This document shows, piece after piece, positions 1 through 32,000 of a stretch of 32,000 nt of DNA; within the stretch, counting starts at the first letter, position 1; every line of letters starts with the position of its first letter. The DNA comes from Halomicrobium mukohataei DSM 12286 (lineage in GTDB: Archaea > Halobacteriota > Halobacteria > Halobacteriales > Haloarculaceae). The translations under genes and the position numbers were made by a program. The notes beneath the pieces were generated by a model, which saw nothing but the letters and a program-made list of their open reading frames with translations, did no database searches and was not told where the DNA came from. Location of the stretch: the NCBI RefSeq assembly GCF_000023965.1, contig NC_013201.1, forward strand, positions 150,001 through 182,000, given 5' to 3'.

Positions 1-154
1 GAACAGGAGGATGCTCTCACGGAACTGCCGATGGTAGTTCTAATTCCCACGGGAAAGTAACGCCGGCGGTCTGGGCTTTGACAAGAATCGTTCGAGACGC
101 TTTAGCAACCGCCTCTCGAAATTCACACTACTGGAAAAGTCACCAGAGTAGCTG

Positions 155-346
155 TTAGCAGCAGTCGCTTCCAGCGCCGCAGACCTCACCGTACTCGAGA
201 CCAATCCCGTCGTTGATCGCTTCGTTACACTCGGTCAGCAGTGACTCGAACTCGTCAGCAGTCACCTCCGACTGTGCCATATCGAGGTCTTCACCGAGCG
301 CTTCAGCGGCGATCAGAACTTCATCGTCGGAGGCGCTCAACAGCAC
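155..346 (-). CDS. Small acidic protein ending in Cys-Cys; homologous to the C-terminal module of the upstream YlbF/YmcA-like ORF
   Basis: 63-codon ORF with a GTG start that overlaps the end of ORF 337-705 by 10 nt. The tail LLTECNEAINDGIGLEYGEVCGAGSDCC aligns with LLEQTNDVISEQIRREFAQSSGGGCC of the upstream ORF. Same strand and operon as arsDA. An internal ATG (MAQSEV...) is an alternative start. Confidence 0.45.
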   Translation of the reverse strand: MLLSASDDEVLIAAEALGEDLDMAQSEVTADEFESLLTECNEAINDGIGLEYGEVCGAGSDCC

Positions 347-705
347 CCACCTCCGGATGACTGCGCGAACTCCCGCCTGATCTGTTCGCTGATCACATCG
401 TTCGTCTGTTCGAGTAGCGCCACGAGTTCCTCTTGCGCTGCCCGATGCTGTTGGATCGTCTCGTTGTTCGAGAGTTCGGTCTGTAGCTCCTGTAATTCGC
501 TCATGACTGACGAGTCGAACTCGTCTCGCTGTAACTCCTGTTGTTTTTCTTGGTACGTTTCGAGCAGAGACTGCGCCTCCTCGTCGGCCTCGAGTTGTTC
601 GCTCGCGTCGACGAACTGCTGATAGGTCTCCGAGTCTCGGAGCGTCTCGATGAACGCCTGCAACGACGCTTCGACGGCTGGTGCCTCCGATACACTTTCG
701 CTCAC
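337..705 (-). CDS. YlbF/YmcA-like (Com_YlbF-type) acidic helical protein with a C-terminal GGGCC
   Basis: 122 aa. The GTG start overlaps the arsA TGA stop (GTGA), implying translational coupling. Glu/Gln-rich heptad-like sequence (QQFVDASEQLEADEEAQSLLETYQEKQQELQ). The Gly-Cys tail recalls the Cys/Gly-rich C terminus of Bacillus YlbF. Confidence 0.6.
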   Translation of the reverse strand: MSESVSEAPAVEASLQAFIETLRDSETYQQFVDASEQLEADEEAQSLLETYQEKQQELQRDEFDSSVMSELQELQTELSNNETIQQHRAAQEELVALLEQTNDVISEQIRREFAQSSGGGCC

Positions 706-2633
706 GACACCGTCACCTCCTGTTCCGTCTCCGTAGTGAGTGCGTCCAGTCCGGTGATCTCTTCACCGAACGCGCGTAGTTCGTCCAGTCCAATCGGCTC
801 GTCCTGACGTAGCGGGGCGAGCATCATCGGCACGTCGAACCGATCGTTGATCTTGCCGAGGTACTCCGCCTGCTGAGCGCGGCGATTCTCGAAGAAGGCG
901 TTGTCACCGTATTCCTCGGGGAGCAGGTAGTTTGTGACCACCAGCGAAGTCTCGATCCCGACTTGATCTTTGAGGTCTGCGGCGGCCCGGTAGGCTTCCA
1001 TCATTGGGGTGTACTCAGGGTACATCACGAACGCGAACGTACTCCGTTCGGGGTCCTTCATCGTCTCGATGACCTCGTCGTACTGGTCGCCTTTCGCGGG
1101 CGCGGCACCCTTTGTCAGCGAACCCAAATCCATGAAGCCCTTCCAGTCGGAGGGGAGTTCGAGCAGTCGGAGCGTGTGTCCCGTGGGAGCGGTGTCAAAG
1201 ACGACGACATCGTAGCCGTCTTCGTCGAAGTAGCTCACGAACTTCTCGAGCGCGGCCATCTCTTCGGCACACGGAGACTCCAGTTCCTCTTCGACGTTCG
1301 CAATCGCCGCGTCCACGTCAATCTGTGTGTCCTCCTTGTCTTCGTACATCTCGGTGACGTGGTCGAGGACCTGCGTGCGGTACTCTTCGAGCGCTTTCTC
1401 CTGGTCAATCCGTGCCGCGTCGAGGTTTGCTTGACCGACCGATGTCGGCTCGTGGCCGACCGGTTCGCCGAAGATATCCTCAAGATGGGCGGCCGGGTCA
1501 GTTGTGACGACGAGCGTTTCGTGGCCAGCTTCGGCGAGTTTCGTCGCCGCCGTCGAGGCAATCGTACTCTTGCCGACGCCGCCCTTCCCAGTGAAGAAAA
1601 GATACCGCGTCTCATCGCCCGGTTGGAGCTGGTCGGCGACCGCCTCGGAGTCAGCCATCGACTCGAAGTCGACCGCAGTCTCTGCGTCTACATCGGTCGC
1701 CGTCCCAACGTCGACGGTCGCCTCGTCGCCGTCGTACAGTACGCCACCGACATCTGCGAGTAGATCGAGCCCTGCGATTTCGCCCGGCTGGAGTGGGTAC
1801 GTCGCCATCGCGTCGGCGTCGAACTCCGTCCGTGCGCGCTCGATAACTGCCTGCTCGTCTGCGCGTTTCCCCTGGAAGAACGGATCCTCACACACCGGCT
1901 CGGGGAGATAGCCGTTGATGATCAGCAGTTGGGACTCGATCCCAAGCTCGCCGAGGTCTCTTGCACTGCGCTCGATTTCGTCGATTGAGGAGTCCTCGGG
2001 CTTGCCGACGAACGCGAAGGACGTACGCTCGCCGTCTTGGAGCGTGTCGATGGCACGCTCGTAGTCCTGTTTGCGCTCTTCCATCGAGGCTGCCGGCCCA
2101 ATACAGGTCGAGCCGCCTTTCTCCAGTTCAGCGTTCCAGTCGGAGGGCAGCTCCATCAACCGGATCGTGTGACCGGTCGGCGCCGTGTCGAAGACGACCA
2201 CATCGTACTCGGGGCAGTCCATGAAGTCTACGAAGTTGTCGAAGGCGGCGATCTCTTCGACACACGGGCTGTTGAGTTGCTCCTCGACGGTTTCGAGTTG
2301 CTCGTCGTCGAGCAATTGCTGCATCGGTTCAATCGTCTCCTGTCGATACTCCTCGGCCGCCGTGTCTGGGTCGATCTCGATGGCCGAGAGGTTCTCGATG
2401 TCGTCGATAGCAGTGACATCGTGACCGATCTCCTGGCCGAAGATATCCGAGAGGTTCGGTGCAGGATCGGTCGTCACCAGCAGCGTCTCGTAGTCGTTGT
2501 CCGCGAGCCAAGTCGCCGTCGCGCAGCTCACAGTACTCTTACCGACACCGCCTTTGCCGCTGAAAAAGACGAATTCGGTCTCCTTGCTGGTCGGCTCTAC
2601 GACCGCTCGTACGTCGGGGGGCGTCGTGCTCAT
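702..2633 (-). CDS. arsA: Arsenite-stimulated ATPase ArsA (two-domain)
   Basis: 643 aa with two homologous halves. Each half has a deviant Walker A (GKGGVGKST at residues about 27 and about 350), a DTAPTGHT signature in both halves, and TTDPA motifs. It lies immediately downstream of arsD. Confidence 0.95.
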   Translation of the reverse strand: MSTTPPDVRAVVEPTSKETEFVFFSGKGGVGKSTVSCATATWLADNDYETLLVTTDPAPNLSDIFGQEIGHDVTAIDDIENLSAIEIDPDTAAEEYRQETIEPMQQLLDDEQLETVEEQLNSPCVEEIAAFDNFVDFMDCPEYDVVVFDTAPTGHTIRLMELPSDWNAELEKGGSTCIGPAASMEERKQDYERAIDTLQDGERTSFAFVGKPEDSSIDEIERSARDLGELGIESQLLIINGYLPEPVCEDPFFQGKRADEQAVIERARTEFDADAMATYPLQPGEIAGLDLLADVGGVLYDGDEATVDVGTATDVDAETAVDFESMADSEAVADQLQPGDETRYLFFTGKGGVGKSTIASTAATKLAEAGHETLVVTTDPAAHLEDIFGEPVGHEPTSVGQANLDAARIDQEKALEEYRTQVLDHVTEMYEDKEDTQIDVDAAIANVEEELESPCAEEMAALEKFVSYFDEDGYDVVVFDTAPTGHTLRLLELPSDWKGFMDLGSLTKGAAPAKGDQYDEVIETMKDPERSTFAFVMYPEYTPMMEAYRAAADLKDQVGIETSLVVTNYLLPEEYGDNAFFENRRAQQAEYLGKINDRFDVPMMLAPLRQDEPIGLDELRAFGEEITGLDALTTETEQEVTVS

Positions 2634-2636
2634 GCG

Positions 2637-2966
2637 TTAGGCCTCCTGGGTCGGAGTGGCTGTTTCGAGTGCTGCCGCGAGTTCGTCGTACGAGAGGTAC
2701 TCGGACTTGCCGACAATTTCGTCGTCAACGACAGTGATCGGCAAAATCGATGGACCGTGTTCCTCGACGAGGTCGGAGATAGACTCGGTCTCGAGGAACT
2801 GATCGATATTGTGCTGCATGTTCGCCCGAGAGATATCGACATCTTCGAATTCCGCTTCGAGCTGATCGAGTGCGGCGCTGACCTCGACGAGTTCGTCGTC
2901 GGGGTCAGGTCCACAAACGCCGGTGGAACAACACATCGCTTCTTCGTACAGGGAAAGTTCAGTCAT
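2637..2966 (-). CDS. arsD: Arsenic metallochaperone / weak repressor ArsD
   Basis: 109 aa. The N-terminal MCCSTGVCGP carries the Cys12-Cys13-Cys18 As(III)-binding triad typical of ArsD. The stop is 3 nt upstream of the arsA start. Confidence 0.9.
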   Translation of the reverse strand: MTELSLYEEAMCCSTGVCGPDPDDELVEVSAALDQLEAEFEDVDISRANMQHNIDQFLETESISDLVEEHGPSILPITVVDDEIVGKSEYLSYDELAAALETATPTQEA

Positions 2967-3285
2967 TGAGCTGAAAGGTGTGTTTTCTCAATTGTCTGGC
3001 CATCAGTCCGGCGGTCACCGATCATATCGCAGCTGTTGTTCCATCGCATTCAATTGAGTACTTGTTCAATCATGCTCATAAGATCTTCGGCTCGCACAGA
3101 CGTAGTCAATACTCTAATCGTGCTAAAGGCACTGAACAGATGGTTCTTCTCGTCGAGTCGTTTGCCTCTGTCGGTAGATCTCCAGTATATCTCACGGAGT
3201 GCTAAAGCAACAAGACTGGAATCGAGTGTCCCAGTGCATAAGCCACTCCAGAATACTTAATTCGTTATCTGCTTAATCGATTTGT

Positions 3286-3678
3286 ATGTCATCAACCGAG
3301 CGGCTACAACGGTACCTTGCCGACGAGCGAGGTGGGTGTGGCGACGAAGAGGTATGCCAGCGTCTATCGGAACTCGAAGAGATAGACGCGGCCGCAGGTG
3401 GGCCTGCACTGGACGAAGACGTTGAATTGCTATCCGCGCTTGCGAACGAGACTCGGTACAAGATTGTTCGTATCCTCCATATCGCTGGCGAAGAGCTCTG
3501 CGTCTGTGAATTTGCGCCGCTGCTCGACGTCAGTGACAGCGCAATTAGCCATGCACTGTCCCAACTCACCGACGCTGGACTCATCACTCGCCGAAAAGAG
3601 GGGAAGTGGCGGAAATATCGAGCGACAGCACGAGCCAACGCCGTTCTCATCGCTCTGGATGGATCGCGGGAGCTATGA
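3286..3678 (+). CDS. arsR: ArsR/SmtB-family metalloregulator
   Basis: 130 aa. It has the ELCVCEF metal-binding motif followed by a winged HTH (SDSAISHALSQLTDAGLITRRKEGKWRKY). Divergent from arsDA across a lower-GC, roughly 320-nt intergenic region. Confidence 0.85.
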   Translation: MSSTERLQRYLADERGGCGDEEVCQRLSELEEIDAAAGGPALDEDVELLSALANETRYKIVRILHIAGEELCVCEFAPLLDVSDSAISHALSQLTDAGLITRRKEGKWRKYRATARANAVLIALDGSREL

Positions 3679-3865
3679 TTGTACACAGGAGCGATCAATA
3701 CGGCCCGTTGATGAACTAACACCCCATTGCTTGGTCGGACGATATTTTCGAGTGAGCCGTCAGCAATGGGTAATAGCCATCGTTCGCTATGATAGATGAT
3801 GGGTGATATATCCAAGAACAATCCACAGAGGAGTGCTTGACACGGTATAATAAAGGAGACAATCT

Positions 3866-4150
3866 ATGGTACAGCATTATTGGCGAAGTTTGGATTTGTG
3901 TGTACAGAATGTGGGGCGAAGCCAGATGTCAGCTGCGTTCGCAGAGCGGGAACGTGATCTACGAAAATCGGGGGATGAGTTCGAGATTCTCTCCGGCGGT
4001 ACACACCCCGCTGAACGCGTCCACGAGGAAGTAATCACAGTCATGCAAGAACGTGGTATCGACCTCTCTGACCGAACGCCTTGAGAGGTCTCGAATAACG
4101 AACTCGAATCGTGCGACGTCGTCGGCCTCGCCAAGTGCCCAGTAGTTGCT
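3866..4150 (+). pseudogene. arsC: LMW-PTP-type arsenate reductase ArsC, disrupted (in-frame TGA at 4082-4084, C-terminal half missing)
   Basis: CVQNVGRSQMSAAFAE is the CX5R(S/T) phosphatase loop. Reading through the TGA gives EVSNNELESCDVVGLAKCP, which still aligns with ArsC (..ADLVVTLCGDA..CP). No frame afterwards resembles the ArsC C terminus. Confidence 0.6.
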
Positions 4151-4362
4151 TCGTGGCGAACGAGCCCGCGATCTTCGAGTCGCGAGAGGACAGCACTGAT
4201 GCTCCCGGCGTTCACGTCTGTCGTGATCGCCCTTACACCTTCGCGGCAGACCACATCGACCGTTCGGCCCCGTTCTCGGGCGACAGCCGCGACGCAATCG
4301 ACCGGTTCCTCAACGAGCACGAACGGGAACTGCGCGAGCGGTACGAGACCTGATTGAGTCAT
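4135..4362 (-). other. Possible 5' fragment of a winged-helix regulator gene, abutting the arsC stub (coding strand ambiguous)
   Basis: The minus frame reads ...ITTDVNAGSISAVLSRLEDRGLVRHE, which is HTH-like. It then degenerates where it overlaps the arsC stub. The opposite frame 4111-4353 (+) also has GC3-rich codons, so the coding strand cannot be settled by eye. Confidence 0.25.
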
Positions 4363-4447
4363 GAAGCTTGTTCAGGGGGTTTAGCTTCAGTATCGAATGC
4401 ACTCCAGCACTCTTGACTGACTCACGCTGCCGGAATCCAACAGTAGC

Positions 4448-4792
4448 TCACAAATCGATCGTACTGAGACTTGCTTCGACGAGATTCTCGGGTATGAACG
4501 GTGACGTGAGTGTTGGTGAGTAGCCCAGTGCCCGTGCCAGGATGACGTGTGCAGTTGCCTGGACGGACATGATCTGGTCGACGACGTTGTCTTCGTGCAT
4601 GTCCTGTTCGTGGAACGAGAGCATCGACTCGATACCCGATTGGACAACGTCCGATTCGTCATCGCGGACGCCACGTGCAACTGATAGTATCGCTTGACCG
4701 TAGTCCGCGTGCTTCCCCAACGCTTGTTTAGCCAGGTGACGACACTGCTCAATGAAGTCGAGGATATCGATTTCCATGCCAGGTTCGATCAC
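4448..4792 (-). CDS. Hypothetical acidic protein
   Basis: 114-aa ORF with an ATG start and haloarchaeal-like codon usage. I recognised no family. Confidence 0.45.
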   Translation of the reverse strand: MIEPGMEIDILDFIEQCRHLAKQALGKHADYGQAILSVARGVRDDESDVVQSGIESMLSFHEQDMHEDNVVDQIMSVQATAHVILARALGYSPTLTSPFIPENLVEASLSTIDL

Positions 4793-4941
4793 CTCGGCTT
4801 CAGCCTTCTAAACCGGTGATACCAGTTGATAAGATCGCTCTTCAACAGAGCAGTTGTAAGGTCTCTTCAGTCAGGAGAGACAGCTATGCTTCGAAGGCAG
4901 CTAGGGGACCATATTGCTATGTGGAACGCGGTCGGATGCTA

Positions 4942-5303
4942 CTAGTCGAGGCCACCCCCGCTCTGGTATTCGGTCACCTGCGTCTCGAAATTCTCTTCCG
5001 CGTTCAGGTTGACTTGCTCGGACATCCACGGGAACGGATTGTCAGTCCCGTACTGCTCCGGTAAGTCGAGTTGTCCAAGGCGCCGGTCGGCGATGTGTTC
5101 GACGTACTCGGCGAACTGCTCGGCACTCATGCCAAGTATTTCGTCAGGATACGCCTCATAGGTGTAATTTTCTCTATCTCGACCGCTTCAGTAATCTGGT
5201 CGGCTACCTCGTCGCCGAACTCGTCGGTCCACACGCCGGGATTCTCCGACCAAATCTGTCTGATGAGATCCACTCCGAAGCCGTCAACGACCGAGGTACG
5301 CAT
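4942..5303 (-). pseudogene. Remnant (C-terminal third) of a second class I RNR beta subunit, frameshifted
   Basis: My minus-strand translation gives ..VDGFGVDLIRQIWSENPGVWTDEFGDEVADQITEAVEIEKI. After a 1-nt frame change near 5165-5175 it continues YTYEAYPDEILGMSAEQFAEYVEHIADRRLGQLDLPEQYGTDNPFPWMSEQVNLNAEENFETQVTEYQ. This is collinear with residues about 205-330 of the intact nrdB at 7063-8079. All iron-ligand regions upstream are missing. Confidence 0.7.
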
Positions 5304-5365
5304 ACGCCGAGGGGTAGGGTGGCGTAGTTTACATGGACCACTCTATCATACCGGCCGATGGGATA

Positions 5366-7060
5366 TCAGCTCTCACAGGCCTTGCATTCGAGGATGTCTC
5401 GGCTGAACTTCTGTGCGGCGTTCACGCTATGTTGGTAGTAGAGACTCTTCACCCCTTTCTTCCAGGCCTCGATGTAGAGCTGGTTGATCTCCTTGACGCT
5501 CACTTCGCTCGGATCGATCGAGACGTTCAGGCTCTGTGCCTGATCGATGTGTTTCTGCCGCTGCGCCGCCTGGTTGATGATCGCCATCTGTGGGATCTCG
5601 GCGAAGGTCTTGAACACCTCCTTCTCCTCGTCGGTCAGGCAGTCGAGGTGTTGCACGCTCCCGTCGTTCTGTGCGATGCTGTCCCAGACCTCGCGCTCGT
5701 CTCTGCCTCGCTCTTTCAGTATCGCCTCAAGGAACCGGTTCTTCTGCGTCGACTTCAGCTTCGCACCGTCGCGGACGAAGTAGTTCGATTTCAGCGGTTC
5801 GATGCTCGGACTGACCTGCCCCAGGATGACACTGCTGGATTTCGTCGGGGCCACGCTCATCGTCGTCGCGTTCCGGCGACCGTAGCCCTCGAGTACCTCC
5901 GGCTCGCCGAACTCGTCGGCGAGCCGACGACTCTCCTCGTAACTTCGCTCCTTGATCGTGCGGAAGATTGCCTCGTTTTTCTCCATCGCCTCCATGCTGT
6001 CGAACGGAATCATCTCGCTCTGGAGGTAGCTGTGCCAGCCGAGGACGCCGATGCCGACCGCCCTGTGCCGTTTCGCAAACCGTACTGGGCGTTCCATGAA
6101 CTGCGTCCCCTCCGCCTCTTGGATGAACTCCTCTATGACGGCGTCGAGGAACCGCGTCAGCGTCTCTACTGCGTCGGTGTCCTTCCACTCGTCGTAGTGG
6201 AGCGCGTTCATCGACGAGAGACAACAGACGAAACTCTCGTCTGGCGTGGCCGGCAGCGCGATCTCGGTACACAGGTTAGAGCCGTTGATCTCGTAGCCCC
6301 TGTCCTTGTAGACCTGTGGCTTCCCGTCGTTCATGTTGTCCCGGAAGATAATATACGGGACACCGATGTTGATCCGCGTCTCTATGATCTCTGCCCACGT
6401 CTCTCGCTTCTCTTCGTCGCCGTCGACCATCGCCCGGAACCAATCGTCACCGATGATGACGCCGTAGTAGATGTCCTGTACGGGGTCGCCCTCGGTCTTG
6501 ATGTTGAGCCACTCGTCCAGGTCGTCGTGTTCGACGTCGATGTACCCCGCGAACTGGCCGCGCCGCGTCTCGCCCTGGCTGACGACGTTGATGATCGTGT
6601 CGAACAGTTCGGTGAAGCTGTAGCTCCCATTGCTCTTGCCGTTGTTCGTGATCGGGCTACCTCGGGGCCGGATCTCGCCGAAGTACCCGCTGGTCCCGCC
6701 GCCCAGCTTGGTCATCTCGCCCACTTCGGCCTGCGTGTAGAGGATGCTCTCCATGTTGTCCTCCATGTAGCTACCGAAGCAGCTGATGGGCAGGCCCCGG
6801 TCCAGACCGAAGTTCGACCACACCGGACTCGCGAGGCTGTAGAAGCCCCGACTCATGTAGTCGTAGAACTTGTCCGCGAAGCCGTCGTCGTCCAGGATCT
6901 CCTCGGCTCGCTCCGCGATCTCCCTGACCCGCTCCTCGGCCGTGACGCCCTCGATCAGGTACCCCTCGTCGAGGAACGCCCGGCTGTCCTCGTTCAGCCA
7001 GTAGAACGGTTCCTCGTGCTGCTGGTTGACCTCGTCGAGTGCTGGTTCTGTTTGTACCAT
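5366..7060 (-). CDS. nrdA: Ribonucleoside-diphosphate reductase alpha subunit, short form without an N-terminal ATP-cone
   Basis: Motifs found: SNLCTEI active-site loop, PISCFGSY, VAPTKSSS, and a C-terminal CKAC redox pair. I place the start at MVQTEPALDE (ATG 7058-7060), 2 nt after the nrdB stop. The track's 7171 start would overlap nrdB. Confidence 0.9.
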   Translation of the reverse strand: MVQTEPALDEVNQQHEEPFYWLNEDSRAFLDEGYLIEGVTAEERVREIAERAEEILDDDGFADKFYDYMSRGFYSLASPVWSNFGLDRGLPISCFGSYMEDNMESILYTQAEVGEMTKLGGGTSGYFGEIRPRGSPITNNGKSNGSYSFTELFDTIINVVSQGETRRGQFAGYIDVEHDDLDEWLNIKTEGDPVQDIYYGVIIGDDWFRAMVDGDEEKRETWAEIIETRINIGVPYIIFRDNMNDGKPQVYKDRGYEINGSNLCTEIALPATPDESFVCCLSSMNALHYDEWKDTDAVETLTRFLDAVIEEFIQEAEGTQFMERPVRFAKRHRAVGIGVLGWHSYLQSEMIPFDSMEAMEKNEAIFRTIKERSYEESRRLADEFGEPEVLEGYGRRNATTMSVAPTKSSSVILGQVSPSIEPLKSNYFVRDGAKLKSTQKNRFLEAILKERGRDEREVWDSIAQNDGSVQHLDCLTDEEKEVFKTFAEIPQMAIINQAAQRQKHIDQAQSLNVSIDPSEVSVKEINQLYIEAWKKGVKSLYYQHSVNAAQKFSRDILECKACES

Positions 7061-7062
7061 CG

Positions 7063-8079
7063 TTAGAACATGTCCTCCGCGGTGACGCTCTGTGCGTGTT
7101 TGTTGTACGTGGTCGACCGCTTGCTGAAGAAGTCGTTGTCCTTCGTCATCATGATGTCCTCGTCGAACCACCGCGTCTCCTCGAGCAGGTCCTCGTCCGG
7201 CTCGAAGATCGGCTCGACACCGACGTTCTCGAGGCTCTGGTTGAAACGGTCCCGCAGGAACGCGTCGACGTGCGCCCGGGGAAGGAACTCCAGTTCGCCC
7301 TCACCGAAGATCCAGTCCAGTATCTTCATCTCTGCCTCGAACGCCTGCTGACAGGCCGCTTGGACCTCTTCTTCGAAGTCCTCGTCGAAGAGGTCCGGAT
7401 TCTCCTCGCGAATCGTCTCCACGAGTTCGACACCGAACAGTCCGTGAATCTGCTCCTCCTTGCTGGTCGCTTCGACGGCGTTCGCGATCCCCTTGAACTT
7501 CTTCTCGTGTTTGTCGAAGCTCGTCATGATGAGGAACTGCGAGAACAGCGAGACGTGCTCGACGAACGTGGAGAACAGCAGGAGACTCATCACGTACTCC
7601 TGTGTGTCGTCGCTCTCGCTCTTCTCGAGGTACTCGTCGAGGTAGTCGATCCGCTCCTCGATTGCGGGGACATCGGTCACCTCCTCGAAGTCCTCCGTGA
7701 TCCCCAAGATGTCGAGGAGATGGCTGTACGCGTCCATGTGTCTGACCTCGCTCTCGGCGAAGGTCATGCCGACGTTCCCGACCTCCGCTTTGGGCATCTC
7801 GTCGTAGATGTCTGCCCAAAAGGTCTTGACCTGGACCTCAATCTGCGCGATGGCCAGCATCGTCCGCTTGATGACGGCCTTTTCTGCCGGAGTCGTGTTG
7901 ACCTTGAAGTCCTGCACGTCTCCCGAGAAGTTGAACTCCGTGTGAACCCAGTAGCTGTTCCGTATCGCGTCTTTGTACTCGAGGACGTCAGGGTACTCGT
8001 ACGGTTTGAGCTGTGTCCGTTCGGAGAAGATGTCGGTCTCCGTATCTCCGCCTGTGGTTTTGTTTTCAGTCATTGGCAC
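7063..8079 (-). CDS. nrdB: Ribonucleoside-diphosphate reductase beta subunit (di-iron/tyrosyl radical type)
   Basis: 338 aa. ESEVRHMDAY supplies E-x2-H-x3-Y (the radical Tyr). FVEHVSLFSQF and EEQIHGLF (E-x2-H) supply the remaining metal ligands. Confidence 0.9.
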   Translation of the reverse strand: MPMTENKTTGGDTETDIFSERTQLKPYEYPDVLEYKDAIRNSYWVHTEFNFSGDVQDFKVNTTPAEKAVIKRTMLAIAQIEVQVKTFWADIYDEMPKAEVGNVGMTFAESEVRHMDAYSHLLDILGITEDFEEVTDVPAIEERIDYLDEYLEKSESDDTQEYVMSLLLFSTFVEHVSLFSQFLIMTSFDKHEKKFKGIANAVEATSKEEQIHGLFGVELVETIREENPDLFDEDFEEEVQAACQQAFEAEMKILDWIFGEGELEFLPRAHVDAFLRDRFNQSLENVGVEPIFEPDEDLLEETRWFDEDIMMTKDNDFFSKRSTTYNKHAQSVTAEDMF

Positions 8080-8242
8080 GTACTCCGGAGGAGTCGCCCT
8101 CTGTTGGTTGGCTTCTGTTGCCGTCGTTCATTCGTTCGGTGCGTTCGAAGGCACCCGTGTCGCTTTCTGTACGCCTGGACGTGGGCCATGCTCGCCCGGT
8201 CAGGAATTGACCGAACATTCGTTTGATCTGCGTATATTTGTG

Positions 8243-8731
8243 TCATTGTGAACTGTTCGAGGCTTCGAAGTCATCGAGTTCCGCATCCAAGACTGCATCA
8301 AGTTCTCTCAGGAATTCCTGCGGCTCAGAGAATGCTTTGTAAACGGAGACAAATCGAATGTAGGCTACCTTATCGAGCGTGCGGAGGCTTTCAGAGACGA
8401 GTTCGCCGATGAGACTCGAAGAGACGATACGTGCCTCTCGACCTTGCAGTTCGCTCTCGACATCGTCGACGAGAGCAGTCACTGTTGTCTCGGTCACATC
8501 TCGCTTCTCAACGGCTCGCTCGATCCCTGCGCGGAGTTTCTGTCGGTCGAACGATTCGATGGTTCCGTCGCGTTTTTTCACTTGGAGGGACTCCCACTCC
8601 GGACGTTCGTAGGTGGTAAAGCGGAACGAACAGCGTTGACACTCGCGACGCCGTCGGACGGAGGTTCCGTCGGCACTGGTTTCTGTATCGATGACGCGTG
8701 TTCGCTCGTTCCCGCAGTCCGGGCAGTTCAT
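8243..8731 (-). CDS. nrdR: NrdR transcriptional repressor (zinc ribbon plus ATP-cone)
   Basis: MNCPDCGNERTRVIDT...CQRCSFRFTTYE is the CxxC...CxxC ribbon. VKKRDGTIESFDRQKLRAGIERA is the ATP-cone. ATG at 8729-8731 is preferred over the track's GTG at 8740 because NrdR proteins start M-x-CP-x-C. Confidence 0.9.
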   Translation of the reverse strand: MNCPDCGNERTRVIDTETSADGTSVRRRRECQRCSFRFTTYERPEWESLQVKKRDGTIESFDRQKLRAGIERAVEKRDVTETTVTALVDDVESELQGREARIVSSSLIGELVSESLRTLDKVAYIRFVSVYKAFSEPQEFLRELDAVLDAELDDFEASNSSQ

Positions 8732-8762
8732 AGTTGTCACTACTTAATCCTCTATGGTCTTA

Positions 8763-8807
8763 ACCCTATATGTGGTACTTCTCGATTTTAACCGCAATAT
8801 ATGGTGG
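8763..8807. promoter_or_regulatory. Two NrdR-box-like palindromes upstream of nrdR
   Basis: ACCCTATATGTGGTAC (8763-8778) and CCGCAATATATGGTGG (8792-8807) both fit the bacterial NrdR-box pattern acaCwAtATaTwGtgt at most core positions. By my count the centres are 29 bp apart. They sit 32-76 nt upstream of the nrdR ATG. Confidence 0.5.
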
Positions 8808-9571
8808 TAAAGGCTGTCAGATAAAACTTCCCCAATAGGATTGATGTAGTACAATTAGACTTGATTAGTGGGCGCGGATGATTGGGACCATATGCATTGA
8901 GAACACCAGTCTCAACTACTGTCACCAGTTGGAAGTTGAGACTACACCGGCTTTATCGGGGCTGTGATGCGCTTTTTCGGACGAATTTGTGAGTGGAAGC
9001 TGCTTCGGATTCCTCTCGATAGCCTACTCATGTTGCACTACCAACTGAATCGGTGGACTTCCGAGATCTCGGACAGTGTTGCCACTCAGGAATCCACCCT
9101 GACCCCGTACAGAGTACCTCCTTATCTGATTCCGGTTTCCATCTTCAGCAGCGTGAGCGTATTGTCAGCTGCACAATCGGTGCGTATTCGTACTCGCCCG
9201 TCAACTCAACTTGGACGTGCAAATCGACCGCTCGCCAAATTGAGTACAAAGTTCTTTCAGCACGAACACGCGAAAGAGGGTTCCATCTCGTAGCGTGTCG
9301 ACCACCAAAAACATGGAAATCGGAATAGCGTTGGACGTGTCCTTCGAGAGGTAAAGCGACAAACCCCTTCGTTTTCAAACTGTTTCAGACACGTCGATAC
9401 AGACACAGCTGACGACTGGGTCAGATCCTTCAGCTTCGCATGAATCAGCTAATCTGAACACTACCCACTACACTAGCTTGTAGGTATGGGTAATTCCGAC
9501 GAAGGTACGCCAGTGATAGTATTACGCAGCTTATTCGGGAACGTCCCAGTGATCCGGCGTGGACTGCGATG

Positions 9572-9883
9572 CTACACTAGTGGTCGGAGCACCAGAACGG
9601 TGGCAATACCAGCGAGTAACGAAATGAGGACGTTCTCCGTCCGCCACATAATGAGTAAGACGACACCGCCCGCGATCCACTCGACTGGGCCACCGGTCGC
9701 GAGTTCAGGACCAACAATCGCGACGACGATAGCACCGGGAAGCACTTCTAAGACAGACTGGAGCCGGGGTGAGACGTCGACGTGGCCCAGCACCCAGAGC
9801 CCGCCCGCTTTGGTGGCGTAGGTCACGAGACTCATGGCGAGGACGACGGCGACGACGGCCGGATCCAAGGCGAGATCAACCAT
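9572..9883 (-). CDS. azlD: Branched-chain amino acid transport protein AzlD
   Basis: 103 aa and very hydrophobic (about 3-4 TM). The start overlaps the stop of the upstream AzlC-like frame, as is usual for azlCD pairs. Confidence 0.75.
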   Translation of the reverse strand: MVDLALDPAVVAVVLAMSLVTYATKAGGLWVLGHVDVSPRLQSVLEVLPGAIVVAIVGPELATGGPVEWIAGGVVLLIMWRTENVLISLLAGIATVLVLRPLV

Positions 9884-10037
9884 CGAAGCGGAACACCTCG
9901 GTTAGGCCGCCGCCGATGGCACCCAGCAGGACGTACCAGCGTCCCGGAAGAGCCGCTGCGGCCACCAGTGCGATCACGAGCGTGGTCGCCCACGGAGTGA
10001 GACTAGACCGGCCATACCAGTTGTGGTAATATGATTT
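9876..10037 (-). pseudogene. azlC: 3' remnant of azlC (only about 45 C-terminal codons, no start)
   Basis: My minus-strand translation gives WYGRSSLTPWATTLVIALVAAAALPGRWYVLLGAIGGGLTEVFRFDG, with a stop overlapping the azlD ATG. The frame is closed upstream by TAA at 10038-10040. Sequence beyond that is AT-rich and non-coding. Confidence 0.55.
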
Positions 10038-10287
10038 TTATTCAGTCTGTAGGGTGACTGTTTATCGGGCGATTCCGCCTCGTTCATGGGTTCACTCATT
10101 CGGACACTCGTGTGTGTCGCCGACGATCCCGACCGCGACGCGGTCGCCTACCTGGTCGTCCGGCGCGTCGGCGCACTCGCTGCGTCAGTCGCGGCACCGC
10201 TAGTGCCGATCTACCTTCTCGCGGCCGCGATCAACGGCCAACTGGGCGGGATTCCTCGCTGGGTCGACGACCGTCCAGGCCGCCACC

Positions 10288-11004
10288 GTGCTACTGGTGC
10301 TGGTCTCACTGGGCGTGACCGCGTGGGTCGCCCGCGATTCCGCGCCCGAGGTCCGCGGCGCGCTGGCGAACCTCCGGGCGGATACGGCGGTTCGGCTGGC
10401 ACTGTTCCGGTGGGGGGTCCCGATCGTCGTCATAGTGACGGTCTACCTGCTGGCGCTGGGCTTTGGCCTGCCGTGGGTCGCCGGCCTGGCGCTGTCGTTT
10501 GCCGCCGAGATCATTGCACGTGGCGTCTACATGCTGTTCCGCCGGCTGCGCTACCGCGTGAGTCAGTGGGAGAATCAGGAGACGACGCCGAGTCAGGTCC
10601 AGATCCGGGCCTATCAGCTCGACACGGCCGACGACGAGGTGCGGTACTACGCCGACGTGAACGCCGTCCAGCTCGCTCACGAGGATCCCGACGCCCTGAC
10701 CGATACCGTCTGTCGCGTCGCCGGCGACCTCTTCGAACGGGGTGAGACCGACCCCAGTGTCGCGCGGTCGTTCGCGACGGATCTGCTCCGGTATGGGATC
10801 GTCGACGTCGACGAAACGCGGTCGAGACTCGCCAAGACGGCCCAAGAGGAGGCCGAGGGTCGAATGCCCGCCGACGCCGAAACGATCGAGCGGCGGGTAC
10901 TCGAACGAGTGCCCGAACCGATCTGGGAAGAGACCAAGGCCGAGAAGCTGATCCGGCGGGGCAAGTGGTCGAAACGCGACGGACGACCCGTGTCTCGCGG
11001 ATGA
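10288..11004 (+). CDS. Membrane protein with an acidic cytoplasmic C-terminal domain; probably the 3' part of a frameshifted gene starting at 10086
   Basis: There are two TM segments, then an acidic domain. ORF 10086-10745 has GC3-rich, protein-like codons only up to about 10255. After that the coding signal moves into the 10288 frame, which is open from 10204. Confidence 0.5.
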   Translation: MLLVLVSLGVTAWVARDSAPEVRGALANLRADTAVRLALFRWGVPIVVIVTVYLLALGFGLPWVAGLALSFAAEIIARGVYMLFRRLRYRVSQWENQETTPSQVQIRAYQLDTADDEVRYYADVNAVQLAHEDPDALTDTVCRVAGDLFERGETDPSVARSFATDLLRYGIVDVDETRSRLAKTAQEEAEGRMPADAETIERRVLERVPEPIWEETKAEKLIRRGKWSKRDGRPVSRG

Positions 11005-11283
11005 TCAAGATAGTCGTGATCACCCTCGCCGTCTCTGATCGGTACCACAAGTAGCTACGGTAAGCGAACGGCTGATACGTGTTTGCGCCGTATCGGATTC
11101 GTGGGCGCGTCGTCGAAGTACTGCAGTGGGAAATGTGTCACTCATCGCGATTGCCGAATTTGGAGTGGCATAGAGGTGGAGAGCATCGGAATGCTAAGCA
11201 GGCGAAGGTTGGTATCACCATTCTCAAGCAAAAGCAACAGTAGGACGGCTATGTGTCCGCATATCAGTTCGTTCGGGGGCTGG

Positions 11284-11433
11284 CTACGGCACGAATTCCT
11301 GGTCTTCTCCCCAGAACTGAATTCCGATGTGATCTGTGATTTCCTCAATGAGATCGTCGGAAAGCGGATGGTTCGAGACGATCAGAGAACACCCGTTGTC
11401 GAGCACGAGATCGATCAACCACGACATTGCCAT
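11284..11433 (-). pseudogene. 3' fragment of a fourth immunity-like paralog
   Basis: ..LDNGCSLIVSNHPLSDDLIEEITDHIGIQFWGEDQEFVP aligns with L.DGSILLISKNPVDN.PPE.VSEHVGIQTMTDYS of the full-length paralogs. The N-terminal three quarters are missing. Confidence 0.6.
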
Positions 11434-11452
11434 CAACCGCCGGTTTCGGCAC

Positions 11453-12103
11453 TTAGCGTTCGAAATTCGTCTCAGAGACGCGTTCTTCCGGGTAGTCTTG
11501 CCAGGAACGGATCCCGACGTGGTCTGCGATGTCGTCGAGTGGCTCTGGGTGGTCTGGCATGTGCTTCGAGACGAGGATAATACTCCCGTCTGGGAGTTGC
11601 TCACTGATGTCGGCCGGCGCGGTCAACAGACGCTGTTCACCGATGGTCTCGACCTCCGCTGGCGGGAAGATATCCAGCCACGTCAGGAACTGTCGATCCG
11701 ACGGCGGCAGGTCGTCCGCCGACACCGGGTGATGCATCGGCTGGTGTTCCTCGATACCGTACGACGCCTTTGCGGCGGTCTCGATTTCTGCGTACGTTTC
11801 CTTTGCCGTCTTGATGAGTGCATCGTAGGCCTTCGTTGCGTCTACTACAGTTTCAGGCTCAAAGGTATCGTACGGCGCAAATATCCGGACGATTGTTCCT
11901 TCCGGGTATTCATGCCCTGTCCCCTCTGAGATGACGATTTTAAACCTGAGAGCATCTTTCTTAACATTTATACGCTTTTCTCCGAACGCATTTTCGCCAT
12001 TATTTCGGAGCGTGTACTGATCGCTACTATCGGTGTCTGATAGCAGTCTCTGGTAGGTCTCCTCTACTGGTAGACTTTTGGCGACGTGAACTATTCTTGC
12101 CAT
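11453..12103 (-). CDS. Immunity-like acidic protein, paralog C (divergent)
   Basis: It shares the C-terminal block FLTWLDIFPPAEVETIGEQRLLTAPA...LPDGSIILVSKHMPD..DHVGI with paralogs A and B. ATG (MARIVHV..) at 12101-12103 is preferred over the track's TTG at 12118. Confidence 0.75.
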   Translation of the reverse strand: MARIVHVAKSLPVEETYQRLLSDTDSSDQYTLRNNGENAFGEKRINVKKDALRFKIVISEGTGHEYPEGTIVRIFAPYDTFEPETVVDATKAYDALIKTAKETYAEIETAAKASYGIEEHQPMHHPVSADDLPPSDRQFLTWLDIFPPAEVETIGEQRLLTAPADISEQLPDGSIILVSKHMPDHPEPLDDIADHVGIRSWQDYPEERVSETNFER

Positions 12104-12120
12104 CGTTCTGTTAAACAAAT

Positions 12121-12530
12121 ACTCCCCGATTAGGTCTATTGTCTAGTTTTCTCGTCTCTATGAAGCAGGAATCCGGCAGCTATCGGAATGTAGAGATAGC
12201 CAAGACGGAGCTATTCGTCGTAGAATTCGCTTCGGGAGACGTGATCGGAGTAGTCCGTCATCGTCTGGATCCCGACGTGTTCTGACACCGCTTCAGGCGG
12301 TGTATTGTCTACGGGATTCTTTGAGATAAGCAGAATGCTCCCGTCTGCGAGTGTCTCAGCGCGTGGCGCCGGCGCAGATAGGAGTGTTTCACGGCCGATT
12401 GCATCAACTTCTGCCGGCGAAAATATATCGCACCAGGTCAGGAACCGTCGCTCTTCCGGCGGGAACGACTCGCCACTGATAGGTGAGACCTCGCTTTGAT
12501 ACGTTTCTTCGCCGAATCCAACCTTTGGCG
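12121..12530. repeat. Duplicated cassette segment (3' half of the immunity-like gene plus about 90 nt of 3' flank), copy 2
   Basis: It aligns with 13136-13545 (offset 1015 nt) at high identity by eye. The match includes the non-coding flank ..tgaagcagga..agatagcca.gacgg.g.tattcgtcgtagaattc. Confidence 0.7.
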
Positions 12531-12885
12531 ACGTACTGAGCCCAGTGTATAAATCGACCGTCGTCTCAATCAACGCCTGAATTTCGTCTGTAGCAAGGAA
12601 GTCCGATTCCGAAGATTCGTCTATCTCTTGGCCAATGTTGAGATCCACTTCTATTAGCGTACAATCCGGATAATCCTGCAGTCGGAATCCATCAGTAATG
12701 TAGACACTCAAGATGAAGTCTCCACGAAAGAAGATTATTTCAGTCATATATTCGTATGCTTCTGGTAGTATATCCGCAACTTCATAGGCCTCATTCTGTT
12801 TCAGGTGTTCAGTAACCTGCTCGGACATATGGTCTCTCTCTTTTTTTGGAACCGCGACAATCACTCTGATCGCGTCTTCTAGCAT
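12211..12885 (-). CDS. Immunity-like acidic protein, paralog B
   Basis: 224 aa, starting MLED.. like paralog A. By hand alignment, 86 of the last 98 residues are identical to paralog A. Confidence 0.8.
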   Translation of the reverse strand: MLEDAIRVIVAVPKKERDHMSEQVTEHLKQNEAYEVADILPEAYEYMTEIIFFRGDFILSVYITDGFRLQDYPDCTLIEVDLNIGQEIDESSESDFLATDEIQALIETTVDLYTGLSTSPKVGFGEETYQSEVSPISGESFPPEERRFLTWCDIFSPAEVDAIGRETLLSAPAPRAETLADGSILLISKNPVDNTPPEAVSEHVGIQTMTDYSDHVSRSEFYDE

Positions 12886-12886
12886 G

Positions 12887-13072
12887 TTATCCTTGAGCAG
12901 CGGCTCGTACTGATGGTCGAGTGCCTACTGCAAAGCCTCTTTGATTGGGAGGATGTAGATCTGGTTGAGCGATATTTCTATCAGCTTCGACCTGTAGCCT
13001 TTCTTCATCAGTGACTGGTCCGATACGGATGTTAGATGACGAATCTTCTTTGCATACCAGTTTGTCATCCAC
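12887..13072 (-). pseudogene. Orphan toxin C-terminal tail fragment preceding paralog B
   Basis: This short ORF ends ..PPNQRGFAVGTRPSVRAAAQG. The toxin-tip ORF ends ..VPNSRGKLQSARRSSVEPATGD. Both are joined to the next gene by the identical 16-mer TAACATGCTAGAAGAC (stop, 1 nt, ATG). Confidence 0.4.
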
Positions 13073-13135
13073 TCTATCTCTGACGTAAAACTAATTTATA
13101 GCCCTGTTAGGCCGATTTTATATCATCCAAACCAC

Positions 13136-13545
13136 CTACGTTCTGTCAGGTCTAATATATTTCTTTCGCATCTGTGAAGCAGGAGAACGGCTGACTACCG
13201 GAATTCCAAGATAGCCAGGACGGCGTTATTCGTCGTAGAATTCACTTCGAGAGACGTGATCGGAGTAGTCCGTCATCGTCTGGATACCGACATGTTCGGA
13301 GACCTCTTCAGGCGGTGCATTGTCTACGGGATTCTTTGAGATAAGCAAAATGCTCCCATCTTCAAGCGCTTCGACGCGTGGTGCCGGCGCAGACAGGAGC
13401 GTTTCACGGCCGATTGCCTCGACTTCCGCCGGCGAAAAGATGTCGAACCACGTCAAGAAATCTCGATCCGCTGGTGGGAACGACTCGCCACTGATTGGGA
13501 TTCCCTCGCTCTGGTACGTCTCAATCCCAAATCCTACCTTCGGGA
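13136..13545. repeat. Duplicated cassette segment, copy 1
   Basis: Partner of 12121-12530; see that entry. Confidence 0.7.
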
Positions 13546-13894
13546 GTTCAGTTAGACGGTCGTACAGATCGGTCGCAGTCGCTACCATTATGTCCATGTG
13601 ATCTGTATTAAGGAAATCGCTCGTATTTTCAAGATCCCGGACGTTATTGTTTGTGAACTCTATAAGACAGTACCCTGGATAATGCTCGATCTTGTGGCCA
13701 TCGATGACTAAGATGCTCATTATTACGTCGCCAACGGAGAAAAAAACCTCGTGCTTGCCGTGAAAAGCGTCTCTCTGGACCTCTATAACCTTATTTTCAG
13801 TACTCTCTTTTAGTAGCTCAGTCACCTGACTGAGACCATACTCTGTCTGTTCTTGCGGTATCGCGATAACTGACCGAGCTTCGTCTTCTAGCAT
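13226..13894 (-). CDS. Immunity-like acidic protein, paralog A (immediately downstream of the toxin tip)
   Basis: ATG at 13892-13894 (MLEDEARSV..) lies 1 nt after the TAA of ORF 13896-14558. The protein is acidic, about 222 aa, with the conserved block FLTWFDIFSPAEVEAIGRETLLSAPAPRVEALEDGSILLISKNPVD. Confidence 0.8.
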   Translation of the reverse strand: MLEDEARSVIAIPQEQTEYGLSQVTELLKESTENKVIEVQRDAFHGKHEVFFSVGDVIMSILVIDGHKIEHYPGYCLIEFTNNNVRDLENTSDFLNTDHMDIMVATATDLYDRLTELPKVGFGIETYQSEGIPISGESFPPADRDFLTWFDIFSPAEVEAIGRETLLSAPAPRVEALEDGSILLISKNPVDNAPPEEVSEHVGIQTMTDYSDHVSRSEFYDE

Positions 13895-13895
13895 G

Positions 13896-14558
13896 TTAGT
13901 CACCAGTGGCGGGTTCTACCGAAGATCGACGTGCCGATTGAAGCTTCCCTCTACTGTTAGGTACTTCGTCGGTGTGGGTCACAGAGTTATCATTCTCAAT
14001 GTTGTCTAAACCCGCATTATTAATTTGTTTACTAGAGGGTGAGTCAAGGTATTTAGCGTCTGATTTTTGGCTTGTCAGACTATTTTTTACGTCGTCATTG
14101 AGATAGAACTCGTTAGCTTTTTCACCACTTTTTATTTTTATATCATTTATTCCATTAATTTTCTTGCTGTTTCGAACTTCTGAGAGAGCGTTATTCTTAT
14201 CGGCGATATTACTTGGGCGTATAATCATCTGACCATCTGGGGCTTTTCCGAGTGCTTGAAGAGCCTTGAATCTGATATATTTGTCGAGTATTTTCTCTGG
14301 TTTCACTCTACTATTAGTTGAGGGTGTATTTTTCGCCTCAACGTAATTCCCATTTGCTATCACGTCGAGGTCCATACTTTTTCCATTTAATGCCTGCGCA
14401 ACTCGACCTTTGGAAACCTCATCCGGCATATTATTTAGTATCTTCTGCTTTTCGCTATCCGTTAATTTAGTCCATGATGGATACTCGACATTTTTTCCTA
14501 TCGCTGTCACGTCTTCTCCCCGTTTCGATAGCGCTACACCCAGACGGGTCTCAAACAT
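13896..14558 (-). CDS. AT-rich Lys/Asn-rich module with a PD-(D/E)xK (restriction-endonuclease-fold)-like motif; putative toxin tip
   Basis: MFETRLGVALSKRGEDV...SMDLDVIANGNYVEAKN has the pattern E..., D-x12-E-A-K. One 60-nt line (14101-14160) has only 14 G+C by my count. A -1 shift in the A6 run at 14585-14590 would fuse this frame to the upstream ORF. Confidence 0.55.
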   Translation of the reverse strand: MFETRLGVALSKRGEDVTAIGKNVEYPSWTKLTDSEKQKILNNMPDEVSKGRVAQALNGKSMDLDVIANGNYVEAKNTPSTNSRVKPEKILDKYIRFKALQALGKAPDGQMIIRPSNIADKNNALSEVRNSKKINGINDIKIKSGEKANEFYLNDDVKNSLTSQKSDAKYLDSPSSKQINNAGLDNIENDNSVTHTDEVPNSRGKLQSARRSSVEPATGD

Positions 14559-14566
14559 ATATCCTT

Positions 14567-16084
14567 TTATAGGATCCCAATTCCTTTTTTAAATCCGTCT
14601 TGTGACGCAATATCTGCTATACTTTCTCTATATTCGATATCACTGCGTTGGAGATATCGCAGTTCGTCAGCAAAGCGGTCAATCTGGCCTCGATTCATAT
14701 ATGGTATGAATTTGCCGTTGATTGTCCGCCCTTCTCCATAGAATCCCACGACTGACCGTTTGATACTTAGGGCATACGGACCGTCGTAGGTGACCAAATA
14801 CTTTGCATTCTTTTTTCCAAGATTACTTGCCAGTGCTTTTGCTGTATTTAATGATACTTTGTCCGATTCTTCACCAATGCGGATGATCGCTGCGTCATAT
14901 TGCTTGAAGGCCGATGCGATTTTGACCCGATCATCCAATTTGAGATTCTTGGTCAGTCCCGACTTCCGGAGTGCTGCATAGGCCTCGTCGGACTTCCCTG
15001 GGTTGACTTTGGCCCACTTGCTACTGATTTTGATAGCCTTCGGTGCGTCAGATGCCAAGAAGGGAGCGAGACTGACAGCGTCGAGAGCTGCGTCCCCGTA
15101 ATCACCTTGTCCGGTATTCTGTGCGGCGTCACGGAGGTCCGCCGGAATGTCGATCACGGGGACTACTGATAGGCCAATCCAGCCGATCAGGTAGCCAGGG
15201 TTGTCGTTGTAACCGCTGGTGACCACACCGTCAGGCATTCCAGTTTCACCCAGCGCGGCCCCTTCGATCATCGCGCGGCCGTTCTCGTTCAGTGCTGCGC
15301 CGATATTCTCGGAGTCACAAGGATTCGGATCACGTTTGTCGGTGAGCCCGTCGGAGTCACTGTCGACGACCACCGCGCTCGGACAGAGAGGTCCGACTTC
15401 TTCAGCATCTCCGAGCCCATCTTTGTCAGAGTCGGTCAGGCTCGGGTTCGAAAACGACTGGGGGCCGTAGACCGCCCACTGTCCGTCAACACGGTAGAAC
15501 GTCACCTCACGACCGTCAATCAGCCCGTCCCCGTCGGTATCCGCCCTCGAACTGTCGAGTTCGAACTCGCTCGTCAGTGACCCGTCTTCCTTGAGCGTGG
15601 GGAGGACCCACTGCCGGTCCTCGACGGCGTCGATGACTCCATCGCGGTCGGTGTCCGTTCCCACTTCGAAGTGCGTGAATTGTGCTCTCCCCGGTGGCTC
15701 AAGTTCGATCGTAACGCGCTCCCCAGCAAACTCTCCGAGGTCAGCGCGGTGAGTGATGACAGGGGCGGTCAGACCACTTCCGGGATCGTTGTTGGCTGGT
15801 GTTGAGGCCGCTACACGCTTGCTGGTTCCAGACGAGTCACTGACAGTGAAAATGTACTGGCCACCATGATTCGTTCGCTCTTCACGTGGCCGCGCTCTAA
15901 AGTGCAGGAGCGTGTCCTCGGCGTCTGTGGAGAGCGTCGTCGTCGTTTTGAAACCGGGTTTACAACCAGTCTGGCCCTGTACTGCCGCCTCTGTGGGACA
16001 TCTATCTTCACCATCGATCAGTCCATCACCGTCGGTATCTGGCGCAGTTGGATCCGTGTCAGGCCGCCAGCCTTGTCTGAGAAT
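14567..16084 (-). CDS. Polymorphic-toxin-like protein, central part (TSP3 repeats, PT-TG-like segment, AT-rich C-terminal domain)
   Basis: The track ORF starts at 15664 (GTG). I translated 16084-15665 codon by codon and the frame stays open and contiguous with the upstream ORF. Repeats present: DTDGDGLIDGED, DTDRDGVIDAVE, DTDGDGLIDGRE, DSDKDGLGDAEE, DSDSDGLTDKRD. The PT-TG-like stretch is VVPVIDIPADLRDAAQNTGQGDYGDAALDAVSLAPF. Confidence 0.65.
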   Translation of the reverse strand: MLRQGWRPDTDPTAPDTDGDGLIDGEDRCPTEAAVQGQTGCKPGFKTTTTLSTDAEDTLLHFRARPREERTNHGGQYIFTVSDSSGTSKRVAASTPANNDPGSGLTAPVITHRADLGEFAGERVTIELEPPGRAQFTHFEVGTDTDRDGVIDAVEDRQWVLPTLKEDGSLTSEFELDSSRADTDGDGLIDGREVTFYRVDGQWAVYGPQSFSNPSLTDSDKDGLGDAEEVGPLCPSAVVVDSDSDGLTDKRDPNPCDSENIGAALNENGRAMIEGAALGETGMPDGVVTSGYNDNPGYLIGWIGLSVVPVIDIPADLRDAAQNTGQGDYGDAALDAVSLAPFLASDAPKAIKISSKWAKVNPGKSDEAYAALRKSGLTKNLKLDDRVKIASAFKQYDAAIIRIGEESDKVSLNTAKALASNLGKKNAKYLVTYDGPYALSIKRSVVGFYGEGRTINGKFIPYMNRGQIDRFADELRYLQRSDIEYRESIADIASQDGFKKGIGIL

Positions 16085-17065
16085 TCATTCAACTCTTGTC
16101 AGGTACCGAGCTTCTTGTCCATCAGTAAGTCCGTCGTCGTCAGTATCTGAAACCCAAGGGTCTGTGCGGATTTCTTGCTTGTTCGCGTACCAGGTGTCAG
16201 TTGGAGCCCCGCTCAGGTCTGTCTCTTCGAGCGTCAGACGATCGATCCGGCCTGGTGCATCGAAGTCTTCGTCGGGGCCTTCGACGCGGTCGAACTGGAA
16301 GTCGAAGTCGTCGGTTGCGTCCGTCAGCTCGATATCACCGTCGCCACTGCGGACTCGTGAAACCGGCACGCCGATCCCTTCGAGCTTCGCTTCCAGCACG
16401 GGCTTGAGATACTGCTCGTGACGATCGGTAATCGCGTACGTCTGCTCTGCGGTCGGATCGGTGTAGGTTCGGTTACGCTCGACATCGTCCGTGAGACCGT
16501 CTCCATCGGTATCTGCGGTAAGCGGGCTAGACGAGACTTGAAGGACATCGTCATTTGGCGTACAGTCTTCTCCCTTCCATTCGATGGTCCCGCTGTCCGT
16601 TTCTCGCTGCTGGCACGCTGAGTCGAAGCGGAGCGGTCTGTCAGCGCCGTCAGCTGAGACGACCGGAATATCCCAGCCCTCCCGTTCGATGTCGTCGTTC
16701 AGACCGTCACCGTCAGTGTCCCGCTTGTTCGGATCGCTGACAGTGTCATAGAATTCCCGATCTGTCGTCGGATGGGTCTCGGGATCGTCGAAGTCGAACT
16801 CCTGACTGTCAGTGAGGGTGTCTCCGTCGGTGTCGGCCGCAGTCGGGTCTGTCTCGATTCTCGTTCCGTTACCTACTAGCAGGCCGGCTTCTTCGCGGTA
16901 ATCCGGAATACCATCACCGTCGCTATCGGTCACCGACGAGGAGGAACTCTTCCACCATCTCCAACAACAGGGCCAGCCGACCGTCCAGTCGCTCTCAGAG
17001 ACACCACTGACTCGCCAGCGCTTCACCCCGATCCCACTCACACAAAGACCACGGATGGGGCCCAT
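16085..17065 (-). CDS. Polymorphic-toxin-like protein, N-terminal part (TSP3-type Ca-binding repeats), ending at an in-frame TGA
   Basis: 326 aa with five D-x-D-x-D-G-x-x-D-x-x-E repeats: DSDGDGIPDYRE, DTDGDTLTDSQE, DTDGDGLNDDIE, DTDGDGLTDDVE, DTDDDGLTDGQE. The same frame continues beyond the TGA at 16085-16087. I saw no clear signal peptide. Confidence 0.65.
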   Translation of the reverse strand: MGPIRGLCVSGIGVKRWRVSGVSESDWTVGWPCCWRWWKSSSSSVTDSDGDGIPDYREEAGLLVGNGTRIETDPTAADTDGDTLTDSQEFDFDDPETHPTTDREFYDTVSDPNKRDTDGDGLNDDIEREGWDIPVVSADGADRPLRFDSACQQRETDSGTIEWKGEDCTPNDDVLQVSSSPLTADTDGDGLTDDVERNRTYTDPTAEQTYAITDRHEQYLKPVLEAKLEGIGVPVSRVRSGDGDIELTDATDDFDFQFDRVEGPDEDFDAPGRIDRLTLEETDLSGAPTDTWYANKQEIRTDPWVSDTDDDGLTDGQEARYLTRVE

Positions 17066-17153
17066 CCAGATGGGTACGACGACCGCCTGCGCCTACTCTC
17101 GGAAACGATCGAATCACAGACAGTGTCGATACCGTCGAGAACGGAGCGGGCGT

Positions 17154-18101
17154 TCACTCGACCGCGTCCGTCGCGGCACCGTCTGGAGCGGGACTCGATC
17201 CCGTGTCGCTCGCGTTCCAGTACGCTTCGAGCGGGCCGTCGACACCGGTCAGCTGGACCCACGCCTGAGCGGTGATACCGAGAACGACGATCGAGACCAC
17301 CGCAGACTCCAGCGAGAGTATCGCCTGGCTGGCCAGGAACGTCGGCGACTGGAACGTCGCGTCCGGCGTGAGCTGTCCGAAAAGCAGGCTAAAGGCCATG
17401 TTCACCCCGTAGGGGACGACGAGTGCGAGTCCCAGTCGCAGTCGGTTGCCGGCGACGACGCGCCAGCTCCGAACGAACGCCGACGGGACCGACGCGTCCC
17501 GGACGACGATCTCGTGATCGACGAAGGCGAACACCACGACGACGACACCGATCGGAAGGGTCGCCAGCAAGAACACCGGGACCAGGAGCAGCGACGCGTA
17601 CCACGAGCCGACGAGTGTCGTCTGCAGTGATTCCGGGAGCACCAGGAAAACCCCGATCGCCGCCAGAAAGACGGCGATCATACTGAGCATCGTCAGAACA
17701 AATATGACAGCTATCTTCAACAGGGAGGCGACGAACAGCCGCAGCGTCGCCCAGCCGAGCGATCGAAAGACCAACTGTTCGGGGATGTGATCGCGCCCGT
17801 CGTCGACGAGCGCACGAACGGCGACCACCTGGATGGGAAGCGTGAGTATCCCGCCGGTGAGTCCACCCAGCAGCGCAGCGCCCGCCGACGCCAACGCCGG
17901 GAGCGCCGTCCCGGGTGCCGGCGTGTTGGCCGGTGTCATCGCCCCGCTCGTGCCGAGGGGAATGTACGTCGTCGCCAGCACCCACACGAACGCGCCCTGG
18001 AGGACGCTCGCAACGAAGAACGTCGCCACGAGGAGAGCGCCGTTTCGCGAGAGCGCGCGTGCGAGACCGCCGGTGATCGTCTGTCGAACGTGGAGGGCCA
18101 T
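17154..18101 (-). CDS. Polytopic membrane protein, paralog of 20200-20964
   Basis: It has about 6-7 hydrophobic segments. It shares FVDHEIVVRDASVPSAFVRSWRVVAGNRL with FYGQAIVVDGESAIAAFARSYRVVRANLL of the other gene. I prefer ATG at 18099-18101 (MALHVRQTI..), by analogy with MGVLQALQRT.. in the paralog. Confidence 0.7.
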   Translation of the reverse strand: MALHVRQTITGGLARALSRNGALLVATFFVASVLQGAFVWVLATTYIPLGTSGAMTPANTPAPGTALPALASAGAALLGGLTGGILTLPIQVVAVRALVDDGRDHIPEQLVFRSLGWATLRLFVASLLKIAVIFVLTMLSMIAVFLAAIGVFLVLPESLQTTLVGSWYASLLLVPVFLLATLPIGVVVVVFAFVDHEIVVRDASVPSAFVRSWRVVAGNRLRLGLALVVPYGVNMAFSLLFGQLTPDATFQSPTFLASQAILSLESAVVSIVVLGITAQAWVQLTGVDGPLEAYWNASDTGSSPAPDGAATDAVE

Positions 18102-18377
18102 GCCGCGGGATTTGTCACCCGCTGAGTTCAATTCTACGGACTGTCTCCGTGTCGGAACAGTCGACCGGCAGGAGCGTCTCCGACACAGATCCGTCCAGCG
18201 TGGCGAGGGCGGTCGGTGTCTGTAGGCCAGAAAGGGACCGCGGCGATCTGAGACTGCTGGCTGTCACTGTTTCAAAATATTCGCGACCACGGGGTCGCAA
18301 CAGTCTGTACAGACGTACAGCCGGCAGTATGAGCACCACCCGATTTTCCGAGCTGGAAAAGAAGTGGTAGCTATTAC

Positions 18378-18749
18378 TTGGTCCGTCCAGAAGGGCCGAC
18401 CGTGAGTGAGGATCCCGCCGACGAGGATATCTTCGCACTCCTCGACGACGAGTACGCACGGGAGATCCTTACTCAGACGAGTGTCGAACCGATGTCAGCC
18501 AAAACGTTGAGCGACCGATGTGACGCGTCCTTGCCGACGATCTACCGGCGGACGGAACGGCTCGTCGAGTGTGACCTGCTCGTAGAACAGACGAAAGTGC
18601 GACAGAACGGCCACCACTACACTGTCTTCGAGGCGTGTCTCGATCGACTCACCGTCGAACTCGACGAGGGAGAGCTCTCGGTGACGATCGACGCGGGCGA
18701 ACCCGAGGACCCCGCCGACCGCTTTACCAACCTCTGGGAGGGGATCTAA
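18378..18749 (+). CDS. Winged-helix (ArsR-like) transcriptional regulator, haloarchaeal type
   Basis: IFALLDDEYAREILTQTSVEPMSAKTLSDRCDASLPTIYRRTERLVECDLLVE is a wHTH. The start is uncertain: TTG at 18378 or GTG at 18402. Confidence 0.75.
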   Translation: MVRPEGPTVSEDPADEDIFALLDDEYAREILTQTSVEPMSAKTLSDRCDASLPTIYRRTERLVECDLLVEQTKVRQNGHHYTVFEACLDRLTVELDEGELSVTIDAGEPEDPADRFTNLWEGI

Positions 18750-18750
18750 C

Positions 18751-19077
18751 ATGATACAAACCGGCAGCACGGGACTGTACGCACACTACCTCGCGCTACT
18801 GGCAGTAACGCTGCTGGGCCTGGTTCTCAGTTTCGCGATCGTGTTCCAGGCGTATCGCGGGTACCGGCGCAACGACAGCCAACCGATGCTGTTGCTCGCG
18901 GTCGGACTGGTCTTGCTCACGGTCGTCCCCTTCGTGGTCTCGTTGGTCGTCACGTCGGCCGGAACTGTCCTCGGCTTCGGGCCGATCGTCTACAGCTACT
19001 ACGTTCCGATTCTCACCAGGACGATCGAGGTCGTCGGCCTCGTCACCATCCTCTACTCCCTGTACCGCCGCACCTAA
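18751..19077 (+). CDS. Small 3-TM membrane protein paired with the wHTH regulator
   Basis: 108 aa. It starts 1 nt after the stop of the regulator gene and has three hydrophobic helices. Confidence 0.7.
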   Translation: MIQTGSTGLYAHYLALLAVTLLGLVLSFAIVFQAYRGYRRNDSQPMLLLAVGLVLLTVVPFVVSLVVTSAGTVLGFGPIVYSYYVPILTRTIEVVGLVTILYSLYRRT

Positions 19078-19192
19078 TTCGGCGGCATGGGGAGCCGGCA
19101 CTACGGCCGTCACCAGTTCGAAGGCTACCGGAGTGCAGTTCTCTGGATGTCGCTTTCAATCCATTTGCGCGTGGTTTCTGTCGATATGCGAA

Positions 19193-19278
19193 CTATAGTA
19201 ACAATTGAAACGATTTACACACCGATCGCACTGCCGTCGTGCGATCGGGTGTGCATTGATTTTCAATGGCTACTATAG
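19193..19278. repeat. 86-nt imperfect palindrome (arms of about 38 nt, 7-nt loop)
   Basis: The left arm is CTATAGTAACAATTGAAACGATTTACACACCGATCGCAC. The reverse complement of the right arm is CTATAGTAGCCATTGAAAATCAATGCACACCCGATCGCAC. Perfect blocks occur at the tips (8 bp), the middle (7 bp) and the base (10 plus 5 bp with a 1-nt bulge). Confidence 0.75.
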
Positions 19279-19454
19279 ACGGGACAGGACTCAGTTATAG
19301 AACGGACGTAGAGTATCTCGTGAACAAATGCGATTGGTGAAAGTCGCATACCCTTCGGTCGTTTTGAACCTACCGTGAGGTGCAAAACTCGTCCTCCCAC
19401 GACGAGACTTAGCCTCCACTGGAACTATTAGCTGCGGCACTTAATTACCGGGAA

Positions 19455-19712
19455 GTGACAACGTCTGATCATTCGTCGACACGCGAGAACCCGAAACCGA
19501 CCCGGCGTGCGTTCCTTGCTGCGACCTCATCAGTATCCACAATAGCTGCCGGTTGCCAAGCACCGCAAAGCAATGTCTCCTCAAAGACCGTGACCGACGG
19601 TCCACCCAATATAATTATCTTCATGACTGACGATCAAGGCTACGATGATATTGGATATCACCCACGGATGGCGATTAGTTCGGGGTCGTTCACACTTCTA
19701 CCCATTTCGTAA
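19455..19712 (+). pseudogene. N-terminal stub of a Tat-lipoprotein sulfatase
   Basis: TRRAFLAATSSVSTIAAGC is a twin-arginine signal with a lipobox-like Cys. PNIIIFMTDDQGYDDIGYH is the conserved sulfatase N-terminal metal-binding strand. The ORF ends before the C/S-x-P-x-R formylglycine motif. Confidence 0.65.
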
Positions 19713-19743
19713 CCAGATACTGAGATGTGTGCGAACTGATTGA

Positions 19744-19995
19744 TCAGGTATCGTCTCTGCTCAGTCCGGTCAGCGGTGCAGCACCAGCGGCAATCGCAGC
19801 GCCAGCGATAATTGCGGCAGCGAGAACGATGAACCCACCCTCATCCGGAGTAACACCAGCCAGTCCTGCTCCGGCGTTGACGACGAAGACGGTGACGAAG
19901 AAACTGAGGATGGCGAACACGAGCATGATGATTGATGCGATAATACTACTGACGAGGCCGCCGAACGACTCAAGCATACCCATCGATACAGTCAC
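19744..19995 (-). CDS. Small Gly/Ala-rich two-TM hydrophobic protein
   Basis: 83 aa: LVSSIIASIIMLVFAILSFFVTVFVV ... FIVLAAAIIAGAAIAAGAAPL. The codons look coding. Start may be the track's start codon (19993-19995) or either in-frame ATG in MGMLES. Confidence 0.5.
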   Translation of the reverse strand: MTVSMGMLESFGGLVSSIIASIIMLVFAILSFFVTVFVVNAGAGLAGVTPDEGGFIVLAAAIIAGAAIAAGAAPLTGLSRDDT

Positions 19996-20199
19996 CTCAA
20001 TGTGGTTTTTCAGCCATTCGATATAAAAGTCGGCATGTCGTTCAGATATACTGATGACTACTCTCTACACATTGGTTTCCCCGTACCCAGCGATCCGTGA
20101 GTTCTCTGTACTGAGCAGTCCGAAATGACGAGAACGACAGTACGTGACTCTCGCTGCCGGACATCCGCCACTCGAAGTGACGGACCGTTCCCGACGGCG

Positions 20200-20964
20200 T
20201 CAGACCGTGAACTCGTCGTAGACCGCGACGGAGAACGTCAGCGAGAACGCCGAGACGACGCTCCCGACGACCGCTGCCAGGAGGCCGACGACGACGAGCA
20301 GCGGGATCGAGAGCGACGGCAGGCCGTACGCCGCGGCTTCGGGCGTCGCCAGCACCGACAGGCCGCCGTAGAGTCCGCCGGCCACTCCGCCGACGAGCAC
20401 CGCGATCACCAGATAGCCGATCGTTCCGAGCAGATTCGCCCGGACGACGCGGTAGCTCCGCGCGAACGCAGCGATCGCGGACTCCCCGTCGACGACGATG
20501 GCCTGTCCGTAGAACTGGACGAAGAACGTCACGAGGAGGTACAGGAGGCCGACGACGGCGACGACGGCGAGGAGCACCAGTCCGGCAGTGCCGTGGCCCA
20601 GCAACGCGCCGACGCCAGCGAACACGGCGACGACGCCGAGAACGCCGTTGACGACCAGCAAGAGCACGTAGGCGAGCAACAACTGCACGTAGTTCGACTT
20701 CCCGTCGGTGAAGAACCGCGACAGCGAACTCCGGCCCCGCAGTGCCTCGTCGGCCATGCCGAACATCCCGCCCTGGATGAAGGGCGTCACGACGAGGAAG
20801 ATTCCGGAGACGCCAAGCGAGACCAGCGAGGAGAGGAGCGGCGCTGCCGACTGCAACAGCAACTGGGGGAGCAACAGTACGAACACGATCAGTTGGGGGA
20901 CCAACAGCCCGGGGGCACGCTTGAGTGCGCCGGGCGTACGTTGGAGTGCTTGGAGGACACCCAT
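20200..20964 (-). CDS. Polytopic membrane protein, paralog of 17154-18101
   Basis: See 17154-18101. ATG at 20962-20964 is preferred. The 430-aa Arg-rich ORF 20042-21334 is a shadow frame. Confidence 0.75.
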   Translation of the reverse strand: MGVLQALQRTPGALKRAPGLLVPQLIVFVLLLPQLLLQSAAPLLSSLVSLGVSGIFLVVTPFIQGGMFGMADEALRGRSSLSRFFTDGKSNYVQLLLAYVLLLVVNGVLGVVAVFAGVGALLGHGTAGLVLLAVVAVVGLLYLLVTFFVQFYGQAIVVDGESAIAAFARSYRVVRANLLGTIGYLVIAVLVGGVAGGLYGGLSVLATPEAAAYGLPSLSIPLLVVVGLLAAVVGSVVSAFSLTFSVAVYDEFTV

Positions 20965-21078
20965 AGATAGCCAGATGCCGCCCGACGGCATAACCCCGGA
21001 CGCCGGTTTTCCGAGCCAGAAAACCGTCACTGGGGACGGCGTGGTCACGCCGAGTACTGGCCGAACCGGCGCTGGCGT

Positions 21079-22659
21079 TCACTCCTTGTCTGTCTCCGTG
21101 TACGCGTCCAGGCCGCGCTGCTGTGGACCCGCTTCGGTCACCGTCGACGTGTCGTCCGACCCGTCCGGTGGCCGTGACTGCGAGGACAGTGACGCTCGTC
21201 GAGCGACCGCCGGCTCTTGGAGGGCCTGGCGGGCGGCCGGTTCGAGACGTTCGTAGCGCTCGATCGCACGCTGTCTGGCTGCCTCGTACTCGACGACGGG
21301 GTACGGATAGTCCGTGCCGATCTCGACGCCACACGCTTCCTGAACGTGGAGCGGTGTCTTTTCGGGGCGTGGCAGGTACTCGGCCGGGAGAGGAGCCAGT
21401 TCCGGGACGTACGTCGAGACGAACGTGCCGTCGGGATCGTTGTCACGCACCTGTTTGATCGGGTTGTAGATGCGCATGAGGTTCGTTCCGACCGTACCGG
21501 CCTGTGACTGCCACTGGGTGTAGTTTATCGCCGGATCGGCGTCGATCAGGTGGTAGTGATAGAAGTCCGCGCCGATCTGCCAGGGCTGCTGGAACAGGTC
21601 GGCGAAGACGCTCGCACACATCGCTCGCATCCGGAAGTTGAGCCACCCGGTCTCGACGAGACACCGCATGGACGCGTCGACCATGGGAAAGCCGGTGGTC
21701 CCCCGCTTCCAGGCAGTCACCAGCTCGGGGTCGTGTGACTCCGCCCGACACCCTCGCATTGCGGGGTTGACCGCCGTCGTCGTCCAGCCGCTCCAGTCTT
21801 CCAGTTTCTGGTGGTAGTGTTTGTTCCAGTAGAGCCTGGAGACGAACATCTCGCGGCCGGTACACGGCGGTGCGTTGTCCATCACGTACCGGTAGACTTC
21901 CCGTACCGACAGCGATCCGAACCGGAGGTGCGGCGAGAGCCCGCTGGTACCGGTCCGTGCGTCTGTCGGCGCGGAGATGTTGCCGGGATACTGCTCGATG
22001 TCTGCGACGAACTGTCGGAGTCGTCTGGCCCCCGCCGCTCGGCCGCCGGGTGGGACCGTCGTCTTCGCCGCGTGTACGTCGTACGTACGCTCGATATCGG
22101 CGACGGACACCGTCCCCGGCAGCGAGGCGAACGAAACGTCGGCCGGGTCCCAGGAGTGGGGCGACGACTCGAACCACGCCTCGACGCGGTCGCTCCACCC
22201 CGCACGCGGCCACGCCTGGTCTCGAACCAGCCCGTCACTGTCGACGAAGCGCACGTCACAGTGTGCCGCGGCCCGGTCGTCTCGCTGACGCCCGTAGCGT
22301 GCGGTCGGGTCGGCCGTCGCGACGATGTCCCAGCCGGCCGCTGCCAGAGCCGAGAGCACCGACAGCGGATCACCGTGGGCGTAGCTGAGCGTTCCCCCGA
22401 CAGCCTCGTACAGTCGCCGGAGACTCTCGACGGACTCGTGGAGGAGGAGGAGTCTGGCGTCACAGGCGAGTCCGTCGTTACCGTAGAACTGCGGGTCGAA
22501 GACGAACAGCGGCAAGACGGTGTCGTACTCCTCGCCCGCGTACGAGAGCGCGCCGTGGTCGGTCGTCCGGAGATTGCGGCGGTGCCAGACGACACAGCCG
22601 TCCGTCGTCGTCGGCACGTCGTCGGCGTCGGGTGTCACCGCTGTCGGCCCGTCGCTCAT
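21079..22659 (-). CDS. Cryptochrome/photolyase-family flavoprotein (subclass unresolved)
   Basis: The N-terminal photolyase alpha/beta domain reads VVWHRRNLRTTDHGAL..LPLFVFDP. The FAD domain shows LSPHLRFGSLSVREVY, GWLNFRMRAMCASV, LIDADPAINYTQWQSQAG, IYNPIKQ and YVPEL. I place the start at MSDGPTAV (ATG 22657-22659). Confidence 0.85.
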   Translation of the reverse strand: MSDGPTAVTPDADDVPTTTDGCVVWHRRNLRTTDHGALSYAGEEYDTVLPLFVFDPQFYGNDGLACDARLLLLHESVESLRRLYEAVGGTLSYAHGDPLSVLSALAAAGWDIVATADPTARYGRQRDDRAAAHCDVRFVDSDGLVRDQAWPRAGWSDRVEAWFESSPHSWDPADVSFASLPGTVSVADIERTYDVHAAKTTVPPGGRAAGARRLRQFVADIEQYPGNISAPTDARTGTSGLSPHLRFGSLSVREVYRYVMDNAPPCTGREMFVSRLYWNKHYHQKLEDWSGWTTTAVNPAMRGCRAESHDPELVTAWKRGTTGFPMVDASMRCLVETGWLNFRMRAMCASVFADLFQQPWQIGADFYHYHLIDADPAINYTQWQSQAGTVGTNLMRIYNPIKQVRDNDPDGTFVSTYVPELAPLPAEYLPRPEKTPLHVQEACGVEIGTDYPYPVVEYEAARQRAIERYERLEPAARQALQEPAVARRASLSSQSRPPDGSDDTSTVTEAGPQQRGLDAYTETDKE

Positions 22660-22761
22660 CACCGACTCTCGGTACTGGAGCCGAATGCAACTGACGGTTC
22701 CGTAGGTGACAGAGAGCGGGTGCCGACGGAAACGCCGGCACACGGCCACCCCGACCGGCCG

Positions 22762-22887
22762 TTACAGCGCTCCCGCGAAGGTCAGCAGATCGATGGCGAC
22801 GATGAAAAGCACCACGAGGATGGCAACGAGGATGATCATCTTGAGAAACCACGGCATCGACTGTTCACCAGTGCCCGTATCGCTCAT
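22762..22887 (-). CDS. Unlisted 41-codon single-TM micro-ORF upstream of the photolyase gene
   Basis: My translation is MSDTGTGEQSMPWFLKMIILVAILVVLFIVAIDLLTFAGAL. The codons are GC3-rich (ATC, CTC, GTC, GCC). It falls below the track's length cutoff. Confidence 0.35.
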   Translation of the reverse strand: MSDTGTGEQSMPWFLKMIILVAILVVLFIVAIDLLTFAGAL

Positions 22888-22996
22888 ACCTCACCGTCGG
22901 GGAGTCGACTACGTGAATCCTCCGTTGGCCCAGGACAACCGTCAGTCGACGGGGAGACCGAAAGAGACTGGCCCCTCGGGAAATCAGTGCAGCTAG

Positions 22997-23713
22997 ATGC
23001 GGGAGTTCGTCTTCACACTGAACTACGCGAAGGGAGCCGATGCCGTGATGGACGTGTTCATCGACGCTCCCGAGATGCACGCGACGACGCTGATCTGTCC
23101 GATGACCGACCGCGAGTTCTGGCGGCTGGATCGTCTCAGCGGCGGCCAGGAGTCGGTCGAGCGAGCGGCCGGGCTGCTCACGAGCGACGAGTACGGCGGG
23201 TTCTCGATCAGCGACAGGCGCTGTGGCGGCGATCGCCACAGCGAGGTGCTCGCGTCCTCGGGCGGTCAGGCGACGGTGTACACACATATCGTCGACGCGA
23301 GCAGCTGTGACTCCGTCTCGCTGGTCGCGAACCGTTATCTGCCGGGTGCGGTCCTCATCGAAGTCACGCGGCGGGGGACAGAGGAGCGCTGGCGCGTCCT
23401 GATGCAGACCGACGAGCGGATCGGACTGCTCTACGATACGATCGGCGGGAAGCTCAGGGAAGGAATTACCTTCCGGTTCGAACACCTCGAAACGGTCACG
23501 ACACCACCGGCGGACCCACTGGCTTCGCTGTCGCTGCGCCCCGAACAGCGCCGTGTGCTCGAACTCGCAGCGGAGATGGGATACTACGAGACGCCGCGGG
23601 AAACGACGCTAGAAGCGGTCGCGTCGCGGCTCGACGAGCCCCGCTCGACCGTCTCGTACCGACTCAGGCGAGCCGAGGCGGAACTGGTCGACGCCTTCCT
23701 CTCGTCGACGTGA
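22997..23713 (+). CDS. Bat-type (HTH_10) transcriptional regulator
   Basis: The C-terminal LRPEQRRVLELAAEMGYYETPRETTLEAVASRLDEPRSTVSYRLRRAEAELVDAF is the bacterio-opsin-activator-type HTH common in haloarchaea. Confidence 0.8.
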   Translation: MREFVFTLNYAKGADAVMDVFIDAPEMHATTLICPMTDREFWRLDRLSGGQESVERAAGLLTSDEYGGFSISDRRCGGDRHSEVLASSGGQATVYTHIVDASSCDSVSLVANRYLPGAVLIEVTRRGTEERWRVLMQTDERIGLLYDTIGGKLREGITFRFEHLETVTTPPADPLASLSLRPEQRRVLELAAEMGYYETPRETTLEAVASRLDEPRSTVSYRLRRAEAELVDAFLSST

Positions 23714-23746
23714 CGGCGTCTCGGTCTCGATCGAGAAGGTCGCAGA

Positions 23747-25495
23747 TCAGACGGGCACCGGCGGAGCAGCCGGATTGAACGCCCCGTCTGCCAGCATCGA
23801 GTAAATCGGGAAGCCGTATGCGATAGCCACGAGGACGACGGCCACGACGACCCACAGCTTCATGTTGTCCAGCACGCGCGGACTGTCCGAGACCCCAGAG
23901 ATCGGTTCGGGGAGGTGGCTGTCGACACGGAGCCGTCCGCGGCCACGCTCTGCGAGCCAGGTGCCAACCATCACGGTGACGAACAGCAGGGCACCGATCG
24001 TCAACAGCAGAGCGCCGGCCGCGATCTGCAGCCGCATCTCCGGGACCGATCCGAAGACCGCCTCGAAGGAGAACTGCTGGTACTGCGGCTCGGCGGTCCG
24101 GCGCGGGACGCCGGCCAGTCCCGCCCGATGCATCGCGTTGGACATCAGGGCCATCCCGATGAACCAGACGTAGGGCTGGATCTGTGCGAGACCGTAGAAC
24201 TGGAGGCGCTTGCCCGTGACCTGTGGGTACAGCCAGTAGCTGATCGCCATCATCGTCAGCGCGCTGGCCGTCCCGACGGTGAGATGGAAGTGGCCCGGCA
24301 CCCACAGCGTGTTGTGGATCAGCGAGTTGATGTTCATGCCCGCGTTGACGATCCCGGAGAACCCGCCCGCGGCGAACATCAGGCCGGCGAGCGCACACCC
24401 GGCGAAGGCCGGATTCGACCACGGCAGGGCGGTCATCCAGCGAAGGTAGCCCTTCCCGCCGCGCTGTCGAGCGCCGTACTCGATGCTCGCGACGGCGGTA
24501 AACGCGGTGAGGAAGCTCGGGAGCAACAGGAACATCGTGTTGGTCATCGCGACGAACTTGAACCCTTCCGCGATCCCGGGGTCCGCGTACTGGTGGTGGA
24601 ATCCGACGGGCGTCGAGAGGATCAAGAAGAGGACGAACACGACGCGCGCGAGCGGGTCGCTGAACAGCCGGCCGCCGGCGAGCTTGGGCAGGATCGTGTA
24701 CCACGCGAAGTACGCCGGCATGAGCCAGAAGTAGACGACCGGGTGGCCGAAGTACCAGAACAGCGTCCGAGTCAACAGCGGATCGACGCTGTCGATCAGC
24801 CCCAGCGAGAGCGGCAGGAGGAACACGAGCACCTCGACGGCGACCCCGATGGTAGCGATGTACCACATCAGCGTCGTCGTCAACACCATGAACGTCTGGA
24901 GTGGGATCCGCTCACCGCCGTTGTCACGCCGCCAGTGGACGTACAGGCGGATCCAGTCGGCTCCCGCGAGCCACGTGCCGACGAGCCACGCCGCCAGTCC
25001 AGCGTAGAACAGCGGATGGGCCTGCAGGGGCGCATAGAAGGTGTAGAGCACGTCTGCCTCGAACGGGATCTCGCCGACGAAGCCGCCGAAAATAGCCAGG
25101 GCGACCGCAGTGGCACCAACGAGCTGGAGCCCGAACCAGAACAGCGAGAAGCGCCGCGAGAGGAGGTCGCGGTCGAGACTCCGGGCGACGCCCCAGGAGA
25201 AGACCCCAGAGAGGAAGAAGATCGTAAAGAACAGCGCGAGCAAGACGCCGTGACCGGTCAGCACCGTGTAGTAGTCGACCGAGCTGATCACGCCCCGAAA
25301 GACGTTCGTTCGGTGCAGCGCCTGGACGATCCCGAGCACCGCACCGATCAACAGGGCGGTAAACGAGACGCCAAAGCACAGTCGCGTCACGCGTGCCGCG
25401 GTGGGATACTGGTCGACGAAGGCAACTCGATTGCCGGCAGTCAGCTCGGATTGTGCTCGGCTCTCGCTGGTCGGGTCGTCGTGTGCATGTGCCAT
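23747..25495 (-). CDS. cbaA: ba3-type (B-family) heme-copper oxidase subunit I
   Basis: FGHPVVYFWLMPAYFAWYTILPKLAGG, GFHHQYADPGI and GHFHLTVG match Thermus-type ba3 subunit I rather than A-family WAHHMF. It has about 13 TM segments. Confidence 0.9.
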   Translation of the reverse strand: MAHAHDDPTSESRAQSELTAGNRVAFVDQYPTAARVTRLCFGVSFTALLIGAVLGIVQALHRTNVFRGVISSVDYYTVLTGHGVLLALFFTIFFLSGVFSWGVARSLDRDLLSRRFSLFWFGLQLVGATAVALAIFGGFVGEIPFEADVLYTFYAPLQAHPLFYAGLAAWLVGTWLAGADWIRLYVHWRRDNGGERIPLQTFMVLTTTLMWYIATIGVAVEVLVFLLPLSLGLIDSVDPLLTRTLFWYFGHPVVYFWLMPAYFAWYTILPKLAGGRLFSDPLARVVFVLFLILSTPVGFHHQYADPGIAEGFKFVAMTNTMFLLLPSFLTAFTAVASIEYGARQRGGKGYLRWMTALPWSNPAFAGCALAGLMFAAGGFSGIVNAGMNINSLIHNTLWVPGHFHLTVGTASALTMMAISYWLYPQVTGKRLQFYGLAQIQPYVWFIGMALMSNAMHRAGLAGVPRRTAEPQYQQFSFEAVFGSVPEMRLQIAAGALLLTIGALLFVTVMVGTWLAERGRGRLRVDSHLPEPISGVSDSPRVLDNMKLWVVVAVVLVAIAYGFPIYSMLADGAFNPAAPPVPV

Positions 25496-25497
25496 CG

Positions 25498-26016
25498 TTA
25501 CTGCACCTCACTCGTCTCGTTGAACTCCGACGGTGGGACCACCTGCAGTGATCCCTCCATCGTGTGGTGGCCGCTGCCACAGTACTCGTTACAGACGATG
25601 CCGTACTCCGCGGGCTCGTCGAACTCGGCCGTGACCATCGCCTTCTGTCCCGGAACAGTCATCGTATTGATATTCGTGCCGACGATCTCGAACCCGTGGA
25701 GGACGTCACGGCTGGTCACGTGGAACGTCACGGTACTGTTGGCTGGCACGCGGATTGGCTCGTTCGTTCCGGGGACGAACAGGAACCGCTGCGTTTCGAC
25801 GTAGACGTCGTAGTGGCCGTCTTCGCTCCCGTTGTAGACACCGGGTTCGCGGACGTTCTCGCTCGCGGTGGGGTCGGTCCCGTCGACCTGTCCACCCTCC
25901 GCGTCGACCATCCCGTAGCCAGCACCGACGGCCCCGTAGGTCACCGTCGCGACGAACAGAGCGATCAACAGCAGCGATCCCACCAGCCAGATGCGTTCAA
26001 ATCTGTGGACGTGCAT
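25498..26016 (-). CDS. cbaB: ba3-type oxidase subunit II (CuA)
   Basis: 172 aa from MHVHRFERIW, with a single N-terminal TM and a cupredoxin domain. CuA ligands are H..(HGFEIVG) and CNEYCGSGHHTM. The stop is 2 nt before the subunit I ATG. The track's longer 5' extension is Arg-rich and implausible. Confidence 0.9.
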   Translation of the reverse strand: MHVHRFERIWLVGSLLLIALFVATVTYGAVGAGYGMVDAEGGQVDGTDPTASENVREPGVYNGSEDGHYDVYVETQRFLFVPGTNEPIRVPANSTVTFHVTSRDVLHGFEIVGTNINTMTVPGQKAMVTAEFDEPAEYGIVCNEYCGSGHHTMEGSLQVVPPSEFNETSEVQ

Positions 26017-26018
26017 AG

Positions 26019-26396
26019 TCACCCGATCACCGTTGGTCCGTTGTCGAGGAACTCGACGAAGTACATGAACAGCCAGGTCAGGGAGACGACGGCGAAGTAA
26101 AGAGCCAGCAACGTCGCCGTCCCGACGGGGTCGAACGCGTCGTGGTCGACCGACTCCGTCTCGGATTCGGCCACCGACGACTCGTACATCACCCCGGCTG
26201 CTCGCTGTGTGTCCGTTCGCTCGTCGCCGTGCGACTCGAACGACGTGTCGGGCTGATCGTGCCACCCGAACCGATAGCTGAGTAGTAGAATACCAGCGGT
26301 GACTCCGAGGCCGATCGCGGTCGTCAGAAGTAACATGCGACTCCCGCCGGAACCACCACCCGACGCTGTGGCCAGTGCTATTTGGAGACCCCTCAT
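26019..26396 (-). CDS. Small two-TM protein upstream of cbaB (possible small oxidase subunit)
   Basis: TM helices are LLLTTAIGLGVTAGILLLSY and TATLLALYFAVVSLTWLFMYFV. The stop abuts the cbaB start. The start is uncertain (26396 or 26336). Confidence 0.5.
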   Translation of the reverse strand: MRGLQIALATASGGGSGGSRMLLLTTAIGLGVTAGILLLSYRFGWHDQPDTSFESHGDERTDTQRAAGVMYESSVAESETESVDHDAFDPVGTATLLALYFAVVSLTWLFMYFVEFLDNGPTVIG

Positions 26397-26477
26397 ACTC
26401 GGTTGGCTTCGAGCGAACTGACATGTACTCTGGGTTGTCACAGGACAACTTCGGGAGGACGGCACCGTGGTCGACGG

Positions 26478-28817
26478 TTACGACCCCGCCTCGCTACCGA
26501 CCGGACGGGTCGAGTTGAGCACGACGAGCAGGCTACTGGTCGCCATCGCCACGGCGGCAAACAGGGGGTTCAGGACACCGACGACGGCGAGTGGCAGCGC
26601 GATCCCGTTGTACAGGAACGCCCAGCCGAGGTTCTCGCGGATCCGTCGGCGGGTCCCTTCCGTCGTGGCGAACACCTCTGGCAGCGCGGCGAGAGAGTCG
26701 TCGGTGACGACCACGTCCGCCGCGTCGAACGCGAGCCGTGTGCCACTCTCGACGGTGATCCCGAGGTCAGCTGCCCCCAGTGCCGGCGCGTCGTTGCTCC
26801 CGTCGCCGACCATCGCCACGGTGCCGTCGACCCCCAGCCGATCGACGACCGCGGCCTTGGCCTCGGGCGGGACACCGGCGAAGACTTCGTCGACCGAGCG
26901 GTGGGACGCGAACTGTTCGGCTGCCGCCCGGTCGTCGCCCGTGATCACGACGACGCGGCGGTCGGCCGCGAGGCGATCGAGCACCGATTGCCACCCCTCG
27001 CGCACCTCGTCACCGACGACGACGGCACCGCGAACGCGCCCGTCCCAGCCGACGTAGCTCGCGATCGCGTCGTCACCGGCACCGTCGTAGGTGGCGGCCA
27101 CGCCGCTGGGGACGGTCCAGTCCCGCGCCGCGAACAGCGACTCGTCGCCGACCAGCACGGTCCTGTCGCCGACTGTCGCCTGCACGCCCCGTCCGGGGAT
27201 CGTCTCGAAGGCCGTGACGGGCTCGTCGGGCGGTGTCCCCGCCTCGGAGATCGCCTCCGCGACGGGGTGGGTCGCGAACTGTTCGACGGCGCTGGCGTAC
27301 GCGAGGCTCTCGTCGTGGCCCACGACCGTCCGAACGGTCATCGATCCAGTGGTGAGGGTGCCCGTCTTGTCGAGCGCGACAGTCTCGACCGCCGGTGCCG
27401 TCTCCAGGGCTGTGTCGTCGGTGATCACGATGCCCGCGTCGAGAGCGTCTCGAATCCCAGCGGCGACGGCCATCGGCGTCGCCAGACCCAGTGCACAGGG
27501 ACAGGAGACGACGAGGACGGTCAGGCCGGTCAACAGTGCCGCGGTCGCTCCAGTGCCCGCGAGCAGGTGGACGACCAGCGTCCCGACAGCCAGGACGAAC
27601 ACGAGCGGGACGAACACCGCCGCGATCCTGTCGACGAGGCGCTGTGCGCCGGGTGTCGCGCTCTGTACCTCCCACAGCGTCTCTGCGAGTCGGTCCACAG
27701 TGCTCGTCGGGTCCTCGTCAGCGCGGACGACGACCCCACCGTCCGTGACCGTCGTCCCGCCGAGAACCGCGTCCCCGGTGGCTTTCGAGACGGGCAGCGA
27801 CTCGCCGGTGACCAGTGACTCGTCGACCGCGGCCGTGCCTTCGACGACCGTCCCGTCGACGGGGACCGGTTCGCCACCTTTGACTACCAGTTCGTCACCG
27901 CCGTCGACTGCCGACCGAGAAACCGACTCGATGCCGTCGGCCGTCCGGCGGCGTGCCGCGTCCGCTCGTTCGTCGGAGACCGTTGCGAGGCGGCCCATGG
28001 CCCGTCTGCGGACACGCTCCTGATAGTAGTCGCCGACGGTCACCGCGAGGACGACGACGACCGCCACGTCGAAGTACAGATCCGTCTGACCGAGCGCCAT
28101 CGCGATCGTGCTGTAGACGTAGGCCGTCGCCGCCGCGATCGCCACGAGCAAGTCCATGTTCGGGTGGCCGACCCGCAGGCTCACGACCGCACCACGGAAC
28201 AGCGGATAGCCGGTGTAGGCCACCACGACCGTCGCCATGACCCAGACGTTCGCGAACAGGAACCCACCCGCGGGACCGTCCAGGTCGACGAGCAGCGACG
28301 ACGGCGCGACGCCCGTGTACACGGGATAGAGAAAGAGGACGTACCAGGCCATCACCATCATCCCGAAGAAGCCACCGACCATGAGACGACCGACGGTCTC
28401 TTGGGCGTCGTCGGCCGACGCCGCGCCCTCCTGGGTCGCGTCGTAGCCGTGCCCCGAGATGCGGTCCGCGATCGCGTCGGGTTCGGCCGTCGCCGGATCG
28501 AAGACGACACGGACCATCCCAGCGGTGTAGCTGGCCTCGGCGGCCCGAACGCCCGGAGCGTCGGTCGCGGTGGCTTCGAGGAAGGTCTCGCAGGTGGCAC
28601 AGTGCATTCCGTCGACGTCGAAGTAGGCCCGATCGCCATCGACGGAGTCCACGTCTGGCCCGGTGTCGACGGCCGTCTGGGGATCGGCGTCGGCGGGCGC
28701 GTCGTCGAGCGTGCGGGCGACCGTCAGGCACCCCTGACAGCAGAAGGCACCGTCCACGTCCGGAGCGGTGTGGGGCGGATCGGGTGTCGGCAGGCCACAG
28801 AGAGTACACTCGCCCAT
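26478..28817 (-). CDS. Copper-type P1B heavy-metal ATPase with N-terminal TRASH-like Cys motif and HMA domain
   Basis: Motifs found: DKTGTLT, CPC (VVSCPCALGLATP), MVGDGSNDAPAL and TGES. The HMA domain reads GMHCATC. The N terminus MGECTLCGLP-x-FCCQGC is C-x2-C-x18-C-x3-C. I place the start at ATG 28815-28817, 2 nt after the upstream stop. Confidence 0.9.
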   Translation of the reverse strand: MGECTLCGLPTPDPPHTAPDVDGAFCCQGCLTVARTLDDAPADADPQTAVDTGPDVDSVDGDRAYFDVDGMHCATCETFLEATATDAPGVRAAEASYTAGMVRVVFDPATAEPDAIADRISGHGYDATQEGAASADDAQETVGRLMVGGFFGMMVMAWYVLFLYPVYTGVAPSSLLVDLDGPAGGFLFANVWVMATVVVAYTGYPLFRGAVVSLRVGHPNMDLLVAIAAATAYVYSTIAMALGQTDLYFDVAVVVVLAVTVGDYYQERVRRRAMGRLATVSDERADAARRRTADGIESVSRSAVDGGDELVVKGGEPVPVDGTVVEGTAAVDESLVTGESLPVSKATGDAVLGGTTVTDGGVVVRADEDPTSTVDRLAETLWEVQSATPGAQRLVDRIAAVFVPLVFVLAVGTLVVHLLAGTGATAALLTGLTVLVVSCPCALGLATPMAVAAGIRDALDAGIVITDDTALETAPAVETVALDKTGTLTTGSMTVRTVVGHDESLAYASAVEQFATHPVAEAISEAGTPPDEPVTAFETIPGRGVQATVGDRTVLVGDESLFAARDWTVPSGVAATYDGAGDDAIASYVGWDGRVRGAVVVGDEVREGWQSVLDRLAADRRVVVITGDDRAAAEQFASHRSVDEVFAGVPPEAKAAVVDRLGVDGTVAMVGDGSNDAPALGAADLGITVESGTRLAFDAADVVVTDDSLAALPEVFATTEGTRRRIRENLGWAFLYNGIALPLAVVGVLNPLFAAVAMATSSLLVVLNSTRPVGSEAGS

Positions 28818-28819
28818 AG

Positions 28820-29593
28820 TTATCCCAGTGGTTGGTAGATCGGAATGCTCGAATGCGGGAGGTGGATGCCCAGTAACATCGCACCGTGTGCCAGCGGGAG
28901 GTAGCCAAGCAGCAAGAACGTGACGCCGAGGACGCGGTGGAGCGGTCCCTGAAATCGCGGCGAGATCGACTGGAACGCGACGCCGTAGGCAAAGACGGTC
29001 GGCACCGTCGCCAGCCCCAGCACGGCGAGCGCGACGCCGCCACGGACCGGCGATCCCGTCGCGAAGGCGTACAGAAACGCGGGGTACAGCAACGGGCACG
29101 GGAGGACCCCGTGGGCCGCGCCGAGCGCGACGATCTGGGGGCCACGAACCCACCGCTCGATTCGGTCGAGCAACGCAGTACTCACCCGTTCGAAGACCGC
29201 CGGTGTCGGGGCGTGACCGAACAGTCCCCCAGTTCCCGTCAACAAGTAGTTCGCGCCGACGAGGAGGATGACACCGCCGATCACCAGACCGGCGACCGCG
29301 CGAACGTCGTTCGCGACGGCCGCGACCGCCGCAGCGTCGTACAGCAGCGCACCCAGCCCGCCGAACAGCACCCCGAGAACGGTGTAGCTCGCGGTCCGAC
29401 CCAGATTAAACAGCAGGTGCTGGCGGATCGTCCGCCAGGTCGCCGGACCGTCTGTCCCCATCTGATCGGCGTAGACAGTCACCAGCGGTCCGCACATGCC
29501 CAGACAGTGCACACCACCAAGCAGCCCGACGAGCGCGAAGACGACCAGCTCGACCTGCCCAGAGAGGGCACCAGACACCTGCGGGACAGACAT
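28820..29593 (-). CDS. DsbD_2 / TauE-like membrane protein with an HC-x2-MCGP motif
   Basis: 257 aa, about 6-7 TM. GGVHCLGMCGPL lies near the N terminus and HGVLPCPLLYP lies later. This family is often linked to Cu-ATPases and oxidase biogenesis. Confidence 0.7.
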   Translation of the reverse strand: MSVPQVSGALSGQVELVVFALVGLLGGVHCLGMCGPLVTVYADQMGTDGPATWRTIRQHLLFNLGRTASYTVLGVLFGGLGALLYDAAAVAAVANDVRAVAGLVIGGVILLVGANYLLTGTGGLFGHAPTPAVFERVSTALLDRIERWVRGPQIVALGAAHGVLPCPLLYPAFLYAFATGSPVRGGVALAVLGLATVPTVFAYGVAFQSISPRFQGPLHRVLGVTFLLLGYLPLAHGAMLLGIHLPHSSIPIYQPLG

Positions 29594-29597
29594 CGAG

Positions 29598-29786
29598 TCA
29601 GGCGAGGCCGCCGGGTAGACGCAGTTCGTCCGCCGAATCGAACATGATGCGGACGGCGACCACGATCAGGACAGTATTGAGGATCGCGAGCACCGCGACG
29701 GGCTCCAGCCAGATCACGAACGCGAGTGCCGACGGGATCGTGAGCAGTCCCACCAGCGGCAGCCACGAGAGCGGGATCCGTGTCAT
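29598..29786 (-). CDS. Small two-TM protein, first gene of the ATPase/oxidase same-strand cluster
   Basis: 62-aa hydrophobic ORF. Its stop is 4 nt before the next start. Confidence 0.45.
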   Translation of the reverse strand: MTRIPLSWLPLVGLLTIPSALAFVIWLEPVAVLAILNTVLIVVAVRIMFDSADELRLPGGLA

Positions 29787-29953
29787 AGAGTCCAGTACAC
29801 CACACCGGAAAGTAAATCAGAGGTTGTCTCTCGACAACTCCCGACAGAGCTGGTCTCGGGCAGTGGGCCCTTCGGATTGCCCGGATGCCCTGGAGTTATC
29901 ACTGCTGGGAACGGAGGGACAGGCTTACTTTCGGGCGTTTTTTCTCTCTCGGT

Positions 29954-31507
29954 ATGAAAGATTGGTCGAACACCTTCGGAGACGGCGGCCTCAACGCCCT
30001 CCTCGACGTCGACTCGCTCGTCGCCGCGTGTGGCATAGACGAGTCGGAAATCGAGTGGCGAAAGGAGTTCGTCGGCTTCGACGAGACCGACGAACAGCAC
30101 CTCTCGGAGCTCGAAGAGCTGTTTCGGGCCCACACCGACGAGATCGCAGACGGCTTCTACGACAACCTGACCGATCACCAGCAGACCAGCGACGTGATCG
30201 GTCGGTCGGACAAGTCCCTCCAGCAGCTCAAAGAGACCCAGTCCGCGTATCTCGTGACCCTCGCCAGCGGAGAGTACGGAATGGACTACTTCCGCGACCG
30301 GGCACGGATCGGCAAGATCCACGATCTGCTCGAAATGCCGATGAAACACTACATCGGTCAGTACGGCGTCTACTACGACCTCATCTTCCCGCTCCTGTTC
30401 GACCGGATCGAGGAACGGCTCGTCGACCGACTGACAGACACAGCGGCTCTCGCGGGCGACGGCGGTCCCCAGGCGGTCGAGGCAGGAACCCGAGAGTCGG
30501 TCGAGGAGATCGTCGGCGAAGAACTGGATCGCGGCCTCGAAGAGATCCTCGCGGTGTTGCGGATCGTCAACCTCGACATGCAGGTCGTCGCCGACACGTA
30601 CATCCACTCCTACAGTCAGGAGCTCGAACAGTCGATCGAAGAGCGCGAGCAGCTCATGACGGATATCGAACAGGACCTCGCAGATCCGATTCGGACGCTC
30701 CGTGACTCCGCCGAGGACGTCGCCACCAGCACCGACGAAATCAGCGACATCGCTCGCGAACAGGCAGGGACGACCGAAACCGTCGGCCGTGAGATCAGCA
30801 ACGTCAGCGCGACCGTCGAGGAGATCGCCTCGACGGCCGACGAGGTCGCGGCCACGAGCGAGCGTGCCGAGCGACTCGCCGAGGACGGGCGGACCGCCGC
30901 CGCCGACGCGATCGAGGCGATGGAGCGAGTTCAGGAGTCGTCCGGAGACGTCGTCAGCGACGTGGACCGGCTGGAAGAGCGCGTCGCAGAGATCGACGAG
31001 ATCGTGGACATGATCAACGACATCTCCGATCAGACGAACATGCTGGCGCTGAACGCCTCCATCGAGGCCGCCCGTGCCGGCGAGGCCGGCGACGGCTTCG
31101 CCGTCGTCGCAGACGAGGTCAAGAGCCTCGCCGAGGAATCTCGCACACACGCCAGCGAGATCGAGGAGATGGTCGAGGAGATCCAGGCCGACACCGAGAA
31201 CGCAGTCGCCAGTCTCGAAGCGACCGCGCAGGACGTCGACCGCGGAATCGAGCGGGTCGAATCGGCGACCGAGACCCTCCAGGAGATCGTCGACGTCGTG
31301 GCCGAGGCCTCTCGTGGAATCCACGAGGTCTCGGACGCGACCGACGATCAGGCGGCCTCTGCAGAGGCGGTGGCGGGTATGGTGGACGAACTCGTCGACC
31401 AGGCCGACCAGGTCGCCGACGAGGTAGAGGCAGTCGCAGCCGCAAACGAAGAGCAAACGAAGACGATCCGCGAGATCAGCGAGACGGCGGAGCGACTCGG
31501 CGAGTGA
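29954..31507 (+). CDS. hemAT: Globin-coupled (heme-based) aerotaxis transducer HemAT
   Basis: The N-terminal sensor-globin domain includes [14 protein letters not shown], which supplies the proximal His. The C-terminal MCP signalling domain has the hairpin [40 protein letters not shown]. There are no TM segments. I place the start at MKDWSNTF (ATG 29954). Confidence 0.85.
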
Positions 31508-31599
31508 GCGCCTCGGCGTGCGCGTACCGCCCGTGGTGTCGTTGAACATATTCGGCCCGTCCTGAAAGACATATCCCGGTCAATCCACTCCGGCCGAGT

Positions 31600-32000
31600 A
31601 TGACCACCCACAGGAGTGAGCGCGTGCGCGTGCTCGCGGTGACGGCAGACCCCTCGTTCGCGAGTTCCTGTGAGCGCCACCTCGGCGAACACGACTCCCT
31701 CACCGTCACCACGGCGGGGACGGTCGGAGAGGCGATCGAACGACTCGCTGGCGACAGGGGTGTCGACTGCATCGTCAGCGACCACGATCTGCCCGACACG
31801 GACGGGCTCGCGTTTCTCGAATCGGTCCGGACGAAGTCACCGATGCTCCCGTTCGTGTTGTTCACCAGCGAAGGGACCGAAGAGATCGCCAGCCACGCGA
31901 TCTCCGCCGACGTGACGGAGTATCTCGTCAAGGGGCGTCACGACGACCAGTGGGATCAGCTGGCGACGCTCGTCGTCGACGCGGTCGACTACCACCGTAG
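31600..32000 (+). CDS. Response regulator receiver domain protein (3' end outside the window)
   Basis: The frame-1 ORF from ATG 31600 is open to the window end, so the track does not list it. Sequence: VLAVTADPSF...IVSDHDLPDTDGLAFLESVR...PFVLFTSEG...ADVTEYLVKG. This shows the phospho-acceptor Asp, Thr/Ser and Lys pattern of REC domains. Confidence 0.8.
   Translation, partial: MTTHRSERVRVLAVTADPSFASSCERHLGEHDSLTVTTAGTVGEAIERLAGDRGVDCIVSDHDLPDTDGLAFLESVRTKSPMLPFVLFTSEGTEEIASHAISADVTEYLVKGRHDDQWDQLATLVVDAVDYHR

Follow-up and report, generated by a model that had tools for sequence, protein, structure and literature searches.

Two small cysteine-tailed proteins, HcsL and HcsS, are encoded directly downstream of arsD-arsA in Halomicrobium mukohataei, in a gene order that is strictly kept among haloarchaea. 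HcsL has the RicF/RicA (YlbF/YmcA) helical fold, and HcsS is paralogous to its C-terminal half. We propose, at a probability of roughly 45%, that the two proteins pair up as a heterodimer and that its thiol tails take up As(III)/Sb(III) and pass it to and from ArsD/ArsA.

Within the window (the whole 32,000-nucleotide stretch of DNA analysed, which is part of an H. mukohataei plasmid), hcsL occupies positions 337..705 on the minus strand and encodes a 122-aa helical protein of the YlbF/RicF fold that ends GGGCC, with Cys121-Cys122 specified by the codons at 345..340. The hcsS gene (155..346, minus strand) encodes a 63-aa protein of two helices containing Cys40, Cys56 and the terminal pair Cys62-Cys63. 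Re-reading of the sequence and its open reading frames confirmed all of the coordinates and sequence features given in the first-pass annotation: the GTG of the longer frame (705-703) overlaps the arsA stop codon TGA (704-702) to form GTGA, its product ends SSGGGCC, and the shorter frame overlaps the 3′ end of the longer by 10 nt and encodes a product ending GAGSDCC. The placement of the pair downstream of arsD-arsA was likewise upheld by profile matches to ArsA (702-2633) and ArsD (2637-2966).

HcsL matched the Pfam family PF06133 Com_YlbF with 65.2 bits (cutoff 23.9; E 8.6e-18) over positions 4-104 of the 105 in the profile. It is a member of NCBIfam NF041416 (165.1 bits, cutoff 140), an assignment that its CC end and haloarchaeal source also fit, and HcsS, which carries the C-terminal CC, is a member of NF041415 (88.3 bits, cutoff 55). 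These are the “halo-CC-star” families, and the RefSeq gene symbols of the two ORFs are hcsL and hcsS. HcsS alone had no match in a local copy of Pfam-A that does not include PF26263, and HcsS homologues carry a precomputed PF26263 (DUF8067) assignment. The earlier view that these are not described ars genes holds in part: the families have already been named in NCBIfam, RefSeq and Pfam (DUF8067), but the names carry no function. A literature search found no paper mentioning HcsL/HcsS or tying YlbF-like proteins to arsA, and the database names (hcsL/hcsS, DUF8067) hide an uncharacterised, broadly conserved module.

The identification of the longer ORF as YlbF/YmcA-type, in line with the PF06133 match, was reinforced by the AlphaFold (AF2) model of HcsL (pLDDT 85, with residues 120-122 below pLDDT 50), for which the best Foldseek match was RicF chain 6prk_A (TM 0.75/0.79). 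The top 12 PDB structures were all family members (6prk, 6prh, 2iaz, 2pih, 2oeq and 2oee; TM 0.57-0.75), and profile matches of HcsL in the PDB were to 2pih and 6prk. The AF2 model of HcsS (pLDDT 81) contains helices at residues 7-27 and 30-48 followed by a low-confidence tail; a Foldseek search with this model turned up no informative match, which is unsurprising for a helical hairpin of 63 aa. HHalign aligned HcsS 7-63 with HcsL 64-122 (probability 85%, E 6e-6) and the NF041416 and NF041415 models cross-match at about 1e-3, indicating that the homology previously noticed in the last ~30 residues is real and extends further than had been claimed. The AF2 models predict that both proteins are soluble helical bundles lacking membrane segments.

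Homologues with conserved tails were found for HcsL (182) and HcsS (195). Substitutions relative to same-length homologues fall mainly at the third codon position (335/228/717 for hcsL and 69/76/179 for hcsS), a bias indicating that both genes are coding. An origin as shadow ORFs of GC-rich DNA was ruled out by conservation, codon-position bias and the curated family matches. Acidity was also discarded as a functional clue, being proteome-wide in haloarchaea and absent from the non-halophile relatives.

The arsA gene (702..2633, minus strand) encodes a two-domain As(III)-stimulated ATPase (PF02374; NF041417 at 1191 bits) in which C124, C177 and C455 correspond to C113, C172 and C422 of R773 ArsA, as determined by alignment to structure 9nbl (1f48 being the next match). 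All three metalloid cysteine columns are conserved in the ArsA proteins of other YlbF-pair operons, ruling out the idea that the tails replace missing ArsA metalloid cysteines. The arsD gene (2637..2966, minus strand) encodes a metallochaperone with Cys12-Cys13-Cys18 (PF06953, NF033727). The divergent arsR gene (3286..3678, plus strand; ArsR/SmtB regulator, PF01022) is separated from arsD by a spacer (2967-3285) presumed to be the divergent promoter region. A truncated arsC of the low-molecular-weight phosphatase type lies at 3866..4138 (plus strand); its ORF stops at 4084, and only residues 15-95 of the full 151-aa haloarchaeal ArsC align.

A survey of whether CC-tailed YlbF-like genes lie beside arsA in other archaea, which the first-pass annotation had suggested, gave a positive result. 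The order arsA-hcsL was present in all 47 haloarchaeal genome loci, from many genera, and hcsS followed hcsL in 46 of them, the 47th copy being truncated near a contig end. Wherever the contig reaches, arsD precedes arsA, and a divergent arsR adjoins arsD on its upstream side in nearly all haloarchaeal loci with enough contig. Every plasmid record with a haloarchaeal ArsA also carried hcsL (24/24). Apart from arsC, no other gene was conserved within 10 kb of the pair at the 47 loci. The notion that haloarchaeal ars clusters never have a transporter was rejected, as ACR3 adjoins 8/47 loci. In Haloferax alexandrinus, a P-type ATPase gene is followed by hcsL-hcsS.

The gene junctions, with their conserved start/stop overlaps and Shine-Dalgarno (SD) motifs, indicate that hcsL and hcsS are translationally coupled to arsA. 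An SD-like GGAGGTGA (713..720, minus strand) is situated within the 3′ end of arsA and precedes the hcsL GTG by 7 nt; an SD-like motif was seen upstream of hcsL in 34/49 rows compared, mostly as GGAGGTGA at -15, and the NTGA overlap recurs in 34 related loci (35 rows including the window). The hcsL/hcsS junction (337..354, minus strand) reads GGA GGT GGG TGC TGT TGA, and contains an SD-like GGAGGTG (354..348), the annotated hcsS GTG (346..344) and a TTG (340..338) overlapping the hcsL stop codon (TTGA). Its nucleotide sequence hardly varies across 45 pattern-matching haloarchaeal loci and the window, and TGT always encodes the final Cys. The position of the annotated hcsS start is occupied by CTG in three loci, and the true start of hcsS may be the TTG at 340..338, giving a protein of 61 aa.

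All HcsL homologues among the matches listed end in CC (120/120), usually as GGGCC. HcsS homologues end in CC in 96/122 cases and in a single terminal cysteine (xC) in 24/122. HcsS has a further, nearly invariant cysteine 4-6 residues before the terminus (C56 here), which went unnoticed in the first-pass annotation, and most copies also have a cysteine in the last helix (C40 here). The roughly 20% of HcsS proteins with a single terminal cysteine, together with the Halobacterium NRC-1 HcsS that has no upstream cysteine, show that HcsS does not by itself offer a fixed S3 site in every case. Part of the invariance of the haloarchaeal GGGCC could reflect the overlapping SD motif and start codon of hcsS and not protein function; the GGCC tail is, however, kept where the L and S genes do not overlap.

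Distant relatives from non-halophiles that NCBI has not named also follow arsD-arsA, an observation new to this analysis; this wider co-occurrence is drawn from 12 contig look-ups, a sample and not a census. A metagenome scan for non-halophile relatives found 3 loci. Three architectures follow arsD-arsA: a long and short pair, two full-length paralogues, or one fused protein. GC-rich contigs encoding non-acidic proteins have the order arsR-arsD-arsA-YlbF(CC)-DUF8067-ACR3-arsC, and low-GC contigs have arsD-arsA-L-S. One distant operon type runs arsD-arsC-arsA, two small ORFs and then two full-length YlbF paralogues, and in one distant operon arsD-arsA is followed by a single fused double-YlbF protein, a fusion that speaks for the two halves functioning as a unit. 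The pair also occurs in a context without ArsA, in which ArsR-L-S is followed by an HMA-domain P1B ATPase. Some of the distant loci are archaeal, as judged by their ribosomal S17e, DUF7343 and MtrA-like neighbours, and the L069-L074 type is presumed to be bacterial. When the plasmid collection was searched by tblastn with the distant relatives, the matches were all haloarchaeal hcsL, with no annotated bacterial example among them.

In each sampled non-halophile ars operon the sole YlbF-like protein, or the first where there are two, scored 84-103 bits on the HcsL model and the second paralogue in L069 scored 54 bits (cutoff 140), and the non-halophile HcsS-like protein scored 43 bits on the HcsS model (cutoff 55), so that the current NCBIfam cutoffs miss non-halophile members of the HcsL/HcsS module. 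All sampled ars-linked relatives scored better on the HcsL model than on Firmicute YlbF/YmcA models.

In the mechanism that we favour, hcsL and hcsS would be the last two cistrons of an arsD-arsA-hcsL-hcsS operon, made together with ArsA by coupled translation. HcsL and HcsS would most likely pair as a heterodimer, like RicA and RicF, displaying short, flexible, Gly-rich tails with two HcsL thiols (GGGCC) and usually three HcsS thiols (C-x4-6-CC). These thiols would bind cytosolic As(III)/Sb(III) and trade it with the ArsD site (Cys12/13/18), the ArsA site (Cys124/177/455) or both. The pair would be an additional chaperone or buffer for metalloids, or a co-ligand helping to load or activate the ATPase. 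ArsD itself binds As(III) with three thiols, those of Cys12, Cys13 and Cys18, and is likewise a small soluble protein encoded beside arsA; its CC-x4-C motif has a mirror image in the C-x4-6-CC of HcsS. In R773 ArsD the C-terminal vicinal pairs Cys112-113 and Cys119-120 have been implicated in metalloid sensing (PMC4562236), and Cys119-Cys120 resembles the Hcs tails in being close to the C-terminus. The ArsD of the window has no C-terminal vicinal cysteine pairs, as is the case for all ArsD proteins encoded beside YlbF pairs. The fold of ArsD is unrelated, neither HcsL nor HcsS matching PF06953, and the presence of ArsD in every arsA-linked locus with enough contig indicates that the pair adds to ArsD and does not replace it. 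The nickel chaperones UreE, HypB, SlyD and CooJ, each a structured core with a disordered ligand-rich tail that is encoded beside the machinery it serves, offer an analogy only, as their folds, ligands and metals differ.

The closest solved relatives lead to a different reading, in which the pair is RicAF-like and its C-terminal cysteines, possibly together with ArsA/ArsD, ligate an Fe-S cluster, either [2Fe-2S] or [4Fe-4S]; since Fe-S assembly is a target of As(III), such a pair might be an arsenite-resistant Fe-S carrier or repair factor, or a redox or arsenite sensor. The Bacillus precedent for an Fe-S cluster on cysteine tails had been given correctly in the first-pass annotation: in B. 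subtilis, RicF and RicA, through their C-terminal cysteines, share with RicT the ligation of a [4Fe-4S] cluster, which shows this fold heterodimerising and co-ligating a metal centre with a partner protein (PMC6751060). HcsL and HcsS resemble RicF and RicA in helical fold, in the occurrence of two paralogues together and in conserved cysteines at flexible C-termini. One clade member, P0188 (tail GGCGGGCC), is encoded directly after Rrf2, cysteine desulfurase and NifU_N genes (an iscR-iscS-iscU operon), which makes an Fe-S role a serious rival, and the extended ars operon L069-71 also has PF04060 FeS, PF01883 FeS_assembly_P, flavoprotein and CooT genes; these two contexts point to Fe-S chemistry and not to arsenic. 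The Bacillus CDB3 ars1 operon (arsRYCDATorf7orf8) also contains a HesB-like gene downstream of arsA (PMC4562236).

Several differences nevertheless set the Hcs proteins apart from RicF/RicA. HcsS is half the size of its partner, the Hcs tails are very short with vicinal CC whereas those of the Ric proteins are 20-25 residues with spaced cysteines, and the Hcs genes are found in ars operons of archaea and uncultured organisms and not in Firmicute developmental or RNA-processing loci. No RicT (YaaT)-like partner or other non-ars gene was conserved within 10 kb at the 47 haloarchaeal loci. The Ric authors knew of no documented case of adjacent cysteines on a single Fe-S cluster, apart from one possible exception (PMC6751060). 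The main contexts of the pair, namely arsD-arsA, ArsR and P1B ATPases, are soft metal(loid) efflux systems. We consider Fe-S ligation the main rival to metalloid binding, though clearly the less probable of the two. The Ric structure also bears on metalloid binding itself, in that the two C-termini of the RicAF dimer exit on opposite faces (PMC6751060), and the very short HcsL tail may fail to meet that of HcsS.

Less probable again, and in our estimate unlikely, is a role as an adaptor or regulator of ArsA, in which the pair would tune the ATPase, stabilise the A1-A2 closed state or bring ArsA to its membrane partner (ACR3 or a putative haloarchaeal pump), with the tails as an As(III)-triggered switch. 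The start/stop overlaps that couple its synthesis to that of ArsA would suit such a role, as would the adjacency of ACR3 at only 8/47 loci, the RicA/RicF tails being needed to hold RicT in the complex (PMC6751060), and the report that a chromosomal arsB homologue of NRC-1 has no role, a novel pump having been postulated (PMC3600143; PMC1447603). The pair is, however, also found without ArsA, beside ArsR and P-type ATPases, and the lack of a membrane segment in either predicted protein also counts against it.

It is very improbable that the two genes are conserved passengers whose function is unrelated to arsenic or metals, such as the RNA processing or regulation proposed for Bacillus YlbF/YmcA. 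The names in Pfam and JGI (“cell fate regulator YlbF”) go back to Bacillus phenotypes, an arsenic phenotype has never been described for the two ORFs, and neither appears in a review of the NRC-1 ars cluster. Against this, relatives with as little as about 30% identity still share the synteny with arsD-arsA across the three architectures, in both high- and low-GC contigs of which some are archaeal, the translational coupling to arsA is conserved, and nothing RicT-like or otherwise outside the ars genes is conserved beside the pair at the 47 loci. To our knowledge, haloarchaea also lack RNase Y. Least probable of all is covalent modification (lipidation or other) of the terminal Cys-Cys, with the proteins tethered or processed and the thiols not free ligands: the almost invariant motif at the extreme C-terminus after a flexible Gly run and a radical SAM/SPASM gene at the edge of one distant locus would fit, but no conserved modifying enzyme accompanies the 47 haloarchaeal loci, the variety of tails among relatives (CC, CCG, SC and GC) is easier to reconcile with metal ligation than with a strict recognition motif, and we know of no such C-terminal Cys-Cys modification pathway established in haloarchaea.

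Beyond the haloarchaeal pair, we tentatively suggest, with less assurance than for metalloid binding by HcsL/HcsS, that a Cys-tailed YlbF-like pair (long and short, two full-length paralogues, or fused) is a widespread and unrecognised third component of the ArsD-ArsA system in archaea and probably bacteria, co-ligating As(III) or an As-sensitive metal centre with ArsA/ArsD, and that it could be the missing piece of the ArsB-independent, ArsA-dependent resistance of Halobacterium. In textbooks the metalloid chaperone pathway is the hand-off from ArsD to ArsA, regarded as a step between two proteins. Among the haloarchaeal genomes sampled, two further coupled cysteine proteins come after each arsA of this type, including that of the genetic model Halobacterium NRC-1, whose cluster has been written arsMR2ADR1C without hcsL/hcsS. 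Should the pair bind arsenite or modulate ArsA, a new component would have to enter the model of ATP-driven arsenite efflux and the puzzle of ArsB-independent ArsA in haloarchaea would become testable; if it carries an Fe-S cluster, arsenic resistance would be linked to the protection of Fe-S metabolism.

On the minus strand, positions 155-2966 of the window hold four tightly packed genes: arsD (2637-2966), arsA (702-2633), hcsL (337-705, a 122-aa ORF with the tail SSGGGCC) and hcsS (155-346, a 63-aa ORF with the tail GAGSDCC); arsR lies divergently on the plus strand (3286-3678). The GTG start of hcsL and the arsA stop have TG in common (GTGA), and hcsS overlaps hcsL by 10 nt; the first-pass annotation, which had described the two ORFs, the GTGA overlap, the Cys-Cys tails and arsD-arsA upstream, was correct in each element by window coordinates and sequence. 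An arsC gene of the low-molecular-weight phosphatase type adjoining arsR (3866-4138, plus strand) appears truncated: its alignment covers only residues 15-95 of the full 151-aa haloarchaeal ArsC, the ORF stops at 4084, and the plasmid gene table has only a 'hypothetical protein' nearby (4153-4353). Other gene sets, at 5366-8731 and 23747-29593, include a class I ribonucleotide reductase (alpha and beta subunits) with NrdR, a photolyase, a ba3-type cytochrome oxidase, and a second P-type ATPase adjoining a TauE/SafE exporter.

Both gene families are already curated and named (NCBIfam, RefSeq, Pfam DUF8067), and the window genes are ordinary members: on plasmid NZ_CP039376.1 of Halomicrobium mukohataei JP60, where the window corresponds to bases 175420-207419, RefSeq annotates the ORFs as hcsL and hcsS, 'halo-CC-star proteins'. 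The earlier remark that these were not known as described ars genes therefore fails for the databases and stands for the literature, in which our search found no paper tying YlbF or DUF964 to arsA or arsenic and none mentioning halo-CC-star, DUF8067 or the NCBIfam accessions; among the matches listed, HcsL and HcsS occurred only as unrelated acronyms.

HcsL matched Pfam PF06133 (Com_YlbF) with an E-value of 8.6e-18 and NCBIfam NF041416 (HcsL) with 165 bits (cutoff 140). Its AlphaFold model, built with 80 homologues, was all-helical with a pLDDT of 85 and low confidence at residues 120-122, and its top match among solved structures was RicF (6prk_A, TM 0.75/0.79), with RicA, YmcA, SP1372, a DUF964 protein and YheA as further best matches; a sequence profile search returned 2pih (4.6e-6) and RicF (1e-5). 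The PF06133 and RicF matches bear out the earlier call of a YlbF/YmcA-type helical protein. HcsS matched NCBIfam NF041415 (HcsS) with 88 bits (cutoff 55), its homologues bear Pfam PF26263 (DUF8067), and it is predicted to form a two-helix hairpin whose tail is modelled with low confidence. Profile-profile comparison aligned HcsS 7-63 to HcsL 64-122 (probability 85%, E 6e-6), which identifies HcsS as a paralogue of the HcsL C-terminal half and no orphan.

Differences from same-length homologues fell mostly at the third codon position in both genes (335/228/717 by codon position for hcsL, 69/76/179 for hcsS), which supports both as real genes. The arsA stop and hcsL start overlap as ATGA or GTGA in 34 related loci, in which GGAGGTGA usually lies 7 nt upstream of the hcsL start (720..713 in the window). 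The 3′ end of hcsL, GGAGGTGGGTGCTGTTGAGC (337-354 in the window, minus strand), hardly varies in nucleotide sequence from genus to genus among the 45 haloarchaeal loci that match the pattern and the window; the last six codons, GGA GGT GGG TGC TGT TGA, double as Shine-Dalgarno and start signal for hcsS, holding an SD-like GGAGGTG and the annotated GTG/ATG start. A TTG lies 7 nt past the GGAGGTG, overlapping the hcsL stop (TTGA). The last Cys codon of hcsL is TGT in all loci matching the pattern, although TGC would leave the encoded residues unchanged in both frames, and the annotated hcsS start position is CTG in three loci; we therefore suspect from the sequence that hcsS truly starts at the TTG (340..338), two codons later than annotated. 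The GGCC tail is retained in relatives with non-overlapping genes and is thus constrained at the protein level too.

A scan with one genome per species gave 47 haloarchaeal loci, which come from many genera and lie on both chromosomes and plasmids. The first-pass annotation had proposed a survey of CC-tailed YlbF-like genes beside arsA, and co-occurrence was seen in both directions: arsA was immediately followed by hcsL in 47/47 loci and then by hcsS in 46/47 (in the one exception, hcsL is cut short close to the end of its contig), and hcsL was present in 24/24 plasmid records bearing haloarchaeal-type ArsA. Wherever the contig extends far enough, arsD and a divergently oriented arsR lie upstream of arsA. 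Clustering of all ORFs within 10 kb revealed no conserved neighbours besides the ars set except the low-molecular-weight-phosphatase arsC (about 29 of 47 loci); ACR3 is adjacent in 8 of the 47 and arsM occurs in about 12. On pNRC100 of Halobacterium NRC-1 the order is arsD-arsA-hcsL-hcsS-arsR2-arsM, given in a review as arsMR2ADR1C with the two ORFs omitted (PMC1447603); according to reviews, the chromosomal arsB homologue of this strain has no role, and a novel pump has been postulated (PMC3600143, PMC1447603). A haloarchaeal exception is Haloferax alexandrinus plasmid pBNX82-1 (L067, 3151-8191), where hcsL-hcsS, without any arsA, comes after genes for an HTH regulator and a cation-translocating P-type ATPase and is followed by a transposase; this is a rearranged remnant or else a second context, linked to a metal ATPase.

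HcsL ended in CC in all 120 homologues listed, with GGGCC nearly invariant. Among 122 HcsS homologues the terminus was CC in 96 and a single C in 24, a Cys 4-6 residues before the terminus (C56 in the window) was present in nearly all, and a last-helix Cys (C40) in 107. In the usual pair, HcsL therefore contributes two thiols and the HcsS tail three; the C-x4-6-CC of HcsS is a mirror image of the CC-x4-C As(III) site in ArsD. The HcsS pattern is not absolute, as NRC-1 HcsS (L050, 7360-7548) lacks the upstream Cys (YTDASDAGSDCC). A divergent YlbF-like ORF on a Natrinema gelatinilyticum plasmid (L068, 4767-5321) ends in GGCCED, leaving its CC non-terminal; no ars gene lies nearby, and neighbouring ORFs resemble, by eye alone, MoeA-/MobA-type molybdenum-cofactor genes.

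The association of a Cys-tailed YlbF pair with arsD-arsA also occurs beyond haloarchaea, outside the reach of the curated models. Searching 1.84 billion representative proteins with a profile yielded 659 relatives; 105 of the best 150 had CC within the last four residues, and most are non-acidic. Sampled distant relatives scored higher with the HcsL model than with the Firmicute YlbF/YmcA models, yet below the NCBI cutoff, and consequently carry no NCBI name. In a small sample of 12 genomic look-ups, the pair directly followed arsA or arsD-arsA in 6 of 9 informative cases, representing five distinct groups of relatives. Gene orders included arsR-arsD-arsA-YlbF(CC)-DUF8067-DUF166-ACR3-arsC; arsD-arsA followed by the long (HcsL-like) and short (HcsS-like) partners on low-GC contigs of two groups; arsR followed by both partners (L051, L061, L062), and in L051 then an HMA-domain P1B ATPase; both partners followed by arsR in a low-GC archaeon; and arsD-arsA with one 265-aa protein downstream in which two YlbF domains are fused, a fusion that speaks for joint action of the two halves. 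Three short contigs ending before the upstream genes each carried a YlbF-like protein beside a partner, either another YlbF paralogue or DUF8067, and the two-domain YlbF unit was seen in three architectures. ArsA in these operons retains all three metalloid cysteines, and the adjacent ArsD has the N-terminal CC-x4-C site only. One contig (L066) has, just upstream of its arsD-arsA operon with both partners, another two-domain ArsA paralogue that is more divergent (95-1813, 572 aa, 36% identical to window ArsA). In a Candidatus Iainarchaeum MAG (L048, 5947-6606), an hcsL-like gene is broken by an in-frame TAG and a frameshift before a ...GCCG stop, with an hcsS-like region ending CCG downstream and no arsA on the 10-kb contig; the gene may be a pseudogene, or the sequence may be misassembled.

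We rate this as the recruitment to ars operons of a cysteine-tailed pair of RicAF type. Synteny, coupling to arsA, the Cys tails, the paralogy and the helical fold are demonstrated here, and the mechanism is inferred from them. HcsL and HcsS would heterodimerise, as RicA and RicF do, and their thiol tails would bind As(III)/Sb(III) and exchange the metalloid with ArsD and/or ArsA, or co-ligate it with ArsA, a reading to which we give a probability of about 0.45. It is supported by the soft-metal contexts (ArsR, P1B ATPases) and by the vicinal Cys pairs of R773 ArsD as precedent (PMC4562236); co-ligation with ArsA would parallel the tails of RicA and RicF, which act with RicT in ligating a cluster and are required to hold RicT (PMC6751060). 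The main rival, that the tails form an Fe-S site like that of RicA/RicF, is rather unlikely for the pair, even though two contexts favour it. In L077 (GCA_007121375.1) and L078, a Cys-tailed YlbF-like protein (5001-5378, tail GGCGGGCC) directly follows Rrf2, cysteine desulfurase and NifU_N, an isc operon context that suggests Fe-S chemistry in at least some of the clade. An extended ars operon (L069, 5628-9077; also L070 and L071) with the order arsR-arsR-arsM-arsD-arsC-arsA, two small ORFs and two full-length YlbF paralogues continues with a PF02441 flavoprotein and an FmdB zinc ribbon whose tail is Cys-rich (SGCGPLCGPGSC), and also has PF04060 FeS and PF01883 FeS_assembly_P genes, with CooT in L071. 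Against an Fe-S site, adjacent cysteines ligating the same cluster were not known to the Ric authors, with one possible exception (PMC6751060), and a RicT-like neighbour is absent within 10 kb of the 47 haloarchaeal loci. That HcsL and HcsS serve as an adaptor or regulator of ArsA seems improbable, and covalent modification of the tails or a role outside arsenic has a low probability.

The haloarchaeal part of the hcsL/hcsS module had previously been flagged by databases. With a function that we infer, hcsL and hcsS are well supported as a conserved part of a textbook pathway that can be studied in a tractable model organism.

Follow-up and report, generated by a model that had tools for sequence, protein, structure and literature searches.

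CDI (cdiA-CT/cdiI) and Rhs loci of bacteria encode a conserved carrier protein that ends, beyond a sharp junction, in a variable C-terminal toxin. Directly after the toxin stands the cognate immunity gene, and behind it come additional immunity genes and decayed remnants. Polymorphic toxin systems have long been predicted in archaea and few have been characterised. In predicted and validated haloarchaeal toxin-immunity systems (Zhang et al. 2012; the Halogeometricum T6SS, PMC11566945), a variable C-terminal toxin is likewise followed by a downstream immunity gene. TsiV proteins, which are often encoded in tandem duplicate, use an exposed beta-sheet to neutralise PD-(D/E)xK effectors (PMC9635880).

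The locus described here is of a known kind, and its protein family is still without a name. It lies within a 32,000-nt stretch (the window; positions 150,001 to 182,000 of contig NC_013201.1) of a 222-kb megaplasmid of Halomicrobium mukohataei. Every gene in the array, toxin and carrier locus is annotated as "hypothetical", and eight such labels can now be replaced by informed predictions. The GC content of the toxin and immunity genes is 0.41-0.54 as against ~0.60 for the window, a foreign composition that was counted in favour of an immunity locus. No tRNA genes were found in the window. Homology, synteny, a catalytic motif, the pattern of divergence and the gene disruptions together make it probable that this is the immunity end of a polymorphic toxin locus in which the gene for a predicted DNase-type toxin is broken.

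Four ORFs, all on the minus strand, follow the toxin module at the positions where the earlier note had placed them. Paralogs A (13226-13894; 222 aa, WP_012807523.1), B (12211-12885; 224 aa, WP_012807521.1) and C (11453-12103; WP_012807520.1) match the family HMM with E=3e-48, 6e-51 and 3e-48 respectively, and are alignable over their full length. C is 216 aa long from its ATG, with a TTG at 12118 as alternative start. The count of 86 identical residues among the last 98 of A and B was reproduced exactly. Their N-terminal parts had been called only loosely alignable; they share 46 of 124 residues (37%) with a single 2-residue gap, and thus align better than that description implies. The C-terminal block FLTW.DIF.PAEV..IG...LL.AP....L.DGSI was found in A, B and C as described. 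No other part of the proteins is as well conserved across the wider family: among 150 representatives W149, P155, V158, G162, P170 and G180 are at least 90% conserved. The AlphaFold model of A (pLDDT 81.7) has an alpha+beta sheet fold.

Fragment D (11284-11433) comprises 49 codons left from the 3' end of a fourth paralog and aligns with the C-terminal end of the family. The signal that it is a decayed terminal copy, as the earlier note had it, is weak yet above chance, with E=0.001-0.002 by tblastn against the window and E=2e-4 by hmmsearch with a subfamily HMM (HMM positions 176-208). With this HMM, D ranks fourth among 573 ORFs of the window and the next match has E>1. A D-like remnant, with one further frameshift, occupies the equivalent place in a related locus, L015.

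The toxin module (13896-14585, minus strand; GC 0.41) contains the annotated ORF 13896-14558 (WP_012807524.1). Its frame is open and homologous upstream of the annotated ATG, to about 14585. Residues E3, D65, E74, K76 and K93 of the ORF make up a predicted PD-(D/E)xK nuclease core, and the module ends in a ~95-aa K/N-rich tail. In an alignment of six divergent homologues (A10), D65, E74, K76 and K93 are invariant; E3 is common to five of the six rows, and the sixth begins downstream of it. The toxin tip thus bears a PD-(D/E)xK signature, from which nuclease activity is predicted. Sequence searches with the toxin in Pfam, NCBIfam, PADLOC and PDB gave no match, a word-indexed search returned only the toxin itself, and PDB searches with A4, A6, P0134, the toxin ORF and the toxin profile gave nothing meaningful. 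Six toxin sequences compared with Pfam, Tox-REase-5 (PF15648) included, matched nothing at E<=10. A single-sequence AlphaFold model of the toxin (pLDDT 40) was unusable.

Upstream of the toxin lies its carrier, also on the minus strand. The N-terminal part (16088-17065) contains four TSP3 (thrombospondin type 3, Ca-binding) repeats (Pfam TSP3_bac, E=1.9e-9; NCBIfam CglD-like repeats, E=1.9e-11). An in-frame TGA at 16085-16087 interrupts the otherwise open carrier frame of ~830 codons (17065 to 14567), and the sequence at this site is identical in three datasets (L008, L009, L018). The C-terminal part (14567-15664; WP_012807525.1) consists of TSP3-like repeats, a conserved pre-toxin segment (GYLIGWIGLSVVPVIDIPADLRD...) and a linker, with lower GC in its 3' 630 nt; it is 56% identical to the carrier of locus L016. 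At 14582-14600 (GGATTTAAAAAAGGAATTGG) the carrier and toxin frames overlap. Intact homologues read ...DGFKKGNWDAIKGYMFETR... here in a single frame, carrier and toxin being read through in one frame at the L015 and L016 junctions, and tblastn places a frame change from -2 to -1 at 14582-14588. Programmed -1 frameshifting and transcript slippage at the A6 run are alternatives to a mutational frameshift, which is the simpler reading because the intact homologues carry one extra base. The earlier note lacked two features of the locus. One is the double disruption of the toxin gene, by an in-frame TGA and by a 1-nt frameshift; the other is the former fusion of the toxin tip ORF to the TSP3-repeat protein upstream. 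When A, B, C, the toxin and the carrier were compared with Pfam, NCBIfam and PADLOC, the only matches were TSP3 repeats and DUF7847. For the carrier, whose export is predicted, neither a signal peptide nor any secretion machinery was identified.

Comparison with L015 placed an abrupt jump in divergence at the carrier/toxin junction. The carrier end is 94% identical between the two loci, with pS of 0.15, whereas the toxin domain is ~70% identical and its pS is saturated at 0.755. These features agree with the definition of polymorphic toxins given by Zhang et al. (2012), in which a constant carrier meets a variable tip at a sharp junction; the downstream co-varying immunity gene and the arrays (5 loci) of that definition are likewise present.

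The toxin ORF of this strain stands apart and has an ATG of its own, the start codon of A lies 1 nt past the toxin stop codon, and both genes are on a plasmid. With the carrier disrupted twice, delivery of the toxin looks impossible. The pair could then be an intracellular toxin-antitoxin or addiction module of the megaplasmid and not a secreted competition system, ORF 13896-14558 being free-standing from its own ATG and A its antitoxin, together stabilising the plasmid or aborting virus infection. This appears unlikely, because in all the intact homologues (L001, L004, L015, L016) a large repeat protein has the toxin at its C-terminal end, and homologous coding sequence extends upstream of the toxin ATG. 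Abrupt carrier/toxin divergence and orphan immunity arrays are typical of polymorphic toxins and not of type II toxin-antitoxin modules, and PADLOC gave no match.

The distribution of the immunity-like family also favours a polymorphic toxin locus. The family comprises 332 representative clusters among 1.84 billion proteins and has no Pfam, NCBIfam or PADLOC model. The members seen in this analysis come mainly from archaea, Halobacteria among them, and at least one is from Chloroflexota. HEAT repeats, which are known as an immunity module against REase toxins (PMC3482391), are fused to some members. Narrower alignment scans for related loci gave five genome loci and three metagenome loci. The earlier note had read the genes as immunity cassettes, and this gained support from the neighbourhoods: in 9 of 13 independent loci (L001, L004, L010, L013, L014, L015, L016, L019 and L021), all of them other than the present one, a toxin-HMM match lies immediately upstream of a family member. 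Four of these (L015, L016, L019, L021) were outside the training set of the toxin HMM and score E=1e-31 to 1e-42. No same-family toxin was detected with the toxin HMM upstream of the family members in L006, L011 and L012. The toxin tip is usually part of a carrier with TSP3 repeats: L001 and L004 have it fused to TSP3-repeat proteins, and L015 and L016 to homologous carrier segments. Tandem copies occur in L001, L003, L015 and L019, and truncated terminal copies in L014 and L015.

Genes like B and C stand next to toxin alleles elsewhere. The counterpart of B, P0003 (54% N-terminal and 93% C-terminal identity), lies directly after the L015 toxin. The closest relatives of C are the second gene of L015 (58% N-terminal and 90% C-terminal identity) and P0004, which is the first gene after the L016 toxin. 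Since A adjoins the tip in this genome, and other toxin alleles are followed first by B- or C-like genes, the cognate immunity gene is likely to be A, and B and C are likely orphans. Another role for A, B and C, as toxin accessory proteins (chaperones, export adaptors or transcriptional regulators) and not inhibitors, has been proposed for extra TsiV/TsiT copies. In Salmonella bongori, of two DUF3396 copies in tandem only one neutralises the effector, and a regulatory role was suggested for the extra copy (PMC9635880). We consider it very improbable here. Family members in L006 and L012 stand alone with no detectable toxin, as orphan immunity genes would; the fast-evolving half co-varies with the toxin allele; and Pfam and NCBIfam detected no DNA-binding or secretion-related domain.

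The similarity between A and B extends past their stop codons. Nucleotides 12180-12479 of B and 13195-13494 of A form a 300-nt repeat that is 85% identical, with an identity of 0.7-1.0 in each 30-nt bin. Past a 1-nt indel, a further 34 nt (12144-12177 and 13158-13191) are 74% identical. The earlier note had given the match into the non-coding 3' flank as about 90 nt; the extension is real, and from these two segments its length is about 65-90 nt. The flank of B (12144-12210, minus strand; repeat families D1 and D6) is repeated after A at 13158-13225, as shown by DNA alignment and by a per-bin identity of 0.77. The A-B spacer (12886-13225, minus strand) is 340 nt long with a GC content of 0.46. 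It opens with ~68 nt of the repeated 3' flank of A, it contains repeat D5 (73% identical), and its resemblance to the junction of toxin 3' end and A start is limited to the last ~48 nt before the start of B. No orphan toxin-tip remnant was detectable in the spacer by tblastn.

In every pair compared, synonymous divergence of the 3' half is below that of the 5' half. Between A and B, pS is 0.44 over the last 98 codons and 0.755 over the N-terminal part; the values are 0.26 and 0.52 for B and the first L015 gene, and 0.40 and 0.66 for C and the second. Together with the flank identity, this supports the mosaic, recombining structure that had been proposed for the array, while composition or another constraint could partly replace recombination as the cause of the lower 3' values. 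A conserved antisense ORF over the conserved block was rejected as their cause, because the antisense open stretches have no conserved frame or position across homologues.

The same pattern might be a trace of past unequal constraint only, in a decaying relic with a dead toxin and A-C as non-functional leftovers. The TGA and frameshift in the toxin gene and the decayed state of D would fit, but the three paralogs are intact over their full length, and comparison of B and C with their L015 counterparts indicates purifying selection (dN/dS 0.09-0.34). Immunity genes also stay useful against the toxins of neighbours once a strain's own toxin is lost. A relic is thus highly unlikely.

We favour a polymorphic toxin locus in which what is now ORF 13896-14558 would formerly have been the C-terminal DNase domain, of PD-(D/E)xK type, of the TSP3-repeat carrier. 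A is most likely a cytoplasmic protein that binds and blocks the adjacent nuclease. B and C would most likely be orphan immunity genes, kept or gained by recombination, that protect against related toxin alleles of neighbouring haloarchaea, and D would be a decayed fourth copy. The fast-varying N-terminal half probably sets toxin specificity and the C-terminal half would be a conserved scaffold. Repeated exchange between copies of the DNA of this half and its 3' flank would account for the mosaic pattern. In this strain the toxin gene is disrupted, with the immunity genes still intact.

More tentatively, the exchangeable cassette could be the toxin tip plus the N-terminal specificity half of the immunity protein, and not the whole immunity gene. 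We regard this as less likely than not. The conserved carrier end would form the upstream arm, and the constant 3' immunity half with its ~65-90 nt flank the downstream one, so that the constant half doubles as a recombination arm. Unequal exchange between the two arms would generate the tandem array. If true, this would be a two-armed swapping mechanism for archaeal toxin/immunity specificity.

The locus offers a concrete, testable pair of a compact, predicted PD-(D/E)xK-type toxin and a ~220-aa immunity family without a database model. Three putative natural specificity variants are adjacent in a single genome and their predicted toxin alleles are present in other genomes, a ready setting in which to map what determines toxin-immunity specificity. 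The locus could likewise show whether arrays of immunity genes alone outlast the loss of a cell's own toxin.

The carrier/tip junction and the order of the immunity genes match those of CDI and Rhs loci. Unlike in CDI/Rhs orphan arrays, no toxin-tip fragments are recognisable by tblastn ahead of B or C, and the extra immunity genes are all of one family with a conserved 3' half; this half may itself be the recombination substrate. With respect to the haloarchaeal toxin-immunity systems named above, the difference is that the carrier is a TSP3-repeat protein and not a contractile-injection-system effector.

TsiV and the present family are alike in an alpha+beta structure, modelled here for A, in a cytoplasmic location, predicted here, in the gene's position directly after a toxin whose PD-(D/E)xK core is predicted in the present case, and in frequent tandem duplication. 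TsiV differs in its length (about 330 aa, against about 220 aa here) and its T6SS context; members of the present family occur in archaea and Chloroflexota with no T6SS context. The toxin here has an E/D/ExK/K signature, but comparison of its family with the VRR-Nuc core of the TsiV partner TseV (Pseudomonas; eLife supplement) gave an hhalign probability of 0.4%; this test covered one clade, TseV, of a set that also includes PoNe, IdrD and Aave_0499. An Imm52/DUF3396 affinity had been suggested for the paralogs, and of this only a faint TsiV component remained. Pfam TsiV (PF11876, formerly DUF3396) matches 7 of 150 members at E<=5 (best E=0.0012) and is the sole recurrent sub-threshold Pfam family among them, with TsiV HMM positions 136-222 aligned to the conserved C-terminal block. 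P0134, scored individually, reached 17.9 bits (E=0.0022), below the 25-bit gathering score, and A, B and C gave nothing at E<=1. As all matches are sub-threshold, they suggest remote homology and not membership. A Foldseek search of PDB and BFVD with the model of A convincingly matched neither TsiV nor another immunity protein: the solved TsiV (7DRG) was absent from the top 50 matches, and the top ones were weak AdoMetDC-like or spermine-synthase N-domain hits (TM about 0.3).

For Imm52 (PF15579), a family with conserved W, GT and F (Zhang et al. 2012), the HMM matched none of A, B, C and P0161 at E<=10, and the family was not among the top recurrent ones in the 150 members. The only positive sign was the UniRef name of A0A401ZF25 (P0161), 'Immunity protein 52 domain-containing protein'. 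Imm52/Tox-REase-5 pairs of bacterial polymorphic toxin systems likewise combine a REase-fold toxin with an alpha+beta immunity protein, the fold being predicted in the present case, and the (F/L)D and (V/I)EAK motifs of the toxin recall the 'FDG, EAK' signature of Tox-REase-5 (PMC3482391).

The four minus-strand open reading frames of the array were recovered as the earlier note had placed them, A at 13226-13894, B at 12211-12885, C at 11453-12103 and the remnant D at 11284-11433, and all of them align. Window 11000-17200 is matched at 100% by plasmid NZ_CP039376.1 of H. mukohataei strain JP60 (221,861 bp). RefSeq carries C (WP_012807520.1), B (WP_012807521.1), A (WP_012807523.1), the toxin ORF (WP_012807524.1) and the C-terminal part of the carrier (WP_012807525.1), all on the minus strand, as "hypothetical protein". 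D, described as a decayed copy, is short but real. It was found by tblastn (E=0.001-0.002) and by the subfamily HMM (E=2e-4), which it matches at the homologous positions of the C-terminal end; the next-best window ORF scored E>1. A D-like remnant with one extra frameshift occupies the equivalent position at L015, a Logan contig. The 3′ flanks of A (13195-13225) and B (12180-12210), on the minus strand, contain an inverted repeat that is short and imperfect (GGCTATC...GATAGC in B) and may act as a terminator or have a part in recombination.

The expectation that homologues follow toxin-like C termini was supported by a survey of 13 independent loci other than the window. In nine of them a tip of the toxin family lies directly upstream of an immunity-family member; four of these nine were outside the training of the toxin HMM and scored E=1e-31 to 1e-42. 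In Dictyobacter (L003) the tip is of another, D...DxK type, and no toxin of the window's toxin family was detectable at L006, L011 and L012. At L011 (Halosimplex pelagicum, 1-5943) the immunity-family member comes after TSP3-repeat ORFs, the last of which (422 and 324 aa) have no match to the toxin HMM; a different toxin tip may be paired with the same immunity family here. Tandem immunity copies are present at L001, L003, L015 and L019, and an additional 90-aa immunity fragment at L014. Two DUF7847 membrane-protein genes were seen upstream of the locus, at window 17154-18131 (minus strand) and at 3568-4359 of L008, a dataset of the same locus. Because they are not kept beside the toxin in other loci, they are probably unrelated to the toxin/immunity locus.

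The toxin ORF (13896-14558, minus strand) is K- and N-rich, with a GC of 0.41, and gave no match in Pfam, NCBIfam, PADLOC, PDB sequences or a word-indexed search. Its homologues were reached through the immunity-family loci. They are found in a 646-aa TSP3-repeat protein (L001), in a protein of >2,732 aa on a haloarchaeal chromosome (L004), in a Natronobiforma protein (L010), on Halobacteria MAG contigs (L013, L014) and Logan contigs (L015, L016), and in metagenomes (L019, L021). In A10, the six-row toxin alignment, D65, E74, K76 and K93 (ORF numbering) are invariant, and an upstream (Y/F/H)E glutamate, E3 in the window ORF, is present in all five rows reaching that position. A layout of E, D, ExK and K is the classical PD-(D/E)xK arrangement (PMC3482391, PMC9635880). 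The toxin ORF carries this arrangement and is, on its residue pattern, a predicted nuclease. The toxin sequences had no match to Pfam Tox-REase or VRR_NUC, and hhalign of the toxin family against the TseV core was negative.

For the immunity proteins, a word-indexed search returned five relatives only. When 1.84 billion representatives were searched exhaustively with a HMMER profile, 332 clusters were obtained at E<=1e-3, 57 of them at E<=1e-10, most of the 332 being 205-245 aa long. The family's conserved core, a block at the C terminus, reads W..(I/L)F.P..V..(I/L)GRE.LLSAPAW.VE.L.DG..LLV....HLG. Named members come from Halobacteria, an uncultured archaeon, a Micrarchaeota MAG and Dictyobacter, a bacterium of the Chloroflexota. 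A few long members (among P0063, P0085, P0140 and P0018) are HEAT-repeat fusions, and one, a 681-aa Micrarchaeota protein, has two family domains. HEAT repeats themselves have been reported as an immunity module against REase toxins (PMC3482391), and the HEAT-fused and two-domain members look like poly-immunity fusions. None of 92 family members matched Pfam at E<=0.01; A, B and C had no significant match in Pfam, NCBIfam or PADLOC, the two listed (E=0.13 and 0.058) being far below the cut-off. The AlphaFold model of A (pLDDT 81.7, pTM 0.82) is a beta-sheet with helices, for which Foldseek gave only weak AdoMetDC-like/spermine-synthase N-domain matches (TM about 0.3).

The shared block had been likened to Imm52/DUF3396 immunity proteins. 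In a Pfam scan of 150 family representatives at E<=5, PF11876 ("TsiV, Type VI immunity for VRR-NUC", formerly DUF3396) matched seven, with a best E of 0.0012. Besides the HEAT-type repeats of fusion proteins it was the only family to match repeatedly, other non-HEAT families appearing once each (top 25 listed). In P0134 the match, at TsiV HMM positions 136-222, coincides with the conserved block of the immunity family. P0161 (A0A401ZF25) bears the UniRef name "Immunity protein 52 domain-containing protein" and had no match in the Pfam scan. The profile and structure searches thus left a sub-threshold likeness to PF11876, with no Imm52 match and no TsiV structure among the best 50 Foldseek matches of the A model. 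The family is not placed within TsiV/DUF3396; remote homology to it is plausible but unproven.

The kind of locus is already known. The same architecture is known from polymorphic toxin loci of bacteria that carry orphan immunity arrays, and from nuclease-immunity pairs of the TseV/TsiV type in which the immunity gene is duplicated in tandem (PMC3482391, PMC9635880), and toxin-immunity pairs of a different system have been validated in haloarchaea (PMC11566945). Neither the toxin family nor the immunity family of this locus has a name, and, judged from literature other than a 2019 archaeal census, both appear uncharacterised.

The last 70 codons of the carrier are 94% identical in the window and L015 (pS, synonymous divergence, 0.15), and the predicted nuclease domain after them is about 70% identical, with a saturated pS of 0.755. 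At L015 a B-like gene (P0003), a C-like gene and a decayed D come in turn after the toxin, and at L016, another Logan contig, a C-like gene (P0004) comes after it. By these gene orders each window paralog has a relative at the cognate position behind a different toxin allele. The arrangement fits A as the cognate immunity gene and B and C as putative orphan immunities.

A and B share 86 of their last 98 residues, exactly as first counted. Their N-terminal parts are less alike, yet they can be aligned with a single small gap (46/124, 37%), a closer fit than the loose alignability first described. A conserved 3′ half with a variable 5′ half was seen in every close pair compared, identity in the N-terminal half versus the last 98 residues being 37% versus 88% for A/B, 54% versus 93% for B/L015_1 and 58% versus 90% for C/L015_2. 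In the same order, pS in the 3′ versus the 5′ half was 0.44 versus 0.755, 0.26 versus 0.52 and 0.40 versus 0.66; dN/dS was <1 in both halves. A 300-nt repeat (12180-12479 in B, 13195-13494 in A) is 85% identical in DNA and goes on, past a 1-nt indel, for 34 nt at 74% identity, so that the A/B similarity reaches about 65-90 nt past the stop codons into the non-coding 3′ flank, as had been noticed. The lower 3′ pS and the conserved non-coding flank point to a 3′ half that has been exchanged by recombination or gene conversion, besides being more strongly constrained at the protein level. As another cause of the low 3′ synonymous divergence, an antisense ORF conserved across homologues was tested and excluded.

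The carrier frame, about 830 codons with TSP3 repeats, runs from 17065 to 14567 (minus strand) and is open but for a TGA at 16085-16087, which leaves two ORFs, 326 and 365 aa long. The toxin ORF is read in the -1 frame with respect to the carrier. A 1-nt frameshift at window 14582-14600 (minus strand), beside an A6 run (GGATTTAAAAAAGGAATTGG), parts the two, and the tblastn alignment switches frame at 14582-14588; at L015 and L016 carrier and toxin are in one frame (...DGFKKGNWDAIKGYMFETR...). Mutation is a simpler reading of the frameshift than slippage or recoding, which are formally possible. Since the TGA and the frameshift are identical in three datasets, independent ones for the TGA, the delivery gene is probably dead in H. 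mukohataei, with A, B and C still intact. A pre-toxin segment, GYLIGWIG.SV(V/I)P(V/L)..(I/V)PADLRD, was observed at window 15120-15200 (minus strand), at about 2850-2930 of L001 and at about 90-200 of L016, and is common to carriers whose repeat regions differ. It had no Pfam match, and we take it to resemble a pre-toxin (PT-TG-like) trafficking domain. A low-GC island at window ~11300-15200 (0.41-0.54 versus about 0.60-0.66 on either side) spans the immunity array and the toxin as well as the pre-toxin linker; this composition is compatible with the toxin/immunity module having been acquired horizontally.

Follow-up and report, generated by a model that had tools for sequence, protein, structure and literature searches.

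A probable inactivated polymorphic toxin gene with intact immunity-type genes on a plasmid of Halomicrobium mukohataei

Three adjacent open reading frames on the minus strand of an H. mukohataei plasmid are annotated in RefSeq as three hypothetical proteins, and a run of small acidic paralogues lies directly downstream. Do these frames constitute a single gene for a polymorphic toxin and, if so, what has become of that gene? We addressed these questions in a window, by which we mean the whole 32,000-nucleotide stretch of DNA that was analysed, with coordinates counted from its first letter. We place the probability at roughly 0.8 that the locus is the inactivated C-terminal third or so of a haloarchaeal polymorphic toxin gene (13896-16928, minus strand), accompanied by intact immunity-type genes. 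On this reading, the locus falls in an archaeal toxin class that has been predicted computationally, without experimental test.

One former gene, truncated at its 5′ end and twice interrupted

The features of the former gene and its right-hand border are as follows, with the evidence for each in parentheses.

16929-17157, plus strand: 3′-terminal remnant of a conserved haloarchaeal gene with no relation to the toxin (DNA alignment)
16929-17065, minus strand: false N terminus of ORF1, codons 1-46, not toxin sequence (homology to other loci)
16085-16928, minus strand: stalk segment A, five TSP3-type Ca-binding repeats (Pfam TSP3_bac, motif list)
16082-16084, minus strand: in-frame TGA nonsense codon (sequence; alignment to the orthologue P0127; independent read assemblies)
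15341-16081, minus strand: stalk segment B, five TSP3 repeats plus a non-repeat insert, with 16081-15665 unannotated (open frame, motifs)
14879-15340, minus strand: conserved pre-toxin module with the motif GW[IL]G..VP..D..AD.RD (identity to H. katesii and P0127)
14583-14878, minus strand: onset of the variable region, formed by a basic ~90-aa linker (pI 9.4) before the nuclease-like domain (identity drop, pI)
14581-14582, minus strand: frameshift site, one A missing, GGAAAT to GGAAT (three-way DNA alignment with the intact loci L005 and L002)
14169-14588, minus strand: putative toxin tip, a PD-(D/E)xK-like domain, pI 9.5 (conserved columns, AlphaFold model)
13896-14168, minus strand: low-complexity, AT-rich C-terminal tail and stop codon (translation)

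A preliminary description of this DNA had joined the three frames (ORF1, 17065-16085; ORF2, 16081-14567; ORF3, 14558-13896) into one gene with polymorphic-toxin architecture. The frames lie where they were reported, and the proposal is supported by the stalk, by a conserved module followed by a variable tip, and by immunity candidates downstream. Specifically, a search for intact orthologues recovered P0127, a metagenomic protein of 2705 aa, and residues 40-961 of the repaired product align with its residues 1777-2681 in a single 928-column alignment (50% identity) that crosses both lesions. Nor are the orthologues consistently separate genes, since intact fused relatives exist in H. katesii (P0002) and in L005. 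The rest of the H. mukohataei genome yielded no close paralogue.

The first lesion is, as had been described, a single in-frame TGA between ORF1 and ORF2. It aligns with a glycine of P0127 (RVE*ILRQGW versus RGYGVLERGW), and the ORF1 frame continues open past it across the unannotated interval, inside which TSP3 motifs are present. The second is the -1 frame change reported ahead of ORF3, whose frame is indeed shifted by -1. Intact relatives remain alignable 5′ of the ORF3 ATG (NWDPIKGY versus AWNPAKGA and NWDAIKGY), and the L005 protein reads straight through the frameshift position. Because assemblies of two independent read sets (SRR017869 and SRR017872) are 100% identical to the window across 16478-13256, both lesions are real.

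Ten D-x-D-x-D-G-type motifs had been counted in the stalk, and ten are present, nine of which are found by regular expression and the tenth being DTDGDTLTD. The Pfam model TSP3_bac (PF18884, gathering cut-off 25 bits) matches ORF1 at 37.6 bits (E=1.9e-9) and P0127 at E=1.5e-31, whereas ORF2 alone, with its five motif copies, scores 14.9 bits and falls under the cut-off. Segment A is collinear with P0127 residues 1777-2050, and segment B is 47% identical to P0127. TSP3 had also been called a frequent stalk of bacterial polymorphic toxins, yet it is missing from the table of repeats in the reference survey (PMC3482391).

The N terminus assigned earlier (MGPIRGLCVSG...) lies outside the gene. Codons 1-46 of ORF1 run antisense to the 3′ end of a plus-strand gene that has no relation to the toxin. 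In H. katesii, Salinibaculum and Halobacterium they have counterparts that can be aligned as DNA (70-96% protein identity), and what is encoded there on the other strand is the C terminus of a 239-aa protein. A complete version of this unrelated gene is located at 8015-8734 of L009. Homology to three other genomes ends at 16929, and the alignment to P0127 begins only at repaired residue 40; judged from these alignments, 16929 is the right-hand breakpoint of the toxin island.

The gene of about 1060 codons reconstructed in the preliminary description is therefore one gene, as proposed, but only the C-terminal 39% of one that originally spanned about 2700 codons. The window copy is without some 1,700 N-terminal codons (the 5′ 60%), and the genuine N terminus, hence any secretion or trafficking signal, is absent from it. 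No export signal is seen there because the first 46 codons are antisense of the unrelated remnant, so the export route that had been called unknown is an artefact of the false N terminus. The intact orthologue P0127 has a signal-peptide-like hydrophobic leader, as does P0129 (both judged by eye rather than by a predictor), and it continues with a beta-propeller-like region, Ig/PKD-like domains and many TSP3 repeats. Given the 5′ truncation, the stop codon and the frameshift, the window copy is a pseudogene.

The conserved module, the variable cassette and the downstream genes

The pre-toxin module is 67% identical in protein sequence to P0127, and its DNA is 93-100% identical to H. katesii over 15248-14881. 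From about 14880 onward this DNA identity drops to 42-65%, which suggests that the conserved module ends at a recombination breakpoint. The motif of the module is common to P0129, P0131 and L014, and L014 carries an unrelated tip and tandem cassettes behind it. Membership of PT-TG (PF14449), a family that this segment had been said to resemble, is not supported, as the pre-toxin segment, ORF2 and P0002 yield no Pfam match to that family at E<=10; likewise, the module is not recognised in searches of Pfam, NCBIfam and PDB sequences. A by-eye resemblance to PT-TG (VP..D..AD..TGxGD..AAL) serves as a lead only.

The C-terminal part of the gene is AT-rich, as had been noted, with a GC content of 0.42 versus ~0.59 upstream. 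A motif of the basic linker (YDGPYA...) recurs in other members of the tip family, and L005 carries a C-terminal tail comparable to that of the window copy.

The tip has a predicted fold with conserved residues. Its AlphaFold model (pLDDT 89, pTM 0.83) adopts an alpha-beta-(helical insert)-beta-beta-alpha-beta topology. Among 10-11 family members, D65, E74, K76, K93 and Q101 are invariant and E3 is nearly so (ORF3 numbering; the full-tip and model numbering is higher by 10, giving E13, D75, E84, K86, K103 and Q111). In the model, E13, D75 and E84/K86 lie on H6-22, E71-78 and E81-86, respectively, followed by H97-112 and E121-125. This would place catalytic-type residues on the first helix and on the second and third strands of the core, as expected for a PD-(D/E)xK domain. 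The restriction-endonuclease-like signature proposed earlier is supported by the confidently predicted topology and by the conserved E, D, ExK, K and Q, but its D-x12 spacing becomes D-x8-E-x-K when counted from the invariant Asp.

A profile check for Tox-REase families found no support: at E<=10, Pfam has no match for any of the 11 tip sequences searched, and comparison with NCBIfam models and PDB sequences was similarly without a match. A fold search with Foldseek gave weak matches, none reaching E<=1e-3, that are enriched in PD-(D/E)xK nucleases. These include AF1548, Cas4, RecU, FAN1, Dna2, Exo5, viral nucleases and resolvases, for example 1y88 (probability 0.85, TM 0.46) and a lipothrixvirus nuclease (probability 0.90, TM 0.46). 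The tip family itself is small, with 13 matches in 1.84 billion representative proteins, and is found only in haloarchaeal genomes and metagenome contigs. Nine of the 13 matches, among them P0126, the window's own ORF3, extend near the C-terminal end of the protein, and the proteins in which the tip is C-terminal range in length from 371 to 2705 aa. The remaining matches are a 95-aa fragment and three weak multi-stretch matches that were set aside.

The small acidic paralogues reported directly downstream number three, followed by a fragment of a fourth, and their pI values of 4.1-4.7 contrast with the pI of 9.5 of the tip. All of the following lie on the minus strand.

13226-13894, minus strand: immunity candidate I1 (ATG one base past the toxin stop codon; synteny)
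12886-13225, minus strand: I1-I2 spacer (repeat families, translation)
12211-12885, minus strand: immunity candidate I2 (59% identical to I1)
11453-12118, minus strand: immunity candidate I3 (paralogy, identity to the H. katesii-type neighbour)
11296-11442, minus strand: C-terminal fragment of a fourth immunity paralogue (tblastn)

Tip-immunity synteny recurs in five other loci, one of them with a tip that is only 35-40% identical: homologues of I1 are located directly 3′ of the tip in L002, L005, L010 and L015, and directly 3′ of a second tip family in L014. I2 shares 71% identity with the gene that adjoins the L005 tip on its 3′ side, I3 shares 93% with the corresponding gene behind the H. 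katesii-type tip, and the same fragment of the fourth paralogue is present in both H. katesii and L005. Another haloarchaeon (L004) carries a solitary orphan immunity gene. Across the paralogues, the N-terminal halves are 16-53% identical and the C-terminal halves 46-93%. I1-I3 belong to no Pfam family and are not recognised in NCBIfam or PDB-sequence searches; the best PDB fold match to the model of I1, whose pLDDT is only 65.5, is PA0821 (7DRG; E=5e-4, TM 0.41/0.30).

The I1-I2 spacer contains a ~35-nt copy of the junction between the toxin 3′ end and the I1 start, together with a 61-codon ORF that has an IRIG-like tail motif, and may be the remnant of a displaced tip. The island is missing from a related plasmid of Halomicrobium sp. 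LC1Hm, and no integrase or mobile element was seen around the array within the window.

Proposed function and alternative readings

In its intact form, the protein would comprise a signal-peptide-like leader, a propeller-like region, Ig/PKD-like domains, a TSP3 array, the pre-toxin module and a variable cassette made up of the basic linker and a PD-(D/E)xK (restriction-endonuclease-fold) domain. Upon export and delivery, which we infer for the intact protein, the tip would act as a metal-dependent nuclease that attacks the DNA, or possibly tRNA, of neighbouring cells. The gene directly downstream would supply a cytoplasmic acidic immunity protein. Proteins such as I1-I3 would neutralise the toxin, with the variable N-terminal half setting specificity and the C-terminal half being conserved. 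Recombination where the conserved module ends (~14880) would bring in new tip/immunity cassettes and displace the older immunity genes further downstream, which would yield the array I1-I2-I3 plus fragment.

The toxin is dead in this strain because its 5′ 60% has been deleted (at 16929), a glycine codon has become TGA (16084-16082) and one nucleotide has been lost (14581-14582). Since I1-I3 are still intact, the locus most likely now provides only protection against toxin-armed relatives. The strain therefore looks disarmed and is possibly still protected. We infer present-day selection on I1-I3, although their intactness could instead reflect recent decay of the locus.

One alternative, which is compatible with a decayed polymorphic toxin gene and which we consider improbable, is that the residual ORF3 is still translated and works with I1 inside the cell as a toxin-antitoxin-like addiction module that keeps the plasmid stable. 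The locus is plasmid-borne, and ORF3, which equals the tip minus its first 10 residues, retains every conserved catalytic residue (E3, D65, E74 and K76). Its ATG lies 8 nt past the ORF2 stop codon, such that re-initiation is conceivable, and only one base separates the ORF3 stop codon from the I1 ATG. However, ORF3 is without the conserved W..KG start of helix 1, its expression is putative, as is the start of ORF2, and the same immunity genes exist elsewhere as solitary orphans, so no resident toxin is needed for their persistence.

Somewhat less probable again is a Ca-binding cell-surface adhesin or S-layer-associated protein, with a C-terminal domain that is no toxin and downstream paralogues that are accessory genes unrelated to it. 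Adhesins typically contain TSP3 repeats, PKD/Ig-like domains and a beta-propeller, the nearest NCBIfam models (far under their cut-offs) are the Myxococcus cohesion proteins CglD, MtsC and MtsD, and toxin HMMs give no match. Against this stand the sharp conserved-to-variable breakpoint right before the C-terminal cassette and the occurrence of different tips on the same stalk and pre-toxin module. In addition, the basic tip combines an invariant PD-(D/E)xK triad with a matching predicted topology. The gene that follows it in tight coupling varies together with the tip at five other loci, and orphan copies of this gene exist.

Might the gene nevertheless function, with read-through of the TGA and a programmed -1 slip at the A-rich site yielding a protein of ~1060 aa? 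A precedent exists in archaea for programmed -1 frameshifting on A-rich heptamers (Sulfolobus fucA1), the frameshift adjoins an A6 run (TTTAAAAAAGGAAT), and there are only two lesions in 3.1 kb. We regard this as very unlikely, given that the intact relatives carry the extra A and need no slip, and that the stop codon replaces a glycine of the orthologue. Moreover, the N terminus is an antisense remnant and ~1,700 codons including the signal peptide are gone, so even a read-through product would stay unexported. Finally, the notion that the ORFs are three separate, unrelated genes, as RefSeq lists them, is refuted by the single collinear alignment of all three to one 2705-aa protein and by their fusion in two relatives, and the unannotated gap holds coding-like TSP3 sequence.

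Comparison with known systems

As a decayed polymorphic toxin gene, the locus resembles the Sec-dependent polymorphic toxins of bacteria that carry a repeat stalk, of which WapA/WapI of Bacillus subtilis is an example. Shared features are a signal peptide (by eye, in intact members), long extracellular repeats, a conserved module, a variable C-terminal nuclease-like cassette, a candidate immunity gene just 3′ of the cassette, immunity genes and cassettes that are displaced or orphaned, and apparent recombination at the conserved/variable junction. The haloarchaeal host and the truncated state of the window copy set it apart, as does a stalk of TSP3, Ig/PKD and propeller elements rather than RHS/YD, ALF or FilH. 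Among described pre-toxin and processing domains, PT-VENN, PT-TG and HINT included, none was detected, and Pfam contains neither the tip family nor the immunity family. Measured against the polymorphic toxin class as defined by Zhang et al. (2012; PMC3482391; sensu Zhang/Aravind 2012), the locus has the stalk, the variable tip and the downstream immunity candidates, whereas the window copy is without a secretion signal; with regard to cassettes, the window array holds 3.3 immunity paralogues and L004 an orphan.

The signature of Tox-REase-1 consists of E, D, ExK and Q, and Tox-REase-6 and -7 add elements (GxxxE, IxD, ExK, Q) (PMC3482391). The tip resembles Tox-REase families 1-10 in its C-terminal position, its E ... 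D ... ExK ... Q signature and its predicted alpha-beta-beta-beta-alpha-beta core, and differs from them in a helical insert of ~35 aa between strands 1 and 2 and in having no Pfam match.

TseV/TsiV systems pair VRR-Nuc T6SS effectors with DUF3396 immunity (PMC9635880), and PA0821 is a DUF3396-family immunity protein that neutralises VRR-Nuc (PD-(D/E)xK) T6SS effectors. Here too, a PD-(D/E)xK-type toxin would be combined with an alpha+beta immunity protein, often with more than one immunity paralogue downstream. Unlike TsiV and PA0821, I1-I3 have no sequence similarity to DUF3396 (no Pfam match), and whereas TseV is delivered by T6SS/PAAR, the system in the window would rely on a secreted stalk protein.

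Predicted archaeal polymorphic toxin systems include those of Makarova et al. (2019, mBio, as cited in PMC8416519), Methanosarcina RHS toxins and haloarchaeal PVC/CIS-delivered toxins (PMC3482391), and a T6SS-like CIS of Halogeometricum (PMC11566945). Like the predicted systems, the present one pairs a variable C-terminal toxin with neighbouring immunity genes in an archaeon, and is a computational prediction only. Unlike the Methanosarcina RHS and haloarchaeal CIS systems, its tip family comes without RHS repeats and without contractile-injection genes nearby.

Orphan immunity arrays are known as well, for example the acquired interbacterial defence clusters of Bacteroides. As in such arrays, several intact immunity paralogues of apparently different specificity are kept without a working toxin. 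The array in the window differs from the Bacteroides type in lying downstream of the remains of its own toxin gene.

Reconstruction of a single disrupted, probable toxin gene

The locus resides on a plasmid (window position 11000 corresponds to position 186419 of record NZ_CP039376.1 from H. mukohataei JP60), and its RefSeq annotation lists a series of hypothetical proteins. The preliminary description named three minus-strand ORFs, which are indeed present:

17065-16085, minus strand, ORF1
15664-14567, minus strand, ORF2 (same frame open from 16081)
14558-13896, minus strand, ORF3 (in the -1 frame)

Three-frame translation agrees with the described split by one in-frame TGA and one -1 frame change. 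Specifically, a single TGA occurs at 16084-16082, after which the frame is free of stops to position 14567, and ORF3 continues in the -1 frame. The tally of ten TSP3-type motifs is reproduced by nine matches to D-x-[DN]-x-D-[GK]-x-x-[DN] plus DTDGDTLTD. Some of these motifs, such as DTDGDGLIDGED, lie inside the unannotated interval 16081-15665, and Pfam TSP3_bac matches ORF1 (E=1.9e-9). GC content falls from ~0.59 to 0.42 across 15000-13500.

That the three ORFs rebuild one gene is borne out by fused relatives. A 371-amino-acid H. katesii protein (P0002) joins the end of ORF2 to an ORF3-like domain in one frame, and a metagenomic contig (L005), which is a closer relative than the H. katesii copy, reads unbroken through ...DGFKKGNWDAIKGYMFETRLG... 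Furthermore, exhaustive profile searching with the C-terminal domain at 14169-14588 (the tip) recovered an intact orthologue of 2705 amino acids (P0127). The repaired window protein aligns to P0127 in one block of 928 columns with 50% identity (residues 40-961 versus 1777-2681), spanning both lesions. Samples from which intact orthologues derive are JGI 3300026991, ENA ERZ508514 and SRR27869037.

At the frameshift, a three-way DNA alignment reveals a 1-nt deletion at 14581-14582 (GGAAT in the window versus GGAAAT in the intact L005 contig). The window TGA stands opposite a glycine of P0127 (RVE*ILRQGW versus RGYGVLERGW). Assemblies from two independent read sets (SRR017869 and SRR017872) match the window at 100% identity over 16478-13256, so the two lesions are real mutations and not the errors of one assembly. 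Programmed -1 frameshifting at the A-run was also considered and rejected, since the relatives carry one extra A and the gene is truncated as well.

A false N terminus at the edge of the island

When ORF1 was used to scan reference genomes, only its first 46 residues gave matches, in H. katesii, Salinibaculum litoreum and Halobacterium sp. KA-4. DNA alignment places this conservation between ~17157 and 16929, ending abruptly at the first TSP3 repeat. The other strand of this region codes in Halobacterium for the C terminus of a 239-amino-acid protein (...HHLQQQGQPTLTSLAETPLTRQHFTPSPLTR). Thus, the W/C/R-rich sequence 'MGPIRGLCVSG...WPCCWRWW' reads the remnant of a gene in antisense, and 16929 is where the toxin gene is cut off.

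16929-17157, plus strand, remnant, 3' end of a conserved haloarchaeal gene (complete 239-amino-acid gene in Halobacterium sp. KA-4)

A conserved 138-nt stretch beneath this apparent N terminus was evaluated as a tRNA, ncRNA or attachment site and rejected, as it is the antisense of the protein-coding remnant; ARAGORN and Rfam detect no tRNA or ncRNA in the window. The breakpoint at 16929 is not accounted for by any IS element or flanking repeat in a repeat search. In Halobacterium sp. KA-4, the 239-amino-acid gene is followed by one for a 391-amino-acid protein with a restriction-endonuclease-like motif (E...VDIVA...QCK, noted by eye), and the H. katesii copy of the gene is likewise truncated and adjoins an IS-type transposase.

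Relative to P0127, the window copy lacks ~1,700 N-terminal codons. In P0127, this portion holds a hydrophobic leader resembling a signal peptide, a BamB-like propeller region, Ig-like/PKD domains and the bulk of the TSP3 repeats. The preliminary description had noted an N terminus without a Sec or Tat signal. This is accurate for the window copy, but the N terminus there is false, and the signal is missing because the codons that include the leader have been lost. Judged from these comparisons, the window toxin gene is a pseudogene that has been damaged in three ways and whose apparent N terminus is false. With that correction, the preliminary observation is largely right, as is the core of its polymorphic-toxin reading (one gene with a TSP3 stalk, a variable restriction-endonuclease-like tip and an immunity array). 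Since this copy is dead, a direct phenotype can be obtained only from repaired or orthologous sequences.

Two genes flank the island:

17154-18131, minus strand, DUF7847 membrane protein
18378-18749, plus strand, HTH regulator, divergently transcribed from the DUF7847 gene

Both are retained at 93% DNA identity on a related plasmid from Halomicrobium sp. LC1Hm that lacks the whole toxin/immunity island, which places these genes outside the system. Neither a 5.8-billion-cluster search nor a genome scan located a further close paralogue of the toxin gene in H. mukohataei. On the plasmid segment upstream (window ~150-10000), RefSeq annotates hcsS/hcsL halo-CC-star genes, an arsA/arsD/arsR cluster, and nrdR with a ribonucleotide reductase alpha/beta operon.

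The putative pre-toxin module, cassette junction and tip

At the DNA level, H. mukohataei and H. katesii share 93-100% identity across 15248-14881 and 42-65% starting at 14880. This abrupt drop coincides with the fall in GC content and, at the level of sequence, is the switch expected at a cassette junction. The H. katesii copy consists of an N-truncated cassette only, with a transposase gene adjacent. Directly upstream of the junction, the segment at 14879-15340 is conserved family-wide and by its position is a putative pre-toxin module. The PT-TG membership suggested for it finds no support, as the segment matches no Pfam model at E<=10. A relative with a more distant tip (P0129, 1519-1523 amino acids) has a leader, TSP3 repeats and the motif GW[IL]..VP..D..AD.RD ahead of its tip. 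At another locus (L014), the same pre-toxin motif is fused to a second tip family (ETRY...DLDAL...SEIK):

ENA ORDC01008201, 86-3492, tandem tip-immunity cassettes with a shorter tip that lacks the helical insert

Profile-profile comparison of the window-type and L014 tip families was not significant. The second toxin ORF of L014 begins within the TSP3 region and resembles an orphan module.

Between the junction and the nuclease core lies a linker of ~90 amino acids (14583-14878). Like the linkers of P0129-P0136, it is basic and carries the recurring motif L.[TD]YDG..A...R......Y...G......[VI]..F..DL. Its position recalls that of the cytoplasm-entry subdomain of CdiA-CT toxins. The pI values of the linker and tip are 9.4 and 9.5, respectively, and the remainder of the protein is acidic.

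The tip family is rare, with 13 matches at E<=1e-3 among 1.84 billion representatives. Nine of the 13 end near the C terminus of proteins of 220 to 2705 amino acids (P0126 is the window's own ORF3); the matches also include one 95-amino-acid fragment, and three weak multi-stretch matches were set aside. Across 11 sequences, D75, Y82, E84, K86, K103 and Q111 (numbered along 14169-14588) are invariant; I105 is also invariant in a 10-sequence set, and G9, E13, R15 and G31 are nearly so. The predicted catalytic set corresponds to E3, D65, E74 and K76 of ORF3. An AlphaFold model built with the family alignment is confident (pLDDT 89, pTM 0.83). It predicts a helix (E13), a strand, a two-helix insert, a strand (D75), a strand (E84-x-K86), a helix (K103, Q111) and a final strand, and this modeled order is that of a PD-(D/E)xK core. 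The restriction-endonuclease-fold-like signature of the preliminary description gains support from both the conserved E, D, ExK and Q residues and the predicted structure of this piece.

Foldseek searches of PDB and BFVD with the tip model return nothing at E<=1e-3. The interpretable matches, all weaker than this cut-off, are overwhelmingly PD-(D/E)xK enzymes: AF1548 (1y88; probability 0.85, TM 0.46), a lipothrixvirus nuclease (probability 0.90, TM 0.46), Cas4, RecU, FAN1, Dna2, Exo5, Holliday junction resolvases and phage proteins labeled 'PD-(D/E)XK nuclease superfamily'. Tox-REase-1 is listed with an E, D, ExK, Q signature, as are Tox-REase-6 and -7 with additional elements (PMC3482391). 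The tip has this signature in common with those families, yet none of its 11 sequences matches any Pfam model, and assignment to a described Tox-REase family is thus unsupported. Similarly, searches of Pfam (E<=10), NCBIfam and PDB sequence profiles place the tip, pre-toxin segment and immunity proteins in no meaningful family, returning only TSP3 and, far below cut-offs, myxobacterial TSP3 proteins. We conclude that the tip probably defines a new family at the sequence level within the restriction-endonuclease fold, with DNA or tRNA as the candidate substrate.

Candidate immunity genes that outlast the toxin

Immediately after the toxin gene, as previously described, is an array of paralogous ORFs, here followed by a fragment of a fourth paralogue:

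13903/13894-13226, minus strand, immunity candidate I1
12885-12211, minus strand, immunity candidate I2
12118-11453, minus strand, immunity candidate I3
11296-11442, minus strand, C-terminal fragment of a fourth paralogue (...LIVSNHPLSDDLIEEITDHIGIQFWGEDQEFVP)

Pairwise identities among I1, I2 and I3 are 36-59% overall, 16-36% for the N-terminal halves and 46-87% for the C-terminal halves. Only five close relatives are present in a large protein database. Homologues are located directly 3' of the tip in H. katesii, in L005, at the P0127 locus (two copies) and behind the P0129-type tip (35-40% identical); behind the second tip family of L014 are proteins of 227-228 amino acids that have the C-terminal half alone in common with the window proteins. 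In Halobacteria archaeon HArc-gm2, hisG and housekeeping genes flank a solitary homologue (10001-10669; 40% identity to I1), with no detectable toxin remnant nearby. The I1 model is of moderate confidence (pLDDT 65.5), and among PDB entries it is best matched by PA0821 (7DRG; E=5e-4, TM 0.41), a DUF3396-family immunity protein that neutralizes VRR-Nuc PD-(D/E)xK effectors. This likeness is one of predicted fold and is suggestive only.

I3 shares 93% identity with the H. katesii immunity gene and I2 shares 71% with the gene right after the L005 tip; across I2-I3, the DNA of L005 aligns with that of the window at 77% identity. Given these matches, it looks as if a newer cassette carrying the 3' part of the tip and I1 was inserted ahead of I2. 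The fourth-paralogue fragment also follows the I3-type gene in H. katesii and L005, indicating that the two travel as a unit. Searches by tblastn with three tip alleles identified no orphan tips between the immunity genes. The I1-I2 spacer (12886-13225) contains only a copy of the toxin-stop/I1-start junction (about 35 nt, or 48 nt at 73% identity) and a dubious 61-codon ORF with an 'NIRIGPV' motif reminiscent of NTEGIRIGDPV, the conserved tail in H. katesii-type tips. This spacer may be a final vestige of a tip that was displaced.

We consider it possible, with a probability of roughly 0.3, that these genes belong to an undescribed Sec-exported, TSP3-stalked haloarchaeal nuclease toxin system, contact-dependent or diffusible, with its own tip fold variant and two-part immunity, and that H. 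mukohataei is 'disarmed but immune'. In such a system, the constant C-terminal half of each immunity protein would be paired with an N-terminal half that sets specificity, and I1, I2 and I3 would each still neutralize a different tip allele (the window, L005 and H. katesii/P0127 types). If true, the locus would provide three archaeal toxin/immunity specificities as a ready-made matrix. It is even less likely that ORF3 is still translated, making I1 a plasmid addiction module.

The locus is valuable chiefly for two reasons: it supplies a compact set of haloarchaeal toxin and immunity candidates that lends itself to testing, and it exemplifies immunity genes that survive the loss of their toxin. 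The family offers an intact 2705-amino-acid orthologue that displays the full architecture, a compact 140-amino-acid tip with a confident model and clear predicted catalytic residues, and three or more tip/immunity allele pairs in Halomicrobium species that can be cultivated. The locus likely represents an evolutionary end state in which the weapon has gone while its shields persist, and so bears on the persistence of immunity genes in hypersaline communities.

TSP3, put forward earlier as a usual stalk of bacterial polymorphic toxins, is not among the stalk repeats in the reference survey (PMC3482391). Archaeal polymorphic toxins were already predicted in that survey in 2012 and in Makarova 2019, as cited in PMC8416519, and as of 2021 no such system had been characterized experimentally (PMC8416519), in keeping with the preliminary description. 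Because of these earlier predictions, the locus is an addition to a known kind rather than a new kind. Placed by its sequence, it joins the previously predicted archaeal polymorphic toxins with tip and immunity families that are absent from Pfam.
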